A stretch of DNA of 63,841 nt, counting the filler, from Conidiobolus incongruus B7586 (taxonomy: Eukaryota): the NCBI GenBank assembly GCA_000697335.1. It is 6 parts of 6 records of this genome, joined end to end, with 100 filler letters (N's around TTAATTAATTAA, not from the genome) between each part and the next. Parts side by side here need not be neighbours in the genome. Positions count along the whole stretch, not along the records: positions 30,534 to 39,245 come from JNEM01006091.1; positions 39,346 to 45,485 come from JNEM01006093.1; 4 more parts are not named here. One strand, written 5' to 3'. Positions 1-63,841 of the stretch are shown one piece after another; within the stretch, counting starts at the first letter, position 1, and every line of letters starts with the position of its first letter. A model generated the notes under the pieces. The model did not search any database and had not been told where the DNA came from. It saw only the letters and a program-made list of their open reading frames with translations. A program made the position numbers and the translations under genes.

Positions 1-1507
1 TAGCTTGACCTTTGACAAGAGTCTTTTGCTCCTTATTAGCAGCAAGCTCAGTGAGGAGAAGTTCAACACCGCGGTTATAGTCACGATGAGTATCTTCAAT
101 TGTGTCTTGAATGATATCGGGCAATCCAAGTTCAGCAGCACGCTTGCGTTCGCTGACCATGTAAGCACCACGGACCAACTTGGCACCAAAAGAGAAGCCA
201 TAACGTTTGGCTCTGATCAAATCATTACGCAACTTATCGTAAGATTCCTTCAAGTACATTTGGTAAGTATTGAAGAGAATTGGTGTTTCAGTAGTGTTGT
301 ACTTCATGCTCAGTTCTGTAGCAACAAGATCAATGGTAGATTGGAAATAGGATTGTTCAGCATCAACCATGAGTCTGACATTCTTGGATTGAGCAGCATC
401 ACAAATATCGTTCAAACGCTTGACCAATTTGCCCATATCTTCACTTTCTTGTTTGGAGAAGAAGTTGACATCCCAGTGAATATCATCGGATTTAGTATGG
501 GCTTCAACATGAGCATTGGGTCCAATGAACAAAGCAGAGCTGTCTTCAGATAACATGGACAAAGAGCGTTGATAATCAATCCAGTCAATGGAATTCTTAT
601 TGTTGGGGTCAGCCTTGAGAGTAACCTTCTTGATCAATTCGGGAGTAGCGCCTGGCAGTTTGGAAACAATTTGTTCAAATTGCTTACGGGTCAAGTGACC
701 AGTTTGCTTGATATCAGCGAGTAAGAATGAGTTACGAAGGAAATGTTGGATAGCATTAGCTTTTTCCAATAAGGATGGAGAGGCCAAACCAGTGACCTTG
801 ATAGCAATGAAACTGCCAGGAAGGTTAGAAGCAGTTACGACAGCTTGGCAGTATTGGTCAGCGACTGAGTCGGAATGCTTGTTAGCTAATTCACTAAGCT
901 GTTCAGGAGTCATATTGGAAGTGGATGTATTCAAATCGGCTTCAATAGAGAAATCTAAAATAGATCCAATGCCAGATTTTTTAAGTTCTTGCATAAAGGG
1001 GACAACTTCTTCACGAGTTTCACCACCACAGAATTGATGGAAAATAGTTTTTTTAATTAACCAGTAAGCAGGAGCTGAAATATGCAAAGTCTCTAAAATG
1101 GACAAAATAGTAGGAGAAGCTTCCATTAAAGTTGGGAAAGAACACATTTTATAAACTAATAAAGAGAGTAATAGATCAGGAAGTGATTTGTGTTCGAAAG
1201 CAACTCGGGGATCAGTTGATGCAAGAGGTGAGTTGGAGTTGGAATTGAGATTGTGAACAGGATTGGCAGCAGTGCTGAGAGTGTAGATAGAATAACCTAA
1301 ACCAGCAAGAGTGACAGCAGCAACGCCACGAGATAAGGTGAAGGTCTTAGCTGGGTGGGAGGTGGTTGAAGAGAAGCGGTGAGGCGTAAAGGAACCTACC
1401 TTATTTTGATAGTTATGAAGTGCATTGAAGGTTGATGGTTGTCTAACAAAAATTTTGGAAGATAAAGAATGACGAACGGTTGAATGGACTGGGAAACGTA
1501 AAACCAT
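1..1507 (-). CDS. PUT1: Mitochondrial proline dehydrogenase (Put1/PRODH), 3' end runs off the window
   Basis: Hand translation of the minus strand from ATG 1507 is open to the window edge: MVLRFPVHSTVR... presequence, then IFHQFCGGE, VRLMVDAEQSYFQ, LFNTYQMYLK, FGAKLVRGAYMVSER motifs. Absent from the ORF track because there is no stop in the window. Confidence 0.95.
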   Translation of the reverse strand, partial: MVLRFPVHSTVRHSLSSKIFVRQPSTFNALHNYQNKVGSFTPHRFSSTTSHPAKTFTLSRGVAAVTLAGLGYSIYTLSTAANPVHNLNSNSNSPLASTDPRVAFEHKSLPDLLLSLLVYKMCSFPTLMEASPTILSILETLHISAPAYWLIKKTIFHQFCGGETREEVVPFMQELKKSGIGSILDFSIEADLNTSTSNMTPEQLSELANKHSDSVADQYCQAVVTASNLPGSFIAIKVTGLASPSLLEKANAIQHFLRNSFLLADIKQTGHLTRKQFEQIVSKLPGATPELIKKVTLKADPNNKNSIDWIDYQRSLSMLSEDSSALFIGPNAHVEAHTKSDDIHWDVNFFSKQESEDMGKLVKRLNDICDAAQSKNVRLMVDAEQSYFQSTIDLVATELSMKYNTTETPILFNTYQMYLKESYDKLRNDLIRAKRYGFSFGAKLVRGAYMVSERKRAAELGLPDIIQDTIEDTHRDYNRGVELLLTELAANKEQKTLVKGQA

Positions 1508-4500
1508 TTAATTAGTTATAACTTTTCAATTGATCTTAAAAGTTGGGAATACAAATAGGACAAATGAGTTATTTATATAGTTTCACTTGGTAAAGTTTGT
1601 GATTTAAAAATAAGGGAAATAATTATGAGTTTAAGAATGAATAAAATCAGTTTGTCTAACTTGATATTTGCTATATAAATGGCGTGAATATTGATTTAGT
1701 AAGTTGATTTCTAGAAGAGATGGGGAAACGATTCTGAGAATATGATTGGTCGATTCAGTCGTAATATGAGAACGGGAAATTCAGGAGATAACGTTACTTT
1801 TTCTCAAAAATTTTGAGAATTTGAATAGTAATACAGTACATTATCAAATACTGTGGGATAATTCTCATTCAAAATCTCATTTAAAGCCCAGTTAACAATG
1901 ACATTATACGATATCTTGTTCAACGTTGCAGTATCATTAGTTAATATAAGCCTTAATACCAATGATACCACTCAAGTCCATTTAAACCATAAATTTTTGT
2001 TCAGCCTTGCTTAGTGAAACTTCTAGATATCATATTAATGTGTATTTAATAGAAGCTGATTGAATATGAATGGATCAAGAAGATTCACAGATATTTCAGA
2101 TCTCACAATGATTCACCCATATTACTAGCGATTACCATGGATTCTTGACCTTTTAATTTAAGGAAATTATCCTTACATTGGACAACTTGGAGGTAGAATT
2201 ATTTTACCTTAGATAATACATCATGATTTACTATAATCGTTTTATTTATATTTCAATATAAATATATTAGAATAATTCAACATCATATTACGTGACTATA
2301 TTTCTCTAATGCTTTAAATACTTCGATACAGCGCTTGTATTAGAAATCAAAAAAAATAGCATTAGAAATGTTTAACAATAGAAAAAGAAATTAATTTTTG
2401 TATACCTTATTAAGTATAATTAAAATTATGGCTATGTTTAAAAAGTTAAAAATGAAATAAAAAGTTTAGTAATATGCAAAATTATTTTGCATACTTTATA
2501 GTGGTTAAATGAAAACCGTAATAAGTGAATCAAATGAAAGATTAAAGTTTCAACAAATTAATAGTAATACAATATGTTGAGAATATTGTAAATATACCCA
2601 TTGTTTGCAATTTTTCCAGGCCAATTAATAAATATCTCAAATTTTGAATTATGTTAAAGTTGATTTGTCGTCTAATGAACAGAAACAAAACCTAATTAGT
2701 CAAAAATAACTAAAATACTGCAAGTTGAAGGTGAGCACACAGTAACAGAATTTAAAGATCAAAAAGTGGTATAATTAAAAGGTTCAGTAAACAAGATAAT
2801 CAAGTTATTCATTAAGTTAAATTTGGTAATATTTTTCATTAATGTTTGTAATTATTAATATCATAATTTTATTGGATATTGACAGGTTTTTTATTCAATT
2901 CAAATTCCTATGATGATGAGGTTAAACAGAAAATTTTTTGGAAATAATAGTGACAAATTTCTTGATAGAATTCTATTATGATTGGTGAAGAAAATTTGGA
3001 ATATAAATGACATAATATTTAATTATCGATATTGTTTGGTTTTGATTGGCTATTTTTTAAAAAGGAATAAAATTTTCTTTGTTGGCTATATTATTTACTG
3101 TAAATTGTTGAAAAATTCAATTGCAGTAAAATCAAAGTTCATTTTATATAATGTCACTAATTCTAATATAATAACATTAATAATGAATATTAAACATTGC
3201 TTATTCTAAAGATTTTAATATTCAAATGATTTAATATAATTAATAATTAAAATTTTCACCGAAGTATTGAGAATATTAAAGATTACAAATTATTGAAAAA
3301 TCAATCTAATGTTCCAATTAGTTTTGACTTGATTATTTAATTATACAAGGTAATAAAATCGACGTAATTTTAATTAATTTTATGTATATTAAATTATGCA
3401 AAAGTGGGTAATCTTAGTATATAATATTCATAGAAAGGTCTTTTAAATTCTTAATCTGTCAAATATCAGTCTTATGTCTGTGCAATACTCGGATATCAAA
3501 ATAGAATTAAATCATTGAGCAACTTTGAATAATCTTATTATATGCTCTTTGAAAAAGATATTATTATTGTATTATAATATCAAATTAATTTGATATCAAA
3601 GTATTTGAGTAGCATAAAAGTCTGGTATTTTAGTTGATTGATAGTACCAAATAATATAACTAATATACATGATAAGTATAGAAAAATATTTTAAATTAAA
3701 ATCATACAGATAAAGCATTTAAATGTATATTGTACATTTTGGTTTTCAGAAAGAGATATGAATCCTCTTCACTAATATGTACAAAATGAAGTCATCATTC
3801 TATTAATATATGTAATTGGTTTCAAAAATTTTTGCAATTACCGCAAAATTACTCGATAATTAATAATTTCAAAATTTAATTAATAGTTCGATCGCATTAT
3901 TAGGATAATTAAAACTAAATAAATTTAACAAATATATGAAATATTACTTAGATATAATATTTTTGATTCTTTAAACACGTTTAATATTTAATCAACTAAT
4001 TTTTATACATTCTTTTTTGAAACAGTTTTAAATTCTTTTTTTTCTAATTAAGAATTATGAACCAAATAAAGATCAGAATTTGGATAAAAAATGTACTATA
4101 GCACTGCTTCAAATATTATAATCGTGTATCCTATCAATTTCTATTAATAAGTCAATCAATTTATAATACATTCCTAATTTCCAATAATGTTCTATATTTA
4201 GTCTATTAATTTTAAGAGATGAAATATATAAAACTGGCAAATTTCACTATAATATTATCCAAATACCTCATGCCAGATAAAATTTTTTTAAAATGGATGA
4301 TTTTAAATAACTCATAAAAGTTCCAAATTTTTTCACAAAGATTGAGGATGGGTGATTGCGTTGGATTTGATGTTGATTTGATCCGAACCGAGACCCATCC
4401 AAGGATAATTACTTATTTCTCCAAATATTTTTTCAATTTTATTATTGTTATTTTTATCACCCGTTACCAATATTCCGATAAGGATATTGAGTGTGAAAAT

Positions 4501-7023
4501 TGAATTAAAGTGTGTGTTGAAAATTGCAAAATATCCTTGATTGTTAAGCTGGAAATGAATAATAATTAATATATATGATATAAATCAATATTTATAAAAT
4601 AATTGCAATACAAAATATATGATTCATTTTCGCATTTTTCATATTCATTAATTGAAAATTACTTATTGTCATATCAAGCTTGTGTTAGCTATAATCTAAT
4701 ATAGAATAAATTGGGATAATACTTAACGTTATTTCAAAGTTGGAGTATAAATTTTAATATTAATAATTTAAAATTATGCTTTAAATTTGGAAAAAATCAT
4801 ATATACATTTTCGTAGTCTAATTTACCTTTCCAAGCATTCAATTCTTAGAAGATTTTAACTTCATTTTATATTTAAATTTGATTAATAATATATATTATA
4901 TTTGTTTATTGAATTTGGAATTTTTGATATTGAGATCAATAATCATTTCAAGATAAGTTATATTTTAATTTATAAGTTATGAACTAGTTTCCATAAGTAT
5001 ATAAATATTTGCTATAAAGTTGATTATTTTTGAATATTAAAAATGCAAAAGTTAGAGTAAAAATAATTTCTCAGCAATAATTAATATCTTCCTCCTTTTT
5101 CAATAACCCAATTCCATACTATTAGTAGTCATTTAACCTCTTTATATATTTTTTGTACAAATCATCTTCAAAATTACACTTCTAATTTGAAAATGCAAAG
5201 TTAAAATAATATCAAATTACTGTCCTCATATCAAATTCCTTAACTTACCAAAACAATTATGATGTGAAGGTTTCATATTTGGTGAGCATGGAGGATAGAG
5301 CAATAAAGTCTAGTTTCTTTCAATCAACAAAGTTCGAATAATTATAATTGTATATATTGTTATTATCATATATCAAATTGATTTTTTAAATGAATATTTC
5401 TTACCCTAATTATAACATTGATTTTTAAATAATTTTTACTTTGGTATTTATACTAATAGTTTGGATCTTTAACGCAGGTATTTTTTTATTTTTATCTTAA
5501 TAAATCATATATTAGGATTTATAATTCATTTATTGTATTGGTTTTGTTAGACATAGTATAATAAGCATTAGAATAATATGAATTTATATTGGCTATGTTT
5601 TTTCTCTTATTTATTTGATCTTTAATTAAAACATAAGGTAATTACACTTTTGAATTTTTTTACTTGATTTCAAAATGTCTTTAAATAGAGTTGCAACAGA
5701 GATGACATTAAACTATAGAGTATGTATTAGCCTTTTTGCTTAGGTAGATAGATGATATTTAAAAAATTTCTTAACTTTAATTGAATTTATTTTGTTATAA
5801 ATATCAGATAACTTGAACAAGAGAAGTATTTTATATAAGATCTTCTAGCTTTGAATTAACTAGAATATTTCAATAATATATTTTGAAATCTTTTTGCCAC
5901 CAGATGTATATATGAATTTTTATTAGTAGTTGATATAGAATGTTTTTTATGGTATGATATCTTGACAAATGCTTTATATTCAATTCTTGTAAAATTTAAA
6001 ATTGCAGGATTCAATTTTTTTTAGTTTATTAAAATTTCTATCGAAAGTTATATATATGCAAATTATGATGTATTATCAAATCATTCATTACTGTTTAAAA
6101 TAATACTAAAATAACAGTACAATAATTATGATTCCTAAAATAGCGATTAATTATAACAAGAAATTTATTTTTTGAACCACTGGTTATTTTAATTCAATTG
6201 ATTTATGTGTTAACCTATATTAATATTTTAATCGAAGTTGATATTAATCAAAAAATTTATATGATTAAAGTATTTTAATAAACAAATATTTTTATTTAAT
6301 TTAAATCTTTGTTAATCCTGATTCGAGGTTTAAATAAAAATTAACTCAATTAACAAATTATATAGTGTATTATATTTTAATTTCGTAGTGAATAACTCAA
6401 TTCAAGAATAAATTATATTTTAATTGAATAATTTTAACGATTTTGATATTTATTTCAGAGTTTGCTATAAAATGATGATTGGTTTGAAATATGTTGATAA
6501 ATTTGATTATAATGTATAATAATTATATCAATTTTAATAAATCAATCAGTTACAATAAAACAATATTACGATAAAATTTTTAACATATATTTTAACTAAA
6601 CAATTAGCTCTTTAAAATCATAAAATTTCATAAATTTTTATTAACTCAAACCACCTAAAATCAGCGTTGTCAATTGTGTTGATTAGGAATTATAATGGAT
6701 ATTCTAGAATAATAGTTATATCAATTTATTTCTATGTTGATATGATTTAAAGAGTATATTATGAAATGAAATACATTAACTCGTACCCTTAGATATTAAA
6801 AGAGAGTATGCGATATTTAGAAATAATACCTATTAGATCCAGCTAGAGTAGTCAAATAAAACAATTGGAATACTGCGCTGATATTATTATCCTACAAGTG
6901 TGAGAGTGCTTAGGTGGTAAATGAATAATTAGTAATATAATGAACATATCTGATTCCCAATAAGATATTAAATTTCCAATTGTAGAATGACATCGTCCTT
7001 TAATTAATATTGTTTGTAAAGAG

Positions 7024-8292
7024 TTAGGCAATGATATTACGGGATTTACCGATTTCAATGAAAGCATCTACGGCCTTCTTAATTTGATCGTCAGTAATGG
7101 CGGCGGATAATTGAACTCTGATTCTAGCAAGATCCTTGGGGACGACGGGGTAGGAGAATCCAATGACGTAGATACCCTTCTTAGCCATATCAGCAGCGAA
7201 TTCAGCAGCCAAGCGAGCATCTCCCAACATGATGGGGGCGATGGGGTGATCATCTCCCTTGACATTGAATCCAGCAGCCTTCAAAGAGTCTCTAAAGTAG
7301 CGAGTATTTTTCCATAATTGTTCTCTGAGTTGGGGTTCAGTATCAACCAATTCTAAAGCAGCAGAAGCGGCACCAACAACTGGAGGAGGTAAGCTGTTGG
7401 AGAAGAGGTAGGGACGACTTCTTTGCCTGAGTAAAGCAATGATATCCTTGTGACCAGTAGTGTAACCTCCAGAAGCACCACCCAAAGCCTTACCTAAGGT
7501 GGAGTTGACCAAGTGGACACGGTCTTGAACGCCAAAGAGTTCAGGAGTACCTCTACCAGTTTTACCCAAGAAACCGGTGGCGTGACAGTCATCGACGAAG
7601 ACAATAGCGTTATATTTTTCTGCGAGATCACAGATTTGATCAAGAGGAGCGATACGACCGTCCATGGAGAAGACGCCATCAGTGGCGATCATCTTGAGTC
7701 TGGCGCCATTTTCATCAGCCAACTTGAGTTGACGTTCTAAGTCTTCCATATTGGCATTTTGGTAGCGGTAACGCTTAGCTTTACACAATCTAATACCGTC
7801 AATAATGGAAGCATGGTTCAAAGCATCAGAAATGATGGCATCTTGATCCTTTAATAAAACTTCAAAGATACCAGCGTTGGCATCGAAACAAGAGGCATAT
7901 AAAATAGTATCTTCAGTACCATAGAATTTGGAGATTTGATTTTCAAGTTGATTGTGTATATTTTGAGTACCACAGATGAATCGAACAGAGGACAGACCGG
8001 CACCGTGGGATTCTAAATATTCCTTGGCTCTTTGGATAACTTTAGGATGGCTAGACAAACCTAAGTAGTTGTTGGCACACAAGTTGATTTCTTGAGTGAT
8101 AACACCGTCATGTTCAACTTGGATATCACTTCCCTGACGAGAAATAATAGCTCTTTCAACCTTGTAAGTTCCTTCGTTTCTAATAGTCTTTAATTCATTG
8201 GCAACAACTTCATGTAAAGAAGCGTTATGTGATAAACGAATCTGTTGAAGATTAAACCTTTTTATAGTTGTTTTAGCAATGTTAGTAAGCAT
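7024..8292 (-). CDS. GCAT: 2-amino-3-ketobutyrate CoA ligase (glycine C-acetyltransferase), mitochondrial, intronless
   Basis: NLCANNYLGLS, GLSSVRFICGTQ, SCFDANAGIFE, DGVFSMDG, STLGKALGGASGG (PLP lysine), LRQRSRPYLFSN, GFSYPVVPKDLARIRVQ. First ATG is at 8292 and begins an Arg/Lys-rich presequence. Confidence 0.95.
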   Translation of the reverse strand: MLTNIAKTTIKRFNLQQIRLSHNASLHEVVANELKTIRNEGTYKVERAIISRQGSDIQVEHDGVITQEINLCANNYLGLSSHPKVIQRAKEYLESHGAGLSSVRFICGTQNIHNQLENQISKFYGTEDTILYASCFDANAGIFEVLLKDQDAIISDALNHASIIDGIRLCKAKRYRYQNANMEDLERQLKLADENGARLKMIATDGVFSMDGRIAPLDQICDLAEKYNAIVFVDDCHATGFLGKTGRGTPELFGVQDRVHLVNSTLGKALGGASGGYTTGHKDIIALLRQRSRPYLFSNSLPPPVVGAASAALELVDTEPQLREQLWKNTRYFRDSLKAAGFNVKGDDHPIAPIMLGDARLAAEFAADMAKKGIYVIGFSYPVVPKDLARIRVQLSAAITDDQIKKAVDAFIEIGKSRNIIA

Positions 8293-8676
8293 TTTGTTCA
8301 AACTAGATTAGCGATCAAGTGACGCCACTTCAAATTTCGACCATACTTAATATTATAATTAATCACTTGATTTGTGGGATCTTTAGAATTCCTGATTGAC
8401 ACTAACAATCTTAGTTGATGAAAGTGCGAATTCTATAAAAATTAAGTCGATTAAACAGGATTTAACTTAATATGTTATGTTCGCTTTTTCATTTACCAAA
8501 AAAAATTCTTATTTTTCTGCTTTATTAATTTCCATGTCATTTTAAATATTTTGTGATAATTAATCTTAAAAAAAAAGATTATGAAATATGATAGCATGTA
8601 CTATATTTAAAATTACAAAATCAAATAATTTTGGAATATGTATGCAAATACTTGATATATTGTAAATAAATGTTTT

Positions 8677-9502
8677 TTAAAGAAACATTAGCACTAGGTG
8701 ATGATAATTCAGTTCAAATATAATTTCAGGTGCAGGAGGCTCAAGTGTTGTATTTAGAATAATTATCTAATACCTGTGAATCGGTCCACTATATGAATTA
8801 CTAAAAATTATAGATTACACCTCATTTGCTGGAGGGCTCTAAATTTTCTCATATATTAGTTTTATAAGGGATATATACAACTTAAATATCTAATAAAATT
8901 ATATATACACCTCAAACGCTGCTGGGCTAGGGCTCATCTCGATTATTACACAACTCACTCACTACCAATAAAGATCATTATTACTTCCGTTAGAGTCAAT
9001 AGTAACCAGATCTGCTAATATTAATTAATTACTAACCCATCATTTGTGGTAAATAATAATAAAACTGTTTTCTATATATCCCAGTAAAAGTATAATAAAA
9101 AATGGAAAATAATATAAAAATGTAATCGATAATATTGTATTTGAAAATTGAAAAAATATGGTACAAAATGTTATTTTGAAATCGAATGGAAGGATATATA
9201 TATGATATTAGAATAAATAAAGGGTAATAAAGATTATGATTAGAATAATGAAAATAAAAGTATAAAATTAAAATCTTAACATTCTTGATCAGAGATATAT
9301 ATGTCGCGGTTATTAGCTCATTGAGTGTCATCAAGGATACTGACATAGCCATTGTGTAAGCCAGATTGTGAAGCATCGTGCCTACAAATTGAGGTAGGTT
9401 ATCGATGATCAATTCCCTGGCTATCCGACCATGATTACTGTTGAATGGGGCATTGAAGAGGGCGACTAAATCAGCAGCAGTGGAAGTATGAGGATTTGAC
9501 AT
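8677..9502 (-). CDS. Hypothetical multi-exon protein, structure uncertain
   Basis: GC-richer ORF MSNPHTSTAADLVALF... followed by short GC-richer blocks bounded by GT..AG that splice in frame (EMSPSPAAFE|SPPANE|IIILNTTLEPPAPE...). TATATAAA lies near 9820. No recognisable domain. Confidence 0.3.
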
Positions 9503-9908
9503 GCTAAGGAGGCAAAATCACAGAATATCAAAAGAATGGATGCAGAACAGATAATAGGATATGTCTCAAGTGAAGCTATAGGTGGCTCCTTGAATATGCT
9601 CGGAAGCAGACTTTGAGTAGGAAAATAAGGTTTATTTGTGAAGTAGAATAAAATTCGTCCTCTAAAATTGAGGGGAAAATATTGGTATGAGTAGGGCATA
9701 ACAGATTAAGAATATGGTTGTAGGAACAGAGTTGTAGGAATACACTTGATTGTAAGTAGGTGTGTAAATTGAGATATCTTGAGGTTAGGCCCTTAATCAC
9801 AATTGGATGGAATTATTTATATAGTTTAATTGAGATAATAGGTATTTGGACGTGATATTTGAATGAGAAGAGGTATCAATTAGACAACAATTGCTACAAC
9901 ATAGATAA

Positions 9909-9979
9909 GCCGTTGTAGTATAGTGGTAGTACGAAGCGTTGTGGCCGCTCAGACCGCGGTTCGATTCCGCGCAACGGCA
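9909..9979 (+). tRNA. tRNA-His(GTG)
   Basis: Acceptor stem GCCGTTG/CAACGGC+A, D-loop AGTGGTA, anticodon arm AGCG-TTGTGGC-CGCT, T arm CGCGG-TTCGATT-CCGCG, followed by a T-run Pol III terminator. Confidence 0.96.
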
Positions 9980-10484
9980 TTTTCATTTTTTAATTACATT
10001 CTATTCTGTCAAATTTTTCATATTTGTTTATTCTTTTATAATACTTTATCAATTTCTTTATATCCATTATATATAGTCTATTTTCCAAATAATTTTACTA
10101 CTTAATATCTTATTAATATATATATTTATATATTCTTCAAACATTAAGAATATTGAAGTATGTTGGGTTTTATACACTAATTTTAGTTAATATTTGAGAT
10201 TTCGAATCATCAAAATTTTAAATAATATGGGAATTTTATAAACCACATGTTTACTAAAACAATATGAATATTCTCAATAACTTATATTTTTATCAATGCT
10301 TTATTGAAACTGAGATATTATACAGTTATATCATTTACTAATTTCTGAATCTAATATTAAAATATCCTTATTGTGAATTCATTTGTTACTTCCCATAATA
10401 ATTATGTTTGAATTCAATTTATATTTAACGGATTAAACACTTAATTTCAAATTAAAGCAGCATAATTAAAATAATCAATCCTAA

Positions 10485-11518
10485 ATGAGTTTTAACAATC
10501 TCAACAAAGTAGTCCTAATCGAAGAAGTGTACACATTATGTCTAAGTTACATTATAGAACGGGATTTCTATCCTAATTTAAACCAATTACAAGATAAATT
10601 AGTACAAATCTGCCAAGAATTAAATATAGCTTACGAGGCGGAAGATAATTTGCTAGAGGTATTGAAGATCTCGGAATATGCAATTGATTTAAATTTGAAT
10701 TTGGATGCTTTTTTAAATATTTATACAAGTGAAGATAACCAAAGTTATGAAAAAATTATGGAGAAGTATGAGTTGAAGAGGAAGGACCTTATTAGAAAGT
10801 TGGAAGCTGTAAACTCTAAGCAGTTACTTATTGAGAATAAAGAGCCCAAGGATCTTTTGTTGATTAAGGATAATGAATATAAAAAGGTTGAAGCTTGGAA
10901 TTATAAAGCTAAAAATGCTCTTATGTTTTTTTCAGATTCCAAGTCGTTGAATAATAATGATCAATTGGTTAATACTAGAGCTCCTCCCAAACAAATTCTG
11001 TATAATAATACCAGGTTAGATGCTGATCAAGTAATTTCATCTCATTTATTTATTTATTTATTTATATTAATATTATTCTGTAGTCACAATTAGAAAATGT
11101 TACCTATGACGATAAAAAATTTGCTGGAGATTGTAAGCCATTTAAGTTGTTATTAAAAATATATTTTTCAATAATTTTTTATTTAGATGTTGCTCCCATT
11201 CATTCAAGCTTAGGGCCAGGTGCCATTGTAGGCGTCGATGGTAAAAATTATGACTTACTCAACTCACCAATTCAACCACCTCTCAAAAAATCCATACACA
11301 CATATTCGATCCCTGAGACACCGAAAAGAGATTTACTTGCTTATCAGCTAGCTAAGAAGTCTAAATTCAGCTCAACTTCTACCAAACCAACTACACCTCG
11401 AACGAAAGCATTGGGTGGATCTGGTGTTCCACTTTCACCAGCTGGTAAACGTTTATTAGAACAATTAGGAAGAAAGAAAAGTTCATCAACTCCCAGAACG
11501 AGATATGGCGCATCTTAA
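10485..11518 (+). CDS. ESS2: Splicing factor ESS2/DGCR14 (Es2, Bis1-like), 3 exons
   Basis: VLIEEVY..IIERDFYP, LDAFLNIYTSEDNQSY, WNYKAKNALMF, IPETPKRD, LSPAGKRLL motifs. Introns at about 11031-11083 and 11133-11186. Confidence 0.88.
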
Positions 11519-12525
11519 TAATATTTATTTATTTATTTATTAGGCCGTAACAACTGAATTTTAATTATATTAGACATCAATAATTGATTATTAACCATCA
11601 TTTTCTTAAATTTTAATACCTGTACAACATTCATTAAATTATCCAAATTCATTAAAAAATATTGGTTAATTTCCTTGATATTTATTAATAAAGATCTAAT
11701 AAATATTACTATCATGAGTCAATCGGTATAGTATATTTAACTGAATATAAACTTTATTAACTTTTGACTATGATCAGACTATTAATTTAAAATGATTGAA
11801 TGTCAATCCTTAAGCTTAAAATAATTAGAAAGCTTAATTAAAACTATTGATCTATTAAATATATTATTTGAGATATATACTCAAGATAAAAATAATTATT
11901 TATATTAATGCTATTTTTCGATTTAATTAACATGAATAAGGCAATTGTTAATCAATATTACGTAATAATGAGATATATTGTTTAATTATTTTCAAATCAA
12001 TATGATTTAGTTATAGATTCTCAAATTGTAAAATTAAAATTTCAAAATATTTTAAATTTGGTATTATAATACTAAAGATTATATAGTTAATATCATATTA
12101 GTAATATATTCTATTTTAATTACATCGATAATAAAATTTTATATAGTTTAATCAAAATCATTAATTGAAAAATTTAAGGTCATATAGTAAATGGTTATGA
12201 ATAATATTAATAAAAATCATGATAGCAAAAATAATATTTAAATCTGGCCATTAAATCCATTAAATATTGGCTGATGAATATATGAAGATAAAAGAATTCA
12301 ACCATATGAAATTTAGTAATATTGAAAACTACTGATTAAAAGCAAATATTTACTTCAATATTATTGTAGTAGATATAGTCTTTGACAGATGTTTACAATG
12401 ACTCAATTTTAATTCTCTATACACAATTAAGATCAGATTGATTAAGATACAGTATCTAAAAATTTACATAAATTAGATAGATAAATCGTATCATTAATAA
12501 ACTATCTGATCAAACACATCGATTT

Positions 12526-13892
12526 TCAACTCTGACTTGGTAAATCCGGTAACTTGTCAGAGTGATTATCTAAACCAGGTTCGTCCAACGAAGTTCTTGT
12601 GTTATTAGATGACAAATTTGATGTACTTCTTGGTGCGTTAGAAAACTGGCCGTTGCCAAGGACCCGTCCCTTTTTGTTATGTTTGAGGACAAATACAGGA
12701 CTAGCATTCGCTTCTTTAAGTTGTTGATAAAGACTCAGAGGTTTATCATCCAATCCAAGTTTTCTTTCAACATTTCCATGATAAATATAGAGACTGTAAT
12801 TCCTCCAGTCGTCATTAATTTTGTATTTTTTAAGGGCTGCAGGTATGACTTTGTGGCAAGGGTCATCTAAGTTAATTCGGAAACTTTTGTAAGCTTCGTT
12901 CTCGCGATTATTTAGACGATCACCATAGACTCTTATGGCATCCGTTGAAGGTAGATCTGGTTGTTGATGTGATTCGATTGAGGTGGAGTGACTGGAGGAA
13001 GTATGAGAGCTAAACTCATTAGAAGCACTATTGCTGGTGCTTGGAGTAGTTGTGGGGGTAGGTGAGTGTGGGGAAGGGGGAATATTAGTTGCGTGACGTG
13101 AGGATGAAGGAGAGTGCGAGGAATATGAAGGAGAATGACTAAATAATTTAGTCATAATAGGTGCCGGGCGTCTCTTTGGAATTCCACTCATTCTTTTATT
13201 ATTGGGAGAAGGAGGAGAAGCAGCAGCTCGAGTTTGTCTGAGCTCTTCTCGAAGTTTGTTAACATCCATAGAAAGTCTTGAAATTTCTTGAACAAGATGT
13301 TTAATTACCGTATCTATTATTTATAAAAAGAAAATATTAAAAATCCATCTTGTCAATTGGGATAAAATTCTACCTCTTTCTCTCAAAGCTGAAGCTAATT
13401 TAAAATCGGCAATGTTATATTTCTCAAACATATCTTCACTTAACTATTAAAATTAACTTAATTTTATATATTATTAAAATAAAAAATTATAGTACCTCTT
13501 CAATTTCAACTAAACGATTATAATAAATATATAAGAAAATGATTGAAATAAATTTAAAAATAAAAATACCTGGCGGAATATAATCTTCTGGAAAAATAGG
13601 ACTATTGAATTTTAATTTTAATTCATACACAGCTTTTAAAAACATAAGCCGCATTCCCACTGAATGAATGCCTAAATCTGCCAAACTTTCGTGATTGAGT
13701 TGAATAAGTACTTCTCCTGTTATTCCCTGTTCTATAAACAAGTAATATTAAAATCAGTAAGAAATTAGGCCAAAATAAATTTTAATTTGTAAAACCTGTA
13801 AAAATTTTTTGGTGCGTATCAAATCCTACTGTACCAAGCCAAGAGCAGACTCGATCCACAGACCATTGGGTCACTTCTTCCATTTTCGACAT
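12526..13892 (-). CDS. STE50: Ste50-like MAPK adaptor (N-terminal SAM, C-terminal RA domain), multi-exon
   Basis: MSKMEEVTQWSVDRVCSWL...EQGITGEVLIQLNHESLADLGIHSVGMRL (SAM). YKSFRINLDDPCHKVIPAALKKYKINDDWRNYSLYIYHGNVERKLGLDDKPL (Ste50 RA). Confidence 0.88.
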
Positions 13893-14277
13893 TTTGAGTT
13901 ATATAATAAATAATATTTGCTGTATAAAAATTGAGAAATTGAAATATATTATTAAGAGTAATTGATATTTTACCAATTTAAAAAAGCATTATATGAATGA
14001 AGTAAAAGTAGCGCCTATTAGTACTCAATAAATGCCTTAGCATTAACAAACAGTGACTATTTGGCTAAATACCTCACTATGACAAACAATAGCAATTATA
14101 CATTTGGATCCCATAAAAATTTTAAATTTTCATTCTACAAATTCTCTGTTTGTTTGATATCATTCCCTTAATTTAGTGCAATTTAATAGTATTAAATTCA
14201 TTAATAAAATAGTTATCAAGTCATTAAAGATTTTTAATTATATATATATATTGGGTATTAAAACACCGATAACCAAC

Positions 14278-16735
14278 ATGGAGAATAATCAAGTTAATAA
14301 ATCTATTTCAGAAGTTCAAATACTCAAAGATGGATTAGATTTTTTATTCCAAAGACTCCAATTTGTTAATCAAACACTTGCTGGCTTGCCTTCAGATATT
14401 TCATCACAAAGAGTATTAGATCTTGATTTAGATCAACAATTGAGTACTATATCAGATCGACTTTATAGAACTTCAAGCTCTATAATAGAATTGGCTAGTG
14501 GTAAAGGAAAAGAACAACTTAAGCCCAGTTTTGAAGATTTGCTTGAAGGTCAATTATCCGTTTTGACTGATGTAACTGATTCACTTTTCGAAAGAGTTGT
14601 AAGTATTAATGTTAAAAATGATCAGTTTTCAGATTTAATTAAGCTTTATATAGGATATTGGTTTAGACCACATTAGAGCGCAAGCAAATTCTTCTGAAAG
14701 AGCAGGCTTCTCCTTACAAAAGCAAAATTTTGTTACAACTTTCCAACCCAGTGAAAATAGTCAAAAAGGCCCTCTAAAGGTTCTTGCTGCAAAAAATTTA
14801 AATAGACCTCAGGTTTTTTTCACGGATAAAATAGATAATTCAGCTTCTACTCACTTTGTGTCTTGGGTATATCGTTATATGTCTAAACCACATTCCATTG
14901 TTCCTTTAGATAATAGTAAATACTTTAATAATTGTTCTATTCTTTTTATTAATGATTTGTTTTTAGTTTTACCTCCTTTATTCGAGAAACCGTTAGAAGA
15001 AATTACCATATACGACCTCGAATCTAAATCTTTACCACATCCATACGAATACGAAATTCGAAATCATCAACCCCCCGAATCTCTTTTAACCAAAGACGAT
15101 GTTTGCCCTTCTCAAGTTATGGAAGAAACAATTTTACATTACATTGAAACCGTTGAGCAATTGGAAGAAATACTCCCTAAATTGCTTGAAGCTAAAGAAT
15201 TAGCTATTGATTTGGAACATCACGATTATTTGACGTATCAAGGGTTTACTTGTTTAATGCAAATTAGTACCAGAACTGAAGATTTCATTATAGACACCTT
15301 GAAATTGAGAAAAGAATTATTTGTTCTTAATCAAGCTTTTGCTAATCCACAAATTGTGAAAGTGTTACATGGTGCTGATTTTGATGTTCTTTGGTTGCAA
15401 AGAGATTTCGGGCTTTACCTTGTTGGTTTATTTGATACTTATCAGGCTGCTAAACTCTTAAATATACAACAAAAGTCTTTAGCCTATTTACTCAAGACTT
15501 TCATTGGTTTTGAAGCTGATAAAAAATATCAATTAGCTGATTGGAGAATTCGCCCCTTAACAAAAGAAATGATTAATTATGCTAGAGCTGATACCCATTT
15601 CCTCCTTGAAATTTACGATCACTTAAAGATTGAACTTTTCAATAATTCTCAACCTAATCACCCCAACCAATTGTATACCGTGTTAGATTGGTCCCAAGAA
15701 GTTGCTCTTAAAAAGTACGAAAAGCCTGTCCTTGATTTTGAAAATGGCTTGGGAACTGGCGGATGGGCTAAAATTCTTAATAAGTTCAATGTGCCACTCA
15801 CACCAAAACAATTTGAAGCTTTCCGCTCTTTACATCGCTGGAGAGATATGATTGCTCGTCAGCAAGATGATAGTGTTAAATACGTTCTTCCAGATCATTT
15901 ATTGATTAAGTTTGCTCAAAATATGCCTGCTACTGCTGCTGATGTATTCAAATTGTGTGATGTTGTACCTAATATTGTTAGATCCGATGCCACTGAAATT
16001 GTCAATATTATTAACGAAGCCAAACAGACAACATTAATGGAGCCAGAACCTGTACTTGATGCAACTAAAATACCAATCTCAACTGTTACCACTGCTGTTG
16101 CAAGCATCTCTATTGACTCCGAAAAACCTCTTCGACCACTTACTGAAGTACTCCCACCCAATTTAGTTGTCACACATCTTACTAAATCACACTCTCAACT
16201 TTTTGGAGCTAACTATGGATTTACTGACAATTTCCATGTCATTCAAAGGAATGCTCAAGTGGACCAAATTTTATCCAATTTGAGATTCTCGCCACTTCCC
16301 GATAATGTCAAAATCATATTTGATCAAGTTTCCAATTCTGATGATGAAATTGTTTACAAGAAGCCCAAGACAGCTCCTACTGAAGAGAAGACAATCATCG
16401 CCGAGCAGAAAGTATATCAACTCTCCGCATCTGTTGAAACAACAAAACCAAACGAAGCCTTGATCTCAGAGCCCCAAATCCATCTCGGTGCCGAGAATAC
16501 TATTAATCCTGATGATGTCATTCCATCCAGTGGATATGACTACGAGGCCGCATTGAAAAATATGGCTCAGGATCTCGCCACACCCGCACCTAAAAAGTCC
16601 AAGTTTGTTAACAATACCAAAAACAGCTTTAACCCTCAGAATGAGGTCATAGATACAATCCCTCAGCCCAAAAAGAAACCTAACTATAACGAGAAGGGGA
16701 ACAGAAGTTTAACAATTCAGAAAGGTAGAAAGTGA
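14278..16735 (+). CDS. RRP6: Exosome 3'-5' exonuclease Rrp6/EXOSC10
   Basis: AIDLEHH, GFTCLMQISTR, LHGADFDVLWLQRDFGLY, YQLADWRIRPL, YARADTHFLL, and HRDC domain (WRDMIARQQDDSVKYVLPDH). Introns at about 14599-14652 and 14916-14966. Confidence 0.96.
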
Positions 16736-17052
16736 AATAATTTGTCAATAGAGTTTGCAAAATCGTGATTTTTCCTTTTATATACATTTTTGAAATAATT
16801 TAGAATAGACTATTTGTTAATAAATTAGTTATAGTATTTAATTCATAATTAAATACAATGTATTTATTCAAATATAATAAAACATGTTGAATACTATTCA
16901 AAAATTATCTTAATACGAAGTTGATTATTTCATTTTAATTGAAGCTATAATGCTTTTTTATAAATAAATGAAAAATCATAAATTCTATAACTATTTTGCT
17001 ATTTTATAAATTATTTTAATATATGATTTGGTAAAATTACCAATATTATTTA

Positions 17053-18577
17053 TTATCGCAAAATTTCTTTTCCATTAATCAATTGATAACCGTTCAAAAA
17101 TTCTTTAACATGGATTTTACGTTTGTTAGATACATGAACTTGATCAACGATGAGAAATTCGTTAGGATTTAAAGTACTAATGACCAAGTATTGATGATCG
17201 TTAGTAAAGTAAAGAGTTCCAGGTGGTGAATTGGATTTGATTTTAATTGACTTTAAATCAATTCTGGATGAATCGTCAATTGGAAATAGTTGAATGGTTT
17301 GATTTCTAAATTCAGCAAATAATGAAAACTATAAAGGAACAATATATTATTACAATTTCTATTAATTATGTTATGGTATTAACTACCTTCCAGCCCAATA
17401 TTCTAAATTTTTTCATAATCAAATGAATATCATCTTCTTGCCAATTAATTTTCATAAATTCTTTCTCGAATTTTTTGGCGTAGGTAATTTGACTAGTATT
17501 TTGTAACTTGGCATTCATCTATTCCAAACACATTAATCTTAGTAATCTCAATGAAATGGAGCCATTATTACCTTGAAGTGTTCCAAATCGTCGATAGTTT
17601 CAACTAACATATCAGCACCCATTAAACCCAACTTTTCATACATATCCAAATAGTAGGGATTGTTGGGAATTATCTAAATCAGCCATTTAAACAAATGAAT
17701 TGTTGAATATATTCCTTGATATTGATTACCATAGTTTTTTGATTTAATATTTTACCAGCATCGAATTTTTCAGTGGATAATTCTTGCACCGTGACACCTG
17801 TCTCTTTTTCTTCGTTGAATAAGGTATGGAAGATAGGAGCTGCTCCACGATATCTACAAATATATTAATTAATCAACAATATATTCAAATATGTTATACT
17901 GTTATTACTTTGGCAATAGCGAAGGATGAACATTTAATCCACCTTGGGGAAACTTGGTCAAAATTCTTGTAGGAATAAAATACCCAAACGATACAGCAAT
18001 TGCTAAATCGTATTTCTTGTGGTTGAAATCTGGTATCTATCAATGATAATTTTTTATATTGATAAAGTATAATTAGATTGGATTACCTCCCAATCTCCAA
18101 ATTTTTTGGGTGGTGGATGAACTACTGATAATGAATGTTTTTCAGCAAATGTTTTTAATGGGGCTAATATTTGAAACTTGTTAATCAGTATTTTTACCAA
18201 TCAGAATCAAATATTATTGAATTACCTGGTGTAATGATTTTATAACCTCTTCCCGTTCTAGAGTCTGGAGGTGTTACCACATCAATAAGATTGATTCTAC
18301 TGTTAAAGTTATCTAAATCATTATGAATAATTAGTTTTTAGTTTTTTAATATTTACTAAGTTAATAAACCTCTATAATGTAATAATTTCTCTAAGCTATA
18401 TTGTGAGAATTGGTCAGTGCCAAAGAAACAAATATTGAATTTCTAAAGAATGGTTATATTAATTTGTATATTGATATAATAAATTTTATTTACATTTTTT
18501 AAAGTTGAATAGCATTGAATTTGGCAAATGTCGGGAATCAATTTTAATTGGACTCTTGACTTGAGGGTTAATAACAT
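17053..18577 (-). CDS. FMT1: Mitochondrial methionyl-tRNA formyltransferase, about 9 exons
   Basis: Spliced minus-strand exons give DVVTPPDSRTGRG, IAVSFGYFIP, GGLNVHPSLLPK|YRGAAPI, ETGVTVQELSTEKFDAGKILNQ, YAKKFEK. About eight 50-60 bp GT-AG introns. Not in the ORF track. Confidence 0.9.
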
Positions 18578-18905
18578 TATTGTCGATATAATCGATTATT
18601 ATTAAATTTATTAATATATTTTATCTAATTGATATGGTTCAATAAATATTGTAAATATTTGTTTTTAATTGTTATATAAAAATTTATCCTCAATAGATAG
18701 TCCATTATTTATGATTTTTCAATATTTGGATTTTTATGGGATTGTAATTTTGAAACGATTATAAATTCAATTAAAGTCTTTTTTTTCTTTATCCACTAAT
18801 ATCTTTTGTAAATTTAAATTTCATTATTAATCCAGCTTTATCTAAGATTTTTTAAACTAGAATTTTATTTATTAGCCAAATAGTTAATCCAATACATTTA
18901 ATTAT

Positions 18906-21900
18906 ATGACAAAAGCTGTCGATTTAACAGATTCACCACTAGTATCGCCAAAACCCATTCTAGTCGCTGGTCATCAAAATAGTGTAAACGAGTTAAGACG
19001 TGAAGACAGTGCTCAATCTCAAATTACAAATAGAACAACATCTCAAGGAACATTTAGTGAGCAAGAGTCCAATAACTCTAGTTTAAATTGGCTCAATGAC
19101 CAATTTGATATACATCAATCTATGGAATTGCAAACTAATAACTATAAAGTCAAAACTTTCGACTTAACTTTTGACTCGGATGATGAAGGAATAAATAAAA
19201 TTTCTTATACTCAGATTACTCTAATCACTAGTAATAATAATGAGAATATGGATAAAAATCAAGAGCCACTTATCAAAAAATTAAGGACTGATAACTTTTC
19301 ATGTATTACATAGCATTTATTTTCATTTTACCCTTAGCTAACATGTTAAATATTCTCTATAGTTCGTCCTAAAAGGCCTTCACCAAGGTTCATTTTTAGC
19401 TCTTTCACAAAACCTTTTAATTCTGAGCAGCCAGCAACGGGTGATCAAGTATCCACAAAGCCTCTACCTGAAGTAAAATCTCACGAAAGCAACTCATCAC
19501 AAGGAATTTCCAACAATTTCAGCTTTATTGAATCCGAACCCAGCGTCTTATCACCTAAAATCTTGAATAATATGAAACTTTTAGAATCCAATCGAGGGGG
19601 TAAATCTGACCAACTGGTAAAGATGAAGGAGTATTTGGACGAAATGAATTTACGTGAATCTGAGAGCTTAAACGCTGATATGAATGGTCAATTACAAAAA
19701 ATTTCGGGTGAGTTGTTGATCTCGCTGTAAAATAGGAATTGTGTCAAGGATCATCAATTCAGCTGTGATAATGACGATCCAGTGATTGCTACAAAAAGAT
19801 CTGGGCCTCAAAATGCTAAAAAATATACACTTGATGACAATAATTCAGGTATAAAAATACCTAATCAACCTTATTGTGTATATTTAATCCCAATACATTT
19901 ATAATTTTAGACAAAAATAATTCTCTCAATGGAGCTGAAAATAATTCACCATATATTAGTTTAGCAAATCGAATCAAATTCAAAAGGGTACTAGAGATCA
20001 GCGACTATGAAGATGGGAGTGAGAATGTGTGCTCTGACGAAACTCGAAGTGAGGATGAAGGAAATGAAGACTTAGGTATCTACTCTACTAATTACTCAAC
20101 TCCATTATCTAAATATTGCTCCCTCTTATATAGCTAACTTTGTAGCAGATGATGATTCTGTTGACTATGAAGAACAATTTGTGTCGTCTGACTCTGACAG
20201 AAACTCAGTTATTTATGTCGAATCGGATTACGATCCTGAAGAACCCCTTATCTATGCCAAAGATCCGAAAGAATTGTTCATTAAGTTTTTCTCAGCCCCC
20301 AAGCTTAACTCTGCGCTTCAGCCGATTACTCCTCTTGAATTGAAGCAGATGCGAGTTGCAGTAACCCCGAAAAATCTCAAAGTAGATCTATTAGATCATC
20401 AGGTCAGAGGAGTCGATTGGATGATGTCGCAAGAGTTATCTGAACATCGAGGTGGAATTTTAGCCGACGATATGGGTTTAGGAAAAACACTACAAACTAT
20501 ATGTTTGATATTGAATCATCGACCAAAAAGAAAAGAACCTAAGCCCACTCTAGTCATCGTTCCAGTATCTCTATTAAATCAGTGGCAAAAAGAAATTCGA
20601 GCAAAAACCAAAAGGGGATTGAATGCCAAAGATTTATCCATTTTTGTTCATCACGGCTCCACCAAATCCAAAAACAGCAAAAAATTTCAGCATTATGATA
20701 TCGTATTAACTACTTATAATCAAGTATCTGAGGAATTTGCTCCTAAAATCCGCGAACAAAAGAATAATAAGGTAAGAAGCGAAGCTCGAACAAGAACTGT
20801 ACATGGTCCTCTTCATGAGGGCACTTACTATAGAGTTGTTCTGGATGAGGCACAGTATATCAAGAACATGGAGTCAAAGACTGCCAAAGCTTGTTGCAAC
20901 CTCAAGACCAAATATCGCTGGTGTCTTAGCGGAACACCACTTCAAAATAATACTCAGGAGGCGTATTCGCTAATTAAGTTTTTGAGAATTAAGCCCTGCA
21001 ACTATATTAATCTATTCCAAAGCCATATTGATAATTTGATCACTTACAACAAACGAAGCGAAGTGGGTTTAAAACGCTTACACCTGGTTCTCCAATCCAT
21101 TATGCTCAGAAGGACTAAAACATCCGAATTATTAGGCAAGCAATTGCTCGAGTTGCCACCCCGCAATGTCCAGCAGCGCAAAGTCCAATTCACTCCATTT
21201 GAGAGGAGAGCGCACGATGCACTCGCTTCCAAATGTATGGAAAAGTTCAACGAACTTTTGGAAGCAAATGAAGTGCGGTCTCATTTCACCTATGTCCTTG
21301 TGCTCTTGCTGAGAATGCGCCAAGCATGTGATCACCTCAAGTTGGTACAAGATTCGATTAAAGAGAATGCTTGCGACGATTTGGATGAATGGAACGAAAA
21401 TAGTGTCCTCCTTCAAGAACAGGTAGACAAGGAGCTTGGATTGACTAGAATTCCAGGTTCTATATCATCATCTGCTAAAATTGAAGCATTGATAGCTAAA
21501 TTACAAGAGATCAATGAAACTGATCCTACTGGTAAAGTGATTATCTTTTCTCAGGTAATTCATTTTTGTATTCCATGAGTTATAATCCTTATCTCTAATT
21601 TAGTTTACCAAAATGCTGGACATTATTGAACCCGAATTGGCATCTAACAAGATTCAATTTACCAGACGTAAGTCGACAGTTTTAATAATAACCTATTACT
21701 GACTCAATCATAGTGGACGGAGCAATGAGAGCTGAAGAAAGACAATACGCAAAAGAAAAGTTACAGAAGAGTCTCAATACCAAAGTCATGCTCATCAGTT
21801 TGAGAGCGGGGTCTGTTGGCCTTAATTTGAATTTCGCAAACTACGTAATCCTTATGGACGTATGGTGGAATCCAATGGTTGAAGAGCAAGCAATCGATCG

Positions 21901-22142
21901 TGTCCATCGTATCGGTCAGAAGAATGCCGTTCACGTGTTCCGAATCACTGTAGAGAATACTATCGAAGATAAGATTATGGAGTTGCAAGAGAGAAAAGTA
22001 AGCATATTTAATTATATTCTAACTTGTTGCTAATTAGTATTGTTAGCGATTAATTGCTCAAGGAGCTCTCTCTGGTAAATTGACAGATTTCCAAATCCAA
22101 AAATTGAATGAAAAGGATTTGATGTTTTTATTTGGAGATTAA
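18906..22142 (+). CDS. Snf2-family ATPase (Rad5/16-Uls1/Lodestar-like) with long acidic low-complexity N-terminus, multi-exon
   Basis: HQVRGVDWM, GGILADDMGLGKT, DIVLTTY, RVVLDEAQYIKN, RWCLSGTPLQN, MLRRTK, LLRMRQACDH, KVIIFSQ|FT, SLRAGSVGLNL, WWNPMVEEQAIDRVHRIGQ. About 7 introns. Confidence 0.9.
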
Positions 22143-22518
22143 TAATATTATCAGTTTTATTGCATTAATTATATATCTTATCTATTTTATCTAATATATT
22201 GTAATAACAAATTTATAATATTCAATAAAATCAAGTTATTACTGATATCATTACATTATTTTAAGGAATATCTTACATTATTGAGCTAACAATTAGGTAT
22301 ACTTTTCAATTCTATTTTAATTGTATTTAATATTGATTTTAAATAAATCCAATATAAAAATTTCAAAGGTTCATTAAATTTTATCTATCCCAAACATAAT
22401 AGTACTATTTAAAGGAGGATATTATTTATAAACTAATATTTAAATTAAATAAGTGTAGAATGTGAAAATAATTTATAGCTAGAATAAACACAATTTACTT
22501 AAATATACAAACGATTAT

Positions 22519-23760
22519 TTATGAAGTGAAAAAGGGATAGCTCTGGGGCGGAAGAGGAGGAGGAGAGCTACTAATAGGTCTGTGTAAAGCGTGGTCCACA
22601 CCTTGTAATAATGTCGATGTTTTTTGGATGAGAGTATTCAACTGTTGAACTTGCTGTTCCAACTCCTCCCTATAACCCAATAACGCTCTATGGCTCATAT
22701 TGGAGGGTGGTAAATTCGGCGAGATGTGAGGCGAGATGGGAGCCAAATTCATACCTGGTGTGTAGAAAGACTGAATGGAGGGTAATGTGATATTGGATCT
22801 GGGCTGAGGATTATAGCTAGGCATAATATAGTCTTGTTGATGGAATACGGTGGACACGCTTGGGTTTAAATGAGACAAATCGTCGCTAGACTGTGGTTCA
22901 TTAACAGAAGTGTGTGATATCGATTCCAAGCTTTGAGGAGAGTGGTAAGGTGTTTCGAATTCATTTTCGGGGAATTCAATAATGTATTTGGGCAGACAAT
23001 CGTCTTGCTTCTGAGCCATCTTCTTTCTGACAATGAAATCTTCAATAGCTGGCACGTCGTTAACTTTGAAAGTCGACATCGAATGAGTCATATTGTTTAT
23101 CGAACTGGTCATGTGATGATTCTGAGCATTATCAGATGAAGGATGAGTTATGTCACCCATTTCTGAAGATTCTCCATCCCAATTATTACCTTCTTGGCCC
23201 AATTGAAATTGAGTAAAGCGCTTACGGCGCTTAATCACCGTCTTTTTTAAACTGACCGGACGATGTGTTTTATGAAGTTTGTAATATAGTCCACAAGCAT
23301 TACAGATAGTAGCGCCGGTATCATCTCTTCTCCAAAGGGGGGTCGTTGTAGCGGAGCAATTAGCACATACTGTATTTTGTTTAGCGACGTTGCTCTGGTG
23401 AAATGCTGGACAGCCAGCACAAGATGCGGAGCCACCAGTTCCATTACAGTGGCCATCACCGGCACAAGAGCCACCTTGTTTAGATGCGGAGGAGGAGCAC
23501 GAAGTTTTTTGGGTAGGTTTTTTAAGTCGATTGGGACGATCGGATTTATTGGACTTGAGGTAAAGGCCACAAGCGTTACAAACGGTTGATCCGTCGGGAG
23601 CTCTTCTCCATAATGGAGTATGATCAGTACCACAATTGGCACAGTGTGTAGGTCCAAGCTTTGATTGTTTAACAGGCCTCGACTGCTTGTTTGAAGAGCA
23701 AGCGTCATCCATGGACAAACGTTTCTGTAACGATGATTCGGCAAATGATTGACCAGTCAT
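22519..23760 (-). CDS. sreA: Iron-responsive GATA repressor of the SreA/Urbs1/Fep1 family
   Basis: Two CANC-x-TPLWRR-x-CNACGLY zinc fingers flank the Cys-rich GSCAGDGHCNGTGGSASCAGCP iron-sensing motif. C-terminal coiled coil (YREELEQQVQQLNTL). Confidence 0.93.
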   Translation of the reverse strand: MTGQSFAESSLQKRLSMDDACSSNKQSRPVKQSKLGPTHCANCGTDHTPLWRRAPDGSTVCNACGLYLKSNKSDRPNRLKKPTQKTSCSSSASKQGGSCAGDGHCNGTGGSASCAGCPAFHQSNVAKQNTVCANCSATTTPLWRRDDTGATICNACGLYYKLHKTHRPVSLKKTVIKRRKRFTQFQLGQEGNNWDGESSEMGDITHPSSDNAQNHHMTSSINNMTHSMSTFKVNDVPAIEDFIVRKKMAQKQDDCLPKYIIEFPENEFETPYHSPQSLESISHTSVNEPQSSDDLSHLNPSVSTVFHQQDYIMPSYNPQPRSNITLPSIQSFYTPGMNLAPISPHISPNLPPSNMSHRALLGYREELEQQVQQLNTLIQKTSTLLQGVDHALHRPISSSPPPLPPQSYPFFTS

Positions 23761-23818
23761 TTTAGCACAAATCTAATAACAATACACAAAAAATAAAAAG
23801 AAAAATATTAATTAAATT

Positions 23819-24747
23819 TTATCAGATGAAATTAACCTAATTTATATGATTTGTTCTAGTGTTAAGAACTTAATGAATATTAAAAAATTATCAGATGAAA
23901 ACTTTAAAGAGTTTTAATTGGTCAATTTATAATTTTAAATTTAATTTGTGGAAATTAGTATTCTTATCAGATTGACATTTTATGTGAATATTGAACCTTT
24001 AAAGAGTATTGATGTGTAATCCTTGAGTAATTGTTATAGAAAATGATTGATCTAAAAAATTGAATAATTACCTAAATTGTTATTCATCTGATAAAACTTA
24101 AAGAATTATCAGATAAATTTTTGTTAAATAGATAGAGTAATATATATAACCACTTTGAGAATGATTTGGATTCTAAATAAGAAACTAAATATATATATAT
24201 ATATATTTATAATGTTTAAAATATATTGACATTCCAATACTAGTTTTTTAATATTCATTTAGACATTCTCATATTAGGGTGTATATTTAAGTTATCATTA
24301 TAAATTTCGAAATACAAAAATAAACACTATATAACATGCAATATCCTTATTAAGATTATTTTAATCATTAATATGCTAATATTAATAATAGAAACTCAAT
24401 TCAGTTATACTAACTTTTAATAAAATTTTATGTCAAACTGCTTGACTATTAATTTGTAAAATGTCTATAAAATAAATTAATTTATAAAATGATAAGATAA
24501 TTATTATACAATCTATAAATTGCAGAATAATAGTAAATAAAATCTTTAACTATAATTTATTGAAATACTAAAACCTAATATGACCTTTAAATTTTATAAT
24601 AATAAGTTTCATGTTATATCTTCAATTTAAATCATTTTTTACTTTTGGGTATTTGATTGGAATTTTGTGAAAAATATAATATATTTATATCCAAAGATGA
24701 TTACTAATTAATATAATTTGTTATATATATATTAATTAATCTGATAA
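23819..24747. promoter_or_regulatory. Cluster of ATC(A/T)GATAA SreA-type boxes upstream of sreA
   Basis: Exact 9-mers on either strand at 23819, 23888, 23964, 24086, 24106 (TTATCAGATAA, reads both ways) and 24739. Confidence 0.7.
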
Positions 24748-25049
24748 ACTTTTTTTACTTTGTAATAATAATTTTGATATTTTCACTGATTCTTAATCTA
24801 ATATTTTATATTAATTTTAGACAATAGCTATAAATATTCATTGTTTGTTAAATATGTAATTATTTATTTTGATATATAATAAAGTATTTATTAATAATAT
24901 TGCCAATAAGAATTTATTGTTATTAGAAACTTTAATTTCCTAGTCCTATATATATTAACTTGAATTAATTTTACCTTTTAATTGGAAATTAATAATAAAA
25001 TAAAAAGGAATCATATTCCTAAAACAAATAAAAAAACATACTTAGAAAA

Positions 25050-28000
25050 GACTCTTTTGTTATTTATTTATTTATTTATACTAAAACACTATCATTATAA
25101 ATTATTACAAATTATAAATATAGTGGTAAATATTAATATAATATAGAGGAAAACTTAATATAAGAGTAATGTGATATAGAATATAGTACTATAATATGGT
25201 TATAGTGTGCAAATATAAACAAAGTTTAATTAAGCTTCAAACTAGGATGAGTACCTAATATATTAAGATTTATATTAGGTAGTACCAATATATTATAATA
25301 TTAATAAGATATAGTTTTAATTTTAAAAATAGTGAAAAGGATAAGAAATAATAAGAATTGAGAAGAAAAAGAAAAACCTAGTTTATTAAATATTTCAATA
25401 TTATTTATATAATTAATTTAACTATAAAAGTATATATTAATCATATAATTTATAGTCAATTAAATTATATGAAAGTATATATAAGAATTAAAAGAACTAG
25501 TCTTTTAATACTCCTTTAGTAAATTTCTTAAAATAGACACACTTTTTAGATTTTTATAAATAGGTATAATAAGCTAAAATATTTTTAATATTTTCTAAAG
25601 GTTCTTATATAATTACTTTAATAAAATAACCTATTTATTTTATATAGAAATAAAGCTTATTCCTAATAAATTTCAATTTAATTATATAATCAACATAGTA
25701 TTCTTTTTCTCTATCTTAATTAATAATTAAATCTAATTTTAAAGCCTTTAATTGATTAAGAAAAATATTAAAATCTTCAAAGTAAAGTTTGATTTTAGAT
25801 ATATAAAAGGTGAAGTTAATTTTTACAATTAAATATAATTCTAAAGTAATATTTTCAAAATTTAAATTAATAGATTAAATTTTATAAAGATTATAATATA
25901 ATAGCAAGTATTTTAGACTTTAGTTAAATTTAAATAAGATAGGTTTAAAGGTAAATTATTATAAATATACAAACATATTAGTTTTATATTTAAAAAGATT
26001 CTTAGATAACTTTAAATATTGTTATTTTATATCCTTTTAAATTTCTTCCAAGTTAAATTTAATAAGGGAATTAATATATTTGATATTAGATTAAAATTCA
26101 ACAACATTTAAAAGTAAGTTAATTTAAAGTTTGAAAACAATTATTAAGTTAAAATATTTATTATAATAAATGAAATAAAGGTTAAAACTTATTAATTTGT
26201 TAATAAAAGTATTGAATAAATATTTATGTTGATAGATATAAGTATCTTAATTTAATTGATTAGTGTTAATATAATCTTTAATCATTTATTTTAAGGTTTT
26301 AATAATTTTTTCAATAAGTTTATTAGTTTAATAATGATTAATAGTAGATATAGTTAGATTAATCTTAAAGGATAAAGATAATAACTTTTAAAATTAAAAG
26401 TTAAATTATATATTTTATTAAATATAGTAATTTGTGGAATTTTATAATAGGTAAAGATATTAGAGAATAATAATTATATAATATCTTTAGTTATAAAAGT
26501 TTTGAAATTAAAAATAAAATAAACATATTTAAAAAATAAATCAATTACAATTAGTAAGTTATTATAACTAGTTGTTGTTTTAAAAATTTCTATAAAATCA
26601 AGTTAAATTTGTTATTAAGTTTTATTAAAAACTTATAGGGGAATAAGTTTACTATATTTTATTTAGGTATTATATTTAATTCTTTAGTATATATCATAAG
26701 TATTAGTGTATTTCTAAATTAATTTAATTAAAAAGAGTTAGTAATTTTTATTTTAATTCTCTTATTAGTTTTTAACTAGCTTTAATATCCTTTAATAAGT
26801 AAGTTATAATAATTATTAAATATTGTTTATTAAATCTTAAGAATATTAGGGATATTTACAATTATTATAATATAGTAAGTTATTAATGATTTTAAATCTT
26901 TTAACATATTTTAATTAATTTTTTAATAGTTTAGACAGTTTTTTTTAATTAAAATAAAGAAATTGTTATTTAGTAGTATTTTTTAAAATAATTTAATAAA
27001 TTTTTTATTTTCTTTATTAATAATCATTAAGTTAATATTTATTGGGTTTTTATAATTAAAATAAAAAGATAAATATGTAAGATTTTTTAATAAAGTATTT
27101 ACCATATAATTTTATTAACCTAAGAAATATTAAATAAACAAAAAATAAGCTTAGATAATTTTAATTTATTTAATATATTTTCTTAATAAATACTTTTAAG
27201 TATTTAAGTAAATAAGTAATTTATAGTTTATAAATATTAAAAAAAGGTTGTAAAATAAGAAATGTAAATGATTTTTAATTATTTCTACTAAGGTAAAAAT
27301 TTCTTATTTATAAACTCAATATTTTAATTCAACTAGCTTTATTTTTTTTAATTAGAAGGTTATAAGCTTTAAAATAATATTTATAAAGTTAAACTTAACT
27401 TATTCTCCCTTATTTATTATTTTATCTTATAGTTAAAAGATAAAATATAAATTAAATTTAAATTAAATTAACTATCTATTAATTATAAAAGAATTAAAAT
27501 TAATAATAATAATTGTTGGTAGTTTAAGATTAAAAATAAATAAAGTAAAAACATTAGTAATATAGAAAATTAAAGCATTTATATAAAAAGTATATAGTAA
27601 GGTTTATTTAAAAAGAGAGTTTTTTCTTAAGAAATTAATTAGAGGAGTTATAAGTTTAACAAAAAAATCAATGAAATCTTTAAAGTAATTTAATAATTTA
27701 AGTGTAAATATAAGTTGATCTTTGTTTATAAGCATAGTAAAAGTTTTTATACCATTGAGTTTAGTTAGATTAATGTTAATTCTTTAAGAAGATATAATAT
27801 AACTATAGAAGGAGATAGAAGAGGTACTAAAAATATATTTTGATAATTTTAAAGGTAATTTGTATTTTTGAATAATTTATAAAATATAATTAGTATGTTA
27901 AATATATTCTTCTTTAATTTTTGAATAAATTAAAATATTATTAAGATAAATAATAATAAAGTTATTAAAAATAAAGTTAAAAAGGGAATTGATAAATTAA

Positions 28001-30433
28001 GTAAAAGTTACAAGAATATTATATAATCTAAAGTTTATAATAGTAAATTTATAATAGTTTAGTAAAGTATTGAAAGTACTTAAAAGAATAGAATTTTCTT
28101 TAACTTTAATGTTATAATAATTATTTCTAACATTTAATTTAGTAAATATAATAGATTTAAGTAGTTTATCTTTAATATCATATAGGTTTAATAATAAAGT
28201 TTTATCCTTAATAGTTTTAAAGTTTAAAATATAATTATTAATATATAATTTTTAAATTCTATTAACCTTTTGTATAAAGAAGATAAGAGATTTTTATAGT
28301 AAAGAAAAAAGTTTAATATATTTATTTTCAAGTAATTTTTAAATTTCTTTTTTTAAAATTTAATATTATTTAAGAGATAAATGATAAGTAAGCTTTAAGT
28401 ATAATTGTATATCTAAGAAAAGTATAATTTTATATTTAATATTATGTTTAAGAGGTAATCTACTTATAAATTTAAAAACATTAGCAAATTAACTTACTAT
28501 ATTGTTTAAAAAGTGGTTATTAGTTATAACTTTATTGAAATCAACAAATAAAGTACTAATAAATTAATAATAAATAAATACATATCTTTATAAATTATTA
28601 AAGTTTTTAATTAGTTTTTTACATTAGTTTTTATTTATAATAATAAAATTATTTAACATAATTATAAAACTAATATTAGGTAAAATATTTAATAATTTTA
28701 TAGTAAGGTAATATAAATTTTTTGAGATTAATTCTATTAATTTCTTTTAAATACAAAAAAAAATTTATAACCTTTTAAAGTAATACTTATTGATAAATAA
28801 ACTATGGTATTTAAATTAATTTTAACCTAGTATAAAATTATAACTAATATTATTAACTAGGAATTTAATATATTAAAAATAGTTAAAAGATAATAATAAG
28901 TATTTAAATATAATATTAGATATTTGTTCTATTAAATTATTAGCATATTTAACTATTAAGTTGCTTTTTTAAATAGGTTAAAATAGTTTTATTATAATAA
29001 AAAAAAATTAATACAACTAGAACAAATAGGGTTAATTAGAATATTAATAGGTATATTAATAAAATATCTAGTTAAAACAAGTAATAAGATAATAATTAAA
29101 GGTAAAAAATTATAAGATAAATTAATTACTAGAATATTTTTAGTTTCTAGTAGTTTAATCAGTTAAATTTCACTAATATATATAATTTAATTTGTAGAAT
29201 TATTAGTCTATTAGAATTTTTATGGATTAAATTAAAATCTACTAATTAATTATAAAAGAAATGATTTTAAAGTAATATTAATATTATTGAAGTTTAATTT
29301 ATAATTAGTAAATTAAGATTATTGAGAATTAAATAGATGTTATTTCTAAAAAAAATACTTATCAACTTTATAATTAACCTGTGTTTTTTAATAATAGTAG
29401 CAACTTCTATTTACTCTTAAATAAGCTTTAACTTCTTTATTAAAAGTTTCTTTATAAACCTTTAAAGCAGAAATATTTATTATTTAAGACTTAAATAGAT
29501 TAAAATATATTTTAAAGGATTAATTCTTAAGATAAAAAGATTAAGTTATAAAATAAAAGATATTATCAATTATAATTATTATATTATAAATATTAAAAAA
29601 AACATATTTTTAAAATATTCCCTATTAATTAATTAGAGTTTTATTTAAAAGTTTAAGCATTATAATAACTTATAGATTTATTCTTCTTTAGTGATATTTA
29701 ATATATTTAAATATATCTTATTGAATTTTTCAATTAATTACCTTATAAATATTCTTTATTTAAATTAAAAAAGCTTTTTTTTTGTAAATTAAACTTAATT
29801 TTTTAGGCAATACCTTTCTTTAAAAGACTTTTGTAATTATTTAAAGGTTTATATTTTTATAGTAGGTTATCCCCTTAAAAACTTTTAGGAATAAGTTTGT
29901 AATAAGTTAATTATTAAATATAAGTAGATTTTTCTAAAAAAAAATAGTTAATTTAAGGATATTTTTTAAATCTTTATTAAGAATTAGGTTAAGATAATTC
30001 TTTATATTTTTAAGATAGTTTTTAAGTTTATAGAGGTTTTTAAAACTATTATAAATAGTTAGTTTATCTTCAAAAATACTAAAAAAATAGTTTAATATAT
30101 TAATTATAGTAAAATAAGTAGTTTATTAGATTTAAGCTTTATAAATTATGTTTTTCTTAACTAAAAGTTATTTAATATAAGTTTTTTAAAAGGTAACAAG
30201 CTTTTAAAGATTAAAGTTTTAGTTTTATTTAGTAATTAAACTATTATTATGAAAATAATATAAAGGTATTTCTTTTTTTAGTAGTATTATAGTGTATAAT
30301 ATTAAATTAAAGTAAAATAAGATATAAATAGAATTTAAAATAGTAATAAATAAATTTGATATAGGTAATTATTAATTCCTAGTAGGTTTTTAGTAGTGTT
30401 ATTATTGTTACTATATAAGTATAGTAGTAAATA
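25050..30433 (-). mobile_element. Hypermutated Ty3/Gypsy LTR retrotransposon gag-pol relic
   Basis: Minus strand at about 27980-28260 reads IKDKTLLLNLYDIKDKLLKSIIFTKLNVRNNYYNIKVKENSILLSTFNTLLNYYKFTIINFRLYNILVTF, which is Gypsy RT (FTKLDxRxGYH..TPxGHYEFxVMxFGLxNAPATF) after transitions. I*YFLG**NYMVNTLLKN near 27080-27140 matches the RNase H end (IxYxPGxxNxxADALSR). Boundaries approximate; cut by a gap. Confidence 0.85.
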
Positions 30434-30533
30434 NNNNNNNNNNNNNNNNNNNNNNNNNNNNNNNNNNNNNNNNNNNNTTAATTAATTAANNNNNNNNNNN
30501 NNNNNNNNNNNNNNNNNNNNNNNNNNNNNNNNN
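30434..30533. other. Artificial scaffold linker N44-TTAATTAATTAA-N44 (also 39246-39345, 45486-45585, 54724-54823, 62278-62377)
   Basis: Identical 100-bp structure occurs five times. TTAATTAATTAA gives stops in all six frames. Confidence 0.97.
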
Positions 30534-30785
30534 AAGTGCGGGCGAACCTAACCCACCGGCACCAACTACCAATACCTTTGAATTCTTTAATTTCAACTGA
30601 CCTGCCAATCGTATTTCGGGTAGAATTAACTGTCTACCATATCGTTTGATTTCTTCATTTGTCAAAAACTCCGCATTGATAATTGCTTGAGTAGGTTCTG
30701 GTAGTTTTCCGTAAAGTTTTTCGTATTGGTCCAATTTTTGCTTTAATAGTAAATTTTCTTGTTTTAATTTGTCTATTTCATCCAT
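30534..30785 (-). CDS. UBA4: Adenylyltransferase/sulfurtransferase Uba4/MOCS3, N-terminal part, truncated by gap
   Basis: [44 protein letters not shown] with an N-terminal coiled coil. Confidence 0.9.
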
Positions 30786-31720
30786 ATTTATATTATTGGA
30801 ATTTTTGTTGGAGGAGGGTCAATTAGGCATGATTAAATAATTGTTAGGCTTTGAATTAAATTAATGGGATTAATTGAAATTATTGAAATTATTAAAATTT
30901 TTGATATATCAAATTTTATTTATTCAAGGATGAGAATTTTATACAAATCGTATTATTCAACATATTATTTTTTGAATTATTTTTATGAATTTATGTAATG
31001 ATTATTCCTTTAAAATATTAATAAAAATTGGGTTTTCAAATAAATAATTTTTTCAAAATATTAATTTCAAATTAATTTTCCTTGAAAAATGAACTGGTTA
31101 GATTGAATATACCTAGTGTGTTTGAAAAGCTGTTAGAGTTCATATTTAAAAAAATCTTTATAAGGTTAATATCATTGAGTTCAAATGTTCATTCCAATAA
31201 CTATTTTATAATATTTTTATATTATCATTATTGCTACATATTTCCCAATTTAGACTTCATTAAAATTAATTTATCCAATGGTTTAAAGTCTATTTTCTTA
31301 TACTTAAATACCACTTTATCAATCATAATTATTTCACTCAAATTTTAATATTATTGTGAATGATTGTAAGTGATCAAATCATTTATCTTATTTATTATAT
31401 ACATAATACAATTAACCAGGAGAATTTCAACAAAAAATAAAATGACTAAATATTACAAAATTTTAAGTTTTATTTGTTGAACAAAAAGCATCTATTAAGA
31501 TATCATTTAATACAAAACATTCTATATCAACTATTCTTAAAAATCTCTAAATAATAACTAATGGCAAAGGATTTTCATAGTATAATTTTATAAACTGGTT
31601 TAATCAACTTAAAGTTAGGTGGTCTGATATAAAAGACTTACCTTATTTAAATTATTTTAAATTTATAACTAATTAAAATAATATTTCAAATATCACTTAT
31701 ATACTTGAGTAAAGAAACTA

Positions 31721-33035
31721 TTACCATAAAATTAAACAAATGGGAAATTTTTTAAATTTCTGATTTTTCAAACATATTATTAGTTTTAAATAAAAAAAAA
31801 TATACAAAATAAATAAGAAAATAAATAGCTTTGAATTAGATATATATATATAATAATTTTTTTGATTAAAAAATTAATTTTTTAAAATTAATTGTTTAAT
31901 TTAATTATATTTAAACTAAATAGTAACTATCAAAAGTATTTTATTTTAATATTAGTAAAACTTAACCACAAACTCTTTAAAATCATTTAAAATTTATAAG
32001 CAGCTTTTAATAATAAAGTATTATCTAAATTAACAATTTATTGCTAGGTAAATTATTTTAAAGTTAAGAGACAAACTACCTAAAACCTGTTAAAATCTAG
32101 AAAACTAATTTTAACTATTATTTTTTTAATTATTAATGAAGTAAAAAAATATATTGAAAAGTATCTTTTTATTTTAGTTAAAGAATTATCAAGATATTTT
32201 AATATTAGTTACATAAGTATTTTATATATATTAAAGTTTAAATTAAAATTAATTAATAATAATATAAAATAGGTACTTTATAATTTAATTAAAGTTTAAA
32301 AAAAAGCTAGAGTAGCTATTGCTAAACAAAACTTACTAAGGTATAGTTAGAAACTAAAACTTTTATAGTAAATTATTATAATTAATAAATTTTAGATTCT
32401 TTTGTATAATCTTTTATTAAAACATAAATTAAAGTGTTAGATTAAGTTAAATCAACCCTTTTTATAAATTCCTTTAAATAAATATTTTATTAATAAGCAA
32501 ATATTAATTGTTGTAATAAATTATAATAGCATATACTATTTTTATTTAGTTTTTAAAAGAAAATCAATTAATAATAAACTTTATATTTCTTTTTTAAATA
32601 AAATTATATCTAATTGGTATTTTTAATATAATTTAAGAAAACCTATTATTTTACATGATAATTATAAAATATATAAATCTAAAGTTGTAAAAAACTTTTT
32701 AATTAAAAATAACTAGAAAAAACTACTACATCTAGTATATTCTTTAGATTATAACTTATGTAATTATAATTGTTTTAGGCAATTAAAAAACTAGCTTACA
32801 AGAAAGAAAATTTTTACAAGAAAATTTAATTAGTTTGTGGAATATCAAATTTTAGTCTTTAATAAAAAGAACTATTTTTTAGGTGTTAGATCTTTGCTAA
32901 AAGTATAACAAAAAGTTATTAGAAATAAATAAAATCAATAATTTTATAATATATATTTATTTTTCTTTTTTATATATTAAAATGTTTACTTTTTTTCAAT
33001 TACAAAAAATTCCCATTATTTAAATTACAAAGTAA
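31721..33035 (+). mobile_element. Mariner element copy A, full length, heavily C>T/G>A mutated
   Basis: Colinear with copy B (40129-41448), e.g. KPIILHDNYKIY...LLHLVYSLDYNLCNYNCF. TIRs TTACCATAAAATTAAACAAATGGGAAATTTTT / AAAAAATTCCCATTATTTAAATTACAAAGTAA flanked by TA. Length 1315 bp. Confidence 0.88.
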
Positions 33036-33747
33036 TATAATTATATTTAAATAAAAAAATTTTGAATTTTTATTTTGATTATATATTTAAAAATTATAAT
33101 TTCAAATAATAATTATAAAATATATACTGAATTAAAGCTGCAATAAGTTTTTATATAAAAACTACAATATTTAATATATTTATTATATTATAACATATTT
33201 ATTTATATTTGATCTATTTAATAAAAAATATATTTATAAATAAAAACTTTTAAAATTAATATTAATAAATTTATATATTATCAATTTTAATCTTTAATAA
33301 AAAAAATTAATTTTTTAGATATTACAAGTTTATTAAAAGTATAGAGTTATTAATAATAAAAGGAGGATTTATTTCAATATATATATTTATATTAGTTTAT
33401 TATATATAAAAATTAATTTAAATTTGATTTTATAAATAGGTTATTATTTAATTTCTAGAGTAAAAATTAAAGAATTGAAAAAATAACAAAATGATTACAA
33501 ATTATAATGTGTAATATTAAAAATTAAGAAAAATGATTGAAATATTATACAATATATAGATTGTGCAAAGTCAAAAACACACCTTGAAAATAGTAATAAG
33601 TGGAATATTTAATATATAATGTTATGATAAATACAGATCTAAATGTCTAACTATTGAAAATATATAACATTCAAATTCCAAATCAATTTAAGTCATAATT
33701 GATCAATGTTAATGAAGCTAGATATTGTTGTAAATATAGGCCAATAT

Positions 33748-34067
33748 TGTGGTTACATAAATGGTAACCCGCACGACCAACTTCGTCTCGCGGTCTATTA
33801 CCTTATGGAGCATTAACCCCAAAAGGCCTATCACACCAGTTCAAGGTCTCATTCTTCTAGCAGCCCAATACACTTCTTTACACTACCTACAGCCGTCAAT
33901 TGGTCTATAAAAGATATATTATCATCATCACTTCTGTTCTCCTGTGAAGCCCATTAAACCCTTAACAAACGCCAATAAAATACCCTAACCCAAACTACCA
34001 AATAGGCCAATAACAAGCCGTTTCCTCGTCTATTATTAAGGATCTACTAGCGATCGGTAGAACCATA
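33748..34067 (+). mobile_element. Probable solo LTR (320 bp)
   Basis: GC-richer island with inverted ends TGTGGTT...AACCATA, ATAT 4-bp direct repeats on both sides, internal TATAAAA and downstream AATAAA. Confidence 0.65.
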
Positions 34068-35593
34068 ATATGTATTAAAGTGAAAATTTTCAATTAAATA
34101 TCTAATTACAAGTTCAAAATTTATTATATTAATTAATTTATAAACAGTTAATATAATAGGTAAATAAAATTATTCTTCTTGAATTCAATACTAACACCAA
34201 ATATAATTGTAATTATTAACTCAATATTCTCATTGTAACAATAATATATTATAAAAATTGACAGTGTTTATAAGAAAATAGAGTTATTATTACTTAATAA
34301 TATCCAACTAGCTCACATTTTAAGAATACTAAAGCAGTGTGATAGTTACTTTTCAATTAAAATACCCTAATACAAATATGATATGTTTGTTTTTACCCTC
34401 AATTTTTATTAACTATAATATTTTTTTGACTAAAAGTTTAATAATGCGAATTTCTCCTATTTTACAAATTTATATTAACCCTTAATTTGATATTTATTAT
34501 TTAATAAATATTTTAAGTTGAATTAATTAGAGTAGAGTTGAAAATTAAAAAATAGTTAATTTTTTTAACTATAATAAGGATTTGACAGGTAATAGTTGAT
34601 AGAGTATTTGTTATAATATTTAATAATTGATAACATTTAGATTTTTCTTGTGTTTGTAATTTAATTTTTTGACTATGTATATTAAGAACAAGTTCTGTGA
34701 TAATGAATTACTAGATTGATCGTTTAATTAACCCTTAAACATCAATTGATTAAAAATTTTGAATAGTTTCGGAAATCTTTTACTTTTAGTAGATAGTATT
34801 ATTTAAAATAAAGTGTAGTTTAACATAATAAATTTCGTTAGGAACTTCACAATCAAAATTTTTTGATTTCATTAAACTCAGATTGGCAAATATTTTTACA
34901 GTCTGAGTTTGGATCAGATGTTTAAAAAAAATCTCTCGATTTATGTTTTCATAAATTCCGCATTACTCAAATTTCACCCGATTTTAATTCAACCAATAGG
35001 CTAAATGGATTCATAAACGAGCGTTTTGATTAGAAATTTTTATTCCTTTCTTGTTTTGGTAACTTCGGGCTTTAGAGTTTTTCTACGCCTACTTATAAAA
35101 GAAATATCGATATTTGACACTAGTGAAAAAAGGATTGTAGACAAATTTAAAATTAAAAAAAATTAAGAAATCGATTGGTATTCTATTTAGGTAACATTAG
35201 AGTGAGCTAAGTCAAACCACTCTACCAACATTACTAAATATTCAACCAATCAAATACACTAATTGAATATTGAATTACGGCTTATTGATTCATTAATCAA
35301 AAGTAAAATTCTTGGGTCAAATTAATCATTGAATGATTAAGAAAATCTAATTTTTTTTTGCATTTTTATGAATGTAATTTTTATATAAATATATTTACAT
35401 CATTCTCATTGATGTAATCCCTCTTTTCAAGTCTTAGTTTCGTTTAATAGTCAATTCTTATTGATAGTCGTCCCTTTATAATCCCTTTAAGTCTAATTGA
35501 TTATTCAATATTTTTATCAATCCTTCCTATTTATTTGGACCCTTTCCTCACTTCGTCTCTTGTGCACACTTATTGAACTATTAGTTAGTACTT

Positions 35594-37300
35594 ATGGACC
35601 AATATACCATTTGTAAACAGGTGAATAGTGGTGCTTTTGGTCAAGTGTATAAAGCGATTGATAATAAAACTAACCAAGTGGTAATTTATTTTAAGCTATT
35701 TAATTTTATTTAATATTAACTTATAAAATTTAGGTTGCTATTAAAAAGATACATAAAAAATTATTCGATTTTAATCCCAAAGCTAATAATAGAGAAATTA
35801 AGGTATGTATTAAGAATTTCACTCTGTTAATAATGTATTAATATTATATTATAATAGGCTTTAAAGAATTTAAAACATAACAATTTAATTCAATGTCATA
35901 ATTTAATTACCAAAACCAATTGCATTTATTTTGTTTTTGAATATATGGAAGAGAATTTATTAGAATATTTAAATAATTTTAAAACCAACCTAATTCCATT
36001 AAACTTTATTCAGTATATTATTAAAGAAGTATGCCAAGGTTTAAATTATATGCACCAAAGCGGTTACTTTCATAGAGATTTAAAACCCGAGAATATACTG
36101 TTAAAAGGAAAAAGTATTAAAATTGCCGATTTTGGACTATGTAGAGAAGTTGATCTAAATAAAAAATTGACTAAGTATGTTAGTACAAGGTGGTATCGTG
36201 CTCCTGAGGTACTTCTGGGTTGTAAAGATTATGGCTGTCCCATTGATATTTGGGCTTTGGGGTGTATTATTACTGAACTAGTTTTGAGGAAACCTCTCTT
36301 ACCAGGTGATAATGAAATTGATCAGTTATACAAAATATGCTCAGTAATCGGTAGGCCTGATTGCGCAAATTCTCTTGGCGGATCTTGGGATTTGGGTGTG
36401 CAAATGGGCCTTGTCATGGGATATCGTTTCCCTTCAGTTGGTGATCCAACCCTGATTTATCAACTACAAATGTCGTATCCTCACATTACCAATGAATTGA
36501 TCCATCTAATCATTTCCACTCTCCAACTCGATCCACTCAAGCGACCTAAAGCTTGCGAATTACTTAGTCATCCCTGCCTAAACAATTTCCCTGTTCCCAT
36601 ATATGATCTGAAAACACCTGATATGAATCAAGTGCTTGATACCTCACTTCCTGACTTGCCCAATCATTCCCCTATGTCTAACAGCTTTATGGACAGCGAT
36701 CGATATAAATTATCACCAGCTATTTCCCATCCCGGCAGCTTCCAAAAAAGACAAATCAAGAGACGTCCTAACTGCGTATTTGACGTTTATAACCCAGACA
36801 GGACTCCTTCCAACTCCAGTTCCATTGTTGGAACTCCGAACTCCTCTACTCGATCACCTCAACTACGACGACTCTCTAATATTGATTCTTCCCAATTCGC
36901 ACATGCTAGACGCTTGTCAACTCAACTAGACTGGAAATTCACTGGCTGTCAAAGCGAAAAATTAAATCGAGTATCTCTTTACCATACGGATAAAATAGGC
37001 ACCCGAAGTCTACCTCGAAGTTTCCAGCCCAATCGATTTGATATGGGAATAAATCCGAAACCACCCAGTTCACTGGCCACAATGTTCCAGGACGTTATAC
37101 CATCTCAAGAGAAGGTTAAGTCAGTACAAATGGATAAATTTGATAGTTTGGCGCAAGAACTAATCCATCTCATGGAAGAAAAAATTGATTCAATCGGGTC
37201 GGAACCACTGTATGACCATTCCCTAGACATCAACGCATCTTCCAAAGACTCGAATTTCTTGCCTAACGGGTTAGGCTTGGAACTTTTCAAAGTATTGTAA
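35594..37300 (+). CDS. Ime2/MAK/ICK (RCK) family Ser/Thr kinase, 3 exons
   Basis: MDQYTICKQVNSGAFGQVY..|VAIKK..|..FVFEYMEENL, YFHRDLKPENIL, KIADFGLCRE, TKYVSTRWYRAPEVLL, PGDNEIDQLYKIC. Introns 35681-35733 and 35803-35858 approximately. Confidence 0.9.
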
Positions 37301-38706
37301 ATTAATATACAACGAACCCCAACACGTAAGTGTTTAACGCGAATTAAAAGATCATGAAATTAACGTTTATTAGGAACTCATCTCTTCCCAATTAGTCAAA
37401 AGCTATTGTAATTATATTTTTTACCAAAATTTACCCTTACCCAAATGTAAATTACACACTGTTATATTACTATATCTGAGTGTTATTAATCAATAACCGA
37501 ATTTTTTTCTATGTTGCTTAATAAACTCGTATATAAAAAATAAACATTATTTGTTGAGTAATAATTCAAGTTAATTCATGCAAATATTCTTGGGATTTAA
37601 TTTGAATCAGCTTTCGTCAGACTCAATTTTTGCAGCTCTATCTAATCTGGCGTAACTTATGGATAATATTTAAATTTATTTTTAGATATTGAATGAATGC
37701 AGATTCATGTCTAGATTATTAATAATTAACAATTTAAATTTATTATAATATGTATTATTTTATTTTATTGATAATAATATAATCTCTTAGGATATATAAA
37801 TAAGATTAAAGTGATTTAATTTTGAGTTTTTTAGATCTAGGCTAAAAATTTTAATTAAAATTAATTTCAATATACCATTAATACAATTAAAAGAATGAAA
37901 ACAAAAATTCTCAAAATCTTATGATAAATTAACAATCATTAACCTCCTAATTTCTCTTAAAATTTCAATTAATAATCAACTAGAAAACTAAAAAGATATG
38001 CAGATCTTTATTTTGTTAGACAATTTAATTATAAAATATGAAATCATTAAAGTTGAATTGAGATCATTCAACATTTTTCTTGGTAATTAATTTTAAAATT
38101 CTATTTTTGTGAATTTTAAAAAAAATTCTTTAACATGTGTTAAATATAATTATTTGGATATTATTTTTTTCTTTCATATTTTAATATAATTTAATCATGA
38201 TTATAATTTTAAATTGTTAATATTGATATTAAACAATTTTATTATATACATTTATAAATTGATCTAATTTAATAATCAATACCATTTCCCTAAAGTCTCA
38301 GATTTCTAATATAGTAAATACTCACACTCCTAATACATATTAGTGTAAATCCGTATAATTTACCAATCTCATCAATCCAAAGTACATAAATTTAAAATTA
38401 TTTAATTGACAAAAATAACTAAAATAAGACGTTTGTCAATAATGTTCCAGTTATTAACCACATGGTTGTAATGCCCCTTGGTGATATAATTATGCAGTTT
38501 TTTTAATTTGGATTCAATATGAAATTTGGTTAATGATTATAGGGTTATTCTTTTTGGTATTTAGTAATAATGTTAAGTATTATATATAAAATACTAATCA
38601 AACATAATATTTAGTGAAATTATAATTTAAAATATTTATATTTTATTTTATATATAATCTTTTTTTTAAAAATTTTAACTAAGAAATTATGAAAATAGAA
38701 AATATT

Positions 38707-38740
<34 letters not shown>

Positions 38741-39345
38741 TAATAATTTTGATAATTTTTAATTTTTTAATTAATTTAAAATATTATATTCATAACTATC
38801 AATAATTAATTCAATTTATATCATCCAATTATTGAATTAAATATTGATATTTTTTGGTGGTTATTTATATATAAATTAATCAATATAAGAATATAATTAA
38901 TATTAGTAATATATAATAAATTTATATTGATAGTTATTATATTACTAAGCTATTTATTAGAGTTTAAATTATTACAAATAATAAAGCAAATTTAAAACAT
39001 GGAATATTATTATAACTTTAATTTTCCAATATTATTATACTTATAAAAATTATTTAGCAAATTATTGATAATATGAAAAATTAAAAAATTTAATAACTTA
39101 AGTAATTTTACCATCTTTGTTTTATTTCCAAAATATATTTTATAAACTAATATTAATCAAAATTATCTAAGAATAATTAATAAAAGGAATAATATATAAA
39201 TTAAATTTATTTAATATATTAAAGTTGAATTATGAATATAAGTTTNNNNNNNNNNNNNNNNNNNNNNNNNNNNNNNNNNNNNNNNNNNNTTAATTAATTA
39301 ANNNNNNNNNNNNNNNNNNNNNNNNNNNNNNNNNNNNNNNNNNNN

Positions 39346-39776
39346 CAAAAATACTTTTAATTAAAATTTTTATTATAATTTAAAAAGATCTATTATATTA
39401 TATAATAATTATAAAATATATAAAGCTAAAGTTATAAAAAACTTTCTAATTAAAAATAACTAGAAAATTACTATATCTAGTATATTCTTTAAACTATAAC
39501 TTATGTGATTATAATTGTTTTAGTTAATTAAAAAACTAGTTTACAAAAAAGAAAATTTTTATAGAAAATTTAATTAGTTTATAAAATATCAAATTTCAGT
39601 TTTTAATAAAGAAAACTATTTTTTAAATATTAGAACTTTATTAAAAATATAGCAAAAAGTCATTAAAAATAAAAAAATTAATAATTTTATATTATATATT
39701 TATCATTATAATTGATATATTAAATTATTTATTTTTTTATTTGCAAAAAATTCCCATAATTTGAATTATAAAGTAA
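39346..39776 (+). mobile_element. Mariner copy C, 3' part after gap, same subfamily as copy A
   Basis: Aligns to the 3' third of copies A and B (tatattctttaaactataacttatgtgattataattgtttt). Ends in the copy-A type TIR AAAAAATTCCCATAATTTGAATTATAAAGTAA-TA. Confidence 0.82.
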
Positions 39777-40128
39777 TATATTAAAAATATTAATTTTTTA
39801 TAATTATCATTAATTAAAATTCTTTTTACAATACTAACTTTATATTTATTGAAACTATAATATAAGATAATAAGTATATTTAGTTTATATTAAAAATATT
39901 ATTTAAAATATATTATTATGATTATTTATAATAATTAATTTTTACTTATAAAAAGAATATTTATTTTTAAATTTATATAACAGACTGTTTTAGTTTTTCC
40001 TAATATTTTGATTTATGTTTTAATAAAGAATTATATAAAATTATATATGGTTTATTAATTATAATAAAAATATAATTAAAATTTTAGTATTTAATTATAT
40101 AAAGTTTAATTTAATTATAATTATTTTA

Positions 40129-41448
40129 TTAGTATAGAAATTAAGAAATGGCAAATTTTCTAATTTCTGATCTTTCAAACATATTATACATTTTGAAAGA
40201 TTATATATATATAAAATATATAGGAAAATAAATATTTTCAAACTATATATATATATTCAATTTTAATTATTTTTTTTATTAAAATATTTTCATTTTAAAA
40301 TTTACACTTAAATTTAATCATGCTTAAACCAGATTGTGATTATCAAAAGGCTTTTATTTTTGTATCTTTATAACTTAACCATAAACCCTCTAAAATCATC
40401 TAAAACTTGCAAACAGCTTATAGAGATGGTGCTTTATCTAAAACTACCATATATTGCTGGATTTGTGATTTTAAAGCTAGAAGGGACACTATTTAAAATT
40501 TATCAAAATCTAAAAGACTAATTTCTACTGTCACTCTTTCACTTACTAATAAAGTAAAAAAATATATTAAGAAATACCCTTTTATTTCTGCTAGAGAACT
40601 ATCAAAGCAATTTAATATTAATTATACAAGCATGTTATATTTACTTAAGTTTAAACTTGGATTAATTAATAAAAATGTAAAATGGATACTTTATAATTTA
40701 ACAGAAGCCTAAAAGAAAACTAGAGTAGCTATAGCTAAACTAAACTTATTAAGGTATAACTAAAAACAAAGGTTTTTACAGCAAATACTTACAATTGATG
40801 AATCTTGGATTCCTTTATATAATCCTTTATATAAAAATAAAACAAGATGTTGGGTTAAGCTAAATCAATCCCCTCTACAAATTCCAATGAATAAGCACTT
40901 TGAATATAAGCAAATGTTAATTGTTGTAATAGATTATAATGGTATATGGTCTTCTTATTTAATACCTCAAGGAAAATCAATTAATAGTAAGTTATATATT
41001 ACTTTTTTAAATAAAACAATTTCTAAATGGTGTTCTCAATATAAATTAAAGACACCTATTATTTTGCATGATAATTGCAAAATACATAAAGCTAAAGCTG
41101 TAAAAGATTTTTTATATAAAAAAAATTGGAGGGAGTTACCACATCCAGTATATTCACCTGATTATAATCCATGTGATTATAATTGTTTTGGACAATTAAA
41201 AAAACAGCTTGCAGGAAAAAAAATTCCTCCAAACAAATTAAATTGGTTTGTGAAACATCAAATTTCAGTCTTTAATAAAAAGAACTGTTTTTTAGGTATT
41301 AGAAGCTTACCAAAAGTATAGAAAAGAGTTATTAATAATAAAGGAGGCTATTAATTTTATATTATTCATTAAATTTTATATATTATTTATTAATTTATTT
41401 GTTTAATTTTAATTTTAAAATTGTGCCATTACTTAATTTCTGCACTAA
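40129..41448 (+). mobile_element. Mariner (DD34D) element copy B, full length, least mutated
   Basis: TIRs TTAGTATAGAAATTAAGAAATGGCAAATTTT / AAAATTGTGCCATTACTTAATTTCTGCACTAA with TA target duplication. Length 1320 bp. Confidence 0.93.
40320..41354 (+). pseudogene. Mariner transposase pseudogene, 345 codons, no net frameshift, multiple nonsense codons
   Basis: HTH region (DGALSKTTIYCW), ILTIDESW, ILHDNCKIH, HPVYSPDYNPCDY with 34 residues between the 2nd and 3rd Asp. Stops at positions consistent with CAA>TAA and TGG>TAG. Confidence 0.9.
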
Positions 41449-42321
41449 TAATTTTTTAAAACTTTTATTAAATTATTAATTATATATATTATATTATATT
41501 AAATAATTTGAGTTTAACTTTAAAATTTATAATATATTTTATAAACAATATTCAGAATATTATATAGTTTTTTAATCAAAATAAATAATATATATTTTAT
41601 ATTAATAATAATCAAAAAAATAATATTTAAAATTAGATTTTTAAAGTATAATTAGGTTTAAATAATTTTTCTTTTAACTTTAAATTAATTTAACTAATAA
41701 TAAATATTTAATCTAAATAAAATATTTTTTAAATATTATTTGTAAAATGTAAATGATTTTTAAAAATTTATCATCAACTTTTATTAATACTAAAATATAT
41801 AAATGTGGATGATATCTAATTAATATTGATATAATTAATTAAATAATATATTTTTAAAACGAATTTACTAATAAAAAATTATAAATAAAATTTAGAATTA
41901 TTAATATTTCAATTGATCATATATATAAATATATATTTAAAAAATTAAAAAATAAAAAATTTATATCTTTAATTTTAAAATTATATTATAGCTTATTTTT
42001 TTGTAAATTTTGTATATTTAAATTATAATAAACAATATATACTCAAGTTATAATGATAATTTATATATTTTGAAATTTTTCATTTTATAAATAATATGAT
42101 ATATATATTAATTGATTATAATAAAATCAAATTATTTATCGAATATTAAATAAAGGATCTTAAATATATTCATATACCAAAAAATATATAAAAATAATTA
42201 AAATATTAATTAAAAATATAGATTAATATAATTTTTTCTAATATAATTTATATAATATATAACTATTTAAATAAAATGAATAATCTTTTAAAATTTTTTC
42301 CAGCTAGTAGAAAAAAAATTG

Positions 42322-43239
42322 TTAAGAGCTGGAAGGTATAGAGTATTGTGAACAATTTGGGATGGTATTACCTTCTCCAGAAGTCGATCCGAAATCGAAA
42401 GTCCAATACCAATTGACGCAAGCTGCTCCAAATTCAGTGTATTTAGGATTAATCATATTGGCATAATGTCCAGGTGAATCAATCCAAGCTTGTACTACTT
42501 GATGTACAGTTTTTTGGTTCCATGCTACATTTTCAGCAACGTAACGTCCAGGGTATTCGGCATTGTCCATTCGAGTGACCAATGTGCCACCATCAGAGCT
42601 TGCATGTGTCATGTTCTTGTATCGCGCTTGATCGATACTGTGCTTCAAAGCTGCTTGCGTAAGTACCGAATTGATACTTAATGGTGCTGCACCCTTGAGG
42701 GATCGTTGGTAATTCACTAAACAAGCCATTAATTGGATGTCGAATGGATTTTTTGTAAGCGCTGATAATGGTAATGGTAGTCCAGGGGTGGAGCTTGATG
42801 TCGCTACAGCTGAAGCTACTGACTTTGTAGTTGCTACTATTGCTACATTGGCCTTGATGGCTATTTCAGTCGTAGCTGCTGTAGAAGTTGGAGCACTCCT
42901 GACTTTTGTTGGCGATACTGCTACATTAGGTTGAACCGCAGTTGCAATACGTACAGGAGCTGTAGTAGTAGTTGCACGGTAGGCTCGAGTGGTGGTGGCA
43001 TGCGTTCTGGTAGTGATTCTAATAGCTGTTACACTGGGGTATGTCCTAGTGGTAGTTCTAGCATTTGTTGTGGTAGTATACCTCGTAGATATGGTTGTAG
43101 TAGAACTCCTCTTAGTTGTAGCCATAGGTCTATGTGTAACCGGCCTTGGATTGCTAATCCCAAGGTTCAAAATCAAAGCTGAAAGGTTGCATAATAATAA
43201 TAAACGCAGTAAAATTTTGACAACAATTGAATTTGTCAT
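42322..43239 (-). CDS. Secreted CAP/SCP (PR-1-like) protein with Thr-rich N-terminal stalk
   Basis: Hydrophobic signal peptide, Thr/Arg/Ala-rich region, then LVNYQR..PL..L.QAALKHS..MTH..ENVA..VVQAWIDSPGHYANM..YWTFDFG. Confidence 0.9.
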   Translation of the reverse strand: MTNSIVVKILLRLLLLCNLSALILNLGISNPRPVTHRPMATTKRSSTTTISTRYTTTTNARTTTRTYPSVTAIRITTRTHATTTRAYRATTTTAPVRIATAVQPNVAVSPTKVRSAPTSTAATTEIAIKANVAIVATTKSVASAVATSSSTPGLPLPLSALTKNPFDIQLMACLVNYQRSLKGAAPLSINSVLTQAALKHSIDQARYKNMTHASSDGGTLVTRMDNAEYPGRYVAENVAWNQKTVHQVVQAWIDSPGHYANMINPKYTEFGAACVNWYWTFDFGSTSGEGNTIPNCSQYSIPSSS

Positions 43240-45585
43240 TATGCGGTTAAAATAAATAAGCGATGATTAGCTAACTATGAACTTGCAGAAGATGAAGTGA
43301 TAGAAATCGACGATATCCTATTTATATGGATTTACTTGCGGGTTTGGGGTAGGTGTGAGATAACAGTAAGGAGTCTTTTAATTAGTTAAAGCTGTTTGAT
43401 TTGAAAATTTGAAGTTTTTTCCAATTTTAAAGTCACATTATTGAATTATTCAAAATTTGGCCCCAATTCAACAAATAGGAGGTGCATTAAAATTAGGGTG
43501 AATATTTTGTAAATAAAAATTGAGATAAAACATTAATATTTGAAACAATAAAATTTTTATAAGAATTTGAATTTTAGAGGCTTGATACATTCTATTTTTT
43601 ATCTAAATTATAGGTATCAAATAATGGAAATTTTATATATTTAATTTTATAATCAATAGCCCTAAATCAAAAAAAAAATAAATTCCAATTTCATTGCCCT
43701 AAATATTGAGCGAATATCATGCTTTAAAGTTAGCTTTTTTAATTAGTGAGGTGTAAACTTTAATACAGTATATTGCATTCGTTACCTTCTTTTTTACTTA
43801 ATATTCATTAATTACCTTTGAAATATTACTATCCCAAGGAAGTATTAAGTAGACCTATAATTTTAAAGCATAAGATTATTTTTGAATTAAATTGAAATAA
43901 AAAAAATATTAGAAAAACTTTGAATTTTTTTAATATATTGGAAGTCACACTTAAAAAATTTAATCTTGAATTCAGATAATTAAAAGTCTTTATATTTAAA
44001 TCTATTTAATGATGCATTTAAGATTAAATTATACTCAAATATATATAAATTACCTATATCAATACTAAAAAGTTGTGAATTAAGAATCCTGAATTAGAAC
44101 TAATTTGATTATCTCATATAAAGATTTATAATAATTTATAATTTTCATATATAATATTTTAATATTAGTATTATTCAAAAAAATTGAATATCCTATGATA
44201 ATGGTTAATTCAAAAAATACAAAATATTCATTATATTATTTTGTGTCATAAATTAATTTATAATATTACCAAATTATATTCAAATAATTTACAAAAGAAT
44301 ATAAAAATTCAATTTATATTTGATATATCATTGATTTCAAAGATGGTATCTCAATAAAGTATACCAATGAAATATTCCTTAATATTAGTTTAATACGAAA
44401 CTCAATCATTACGTCAGAATGAAACCTATCGTAATAACTTTTATAGTTAAATAGGTTTATTTATTATTAGATACAATCAGGAATTTTGTTTATTTGAATC
44501 AATAATTTTTAACAAATCAAAGATATTCTCAAATTTATAGTTTCATTTTATTTAGTCATTTAATATTTGAAACAATAATCGTTTGAAATTTATCAGATAG
44601 TACAAATATAGTTAAACCAAATATCTTTATCAGATAAGAATAATATAAAAATATATAATATAAAGGTGTTTTAAGCAAATTTCATAATTAATTTAATTTT
44701 ATATCGATTTAAATTTCAAATCATACATGGATTAATATTTTTATCAAAAACCTTGTTCTTAATAATATTTTATTTTTATACTAGTACTTATATTTTACAA
44801 AATTTTAATATATATTACATTATAATACTTTGTAAAATTTATTTTTAATGAATATATAATAGGAATTAAATTAAAAATTCAAGGTATTCAATCAAACGAT
44901 AATGGTAGTTTAATAAAAATTTAAAATATTTTAAAATTTATTCAAATAGAATAGAATTTGCGAATCTGTACTGTATAAATCACTTACTGAATATAAATAA
45001 ACTCTATGATATATATCATATAACAGCGCTGATCCAACTTTTCGATTTTATTTTTGTTTAAAATAAAACTAATATCATAAAATAATGGTTTTCAATAGTT
45101 TTGGTCAACAAATAATGAAAAATTTTAAATTTTTTAATCATGTTATTATAAATTTTTATTTTCCTAATATTACAGAATATATTTATTATTATAAACTGGT
45201 CTAAATTAAAATTATTTACTAATATAGATATATCAAATAAGTCTTTTTGTTTTCAAAATTATATTATAAATTTGTACCTATCTTGTTTATATTTAATGAT
45301 TTGATATTGATATAGAATTATAAATTTTTTAAATTTATTATATATTAGATTAATATAGAATTTTTATAAATTAATGATTTTAATTAAAATAATAATAATA
45401 ACTATTTCACTTATACTGTTGATATAAGATTTTTATTTATATAACAATGAAATAAAATTTTGATTTGGATTAATCTGATAAATACNNNNNNNNNNNNNNN
45501 NNNNNNNNNNNNNNNNNNNNNNNNNNNNNTTAATTAATTAANNNNNNNNNNNNNNNNNNNNNNNNNNNNNNNNNNNNNNNNNNNN

Positions 45586-46243
<658 letters not shown>

Positions 46244-48157
46244 AGTAGATAATTAGATTTACAATCAAACAATTAGATAATCAAAAGAAGAGAGCTGGAC
46301 ACTGACTAGCTATTTATATTTTGTTGAAAAAGTCCCAAATTTTTTAAATAATCAATAAATTCTATTCACTTTCTACACTCAATTTGGTCATAAATTTGTG
46401 ATATTCCAATTTTGAATTCAATTTCTTGGATTAAATCCATCATTGTTAATATTATTGTTGACATCATAGTTTATTCTTATTGGACAATGATATCTATAAT
46501 TGATTTTAATTGGCTTATTGATAATACTTGATTTATTAATCATTTTAAATTGTAAGTATACCAATCATGACAACAATTAAAATATCTTGGGAAATATATT
46601 AATTTTATTGGTTGAGAGAGACTAAGAAAACCAAGCAATTGGCTATCTTCATCTCGAAGAATTCAATTATATGACGTAAACCCTAATTACATTCAGATGA
46701 ATCAATGATGAATAATAGGTTAAATATTAATTCTTATAGTGGGTAAGCCTAGATAAATTAATCAAAGAGTAAATACTGATTTTATAAGTGATACCGGTGA
46801 TAAAATCATTTTTGAATATTTTTTTAATAAATGACAACTTGGTAATACTCATTATATATTAAACTGAAAGCAATTTCAACTTCAATCTTATTATCTGGGC
46901 AAAAACATCCACCAATCAGATTGATTCACATCAGTCCTCATAAGCCAATAATTCCATTTTTATAGTTAATTTGACAATATAGAAAATAAATAATTACAAT
47001 ATTTAATTTCTAATATAATAAGTAAATTTGAATGAGTAAATCTACGCAGTATCTTAAATTTGACTAATTTCTAAACATATGGATAATATGACAATATTTT
47101 TGGTTATTTGACTGTGAATATCAAATTTGATCATAATTTAAAGTTGACATTTTGTTGTGTTTTAAATTCATTTAACTTAATTCAATTGATCCAATTGTTG
47201 ATAATTTAAATTTAAGCTTGGTATAAGTTTATGAATCGAATTATAATCATTTAAATTTTTTATAAATCACAAATAAATAGCAATATATGAGTAATCCTTG
47301 GTAACTTGTCAATATATTTAATAAAAGCAATTTACTTCATGTGGTAAACGCTTTTGAATAACAATGATTTAAATTAAATATTTTTCCATTTTAATTGGTT
47401 TAACATCACATCAATAGAACTGAAATTAACACTTCGACTTTAGTTTATATTTATTTTTAACTCAATTAATGAGTAAATTTTAAGTGATACTAAAGTTATT
47501 ATTAGAAAGTGAGCCATATTATTCTAAAGTGGTATTAATGATGATAAATCCTTTTATTGTTAAACTTAGCTGATCGTGTTTAATCACTTCTGTTGCAGAT
47601 TAAATCAATATCAATAGATTCCATTTAAATGATACTGAGAATAATAATTCTAGCAATATTCGGATGATATAAGATTAAGATTAAATTTTCATGTAAATGG
47701 TAAATTTAAATGAAAATTTCAACAATGACAAAATATTTTATTTAAATAATTTATTACTTCTTGGAGTTCTTGGATTTTAACTTTCAAATATGTATTGAAT
47801 CCTTATGCCAATATTTATCTATGTTTAATCAAAAGTATTCAAATACGTAGTTTCATTATTGGTTTAATGTGGTTTGAAATGACTTAAGGATTACTTCATC
47901 CTTAAATAGTTGTTCATAATAAGTGACAGTCCCATAAATTTATAAAGTAATTTATATGACATGGATTAATTATTGAATGTATAATCTAATCCAAATTTAT
48001 TCAATAATCTGTTTACATCTTAATTACTTAATAAATCAAACTAATTTATAATTTTAATACCTATTCTTATTGATTAAGGTATTCATTATTCCATTGTTAA
48101 CGTAAATAATATCATATTTGATTTTTGAAATTAAAATAGTGATTAGTATTATAAAGG

Positions 48158-51100
48158 ATGATAAATTCATTCACTAATGCTCGTTATGTCGACAGAGATA
48201 AAGCTGAAAAGGAATTAGCTCAACATATTCAAAAGGCTACAACCCCCGATGAAACTCCTCCTAAACAAAAACACGTAAGAGGCTGTATCGTATTTACTTG
48301 GGATTTTAAAACTTCCACCTCTTTCTGGCACGGTATTCAAGTTCAGCCTTTAGCTGACGAAATTCAATGTTTTAAGGCTCTCATCATTATTCATAAAGTG
48401 ATCCACGGAGGTCATCCTAACGTAATTTATACTTTTTAAAATTTTAGTAAGGTTTTGACTTCTTATAATCATTAATTTAGGTCTTGAAAGAATCTTTTGC
48501 TCAGATGAATTTTATAAGGAATTTGAGCAGAAATGCTTATTCCAACGATGCTTATGGTAAAATTGAATATTATTTATTTTAATCAATTATATGAATTTTT
48601 GAATATTAGGTTATGGGCCATTAATTAGAGGTTATGTTGCCTACATTATTTCTAAACTGGAATTTCATCGCATGAACACTGAATTCAATGCAAGTTTCGA
48701 CTATAAGGAATACATTTCACTTAAAGGAACCAATGATCCTAACGAAGGTTATGAAAAGATTCAACAATTGATGGATCTTCAAGACAAGCAAGAACAATTC
48801 CATAAGATGGTCTTACATAGTTTGATGGGTTCTCCATTAAACGAATGTAAAATCAGTTCTCTCGTTCCGTTGGTTGAAGAAAGTTATGGAATTTATACCT
48901 TTATCAAGAGCATGTTGACTGCTATGCACAAACAAGTTGAATCTCATGATGCCCTTGCTCCATTGAGACACAAATTCAACAACCAACACTACAACCTTCG
49001 CAAATTCTACTATGAATGCTCTCAAATCCGCTTCCTGACTAGCTTGATTGAAATTCCCGTATTACCTCAAGATCCCCCTCAATTTATTGAAGGTGAACAT
49101 TTAATGAGAAATCAGGTAGCAACACCCCCTGCTCCTCCTCCGATAACTCCCACCCCTCAGGTCGATTTCTTCATGGAACAGAGATTGGAAATGGAACGTC
49201 AACAGCAGTTGGAAAGAGAGCGAGCACTTGAACAGCAACGTCAGCTCGAATTACAACGTCAGCAACAACAAAGAGAATATGAAGAACAATTACGTCTCCA
49301 GCGTCAACGTGAAGAAATGGAACGTCAACAAATGCTCCAAAACCAAATGCAAACCCAAGTCCATGGCCGCATTCAAGAGCTAGAATATGAAACATTTAAC
49401 CTCAAGAATCAACACGAGCGTGACCAGATGACTTTATCTTCTTACCAACAGAAGATGAACAATCTCGAACAACAAATGTCCCAAATGACCATTGATTACA
49501 ATCACAGAGAAGCCAATCAAGCCAATATCGTCAAGAGTTTAGAAGATCAAGTTAACATGTGGAAATCCAAATACGAATCCCTCGCTAAATTGTATGCCAC
49601 TCTTCGTCAAGAACATTTGGACTTGCTTAAAAAATATAAGGAGGTATCTTCCAAGGTTAATCAAGCCGATCAAGCTATCCAGTCCATGAACGTCATGAAA
49701 CAAGATGTGCAAGCCAAGCATGCTGAGTTACTAAATGCGCAAGCCGATCGTGATCGCGTGAGAGCTGAAATGGATAGACTACGCACTTTCCAACAAGCTG
49801 AAATTGATCGTTTGAGAAGGGAATTGGATGAAAGCAATAACAAAATTAATGATATTGGAAGAGTAATTTATTATATTATGTATAAATTTATATTTATCCT
49901 AACAATTAACTGGTTGAATAGTCCAAGGGTGAAGAAGTTTCACGAATTATCACTCAATTTAATAATGAAAAATCAGATTTGGAACGCAAGTTAACTGTAA
50001 GTTTTTATCAATGGATATTGATAATTTTTTAATAATAATGAATATAGGATCAACAAGCCTTAGTCATGGATTTACAAAATCAACTTGACTCTTCCAGACG
50101 AGAATTAGATACCCTGAAAATCACTAAAGATGAAGAAATTGCTGTTTTACAAGCTGGTATGGATCAAACTTTGCTCGCTTTACAACAAGTTCAAGAGGTA
50201 AATTATTTTTTCCATAACTAATTTACAGTATTAATTTCAACATTAGAATACATCCGAATCTGAAAGTACCCTTCAAAGAAAATTGGCCAGTTTGCAAACT
50301 ACCAATGCTGCCAAATTGAACAAAATCCTGGACAGCATTTTCCAAAGTTGTATCGACAAGATCAATCTCTCTGTATTCGAATTGGAATCAGCGGGAGCTC
50401 CCGGAAATGTTCACTCAACCCCTGAATCCACATTAACTTTGATCGAAGGTGTGAACACTGCTTCAAACGACTTCGCCTCAGTCATGTTCAAATTCTTTAG
50501 TGAGCAAGCTGAACATCACGAAGTCATTTCTAGTGCCATCAACTTCTCTCAATTGATTAGTCAACTTTTATTTGAAACTAAAGGTGTCACTAGATTGGCT
50601 AATGATCAAATTGTCGATGAATTGATTCAATCTGGCGTTCATGTTGGTCGCAACTCTCAACATTTCTTCGGTGCCATCATTTCTTCCAAATTATTATCTG
50701 TCCCCGTCACTCAACGTCCTGATGTTGTTGCTAGAGCCAACCAAGATGTCCAAGCTTGCTTGACTAAGGTTTCAACTATTGTCGAACAATTGGTCGTTAA
50801 GGAGGCTAGTGCAGTTACTTTATCTTCAGAAAACGAAGTTGGTGATATTGTCGAACGTGAAATGCGCAATGCTGCTAAGGCCATTAACGATGCCGCTGCT
50901 CGCCTAGAAGAATTGATGAAAGCTCCTTCCGATCCTACTATGTCCCATCTCGATCGCCAAGTCCATTCTGCTATTCTCGATTCCGCTCTTGCTATTACCA
51001 ATGCTATTGGTCGTTTGATTCAATGTGCCACTCAATCTCAACAAGAAATTGTTGCTCAGGGCAAAGGTGCTAGTACCAATGCTGCCTTCTATAAGAAGAA

Positions 51101-51569
51101 TAACAGATGGACCGAAGGTCTTATTTCCGCTGCCAAGGCTGTTGCCATGGCTACTAACCTATTAGTTGAAACCGCTGATGGTGTCATCCATGGAACACAC
51201 AGCTTGGAACAATTAATCGTAGCCTCAAATCAAGTCGCTGCAGCCACAGCCCAACTCGTCGCCGCCTCCCGTGTCAAGGCTGACCTTCACTCCAAGACTC
51301 AACAACGACTCGAAGAAGCTTCCAAGGAAGTCACGAACGCCTCCAAAGCACTCGTCAAAGCGGTCAAGGCAATTGCGGCCAAACAGCTCAAGGACAAGGA
51401 AGCAGTCGACTACAGCAAATTTGCAGCCCACGAATTCAAGGTGAAGGAAATGGAGAAGCAGGTCGAAATTCTCAAACTCGAAAAAGAACTCACCAACGCT
51501 CGCGAGCAGTTAGCCGAAATGAGAAAATTCAGCTATCACAATGACGAAGATGACTACGAGCATGTATAA
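48158..51569 (+). CDS. SLA2: Sla2/End4 (HIP1R) endocytic adaptor: ANTH, coiled coil, I/LWEQ talin-like domain
   Basis: KATTPDETPPKQKHVRGCIVFTWD, WKSKYESLAKLYATLRQEH, FYKKNNRWTEGLISAAKAVA, EQLIVASNQVAAATAQLVAASRVKA. Five introns. Confidence 0.96.
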
Positions 51570-51702
51570 TGACTATTATAGGGAAATATTTTTTATTGGT
51601 ATTTTTATAAAATGAATTTATATGATTAATAATTATTATGCTTTATTGTTGTTTATTATAATTATTATTTTGAATATTTTCTAAATCAATATTAACAAAA
51701 AT

Positions 51703-51844
51703 TTTTTATTAGTTAAGAATAATATTTTTTTATAAATTAATATAAATAATAATAATTTAATAAAAATATTTTAATTTTTAAAATTATTAAATTATTATTA
51801 TTTATATTAATTTATAAAAAAATATTATTCTTAACTAATAAAAA
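51703..51844. repeat. Perfect 61-bp inverted repeat with 20-nt spacer
   Basis: 51703-51763 is the exact reverse complement of 51784-51844. Confidence 0.9.
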
Positions 51845-52786
51845 TTCTGATTAAATTTTATTTGATTATCAACTAATCAATTTTTAATCTGTATCCTGAC
51901 ATCATTATTATTTTAACAAATAATTAAAATAATAATGTTAAATGAATTAATCCCATTACTAATACACCCTACTCCTCTCCTCACTTTTATCTCTTTATAA
52001 TTTAGCTCTTTTAGTACCTTTATTTTGGTTATTGTAATATTATTTATTAATTACAATTGATACCAATGTAACAATTTTTTGTGTTATTTGTGTTATATGA
52101 AATATATATTAAAAGGATGATTTCATTCAAGTTTGATTAATTATTTTTGTGACATGGTTTTTTAATTTTATTTAATATAAAAAGATAATAAAAAAATTTT
52201 TTATTTTGAAAATGAGTATTATAATAATTGGAGAATAATTTTTTTATATAATTAAATATATAATACAATGATATGAATTTGATATATTAAGGAATATTGA
52301 TTTTATACTATGATCATTTTTTGAAACTTATCGGAAATTTTAATCACTTTTTTTTCTATTGAAAATTTGATAATTGATTTTTGAGTGTTGAATTAATTTT
52401 TTAGGTATTATAAAAATAGGACCACTAATTAAATTTGTGAATTATAATAATTATTATTATTATGATATTATATAATAATATATTATAATAACTAATATAT
52501 TAATTAAATAAATATTTTTAAATTTATAATATAAAAAATTTATATTTTATTTTAAAAAATAATTATAATACTAATAAATCTCAATTTAAAAAAAACAAAT
52601 TAAAAAAGTAATATGTTAAACAACTTAAAATTTTTTTTAATGTCAAATTCACAAATTATTATTAGTAAACAATTTTTAAAATTTTTTAAAATTGTTTTTT
52701 AGACTCTAAGGGTTAATTATTTGTACTTTTAAGTTTTTTTTTGGTTTTGCATTTAATATTCTATTATAATAACATAATAAATTAAG

Positions 52787-53539
52787 ATGATGTCTACTAT
52801 TTTACAAAACTTATTGAATTGGCTGAGGTCCCTCTTCTTCAAGGAGGAGATGGAACTCACTTTGGTGGGTTTGCAGAATTCCGGTAAAACTACTTTAGTT
52901 AACGTTATTGCTGTAAGTTTTATTAAAATTAAAGTGATTGAGTTACTAATGGAGGTTTTTAGAGTGGCCAATTTACAGAAGATATGATACCAACTGTTGG
53001 GTTTAATATGCGAAAAGTTACCAAGGGTAACGTTACTATGAAACTTTGGGATATTGGTGGTCAGCCTCGATTTCGTTCTATGTGGGCTAGATATTGTAGG
53101 GGAGTTAACGCTATTGTGTAAGTCTCTAAATCCATATTAATTTATCTTAGTTCTTCTTCTTATAATTATTTTAGATTTGTTATTGACGCCGCAGACCACG
53201 ATAAATTAGAAGCTGCACGCTCTGAATTACAAAATTTATTGGAGAAACCTCAACTCGCTAATATTCCAGTACTGGTACTTGGAAATAAGAATGACTTGCC
53301 TAAGGCTTTGTCTGTCGAGCAGTTAATAGATAAAATGTAAGTTTATTGAATTTTTTTTAAATTAGAAGATAATTACTTTAATATTTTTTTATTTTGTTTA
53401 TATACTAATATTTGTGTTTAGGCAATTAAAGTCAATTCACAACAGAGAAGTATCTTGTTATTCCATCTCGGCGAAAAACCAAGTGAATATCGATATGACC
53501 CTACAGTGGTTAATTAAGCACGCGGGCTCGGGACGCTAA
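52787..53539 (+). CDS. ARL8: Arf-like GTPase Arl8, 4 exons
   Basis: [72 protein letters not shown]..|..VLGNKNDL..|..[11 protein letters not shown]; stop 53537-53539. Confidence 0.95.
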
Positions 53540-54824
53540 TTTCCTACTTTCCTCCACCATTTCTCATTTGTACTTTATTACTCACCAGTATGTAGTAGTT
53601 TTTTAAATTACTGCCAATTAACATATATTATTATTCTCTATTTTCTTAACGCCACCACCTTCTATTTGGAATAAGCACTTATTCCAAACTCCTTTCACTT
53701 TATACTCTCACCTCCTCATATCCCCTTTCGCCGGTTAATTATTTCAAAACTCAAACAACACACTTTCACAGCCCCTTGCCCAATATCGCGCCTTCCGAGT
53801 ATTGTGACCACTCTTTTTAAGCTGCCCTTCCTATCCCCGGGCCAATCAGTCAGCCAGTTAGTCAACCAGACAGCCAATCAATCCAACCTTCATTTAGTTA
53901 ATTTTAGTTCTAGCAGTAACCAATGTAACAGTCCAAAGTGCCAATAATTATTGTATCCAACCAGAAGATTATAACTACCAGTACAAAATATTTCTCTTGA
54001 TTTCAGTCGACCACTCGGACAATAATAATTATTATTTCATCAATAATAATATTATTAAGATTTCCATTGACTTATATTTTTTTAATTAATCCTACCCACC
54101 CTCCTCTTACTAGTCAATAGTATCTTTGAGTTTTATTATTAATTTTTTGTGAATTTTTAATATTAAATTGATTCCAAAAATGAGCTTGAAAATTTTAGAT
54201 TATAATATAAAATCAATCAACATCAATTAATCTGTATCTATAAATATTCATCATTTTTATGACTATTTTATTATTATTATTAATCCTTCAATCATTCAAA
54301 ATATATCATAGTTTTTATAAAATTATTATTTGATCTCAATTTTAGTAATTATTTATTAGTTTTTAATTTCAATATATTAATACTATTTTAAGATATTATC
54401 TATGATATTTTTTTATTAATTTAAGTATTTTTTGTTGTTAATTAATATAAAAACACTTTTATTAATTCATTTAAAATTTCTAAAAATAGTAATTTACTTC
54501 TCTTTGTAATATTTTAAAATTTTTTTTCTCATTTCAATAAAAAAAAGATTATTTTTATTTTCATTAGAATAGTCACATTAATTTAAATATTTTTATACTT
54601 AATATTATTCTCTCAATTAAAATAATTATTAATTAATTATATTATTAAAATTATTATTAAATAAGTTTAATTTTATTAGTAAATAGATATTTTTTTGGAA
54701 AATTTTCTTATATATAATAAATANNNNNNNNNNNNNNNNNNNNNNNNNNNNNNNNNNNNNNNNNNNNTTAATTAATTAANNNNNNNNNNNNNNNNNNNNN
54801 NNNNNNNNNNNNNNNNNNNNNNNA

Positions 54825-57800
54825 GTGCGTGATATTGCTACTGTTTGTACAGCTGTTGCCTGTGGTGATCTTTCTCAAAAAGTGACTGTTTCTGTTCAGG
54901 GTGAAATTCTAGAACTGAAAGTAACCATCAATACCATGGTGGATCAACTCCGAACCTTTGCTGCTGAAGTAACACGTGTGGCTCGTGAAGTAGGTACAGA
55001 AGGTAAACTTGGTGCTCAAGCCGAAGTAGAAGGAGTTGGTGGAACATGGAAAATTTTAACAGATAGTGTAAACACTATGGCCTCTAATCTCACAGCTCAA
55101 GTCAGAGATATTGCAAATGTAAGTAAAGCAGTAGCCACGGGAGATCTTTCTAAAAAGATTACGGTGAATGTCAAAGGTGAAATCCTGGATTTGAAGAATA
55201 CTATTAATACGATGGTTGACCAATTAAGAACTTTTGCTACAGAAGTGACCAGAGTTTCTCTTGAAGTAGGAACAGAAGGAAAGCTCGGAGGTCAAGCTGT
55301 TGTTAAAGATGTTGGTGGTACATGGAAGGATCTTACAGATAATGTCAACTTGATGGCTGCTAATCTTACTGGGCAAGTACGTTCTATTGCTGAAGTCACA
55401 ACAGCTGTAGCAGATGGTGACTTGTCTAAAAAAATCACAGTCGATGTCAAAGGAGAAATTCATTTATTGAAAACTACCGTCAATTCTATGGTTGATCGAC
55501 TTAGGACATTTGCTGCTGAGGTTACTCGCGTTGCTCGCGAAGTTGGTACCGAGGGTAAATTAGGAGCTCAAGCTCAAGTTAAAGACGTTGGTGGTACTTG
55601 GAAAGAACTAACCGACAATGTCAACACTATGGCTGCTAATTTGACTGCTCAAGTCAGGGATATTGCAAATGTCAGTAAAGCAGTAGCTCGAGGCGACTTA
55701 TCCAAGAAGATCACCGTTGATGTCAAGGGCGAAATTTTGGAATTGAAGAACACAATCAATACCATGGTAGATCAATTGCGTACTTTTGCAACTGAAGTTA
55801 GTCGTGTATCCCTTGAAGTCGGAACCGAAGGCAAATTGGGCGGTCAAGCGGTGGTTAAAGACATTGGCGGAACTTGGAAAGATCTTACAGACAATGTAAA
55901 TATTATGGCTGCCAATCTTACGGGACAAGTACGTTCGATTGCTGCTGTAACTACCGCTGTTGCTTGTGGTGATTTGTCGCGCAAAATTACTGTTGATGTG
56001 AAAGGTGAAATTTTGGAACTCAAAAATACTGTCAATTCTATGGTAGACCAACTGCGTACATTTGCTGCTGAGGTTACACGCGTTGCTCGCAAAGTCGGAA
56101 CAGAGGGTAAACTTGGTGTACAAGCACATGTGAAAGACGTCGGTGGCACCTGGAAAGAATTAACTGACAATGTGAACACGATGGCTTCTAATCTTACTCT
56201 ACAGGTCCGTGACATTGCCAATGTATGTAAAGCTGTAGCATGTGGTGATTTATCTAAAAAGATTACCGTAAGCGTCGAAGGTGAAATTTTGGACCTTAAG
56301 AACACTATCAATACCATGGTCGACCAATTAAGAATGTTTGCTTCTGAAGTGACCAGAGTTGCTCGAGAGGTAGGAACAGAAGGTAAACTTGGCGTTCAAG
56401 CCCAAGTCACGGATGTAGGTGGTACTTGGAAGGAAATTACTTACAATGTAAATACTATGGCTGCCAATCTTACTTCACAAGTAAGAGCTTTTGCCCAAAT
56501 TTCTGCCGCTGCTACTGATGGTGATTTTACTCGCTTTATTACCGTTGAAGCTTCAGGTGAAATGGATTCGCTTAAAACTAAGATCAATCAAATGGTATAC
56601 AACTTGAGAGAAAGTATCCAAAAGAATACGATGGCTCGTGAAGCTGCTGAATTAGCCAATAGAGCTAAATCCGAATTCTTGGCCAATATGTCACACGAAA
56701 TTAGAACCCCAATGAATGGTATTATTGGAATGACCGCTTTAACGCTTGAAACTGAGTTAACAAGGCAACAAAGAGAAAATCTTATGATTGTATCAACCAT
56801 GGCTAACTCGCTTTTGACAATTATTGATGATATTTTGGATATTTCTAAGATTGAAGCCAACAAACTAGTGATGGAACAAATTCCTTTCTCATTGAGATCG
56901 TCAGTATTCAGTGTCTTGAAGACTTTGGCTGTTAAGGCCAATCAAAAGAAACTAGATCTAATATATAATTTCGAAGGCACCATTCCTGATCAACTAATTG
57001 GTGATCCTCTCAGATTAAGACAGGTTATTACCAATCTCATTGGTAACGCTGTGAAATTTACAACCAAGGGGCGTGTAATCTTAACCGCTCAGACCAAAGA
57101 ATTTATTGATGACGAAGTTGTGTTGTTATTCTGTGTTAGCGATACTGGTATTGGTATCGATGCAGAGAAGATTGATCTTATTTTCGATACCTTCCAACAA
57201 GCCGATGGTTCTACCACTCGTAAATATGGTGGTACAGGTTTAGGCTTATCAATTTCTAAACGACTGGTTGTTCTGATGGGTGGTGAACTTTGGGTACATA
57301 GTGTGTTTGGTGAAGGATCCCAGTTCTACTTCACCGTGAAATGTAAGATGTCAAACATCAGCTTGGAACAGGCTATGGCTCGTTTATCCCCCTATGCTAC
57401 ACATTGTGTCACCATTCTCAACTCTCAAAAGTCACCCGAAATGTATGACCTTACCAAAATGCTAGAAACTCTCAAACTTCAATATATTCTCGTTGAGACC
57501 GTTGAACAAGCTGGTGAAATCTCCTCTAGGGCAATTTCCAAGAGCACTCACCCTGATTTATTGATTTGCGATAACTTGGACGCAATTGAGAAATTACGAG
57601 AAGTTCCAAGCTTAAGATATGTTCCAATCGTTCTGATGGGTCATAACATGCCTGAACTTGTGATGAAAGTATCAATTGAATTGGGCATATCATCATACAT
57701 CAATCTACCTGCCTCCTTCTCTGACCTTGTCAACGCCCTTCACACTGCCATGGAAAATTATGCTGTCTTACCCGCAGATCCCTCTCGCACTCTTCGTACT

Positions 57801-58196
57801 CCTCTCCATATTCTTCTCGCTGAAGATAACATTGTCAATCAAAAACTAGCCGTAAGAATTTTAGAAAAATTCGGACATAAAACAACGATTGTGCCCAATG
57901 GTTTGCAAGCAGTTGAAGCTGTTAAGAACAACCATTATGATCTTGTTCTCATGGATGTCCAAATGCCGATCATGGGAGGTTGTGAAGCCACCCAGCATAT
58001 CCGAGAATGGGAAAGAGAACATGGCCACCACACACCTATTATTGCACTGACGGCCCATGCTATGATTGGTGATAGGAAGAAGTGTATTGAATCAGGTATG
58101 GATGACTATGTCAGCAAGCCACTACGATTCAACGAACTTCTCGCCGCAATTAACAAGTGTACAATGACCCAGCCCATATCGCTCATTAACGATTAA
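54825..58196 (+). CDS. NIK1: Group III hybrid histidine kinase (Nik1/Os-1 type), 5' truncated by gap
   Basis: At least six 92-aa HAMP repeats (EVGTEGKLG), [19 protein letters not shown]-box, N/G1/G2 boxes, C-terminal receiver ([22 protein letters not shown]). Confidence 0.95.
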
Positions 58197-58944
58197 CTAT
58201 AAACCCTATTTCTATTGCAGCTTGAATAATAGATACTATACACCATTTGGTTACCATTACACGGTTTCCCACCTTACCTAGCTATAAATTTTTACTCTTT
58301 TTTAACATTTTATTGGACCAGCTCCATCGAAACATATTGGATATATTGTGCATTTTATTTAAATTGATTTCCCAATAAATCATACAAATACAAGTTCTAG
58401 ATTTTGAATAGTTCAATTTGATACGATATAAGCATATAATAAGTTTTTATTTTCTTTATTCAAATTTTCTAAATAATAAAAACATTGCCTAAATTGAAGT
58501 ATTAATTGATTTTTTGATAGTATTGTATTCTTATTCAAATAATTAAAATAATAATATTCCAACTTGATCCCAGGTATTTGAAATTAAGGTAAAGTTTCAA
58601 GATATAAAATAATAATAATAAATATTGTTTATTTATATAAATATTTGACTAGGTTTGAATCAATTATTTTTATATTTTATTTATTAAGAAACAAAATATT
58701 ATTTTTGTTTTTTTGCCAAAATATTTTATCTAATTTTATAAACGTGATATGTCAGAAACAGTATATTAATGAAATTCATAAGCTATATAAATTATAATGT
58801 TGAGTAAAATTTTGATAAATTACTAATGTAATTGATTGTAAATGGAGTATATATATATATATATTAAAAAATTGATTGAAAATAAGTTCAATGAGAGAAA
58901 TATGAAAAATTAGATTGAAAAATAAAGAACATGGAAACTTTGGA

Positions 58945-59018
58945 CGCTCCCAGGTGGGCTTGAACCACCAACCTCCCGATTAACAGTCGGACGCGCTAGC
59001 CAATTGCGCCATGGAAGC
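58945..59018 (-). tRNA. tRNA-Asn(GTT)
   Basis: Reverse complement GCTTCCATGGCGCAATTGGCTAGCGCGTCCGACTGTTAATCGGGAGGTTGGTGGTTCAAGCCCACCTGGGAGCG folds to a cloverleaf with anticodon loop CTGTTAA. Confidence 0.96.
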
Positions 59019-61121
59019 TTAATTAAAGTATTAATAATACATTGTAATTCTCATATAATATTTTTCAATTTTTTCCATATCAATTGTATTTTCACACAAC
59101 CAAATTTTTAAACTTTATATTTTTAGTCTACTACCTTAACATTAGAACTTTTACTCTTTCAAATTTAATACCTTTGACATATTCATATTTTAATTTTTTC
59201 AACATTTCTATTCAGATTATTTTTGATAATATTTTAATTTTAAGCTTACTTTTAATATTTATGTTATACAACTAATATGAGTGATTGTAAAAAGTTCCTA
59301 TTTTTTCACAATGTTTTAAATTTAATAGATCAAAATAAAGAGTTAGGTTACCAATACTGATCATTAATAAACAAATATGTTGTTCATATAAGAATAAAAT
59401 TTTTAATTATATATTTTCACATTGTCACTGTTAATTTGTATACTATATATTAAAACTAAAAATTGAAAAATTAAAACCTTTATGATAATTTGATTCCTTC
59501 CAAAACATGGTAGTATCTTACTCAGAATCACACATATCTCAAATTAAAAATGATCATTTCCCTACTAAAATTATCAAATAATTACTTACATATTGTAGAT
59601 AATTATTTTTTATTCAAATAATTATCAAGTTTAATAAAAAATATAAGTTAGGGTATAAACCTTATAAAAAGGAATCATTATTAAAATTGATAATAAAAAA
59701 CTATCATTAATTAAAATAAATTTTTCTATTATCAGTATATTTATGAAAAGAGAGTAAACTCATCCATTGGAAGGAATCCTTTAGAAGGATACAAAATATT
59801 AGGCAGACAGCCAATAACATTAATAAAATTTAAAAGAAAGAGTAAAGTTGAGTAGTTTAAATATTTCAAACTTATTAAAAAGTAGCCTTTAATATGGAAT
59901 TCCTAGAATATCATAAGTTCTTGGGGCTAGGAGTTAAAGTATTCCCATCATTAACATTTTATCGACATAGGTTTAAAAATTATTGGATAAATCAAGTTTT
60001 TCACAATTAGGAAATTTCAATGATGAAATAAATATCAAAAGTGACTATAGAAATATATATTTAAACAATAATAAGAATTAGAATACCACTATATGAGAAT
60101 ATGTATTTAAAGTATGTTAAAATGACAAAGAAATGATAAGACACATTAATGATATTCAATTCAAAAAATTTAAGAGTATTCCTTTAATAAATCAATAGTT
60201 TTAAAATAAATATCCACGTTAACATCGTTCATATTTCGAATAATTCTACCATTTAATATTATAGTTCCCATATTAAAATGAATTACATTTATGTTTGAAA
60301 AAGGATGATTATTCTAAATTATAAATAAATTAATTATATATGTAATATTAAATTATTATAGCTTACCTGATAAATTTCAATTTCACCCAATATTTGATAT
60401 AAATCATTTAGTTTTAAAGGTAATTGGTTACAATATTTTAAGTTGACTATTAAATTTAAATTTTCTAAATTAATTACACCAATATGTGTTGAATAATCTA
60501 TTTCTTTTAATCTATGAAATATTAAATACTCAATAAATATAACTATAAATTATTGAATTACTTTCCAAGTATTCTAACCGATTTTTTAATATATTGGTTA
60601 GGATTTTCTTGAAGGTCTGTTAATTTTAAAAATTTATAGGGTTGAAACTCAATTTGGTTCATTTTTTATTAGTTAATATCAAAAAATACTTAAAACAATA
60701 CTGTTAAATTAAAAATATAAACGTATATTTAATTAATCAAATTATGGGATCTTGTTATAAAATTCAACTTTTAATAACTATAAACCCACAAATATTGGGC
60801 CTACTCAAATCTGTCCCACTTTTTCTAATTTTTGATTTGACCAATTTTTTCTAAAACTAAAATTAGTCACTCAGCCAAAAAAATTGAAAAAATTCGTCAA
60901 AAAAAAAATAGCTTACCAATTTTTTTGATTTATAAAACCAATTAGTTTTCTCCCATAAAATATAAAAATAAGGTTAAAGGTTTATCATTGCTATTTACAA
61001 CAGTGTGACTTTATTTTATATTAATCAAGTGATTTTTATTTTGTGCTGAATACCACATAAATTTATTAGCAAGAATATTGCTTTTAAGCTTTATCTTTTT
61101 TTTTCTCTTATATCATCTATT

Positions 61122-61673
61122 ATTAATACTAGTAACAATAATAAAAACTCCCTTGAACTATATTTGATAGAAGTTATATTTAGTTAGTTAAGGCAGGAGG
61201 AAATTTATGAATCATTAATACTAGTAACAATAATAAAAACTCCCTTGAACTATATTTGATAGAAGTTATATTTAGTTAGTTAAGGCAGGAGGAAATTTAT
61301 GAATCATTAATACTAGTAACAATAATAAAAACTCCCTTGAACTATATTTGATAGAAGTTATATTTAGTTAGTTAAGGCAGGAGGAAATTTATGAATCATT
61401 AATACTAGTAACAATAATAAAAACTCCCTTGAACTATATTTGATAGAAGTTATATTTAGTTAGTTAAGGCAGGAGGAAATTTATGAATCATTAATACTAG
61501 TAACAATAATAAAAACTCCCTTGAACTATATTTGATAGAAGTTATATTTAGTTAGTTAAGGCAGGAGGAAATTTATGAATCATTAATACTAGTAACAATA
61601 ATAAAAACTCCCTTGAACTATATTTGATAGAAGTTATATTTAGTTAGTTAAGGCAGGAGGAAATTTATGAATC
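61122..61673. repeat. Tandem array of six identical 92-bp units
   Basis: Unit ATTAATACTAGTAACAATAATAAAAACTCCCTTGAACT...GGCAGGAGGAAATTTATGAATC repeated 6 times head to tail with no spacers. Confidence 0.95.
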
Positions 61674-62399
61674 TTGGTGTTTTAACAAGTTAAATATTTT
61701 TTTCAAATATATATGATTGTATTTATTTTAGAAAAAGTAGATTATATAAAGTTGAGAAAAAAGCTTGATAAAATATTTAATAATATAAAAACTCTTATTC
61801 ATAAATTTAAAATTGTTGAATAAGTTTTAATAGGTAAATAATATAATAGAAATAACTTTTTGTTTATAATAGTTAATATTCTTATAATATAAGATAATTT
61901 AGTTTTTAAAGCTTTTAATATAACTTGTATAACCTTTTTATCATATAATTAATTTTATTATAAAAAATTAAATTTTTTAAATAATAAAGAATAAAGTAAT
62001 AATAGCTTTTATCTTTTATTGTCTTTTTTAAGTAAAAGCTTTAAAAGCATAAGAAACAATAAAAGAAAAAATAAGAATACTTAATTTTTTTTCTTGAGGT
62101 TATCAAAAAAAGTATACAAAAGCAAAATAATATTTTAAGATAGTAAATTAAACTATAATAACTATAAAAAAATAATATTTATAATTATTAGAATAATAAT
62201 AATTTTTAATAAAAAAACTTTTATAATTAATATAATAAAATTTTAAAAAAAGTTATTAGTTTATATAATTTTATTATNNNNNNNNNNNNNNNNNNNNNNN
62301 NNNNNNNNNNNNNNNNNNNNNTTAATTAATTAANNNNNNNNNNNNNNNNNNNNNNNNNNNNNNNNNNNNNNNNNNNNATTTATATTTTTATTAATAGAT

Positions 62400-63841
62400 T
62401 AATATTTAATAAAATAAACCTAAGTTAAATAATTAAAATCTATTATATTTATTAATTATATATATTATTAAATAATAATATTTAGCTATTAATTAATTAA
62501 AATATAAAACTTTAAATTTTACCTAGGGTGAGTTATAAATTTGTAGGTTTTTGATAATAAAAAAAAATTAAAATTTAATATATTTACCTTTATCTTTTCT
62601 AATTTTTTTAAATTTGTGAGGTATAAAAAAATTAATTTTTTATACTAAGAAAAGTTAATCTTATTTTATATTTCTTGAATATATTTTTAAAGTTGATTTA
62701 AATTTTTTACTAGGGTGAAAACTTTAATAGCTTTTTTTAACTAATCCCAAAAGTGTTTAATTAAATTAAAGTTAAAAAATTAAATAAGCTACTTTATAAT
62801 TGTTATCTTATTATTTTTAAGCTATTTGATAATAAAAGTTATAATATAATAAAAAGTATTATCTTATTAAGAAATAATATTAAAAATATTTAACTTATAT
62901 TATTCAATGGTTTTTTTTAATTTATTGTTTAAAATATTTTAATATATCTTAATATTAATTCCTTTATTAACTTTATATAGATACCTTATACCTAAAGATA
63001 ACATATATCCCTAAATAATAATTAACCTATTATTGTATTTTTAGGTAAAATTAACATAATAGTTATAAAGTAGTTTTACATCTTTTTTAAAATATCTAGC
63101 TTTTTTATTAAATTTACTAAAATATATTTTTGTTTTATTAAACTAAATAACCTTACTTTAATTAGTTTTAATTTAATATTAGTAGCAAAATTTAAACTCT
63201 TACCTAGCTTTATAATAAGATTTCTTTAGTTAGGGGTGTTTTTTCTTAAAGTGTAAGTGGTATTTATATTAATATAAAGTATATATAATAATATTAGTGT
63301 TAACTAATATTCTTGTATAGTTTTATAGTTCTTGTTATATTTTTACAATAATATTATATTTACCTGTATTAACCAACTTATAAATATACTTCTTATTATA
63401 TTTATTTATAATTTTAACACACTTAAGTTTAAGTTTAAATGTTTCTTTATTGTTATTCTTAACAACTTTAACTATAGTAAACTAGCTAACAATAATAATT
63501 CTAATAATATCACAAGTTAATTTACCTTTTTTATAAAGTTAATTAATACACAAGTAAATTTTTTTAGAGAGGAATTTAAGTATAATAATACTAATAAAAA
63601 AATTTAGTATATTTGTAAAATATTATATAAAATAATAACAAAAAAAAAGATATGTTTATATATTGTTAAATATATCTTTTTATCCTAAAAACCTGTAAAT
63701 ATAACTCATCTTAGTTAAATATTAAAGGTTAATATTTTTGCTAATAGCTTACTAAATATATCTCAATATATTTATTTATTATTAAATAATATACTTTAAT
63801 TATATATTATAGTTTCAAGTAATCTAATATATATAATTGTT
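62400..63841 (-). mobile_element. Hypermutated Tc1-like (DD34E) transposon with long inverted repeats; transposase relic about 62568-63583
   Basis: Minus strand reads GIRYLYKVNKGINIKIY*NIL..IIS**DNTFYY..K*LI*FFNFNLIKHFWD*LK..IPHKFKKIRKDKGKYIKF, matching Tc1 FQQDNxxxH..WPxQSPDLNPIEHxW..KGxxTKY after transitions. Inverted ends CTAGGGTGAGTTATAAATTTGTAGGTTTT (about 62523) and AAAACCTGTAAATATAACTCATCTTAG (about 63688). Confidence 0.8.

Follow-up and report, generated by a model that had tools for sequence, protein, structure and literature searches.

Three unrelated transposon families in the window, meaning the whole 63,841-nucleotide stretch of Conidiobolus incongruus B7586 DNA that was analysed, appear to have been inactivated by C:G to T:A change on both strands, likely through DNMT1-type and DIM-2-like methylation of silenced repeats and without RID. 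What was observed directly is the identity of the elements, how strongly and in which direction their bases changed, the order of the sequence contexts, the restriction to repeats within the window and the copy-specific nature of the damage.

The segment at 25,050-30,433 is a Ty3/Gypsy relic with reverse transcriptase (RT), RNase H and integrase, and belongs to a high-copy family. Its minus strand encodes Ty3/Gypsy pol, which, with stops written as X, aligned to yeast Ty3 RT/RNase H (PDB 4ol8) at E 7e-25; among 7,996 scored proteins, the matches to the pol translation were six RT/RNase H proteins (best E 1.6e-23). RT, RNase H and integrase were placed with a profile built from 20 stop-free Ty3 loci; the parts of the element are:

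25,100-25,540, minus strand: 3' LTR of the Ty3/Gypsy relic, with approximate edges (outer edge within 25,100-25,170)
25,563-26,728, minus strand: degenerate integrase region (profile iE 1e-11 and 7e-7, in two frames)
27,094-27,366, minus strand: degenerate RNase H (profile match; Ty3 alignment; Pfam RT_RNaseH at E 0.007, which misses the curated cut-off)
27,505-28,491, minus strand: degenerate reverse transcriptase (profile iE 4e-44; PDB 4ol8 E 7e-25)
28,492-30,433, minus strand: presumed protease/gag region, reaching the contig end (by its position upstream of RT and its composition)

The order RT, RNase H, integrase and then LTR is that of a Ty3/Gypsy LTR retrotransposon. One frame (28,899-26,902) spans 666 codons with 36 stops, of which 34 are TAA, and the two integrase frames differ from it; an earlier note on this DNA, which described over 5 kb of colinear Gypsy pol with RT and RNase H, was thus slightly generous about colinearity. 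The YxDD motif of RT reads YLNN, and the presumed protease/gag region has the composition of the rest of the element and no CpG. The 3' LTR was inferred because contig depth jumps there: summed depth is 13-280 in the flank, 50,000-96,000 at 25,172-25,567 and 5,000-44,000 further inside the element. Single-copy contigs stop at 25,155, near the outer edge of the LTR, which has 0 CpG and a CpA observed/expected ratio (o/e) of 0.66. A profile search (alignment A1) found no close intact relative of the family and gave only four already-known proteins.

Aligning the relic with conserved Ty3 columns enabled the direction of change to be read. The reference consisted of 20 distant stop-free loci out of 80 fetched, the others being sorted as RIP-type (26) or CpG-decay (12) or left unused (22). 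Among 254 conserved columns, 181 were aligned in the window, with 71 residues kept and 110 changed. C>T or G>A alone accounted for 60 of the 110 changes (55%; shuffled null 14 ± 2%) and the reverse change only for one, which supports the earlier statement that most differences are of this kind; the substitutions it listed (P>L, D>N, G>N/R, W>stop, H>Y) are present. The other 49 changes, measured against this distant reference set, are not explained by C>T/G>A only and count against the methylation mechanism. At the level of bases, 83 of 143 required G/C positions carried a transition, 35 were kept and 25 carried a transversion, while the 190 required A/T positions showed 5, 158 and 27, respectively (Fisher P 1e-32 for the transition imbalance). 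Sense-strand loss was higher for G (56/67) than for C (27/51; P 5e-4), a bias that simple symmetric methylation does not predict.

Copy-level contig data spanned 22,400-28,321 of the window, in runs that derive from one sample. In one run (X4), 22,145 contigs aligned to the stretch and transitions were found at 1,114 of 1,356 variant places; in another (X1), the count was 1,066 of 1,276. Runs X5 and X7 contributed nothing substantial on the element. Variant places comprised 295 G>A and 163 C>T, approximately equal to the 291 G and 151 C remaining in the element, so nearly every surviving G or C has been lost in some other copy.

Relics of two further families lie on other parts of the window:

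31,719-33,040, plus strand: heavily mutated mariner-type relic A, whose terminal inverted repeats are degenerate (DDE_3 E 0.008)
39,347-39,977, plus strand: mariner relic C, partial, at a contig start (78% identity to A, 70% to B)
40,127-41,450, plus strand: mariner-type relic B, less mutated, with a 185-codon open stretch (Pfam DDE_3 E 2e-9)
62,552-63,586, minus strand: Tc1-type transposase relic (Sleeping Beauty transposase E 7e-14; 0 CpG)

A Pfam search detected neither the Tc1 relic nor a repeat at 5,300-6,500. Relic B has 0 CpG versus 15.5 expected, and relic C has 0 CpG at a GC content of 9.4%. Relics A and B are 75% identical, and 123 of 241 G/C bases of B are A/T in A, equally on both strands (C 66/126, G 57/115). 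In whole-length mariner comparisons, AT-rich ends and third positions lower the transition/transversion ratio to 0.7-1.3, and codon positions were therefore analysed: across 975 gap-free bases, codon position 2 showed 57 changes in which a G/C of B is A/T in A, 7 in reverse and 9 transversions. Strand runs of C>T and G>A in relic A numbered 55 versus 62 ± 5.5 expected, and clustering was not significant.

The composition of the relics set them apart from host DNA. The Ty3 relic at 25,050-30,433 has a GC content of 14.0%, 0 CpG versus 24.1 expected (P ~5e-8, scaled to the host baseline), CpA/TpG o/e of 0.50 and CpT/ApG o/e of 1.54. In its internal part, TpA/ApT is 1.25 versus 0.60-0.80 in genes and (CpA+TpG)/(ApC+GpT) is 0.45 versus 1.22-1.47 in genes, so that the RIP product and substrate dinucleotide indices are both positive. 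Five relics of the three families together have 0 CpG versus 53.4 expected, while CpG o/e is 0.62-0.83 across six regions of host genes and six AT-matched non-repeat windows (GC 16.6%) have 17 CpG versus 20 expected and CpA o/e of 1.11. The nearest host gene serves as an unmutated control on the same contig:

22,519-23,772, minus strand: GATA-type zinc-finger ORF (labelled by eye; GC 44%, CpG o/e 0.83, CpA o/e 1.15)

In fixed 600-bp flanks, a CpG-poor halo (1 versus 6.2 expected) was not significant (P ~0.07). The earlier claims that the element has essentially no CpG, that neighbouring genes keep normal C/G and CpG, and that repeats rather than one family are targeted all held within this one window.

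General AT drift with CpG deamination of old relics is strongly disfavoured and very improbable as an explanation. Its support comes from an AT-rich host, from the many A/T transversions that separate mariner copies (200 transitions and 151 transversions overall) and from host haplotype differences that are rich in transitions: all 14 of those listed for a host gene are transitions, 7 at four-fold sites and 11 running from A/T in the window to G/C. These haplotypes show that a transition excess alone is not diagnostic. Against drift, uniform and CpG+uniform models cannot yield the CpA o/e of 0.48 or TpA/ApT of 1.25, required A/T sites are mostly intact, the mariner A/T transversions fall mainly at codon position 3 (30/46), and AT-matched non-repeat DNA, with its normal CpG and CpA, differs from the transposon spectrum.

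The order of context was CpG (saturated) > CpA > CpT > CpC in four relics. Required C/G bases of the Ty3 relic were mutated in 44 of 53 cases before A, 38 of 56 before T (68%, versus 164/1260 or 13% in the 26 RIP-type comparison loci) and 0 of 8 before a surviving C; loss in the 12 CpG-decay loci was mainly before G. Composition was fitted on a grid from an assumed host-CDS starting composition, and the free fit for the Ty3 interior gave CpA 1.8, CpC 0.3, CpG saturated and CpT 0.7 with a misfit of G=12. Uniform (325), CpG-only (3157), CpG+uniform (247), CpA+CpG (667) and Neurospora-like (143) models fitted far worse; the last of these, with context ratios taken as general background, predicts ~44 CpG versus 0 seen. 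The fitted order was recovered for both mariners and for the Tc1 tail as well, and again from a second starting set, and with 0 CpG in each the earlier suggestion that the mariner and Tc1 relics share the pattern was upheld. None of the three outcomes that the earlier note named as refuting its reading (a spectrum equal to general AT drift, a CpG-only bias, a dikaryan host) was obtained. Two other spectra were rejected: CpG-only decay, by the CpG-only fit and the depletion of CpA/TpG, and an ascomycete-type RIP spectrum, focused on CpA with CpG kept, by the saturated CpG loss and heavy CpT loss (38/56). The earlier "RIP-like" reading needs one correction here, since canonical RIP has another context from the one seen, in which CpG is hottest and CpT heavily mutated.

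A finer look at neighbouring bases showed TCA to be the most depleted non-CpG triplet, a 5' pyrimidine to raise loss, and the second C of CC pairs to be lost first (18 versus 4). These features, together with the sense-strand G>A excess of the Ty3 relic (P 5e-4), would fit editing of transposon DNA or retroelement cDNA by an AID/APOBEC-like cytidine deaminase. I consider this improbable, as the order is shared by DNA transposons, which lack a cDNA stage and are free of strand bias, while the main influence of the 3' base and the total loss of CpG are as expected from methyltransferases.

The host was assigned from one marker gene on the contig of the Ty3 relic:

7,024-8,307, minus strand: 2-amino-3-ketobutyrate CoA ligase gene

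By this single marker (identity 94% to Conidiobolus coronatus, 74% to Neoconidiobolus, 67% to Entomophthora), the host is placed in Conidiobolus (Zoopagomycota) and is not a dikaryan, in agreement with the early-diverging fungus proposed earlier subject to such a check. A search with an SNF2-type gene yielded nothing useful on taxonomy. An origin of the relics in a RIP-proficient ascomycete through contamination, mis-assembly or transfer is the least probable of the explanations weighed here. The window consists of several spacer-joined contigs with relics near contig ends, and the runs containing the stretch all come from one sample; yet an error-free contig (23,805-25,155) links the host-gene side to the repeat edge, family depth is hundreds of times above that of the flank, the spectrum is common to relics on four contigs, and none of the 26 RIP-type loci shares it, CpG being kept in every one of them (o/e 0.46-1.51).

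A true RIP analogue, in which duplications are sensed by homology and burst-mutated at zygospore formation or nuclear fusion by a divergent methyltransferase in place of RID, with ordinary methylation adding the CpG loss, is a less likely but serious alternative. Neurospora RIP mutates non-CpG cytosines in the order CpA>CpT>CpC, which the relics resemble, and the change is saturating, nearly free of indels, on both strands of unrelated families and variable in dose between copies. The positive RIP indices of the Ty3 relic fit as well, as do 1-kb repeats of C. coronatus (0 at 95-100% identity versus 555 at 80-95%, which short-read collapse can mimic) and a composite RIP index of 24.2% for Zoophthora radicans (PMC11105155). 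On the other side, C. coronatus is listed without RID/DNMT4, a 92-bp six-fold tandem array stays 100% matched, and mariner A lacks significant strand clustering. A neighbouring gene exists in two ~90%-identical, unmutated versions of equal depth, perhaps in different nuclei, and the version in the window keeps CpG. Internal repeats of a kinase gene (~75% identical) are untouched in the window.

Likeness to RIP of Neurospora crassa and other Pezizomycotina, which depends on RID and DIM-2, extends to repeat-restricted, both-strand C:G>T:A change in all transposon classes, largely preserved frames, raised TpA, lowered CpA and coldest CpC. Canonical RIP is premeiotic and senses homology. The Conidiobolus relics resemble it in sequence and differ in losing all CpG, in CpT loss (68% versus 13% in RIP-type loci), and in a host that is not dikaryan with a relative listed without RID. 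The Dim2 mitotic mutator of Zymoseptoria tritici, which drives C>T in methylated repeats without a sexual cycle (PMC8016269), is the best mechanistic model, but it acts at CA in >98% of cases and spares CG, while CG is hottest and CT also mutated here. This mismatch counts against the methylation mechanism too. TpCpG hypermutation in Pucciniomycotina and basidiomycete CpG decay (PMC3318451) share CpG as top target and the effect of a 5' T; the loss in Conidiobolus goes beyond CpG, with CpA/TpG at 0.48 versus ~1.0-1.8 in the 12 CpG-decay loci.

The pair of explanations offered earlier, an analogous mutator or very efficient methylation-deamination, was well chosen, and the context and the enzymes of a relative lean towards the methylation-linked arm. 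Under the favoured reading of DNMT1-type and DIM-2-like methylation, new repeat copies would be packaged as heterochromatin, where DNMT1/UHRF1 would maintain CpG methylation such that CpG is lost first and wholly, even in the lightly mutated mariner B, and a DIM-2-like enzyme would act on non-CpG cytosines. Conversion of C to T was probably enzyme-coupled rather than purely passive because most non-CpG cytosines are lost and transversions are few, and the process may run during vegetative growth without a sexual cycle. The two ~90%-identical gene versions might not survive a pure duplication sensor. DNMT4 is the RID class of methyltransferase. Supplements of PMC10538959 list DNMT1 (KXN74494), UHRF1 and HELLS for C. 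coronatus but neither DNMT5 nor DNMT4 as detected, and place KXN73869 with the Dim2 clade (support 99.9/97), although a table in the same paper gives C. coronatus an "ND" for Dim2 and lists KXN73869 under Coemansia. Masc1/RID occurred only in Dikarya among 633 proteomes, barring a likely bacterial transfer, and the supplement has no RID rows for Conidiobolus (PMC5751038). It weighs against the mechanism that the enzymes invoked are those listed for a different species, C. coronatus, and that Zoopagomycota have been called 5mC-poor overall (PMC11258239).

The finding is not wholly new. The earlier note placed RIP in Ascomycota and RIP-like patterns in some Basidiomycota, which omits composite-index signals already in print for Entomophthorales, the same fungal order; the passages of PMC11105155 (2024) that were covered give 24.2% for Z. 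radicans and 2.4% for E. muscae, suggesting RIP-like activity outside Dikarya, and contain an index only, with caveats stated, no substitution spectrum or context and no figure for Conidiobolus. A kingdom-wide screen of 1,239 genomes from 2025 confined RIP-like signatures to Ascomycota and scored C. coronatus as "no_rip" (AT-rich 4-mer enrichment in repeats 0.87-1.03). The effect may be weaker in that reference strain or invisible to a 4-mer method. The present locus suggests that screening by k-mer fold enrichment can overlook such hypermutation where genomes are AT-rich. A literature search, in which most papers were judged by their listing and subscription papers lay outside, found no substitution-level study of Conidiobolus repeats.

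Strong hypermutation confined to repeats is documented here for a Conidiobolus at the level of alignments and with its contexts resolved, and its signature matches neither known type. A question of long standing thereby becomes testable: can repeats be mutated by DIM-2-type enzymes acting on their own, and does such mutation represent the ancestral state of RIP? Zoopagomycetes might, as a tentative extension, run a dedicated RID-free repeat mutator on an ancient DNMT1/DIM-2 pair. If so, repeat-directed hypermutation would predate Dikarya, RID-dependent RIP would be a later add-on, and the context of each lineage (here CG>CA>CT>CC) would report the specificity of its own DIM-2.

The element under study takes up the last part of the first contig (1-30,433), where host genes are found as well:

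25,050-30,433, minus strand: Ty3/Gypsy relic, matching the yeast Ty3 reverse transcriptase (RT)/RNase H with E 7e-25.

RT, RNase H and integrase were found in order by a profile made from 20 stop-free Ty3 loci, and one frame of 666 codons held 36 stops, 34 of them TAA. GC content was 14.0%, observed/expected ratios were 0.50 for CpA/TpG and 1.54 for CpT/ApG, and no CpG was present where 24.1 were expected, while six host gene regions had CpG ratios of 0.62-0.83; the earlier note had been right that CpG is essentially absent here and normal in neighbouring genes. Five relics together (Ty3, three mariner copies and one Tc1; 9,576 bases) contained 0 CpG against 53.4 expected. Six intergenic controls contained 125 (181.6 expected), and six AT-matched non-repeat windows 17 (20.0 expected), with a CpA ratio of 1.11. 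AT richness by itself is not enough for a CpG-free, CpA-poor pattern; against these matched windows the repeats did not show the spectrum of general AT drift, named beforehand as a refuting result, and drift is highly improbable as the cause.

Protein and profile searches found no close intact relative of this Ty3 family, so 80 Ty3-like loci from metagenomes were used for comparison. Sorting by stops and dinucleotides gave three classes, stop-free (20), RIP-type (26) and CpG-decayed (12), with 22 loci unused; none of the 80 resembled the relic here in being free of CpG and at the same time depleted in CpA. At 254 conserved columns, required G/C in the relic showed 83 transitions, 25 transversions and 35 kept bases (n=143), versus 5, 27 and 158 for required A/T (n=190), which upholds the claim that the differences are mostly C>T or G>A. 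Such changes alone could explain 60/110 changed residues (shuffled null 14%); the 49 needing more are expected in part, as the reference set is distant. Over 25540-28491, sense-strand G was lost more than sense-strand C (56/67 vs 27/51, P 5e-4), an excess which is absent from mariner and which symmetric methylation of a simple kind would not give.

Mariner copies A (31719-33040) and B (40127-41450) aligned gap-free over 975 bases, and at codon position 2, 57 G/C in B were A/T in A, with 7 reverse changes and 9 transversions; the two strands were affected equally. A deaminase acting on the repeats is very unlikely. Over their whole length the mariner comparisons gave Ts/Tv of only 0.7-1.3, and high Ts/Tv alone proves little because 14/14 listed host-gene haplotype differences are transitions (7 at four-fold sites). 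The case rests on direction, size and context, not on Ts/Tv.

At the level of single copies, all data stem from a single sample and a single stretch, through contigs of the sequencing runs X4 and X1, whose sample is possibly the source of the window. Their depth on the element, which by the tool's own warning is not a copy number, was hundreds of times that of the flank, and several times higher again in the LTR (25172-25567) than in the rest. Among other Ty3 copies, 1,114/1,356 variant places (X4) and 1,066/1,276 (X1) were transitions, totals that take in roughly a hundred flank haplotype differences. Long contigs were 15-18% apart, and G>A and C>T places were about as many as the G and C left in the element. 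At 656 A/T places of the window some other copy read G/C; therefore the ancestor had at least about one-third GC, and damage differs between copies. Less-damaged copies, judged by eye in 2 of the 12 loose ends listed for X1 and X4, had G/C against A/T in the window at 10/11 differences. Separately, the 23 best-supported places in 25254-27893 that set this copy apart from almost every other one were examined: 10 were A/T transversions and 9 were C/G in the window against T/A elsewhere, likely an ordinary post-insertion background.

The mutated share of required cytosines in the Ty3 relic was 44/53 where A followed, 38/56 where T followed and 0/8 where a surviving C followed, so the CpG-only bias that would have spoken against the earlier reading was not seen. 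RIP-type loci were mutated 73% before A, 13% before T, 5% before C and 23% before G, and CpG-decayed loci chiefly before G. In mariner CC pairs, loss of the second C alone (18 cases) was commoner than loss of the first alone (4 cases). A grid fit to the dinucleotide composition of the Ty3 interior gave saturated CpG, CpA 1.8, CpT 0.7 and CpC 0.3 with a misfit of 12, versus 143-3,157 for five constrained models, one using Neurospora ratios; the order held with a second starting composition. Both mariners and the Tc1 tail shared it, at a lower dose in copy B, and like Ty3 these relics lack CpG, as had been proposed. The context matches neither CpA-focused RIP nor CpG decay.

Identity values for gene 7024-8307 were 94% (Conidiobolus coronatus), 74% (Neoconidiobolus thromboides), 72% (Basidiobolus) and 67% (Entomophthora muscae); by this single marker the host is therefore a Conidiobolus distinct from that of the reference proteome, and the dikaryan that could have undone the earlier claim did not appear. 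An error-free contig connects the gene flank with the repeat edge, and contamination is the least probable explanation weighed. Five identical spacers (30434-30533, 39246-39345, 45486-45585, 54724-54823, 62278-62377; each 44 N, a 12-base all-frame stop and 44 N) connect the six contigs, which are separate records, and the order on either side of a spacer therefore says nothing about linkage. The host gene region 22645-24102 occurred in X1 and X4 as two versions of equal depth, ~10% apart (34/340, 29/283, 36/296) and in one stretch only 13/483, which points to a hybrid, duplicated or heterokaryotic genome. A long ORF at 54824-58196, which on visual inspection encodes a hybrid histidine kinase containing HAMP repeats, has unmutated 276-bp internal repeats ~75% alike. 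A CpG-free tandem array (61122-61673; six 92-bp units, 100% matched) showed no divergence by the mutator and was counted among the opposing results; it may be a recent expansion or an assembly artefact. An unclassified two-copy inverted repeat (5786-6194/31264-31677, 68% identity) has CpG-poor surroundings.

Among the papers listed by the literature searches there was no substitution-level study for Conidiobolus. RIP-like signatures are described as confined to Ascomycota, with C. coronatus scored no_rip, by a test requiring more than two-fold k-mer enrichment (PMC12543289), which an AT-rich background may, in my view, blunt. Composite-index RIP is given as 24.2% for Z. radicans and low in three relatives, with caveats (PMC11105155); Pucciniomycotina change is reported as limited to TpCpG (PMC3318451), and the chytrid account states that no RIP was found (PMC6572847). 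Masc1/RID is placed only in Dikarya, one likely bacterial transfer aside (PMC5751038). A true RIP analogue triggered by homology is unlikely here. Dim2 is reported to raise mitotic C>T in repeats tenfold, at CA only (PMC8016269), and 5mC lies on repeats in Linderina and Phycomyces, with Zoopagomycota termed 5mC-poor (PMC11258239). For C. coronatus, supplements of PMC10538959 list DNMT1, UHRF1 and HELLS as present and DNMT4 and DNMT5 as not detected; the table gives Dim2 as ND, despite KXN73869 falling within the Dim2 clade (99.9/97) of the supplement tree. That protein, labelled Conidiobolus in the tree, appears in supplement 1 under Dim2 for Coemansia reversa, probably a row slip hiding Dim2 in Conidiobolus.

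The feature is real and strong. Of the 'RIP-like hypermutation' first proposed, the likeness stands, since it works as RIP does; with CpG saturated and CpT heavily mutated it failed the RIP context test and therefore cannot be filed as RIP. On balance I favour a methylation-linked route, in which DNMT1 and a DIM-2-like enzyme would act on silenced repeats and mutate them with no need for RID.

What the first reader, a model, noticed from the sequence alone, without database searches (positions are those of the whole stretch)
31721..41448. Three mariner copies form a graded mutation series that exposes the mutator's context preference
Seen: copy B ccacatccagtatattcacctgattataatcca...ttttggacaa...cagcttgcagga; copy A ctacatctagtatattctttagattataactta...ttttaggcaa...tagcttacaaga; copy C ctatatctagtatattctttaaactataactta...ttttagttaa...tagtttacaaaa. 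Changes are mostly C>T or G>A on both strands, many at CpA/TpG, with CpG>TpG in the HTH (Arg>Cys). By eye, surviving cytosines in the relics are mainly CpT and CAA. Inference: repeated rounds of a mutator broader than CpG deamination, possibly with a different context rule from Neurospora CpA RIP.
Basis: partly seen in the sequence, partly recalled or inferred. Interest (0 to 1): 0.75.

Follow-up and report, generated by a model that had tools for sequence, protein, structure and literature searches.

The report
Transposon C-to-T decay in Conidiobolus fungus
Dead transposons in this early-diverging fungus have no CG sites left and have lost half or more of their other cytosines to C-to-T change, fastest before A, while neighbouring genes keep theirs, a scar likely left by DNA methylases acting on transposons rather than by the classical repeat-induced point mutation of ascomycetes.

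Summary
GC falls from 22% (B) to 14% (A), 11% (C) and 8% (D, E), and none has a CpG. From B to A, 128 of 253 C/G sites went to T/A against 18 transversions, equally on both strands and at all codon positions. Contigs of the family show the same bias at about 80% of B's C/G sites. But the copies are not one series: A and C form a different subfamily from B. The context rule is broad: CpG absent, CpA 63%, CpT 55%, CpC 36%; CCA becomes CTA 12 times and TCA never. CAA is not protected, and many surviving CpT are products. A 5.3-kb Ty3 relic passes stringent RIP indices; genes do not. The best reading is methylation-linked mutation by DNMT1 plus a Dim-2-like enzyme (both in C. coronatus; no RID reported), as in Zymoseptoria. 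True RIP is not excluded. A kingdom-wide survey scored C. coronatus as no-RIP, so alignment-level evidence here seems new, though the mechanism is untested.

The parts
31721..33035 (+). Mariner copy A, full length, A/C subfamily, GC 14%, 0 CpG, many in-frame stops
   Evidence: DDE_3 still weakly seen, E=0.007
40129..41448 (+). Mariner copy B, full length, minority subfamily, GC 22%, 0 CpG; TA-flanked; inserted into older copy E
   Evidence: 12 of 13 transversion rows shown side with A
40320..41354 (+). Transposase reading frame of B, 344 codons, 6 internal stops, D160-D251-D286 (DD34D)
   Evidence: Mos1 3hos E=9e-26; Pfam DDE_3 and Transposase_1
39347..39776 (+). Mariner copy C, 3' third only (cut by an assembly gap), A/C subfamily, GC 11%, 0 CpG
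33046..33468 (+). Older mariner fragment D (3' third) abutting A, GC 8.5%, about 14-15% transversions and several indels against A and B
   Evidence: nhmmer E=3e-12; score 98-106 vs shuffled max 25-27
41454..41859 (-). Older mariner copy E, 5' part (element positions ~160-585), GC 7.6%
   Evidence: score 149 vs shuffled max 28
39908..40125 (-). Older mariner copy E, continuation (element positions ~600-820) on the other side of B
   Evidence: score 84-98 vs shuffled max 24-27; nhmmer E=2e-4
25100..30430 (-). Ty3/gypsy retrotransposon relic, GC 14%, 0 CpG, CpA:CpT 159:494; 10 consecutive stringent RIP-index windows
   Evidence: Ty3 RT 4ol8 E=2e-23 with one 2-residue gap in 257 aa
61700..63841 (.). 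Unidentified AT-rich block with the same signature (GC 13.5%, 0 CpG, CpA:CpT 68:173)
   Evidence: no Pfam match in six frames of 62378-63841
35570..37300 (+). Host protein kinase gene between the two mariner clusters; keeps its CpG (control)
   Evidence: Pkinase E=1e-50; 9-18 CpG per 500 bp in 36001-37500

Best explanation
Transposon remains in this Conidiobolus-like genome have no CpG left and have lost half or more of their other cytosines to C-to-T change on both strands, most often before A, likely because DNA methylases mark them and the marked cytosines mutate over long periods. Shown: the changes are confined to transposon blocks, are transition-specific at C/G, ignore codon position, show no strand clustering, and end near 8% GC in the oldest copies. 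Inferred: a DNMT1-type enzyme methylates CpG, which explains its complete loss. A Dim-2-like enzyme would add non-CpG methylation or direct mutation with a CpA lean, as shown for Zymoseptoria Dim2 in mitosis. Targeting would be by heterochromatin, not by pairing of duplicates.
For: C/G transitions 128 of 253 vs C/G transversions 18 of 253, A/T transversions 52 of 771, A/T transitions 41 of 771. On C's own branch 21 of 42 C/G sites went to T/A, 0 of 42 by transversion, against 8 transversions at 289 A/T sites. Family-wide, 111 of 139 C and 101 of 125 G of B vary to T/A against 60 transversion places in 1127 (run X1). Four CpG-free tracts of 2.8-6.2 kb (16-29 CpG expected each) all lie over relics. 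CpA:CpT 297:807 in four relics vs 1214:964 in five unique non-coding stretches, p=1e-56. CpA is the fastest non-CpG context in 4 of 4 three-rate fits. No strand runs. C. coronatus has DNMT1 (KXN74494) and KXN73869, sister to the Dim-2 clade at 99.9/97 (PMC10538959 supplements). RID homologues were found only in Dikarya and one chytrid in a survey that covers Conidiobolus (PMC5751038). Dim2 gives CA>TA in mitosis in Zymoseptoria (PMC8016269).
Against: No methylation data and no methyltransferase gene from this genome were seen; no whole genome is held. The enzyme evidence is from a relative (94% identical in one enzyme). The same paper's table lists Dim2 as not detected in C. coronatus, and KXN73869's domain starts at residue 49, so it may be partial or lack the chromatin-reading domains. 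In Zymoseptoria over 98% of Dim2-linked changes were at CA, CG was spared and CT was almost unmethylated, whereas here CpT is hit at 55% and CpG is gone. 5mC is described as scarce in Zoopagomycota (PMC11258239). Several rounds of RIP would also erase strand asymmetry.
Confidence: 0.58

Rival explanations
1. A true RIP-like defence: duplicated DNA is recognised by homology in the sexual cycle and mutated in bursts by a non-RID methyltransferase, on top of ordinary CpG decay.
For: 15 of 126 windows pass stringent RIP indices, all over relics, 10 in a row over the Ty3 relic (thresholds from PMC7882544). Neighbouring B and C differ twofold in GC. C. coronatus has 0 repeats of 1 kb or more at 95-100% identity and 555 at 80-95% (PMC12543289 supplement 3). 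Index-based RIP was reported in Zoophthora radicans (PMC11105155).
Against: No strand clustering or strand bias (68/121 vs 60/114; 9 vs 12 on C's branch). A tandem array of six 92-bp units at 61119-61673 has 1 difference in all, though it may be recent or misassembled. RID is not reported outside Dikarya apart from a bacterial-type gene in one chytrid. C. coronatus was scored no_rip. The lack of identical long repeats may be assembly collapse.
Confidence: 0.22
2. DNMT1 alone: heavy CpG methylation with off-target CpA methylation and passive deamination over long times; no second enzyme.
For: CpG loss is complete while the non-CpG gradient is shallow. B has lost CpG yet keeps CpA at observed/expected 1.0. 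DNMT1 is the only DNA methylase in the table for C. coronatus.
Against: Non-CpG loss is large (51% of C/G sites) and continues where no CpG remains. Basidiomycetes with only DNMT1-class enzymes show CpG-only signatures (PMC4352252).
Confidence: 0.13
3. Neutral decay in an AT-biased genome plus ordinary CpG deamination; no non-CpG mutator.
For: Unique non-coding DNA is already 17-25% GC. The pairwise CpA vs CpT test is weak (p=0.24 or 0.043). The oldest copies show little CpA deficit (E 20:24).
Against: Relics invert the CpA:CpT ratio of unique DNA (odds ratio 0.29). A CpG-only model is rejected from both start compositions (deviance 196 and 253 vs 44 and 49). CCA goes to CTA 12 times, to TCA 0 times. 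C>T outruns C>A/C>G sevenfold.
Confidence: 0.05

Closest known systems
Dim2-dependent mitotic CA>TA mutation of transposons in Zymoseptoria tritici (PMC8016269; abstract and passages read)
   Same: Repeat-confined C>T transitions with CpA on top; a Dim-2-clade gene in the lineage; no RID needed.
   Different: There over 98% of changes are at CA and CG is spared. Here CpG is absent, and CpT and CpC are hit at 55% and 36%. Different phylum; not shown experimentally here.
RIP of Neurospora crassa and other Pezizomycotina (described in PMC3318451, PMC12543289, PMC4352252; passages read)
   Same: C>T on both strands, frames kept almost free of indels, Trp>TAG and Gln>TAA stops, positive product and substrate indices, genes spared.
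   Different: Complete CpG loss, flat non-CpG gradient, no strand clustering, no RID reported in the genus; dependence on homology and on sex untested.
CpG-dominant plus CpA signature of Tuber melanosporum transposons (PMC4352252, passages read)
   Same: Two-tier signature, CpG first and CpA second.
   Different: Tuber has RID and Dim-2 and is an ascomycete; there all CpA signatures went with a RID gene.
Index-based RIP signal in Zoophthora radicans and other Entomophthoraceae (PMC11105155; section 6 and passages read)
   Same: Same order (Entomophthorales); positive composite indices in repeats.
   Different: Only a lenient index, no copy alignments or contexts; the passages read give no value for Conidiobolus; the candidate orthogroup OG0001715 lists no Conidiobolus protein.
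Mos1/mariner DD34D transposons
   Same: TA target, ~31-bp inverted repeats, ~1.3 kb, 345-aa transposase, DD34D, YSPD motif.
   Different: Only 24-39% identical to the 150 listed library proteins; all copies in the window are dead.

Membership tests
mariner (DD34D) transposon | Catalytic D,D(34)D triad | tested here: met
   D160, D251, D286 invariant in 12 of 12 aligned proteins
mariner (DD34D) transposon | Short terminal inverted repeats and TA target duplication | tested here: met
   A and B are TA-flanked with degenerate ~31-bp repeats
RIP (Neurospora type) | C:G>T:A transitions far above other changes in repeats | tested here: met
   128 vs 18 of 253 C/G sites; 21 vs 0 of 42 on C's branch
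RIP (Neurospora type) | Confined to repeats, single-copy genes spared | tested here: met
   15 of 126 windows positive, all on relics; coding set CpG observed/expected 0.75, CpA 1.15
RIP (Neurospora type) | Strong CpA preference over all other contexts | tested here: not met
   CpG is fully gone; CpA 63% vs CpT 55% pairwise; fitted CpA/CpT 2.0-2.5 from coding or B starts
RIP (Neurospora type) | Strand-coordinated bursts (recalled feature, no call) | tested here: inconclusive
   No runs (57 vs 58.9, sd 4.6), but several rounds would hide them
RIP (Neurospora type) | RID/Masc1 methyltransferase in the genome | not testable with these tools
   No genome held; not reported in Conidiobolus
RIP (Neurospora type) | Triggered by homology (over ~400 bp, over 80% identity) in the sexual cycle | not testable with these tools
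   Only a hint against: a 555-bp tandem array with 1 difference
Dim2-type methylation-linked mutation | Dim-2-clade gene present | tested here: inconclusive
   Relative only: KXN73869 sister to the Dim-2 clade, 99.9/97, but listed as not detected in the same paper's table
Dim2-type methylation-linked mutation | Non-CG 5mC on transposons and C>T in mitosis | not testable with these tools
   Needs a methylome and mutation-accumulation lines
Dim2-type methylation-linked mutation | CpA the leading non-CpG context | tested here: met
   Top in 4 of 4 three-rate fits; CCA>CTA 12, TCA 0; 16 of 27 transition rows shown

The most novel reading that the evidence does not exclude
Conidiobolus has a homology-directed, RID-independent RIP-like defence run by a divergent Dim-2-clade methyltransferase with its own broad rule (CpG, then CpA and pyrimidine-CpT, then the rest). 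Repeat-directed mutagenesis would then predate Dikarya, and could help explain why Conidiobolus kept a ~40-Mb genome while related Entomophthoraceae grew past 500 Mb.
Probability: 0.2. Interest if true: 0.85.

Novelty: new variant of a known kind. Interest (0 to 1): 0.52.

Why it matters
A 2025 survey of 1,239 genomes concluded that RIP-like signatures are confined to ascomycetes and scored C. coronatus as no_rip. Its test needs over twofold k-mer enrichment, which an already AT-rich genome can hardly reach (my inference). Copy alignments here show a strong non-CpG, transposon-confined mutator in Zoopagomycota. If a Dim-2-like enzyme is responsible, the mitotic mutator seen in Zymoseptoria is ancient and may be the forerunner of RIP. 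A culturable fungus with only two candidate methylases makes that testable.

Tried and rejected
Whole-genome tabulation: no genome is held. Word-indexed protein search with B's read-through found nothing at E<=1e-20 among 935 candidates; the full HMMER search found 5,795 relatives, none above 39% identity among the 150 listed, too distant to polarise bases. Metagenome scan: 37 pattern matches, 0 relatives. First model fit stalled at its start values and was discarded; one search replaces it. The order of CpT and CpC is not stable: CpT above CpC in the pairwise count and two fits, reversed in two others. A 5' pyrimidine effect at CpT (37/51 vs 21/55, p=0.0005, post hoc) is not reproduced in the Ty3 survivors (TCT 172 vs 180 expected). 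CAA protection: none pairwise, mild in the Ty3 relic (91 vs 74 expected). A's changes are nearly nested in C's (40 shared, 3 A only, 21 C only, 21 neither); this is not proof of a series, since subfamily differences and hot sites give the same. Other AT-rich flanks were tested for mariner remains: of 20 region-strand pairs, only the three for D and E scored above shuffles. Two papers were not held (Bewick 2019; Gladyshev 2017). Four look-ups of earlier findings returned nothing.
Full report
Host. The window is fungal: group III histidine kinase, GATA factor, SLA2-like and SNF2 genes. One enzyme is 94% identical to Conidiobolus coronatus, 74% to Neoconidiobolus and 70% to Entomophthora, so the host is a Conidiobolus-like member of Entomophthorales (Zoopagomycota); the species was not determined. 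No whole genome is held.

Anatomy. The quoted strings are all present. B (40129-41448) and A (31721-33035) are full-length, TA-flanked elements with about 31-bp inverted repeats; C (39347-39776) is the 3' third, cut by a gap. B's frame of 344 codons has six internal stops, matches Mos1 at E=9e-26 and carries D160, D251 and D286, a DD34D triad. Two older copies were missed. D (33046-33468) abuts A. E lies on the minus strand and is split by B: 41859-41454, then 40125-39908. B is therefore younger than E.

Not one series. In 434 three-way columns A and C share 32 transversions and 46 transitions against B, while C has 8 and A 7 private transversions. A and C share an inverted repeat that differs from B's. 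B/A transversions fall 23, 10 and 38 on codon positions 1, 2 and 3 (p=1e-4), the mark of selection while the subfamilies were active. C/G>T/A changes fall 45/100, 60/101 and 27/56 (p=0.11), the mark of change after inactivation. In contigs of four runs of one sample, probably the assembly's own and so not independent, A carries the alternative letter or its transition partner at 12 of the 13 transversion rows shown. B is thus an imperfect stand-in for A's ancestor, which dilutes context estimates.

Size of the effect. From B to A, 128 of 253 C/G sites show the transition and 18 a transversion; of 771 A/T sites, 41 show a transition and 52 a transversion; there is no indel in 1024 columns. On C's branch alone, 21 of 42 C/G sites went to T/A and none by transversion, against 8 transversions at 289 A/T sites. 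The family is large: 9,067-12,165 contigs per run were laid on 1.2 kb of B, 619 of 9,298 at 99% or more in X1. In X1, 111 C and 101 G places vary to T and A, of 139 and 125, against 60 transversion places in 1127 (threshold 1%). GC is 22% in B, 14% in A, 11% in C and 8% in D and E.

Context. No copy has a CpG. Whether it was lost before or after insertion cannot be told: no CA/TG split site exists between A and B, and none of the 11 T>C or A>G rows shown restores a CpG. For the rest, B to A gives CpA 55/87, CpT 58/106 and CpC 15/42 (chi-square p=0.013; CpA vs CpC p=0.005; CpA vs CpT p=0.24). The cleanest case is CCA/TGG: of 21, 12 became CTA, 2 TTA, 0 TCA, 2 stayed and 5 changed otherwise. Six of B's eight Trp codons are TAG in A and none is TGA. 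This creates CpT: 19 of A's 101 coding CpT survivors were CpC in B. CAA is not spared (26/42 vs 29/45). CpT after a pyrimidine is hit more (37/51 vs 21/55, post hoc p=0.0005), but the Ty3 survivors do not repeat this. Of the 27 transition rows shown from contigs, 16 are CpA (8 CCA), 8 CpT and 3 CpC; these are the best-supported 40 of 362 rows, not a random sample. Strands are hit equally (68/121, 60/114) and without runs.

Beyond the mariners. 25100-30430 is a Ty3/gypsy relic (Ty3 RT E=2e-23) with 0 CpG and CpA:CpT 159:494; 61700-63841 looks the same. The four longest CpG-free tracts, 2.8-6.2 kb, cover these blocks and the two mariner clusters. Four relics give CpA:CpT 297:807, five unique non-coding stretches 1214:964 (p=1e-56). 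With the stringent thresholds of PMC7882544 (passages), 15 of 126 windows are RIP-positive: 10 on the Ty3 relic, 2 on A, 3 on the right block, none on B or genes. A simulation from host coding DNA fits the Ty3 relic with deviance 341 (no context), 196 (CpG only), 44 (CpG plus CpA) and 32 (free rates: CpA 1.67, CpT 0.72, CpC 0.36). From non-coding DNA the rates are 1.26, 0.01 and 0.13; for the right block 1.47, 0.73 and 0.31; for A from B 0.77, 0.31 and 0.71. CpA leads each time; the order of CpT and CpC and the sizes depend on the assumed start. Residuals show extra loss of CAG/CTG (4 vs 13) and CCA (12 vs 27).

Mechanism. Shown: transposon-confined, transition-specific, strand-symmetric C>T loss with CpG absent and CpA leading. 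Inferred: methylation. In supplements of PMC10538959 (file 1 part 1 and search rows, file 7 part 1) C. coronatus has DNMT1 and a second enzyme, KXN73869, sister to the Dim-2 clade at 99.9/97; the table calls Dim2 not detected and leaves the DNMT4 (RID-type) cell empty. PMC5751038 (passages) found RID homologues only in Dikarya and one chytrid. PMC8016269 (abstract, passages) shows Dim2 driving CA>TA in mitosis, though far more strictly than here. DNMT1 for CpG and a Dim-2-like enzyme for the rest is the simplest fit (0.58). Homology-directed RIP-like bursts (0.22) remain possible: B and C are neighbours with very different loads, and C. coronatus lacks long near-identical repeats. Against it are the missing strand runs and a near-perfect 555-bp tandem array. 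DNMT1 alone (0.13) and neutral drift (0.05) fit worse.

Novelty. Nine literature searches (open-access library only) listed no alignment-level report of such a mutator in Conidiobolus. PMC11105155 (section 6, passages; supplements listed, not read) reports index-based RIP in Zoophthora and calls it caveated. PMC12543289 (abstract, sections 8-9, passages, supplement rows) finds RIP-like signatures only in ascomycetes and scores C. coronatus no_rip. PMC4352252, PMC3318451, PMC7862722, PMC13297926, PMC11258239 and PMC12387763 were seen as passages only. Bewick 2019, which surveyed fungal methylases and methylomes, was not held and may bear on the enzyme claim, as may the eLife paper's unread RIP tables. 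Unchecked notes of this scan describe similar decay in Dimargaris and Endogonales (63 findings hold the words, 8 shown), so the phenomenon may be common in early-diverging fungi; they are leads, not support.

Verdict. New variant of a known kind; interest 0.52.

Noticed in passing
window 25100-30430: The Ty3 relic's coding strand keeps 481 C but only 263 G (ratio 1.8; a symmetric simulation from host genes gives 1.2), and 27 of 29 stops in the RT frame are TAA. It may reflect the element's original make-up or a strand-biased episode; the mariners show no such skew.
   Followed up: partly
window 61119-61673: Six tandem 92-bp units with one difference in all, no CpG, at the edge of a mutated block: recent amplification of already decayed DNA or an assembly artefact.
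   Followed up: partly
window 5786-6194 and 31264-31677: An older dispersed repeat, 66% identical in inverted orientation, GC 19-20%, with 2 and 0 CpG but no CpA deficit; family unknown.
   Followed up: partly
window 54831-56563: HAMP repeats of the histidine kinase (276-bp period, 70-75% identical) keep their CpG; too diverged to test homology targeting.
   Followed up: no
window 24308-25100: The CpG-free tract runs about 800 bp beyond the recognisable end of the Ty3 relic without CpA loss: possible spreading of CpG methylation or an unrecognised LTR.
   Followed up: no
window 38500-39245: AT-rich (11% GC), CpG-free stretch left of copy C with normal CpA:CpT (37:32) and no mariner match; origin unknown.
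   Followed up: partly
window 30434, 39246, 45486, 54724, 62278: Five gaps of 44 N, a 12-base all-frame-stop linker and 44 N: contig joins, so adjacency across them is not certain.
   Followed up: no
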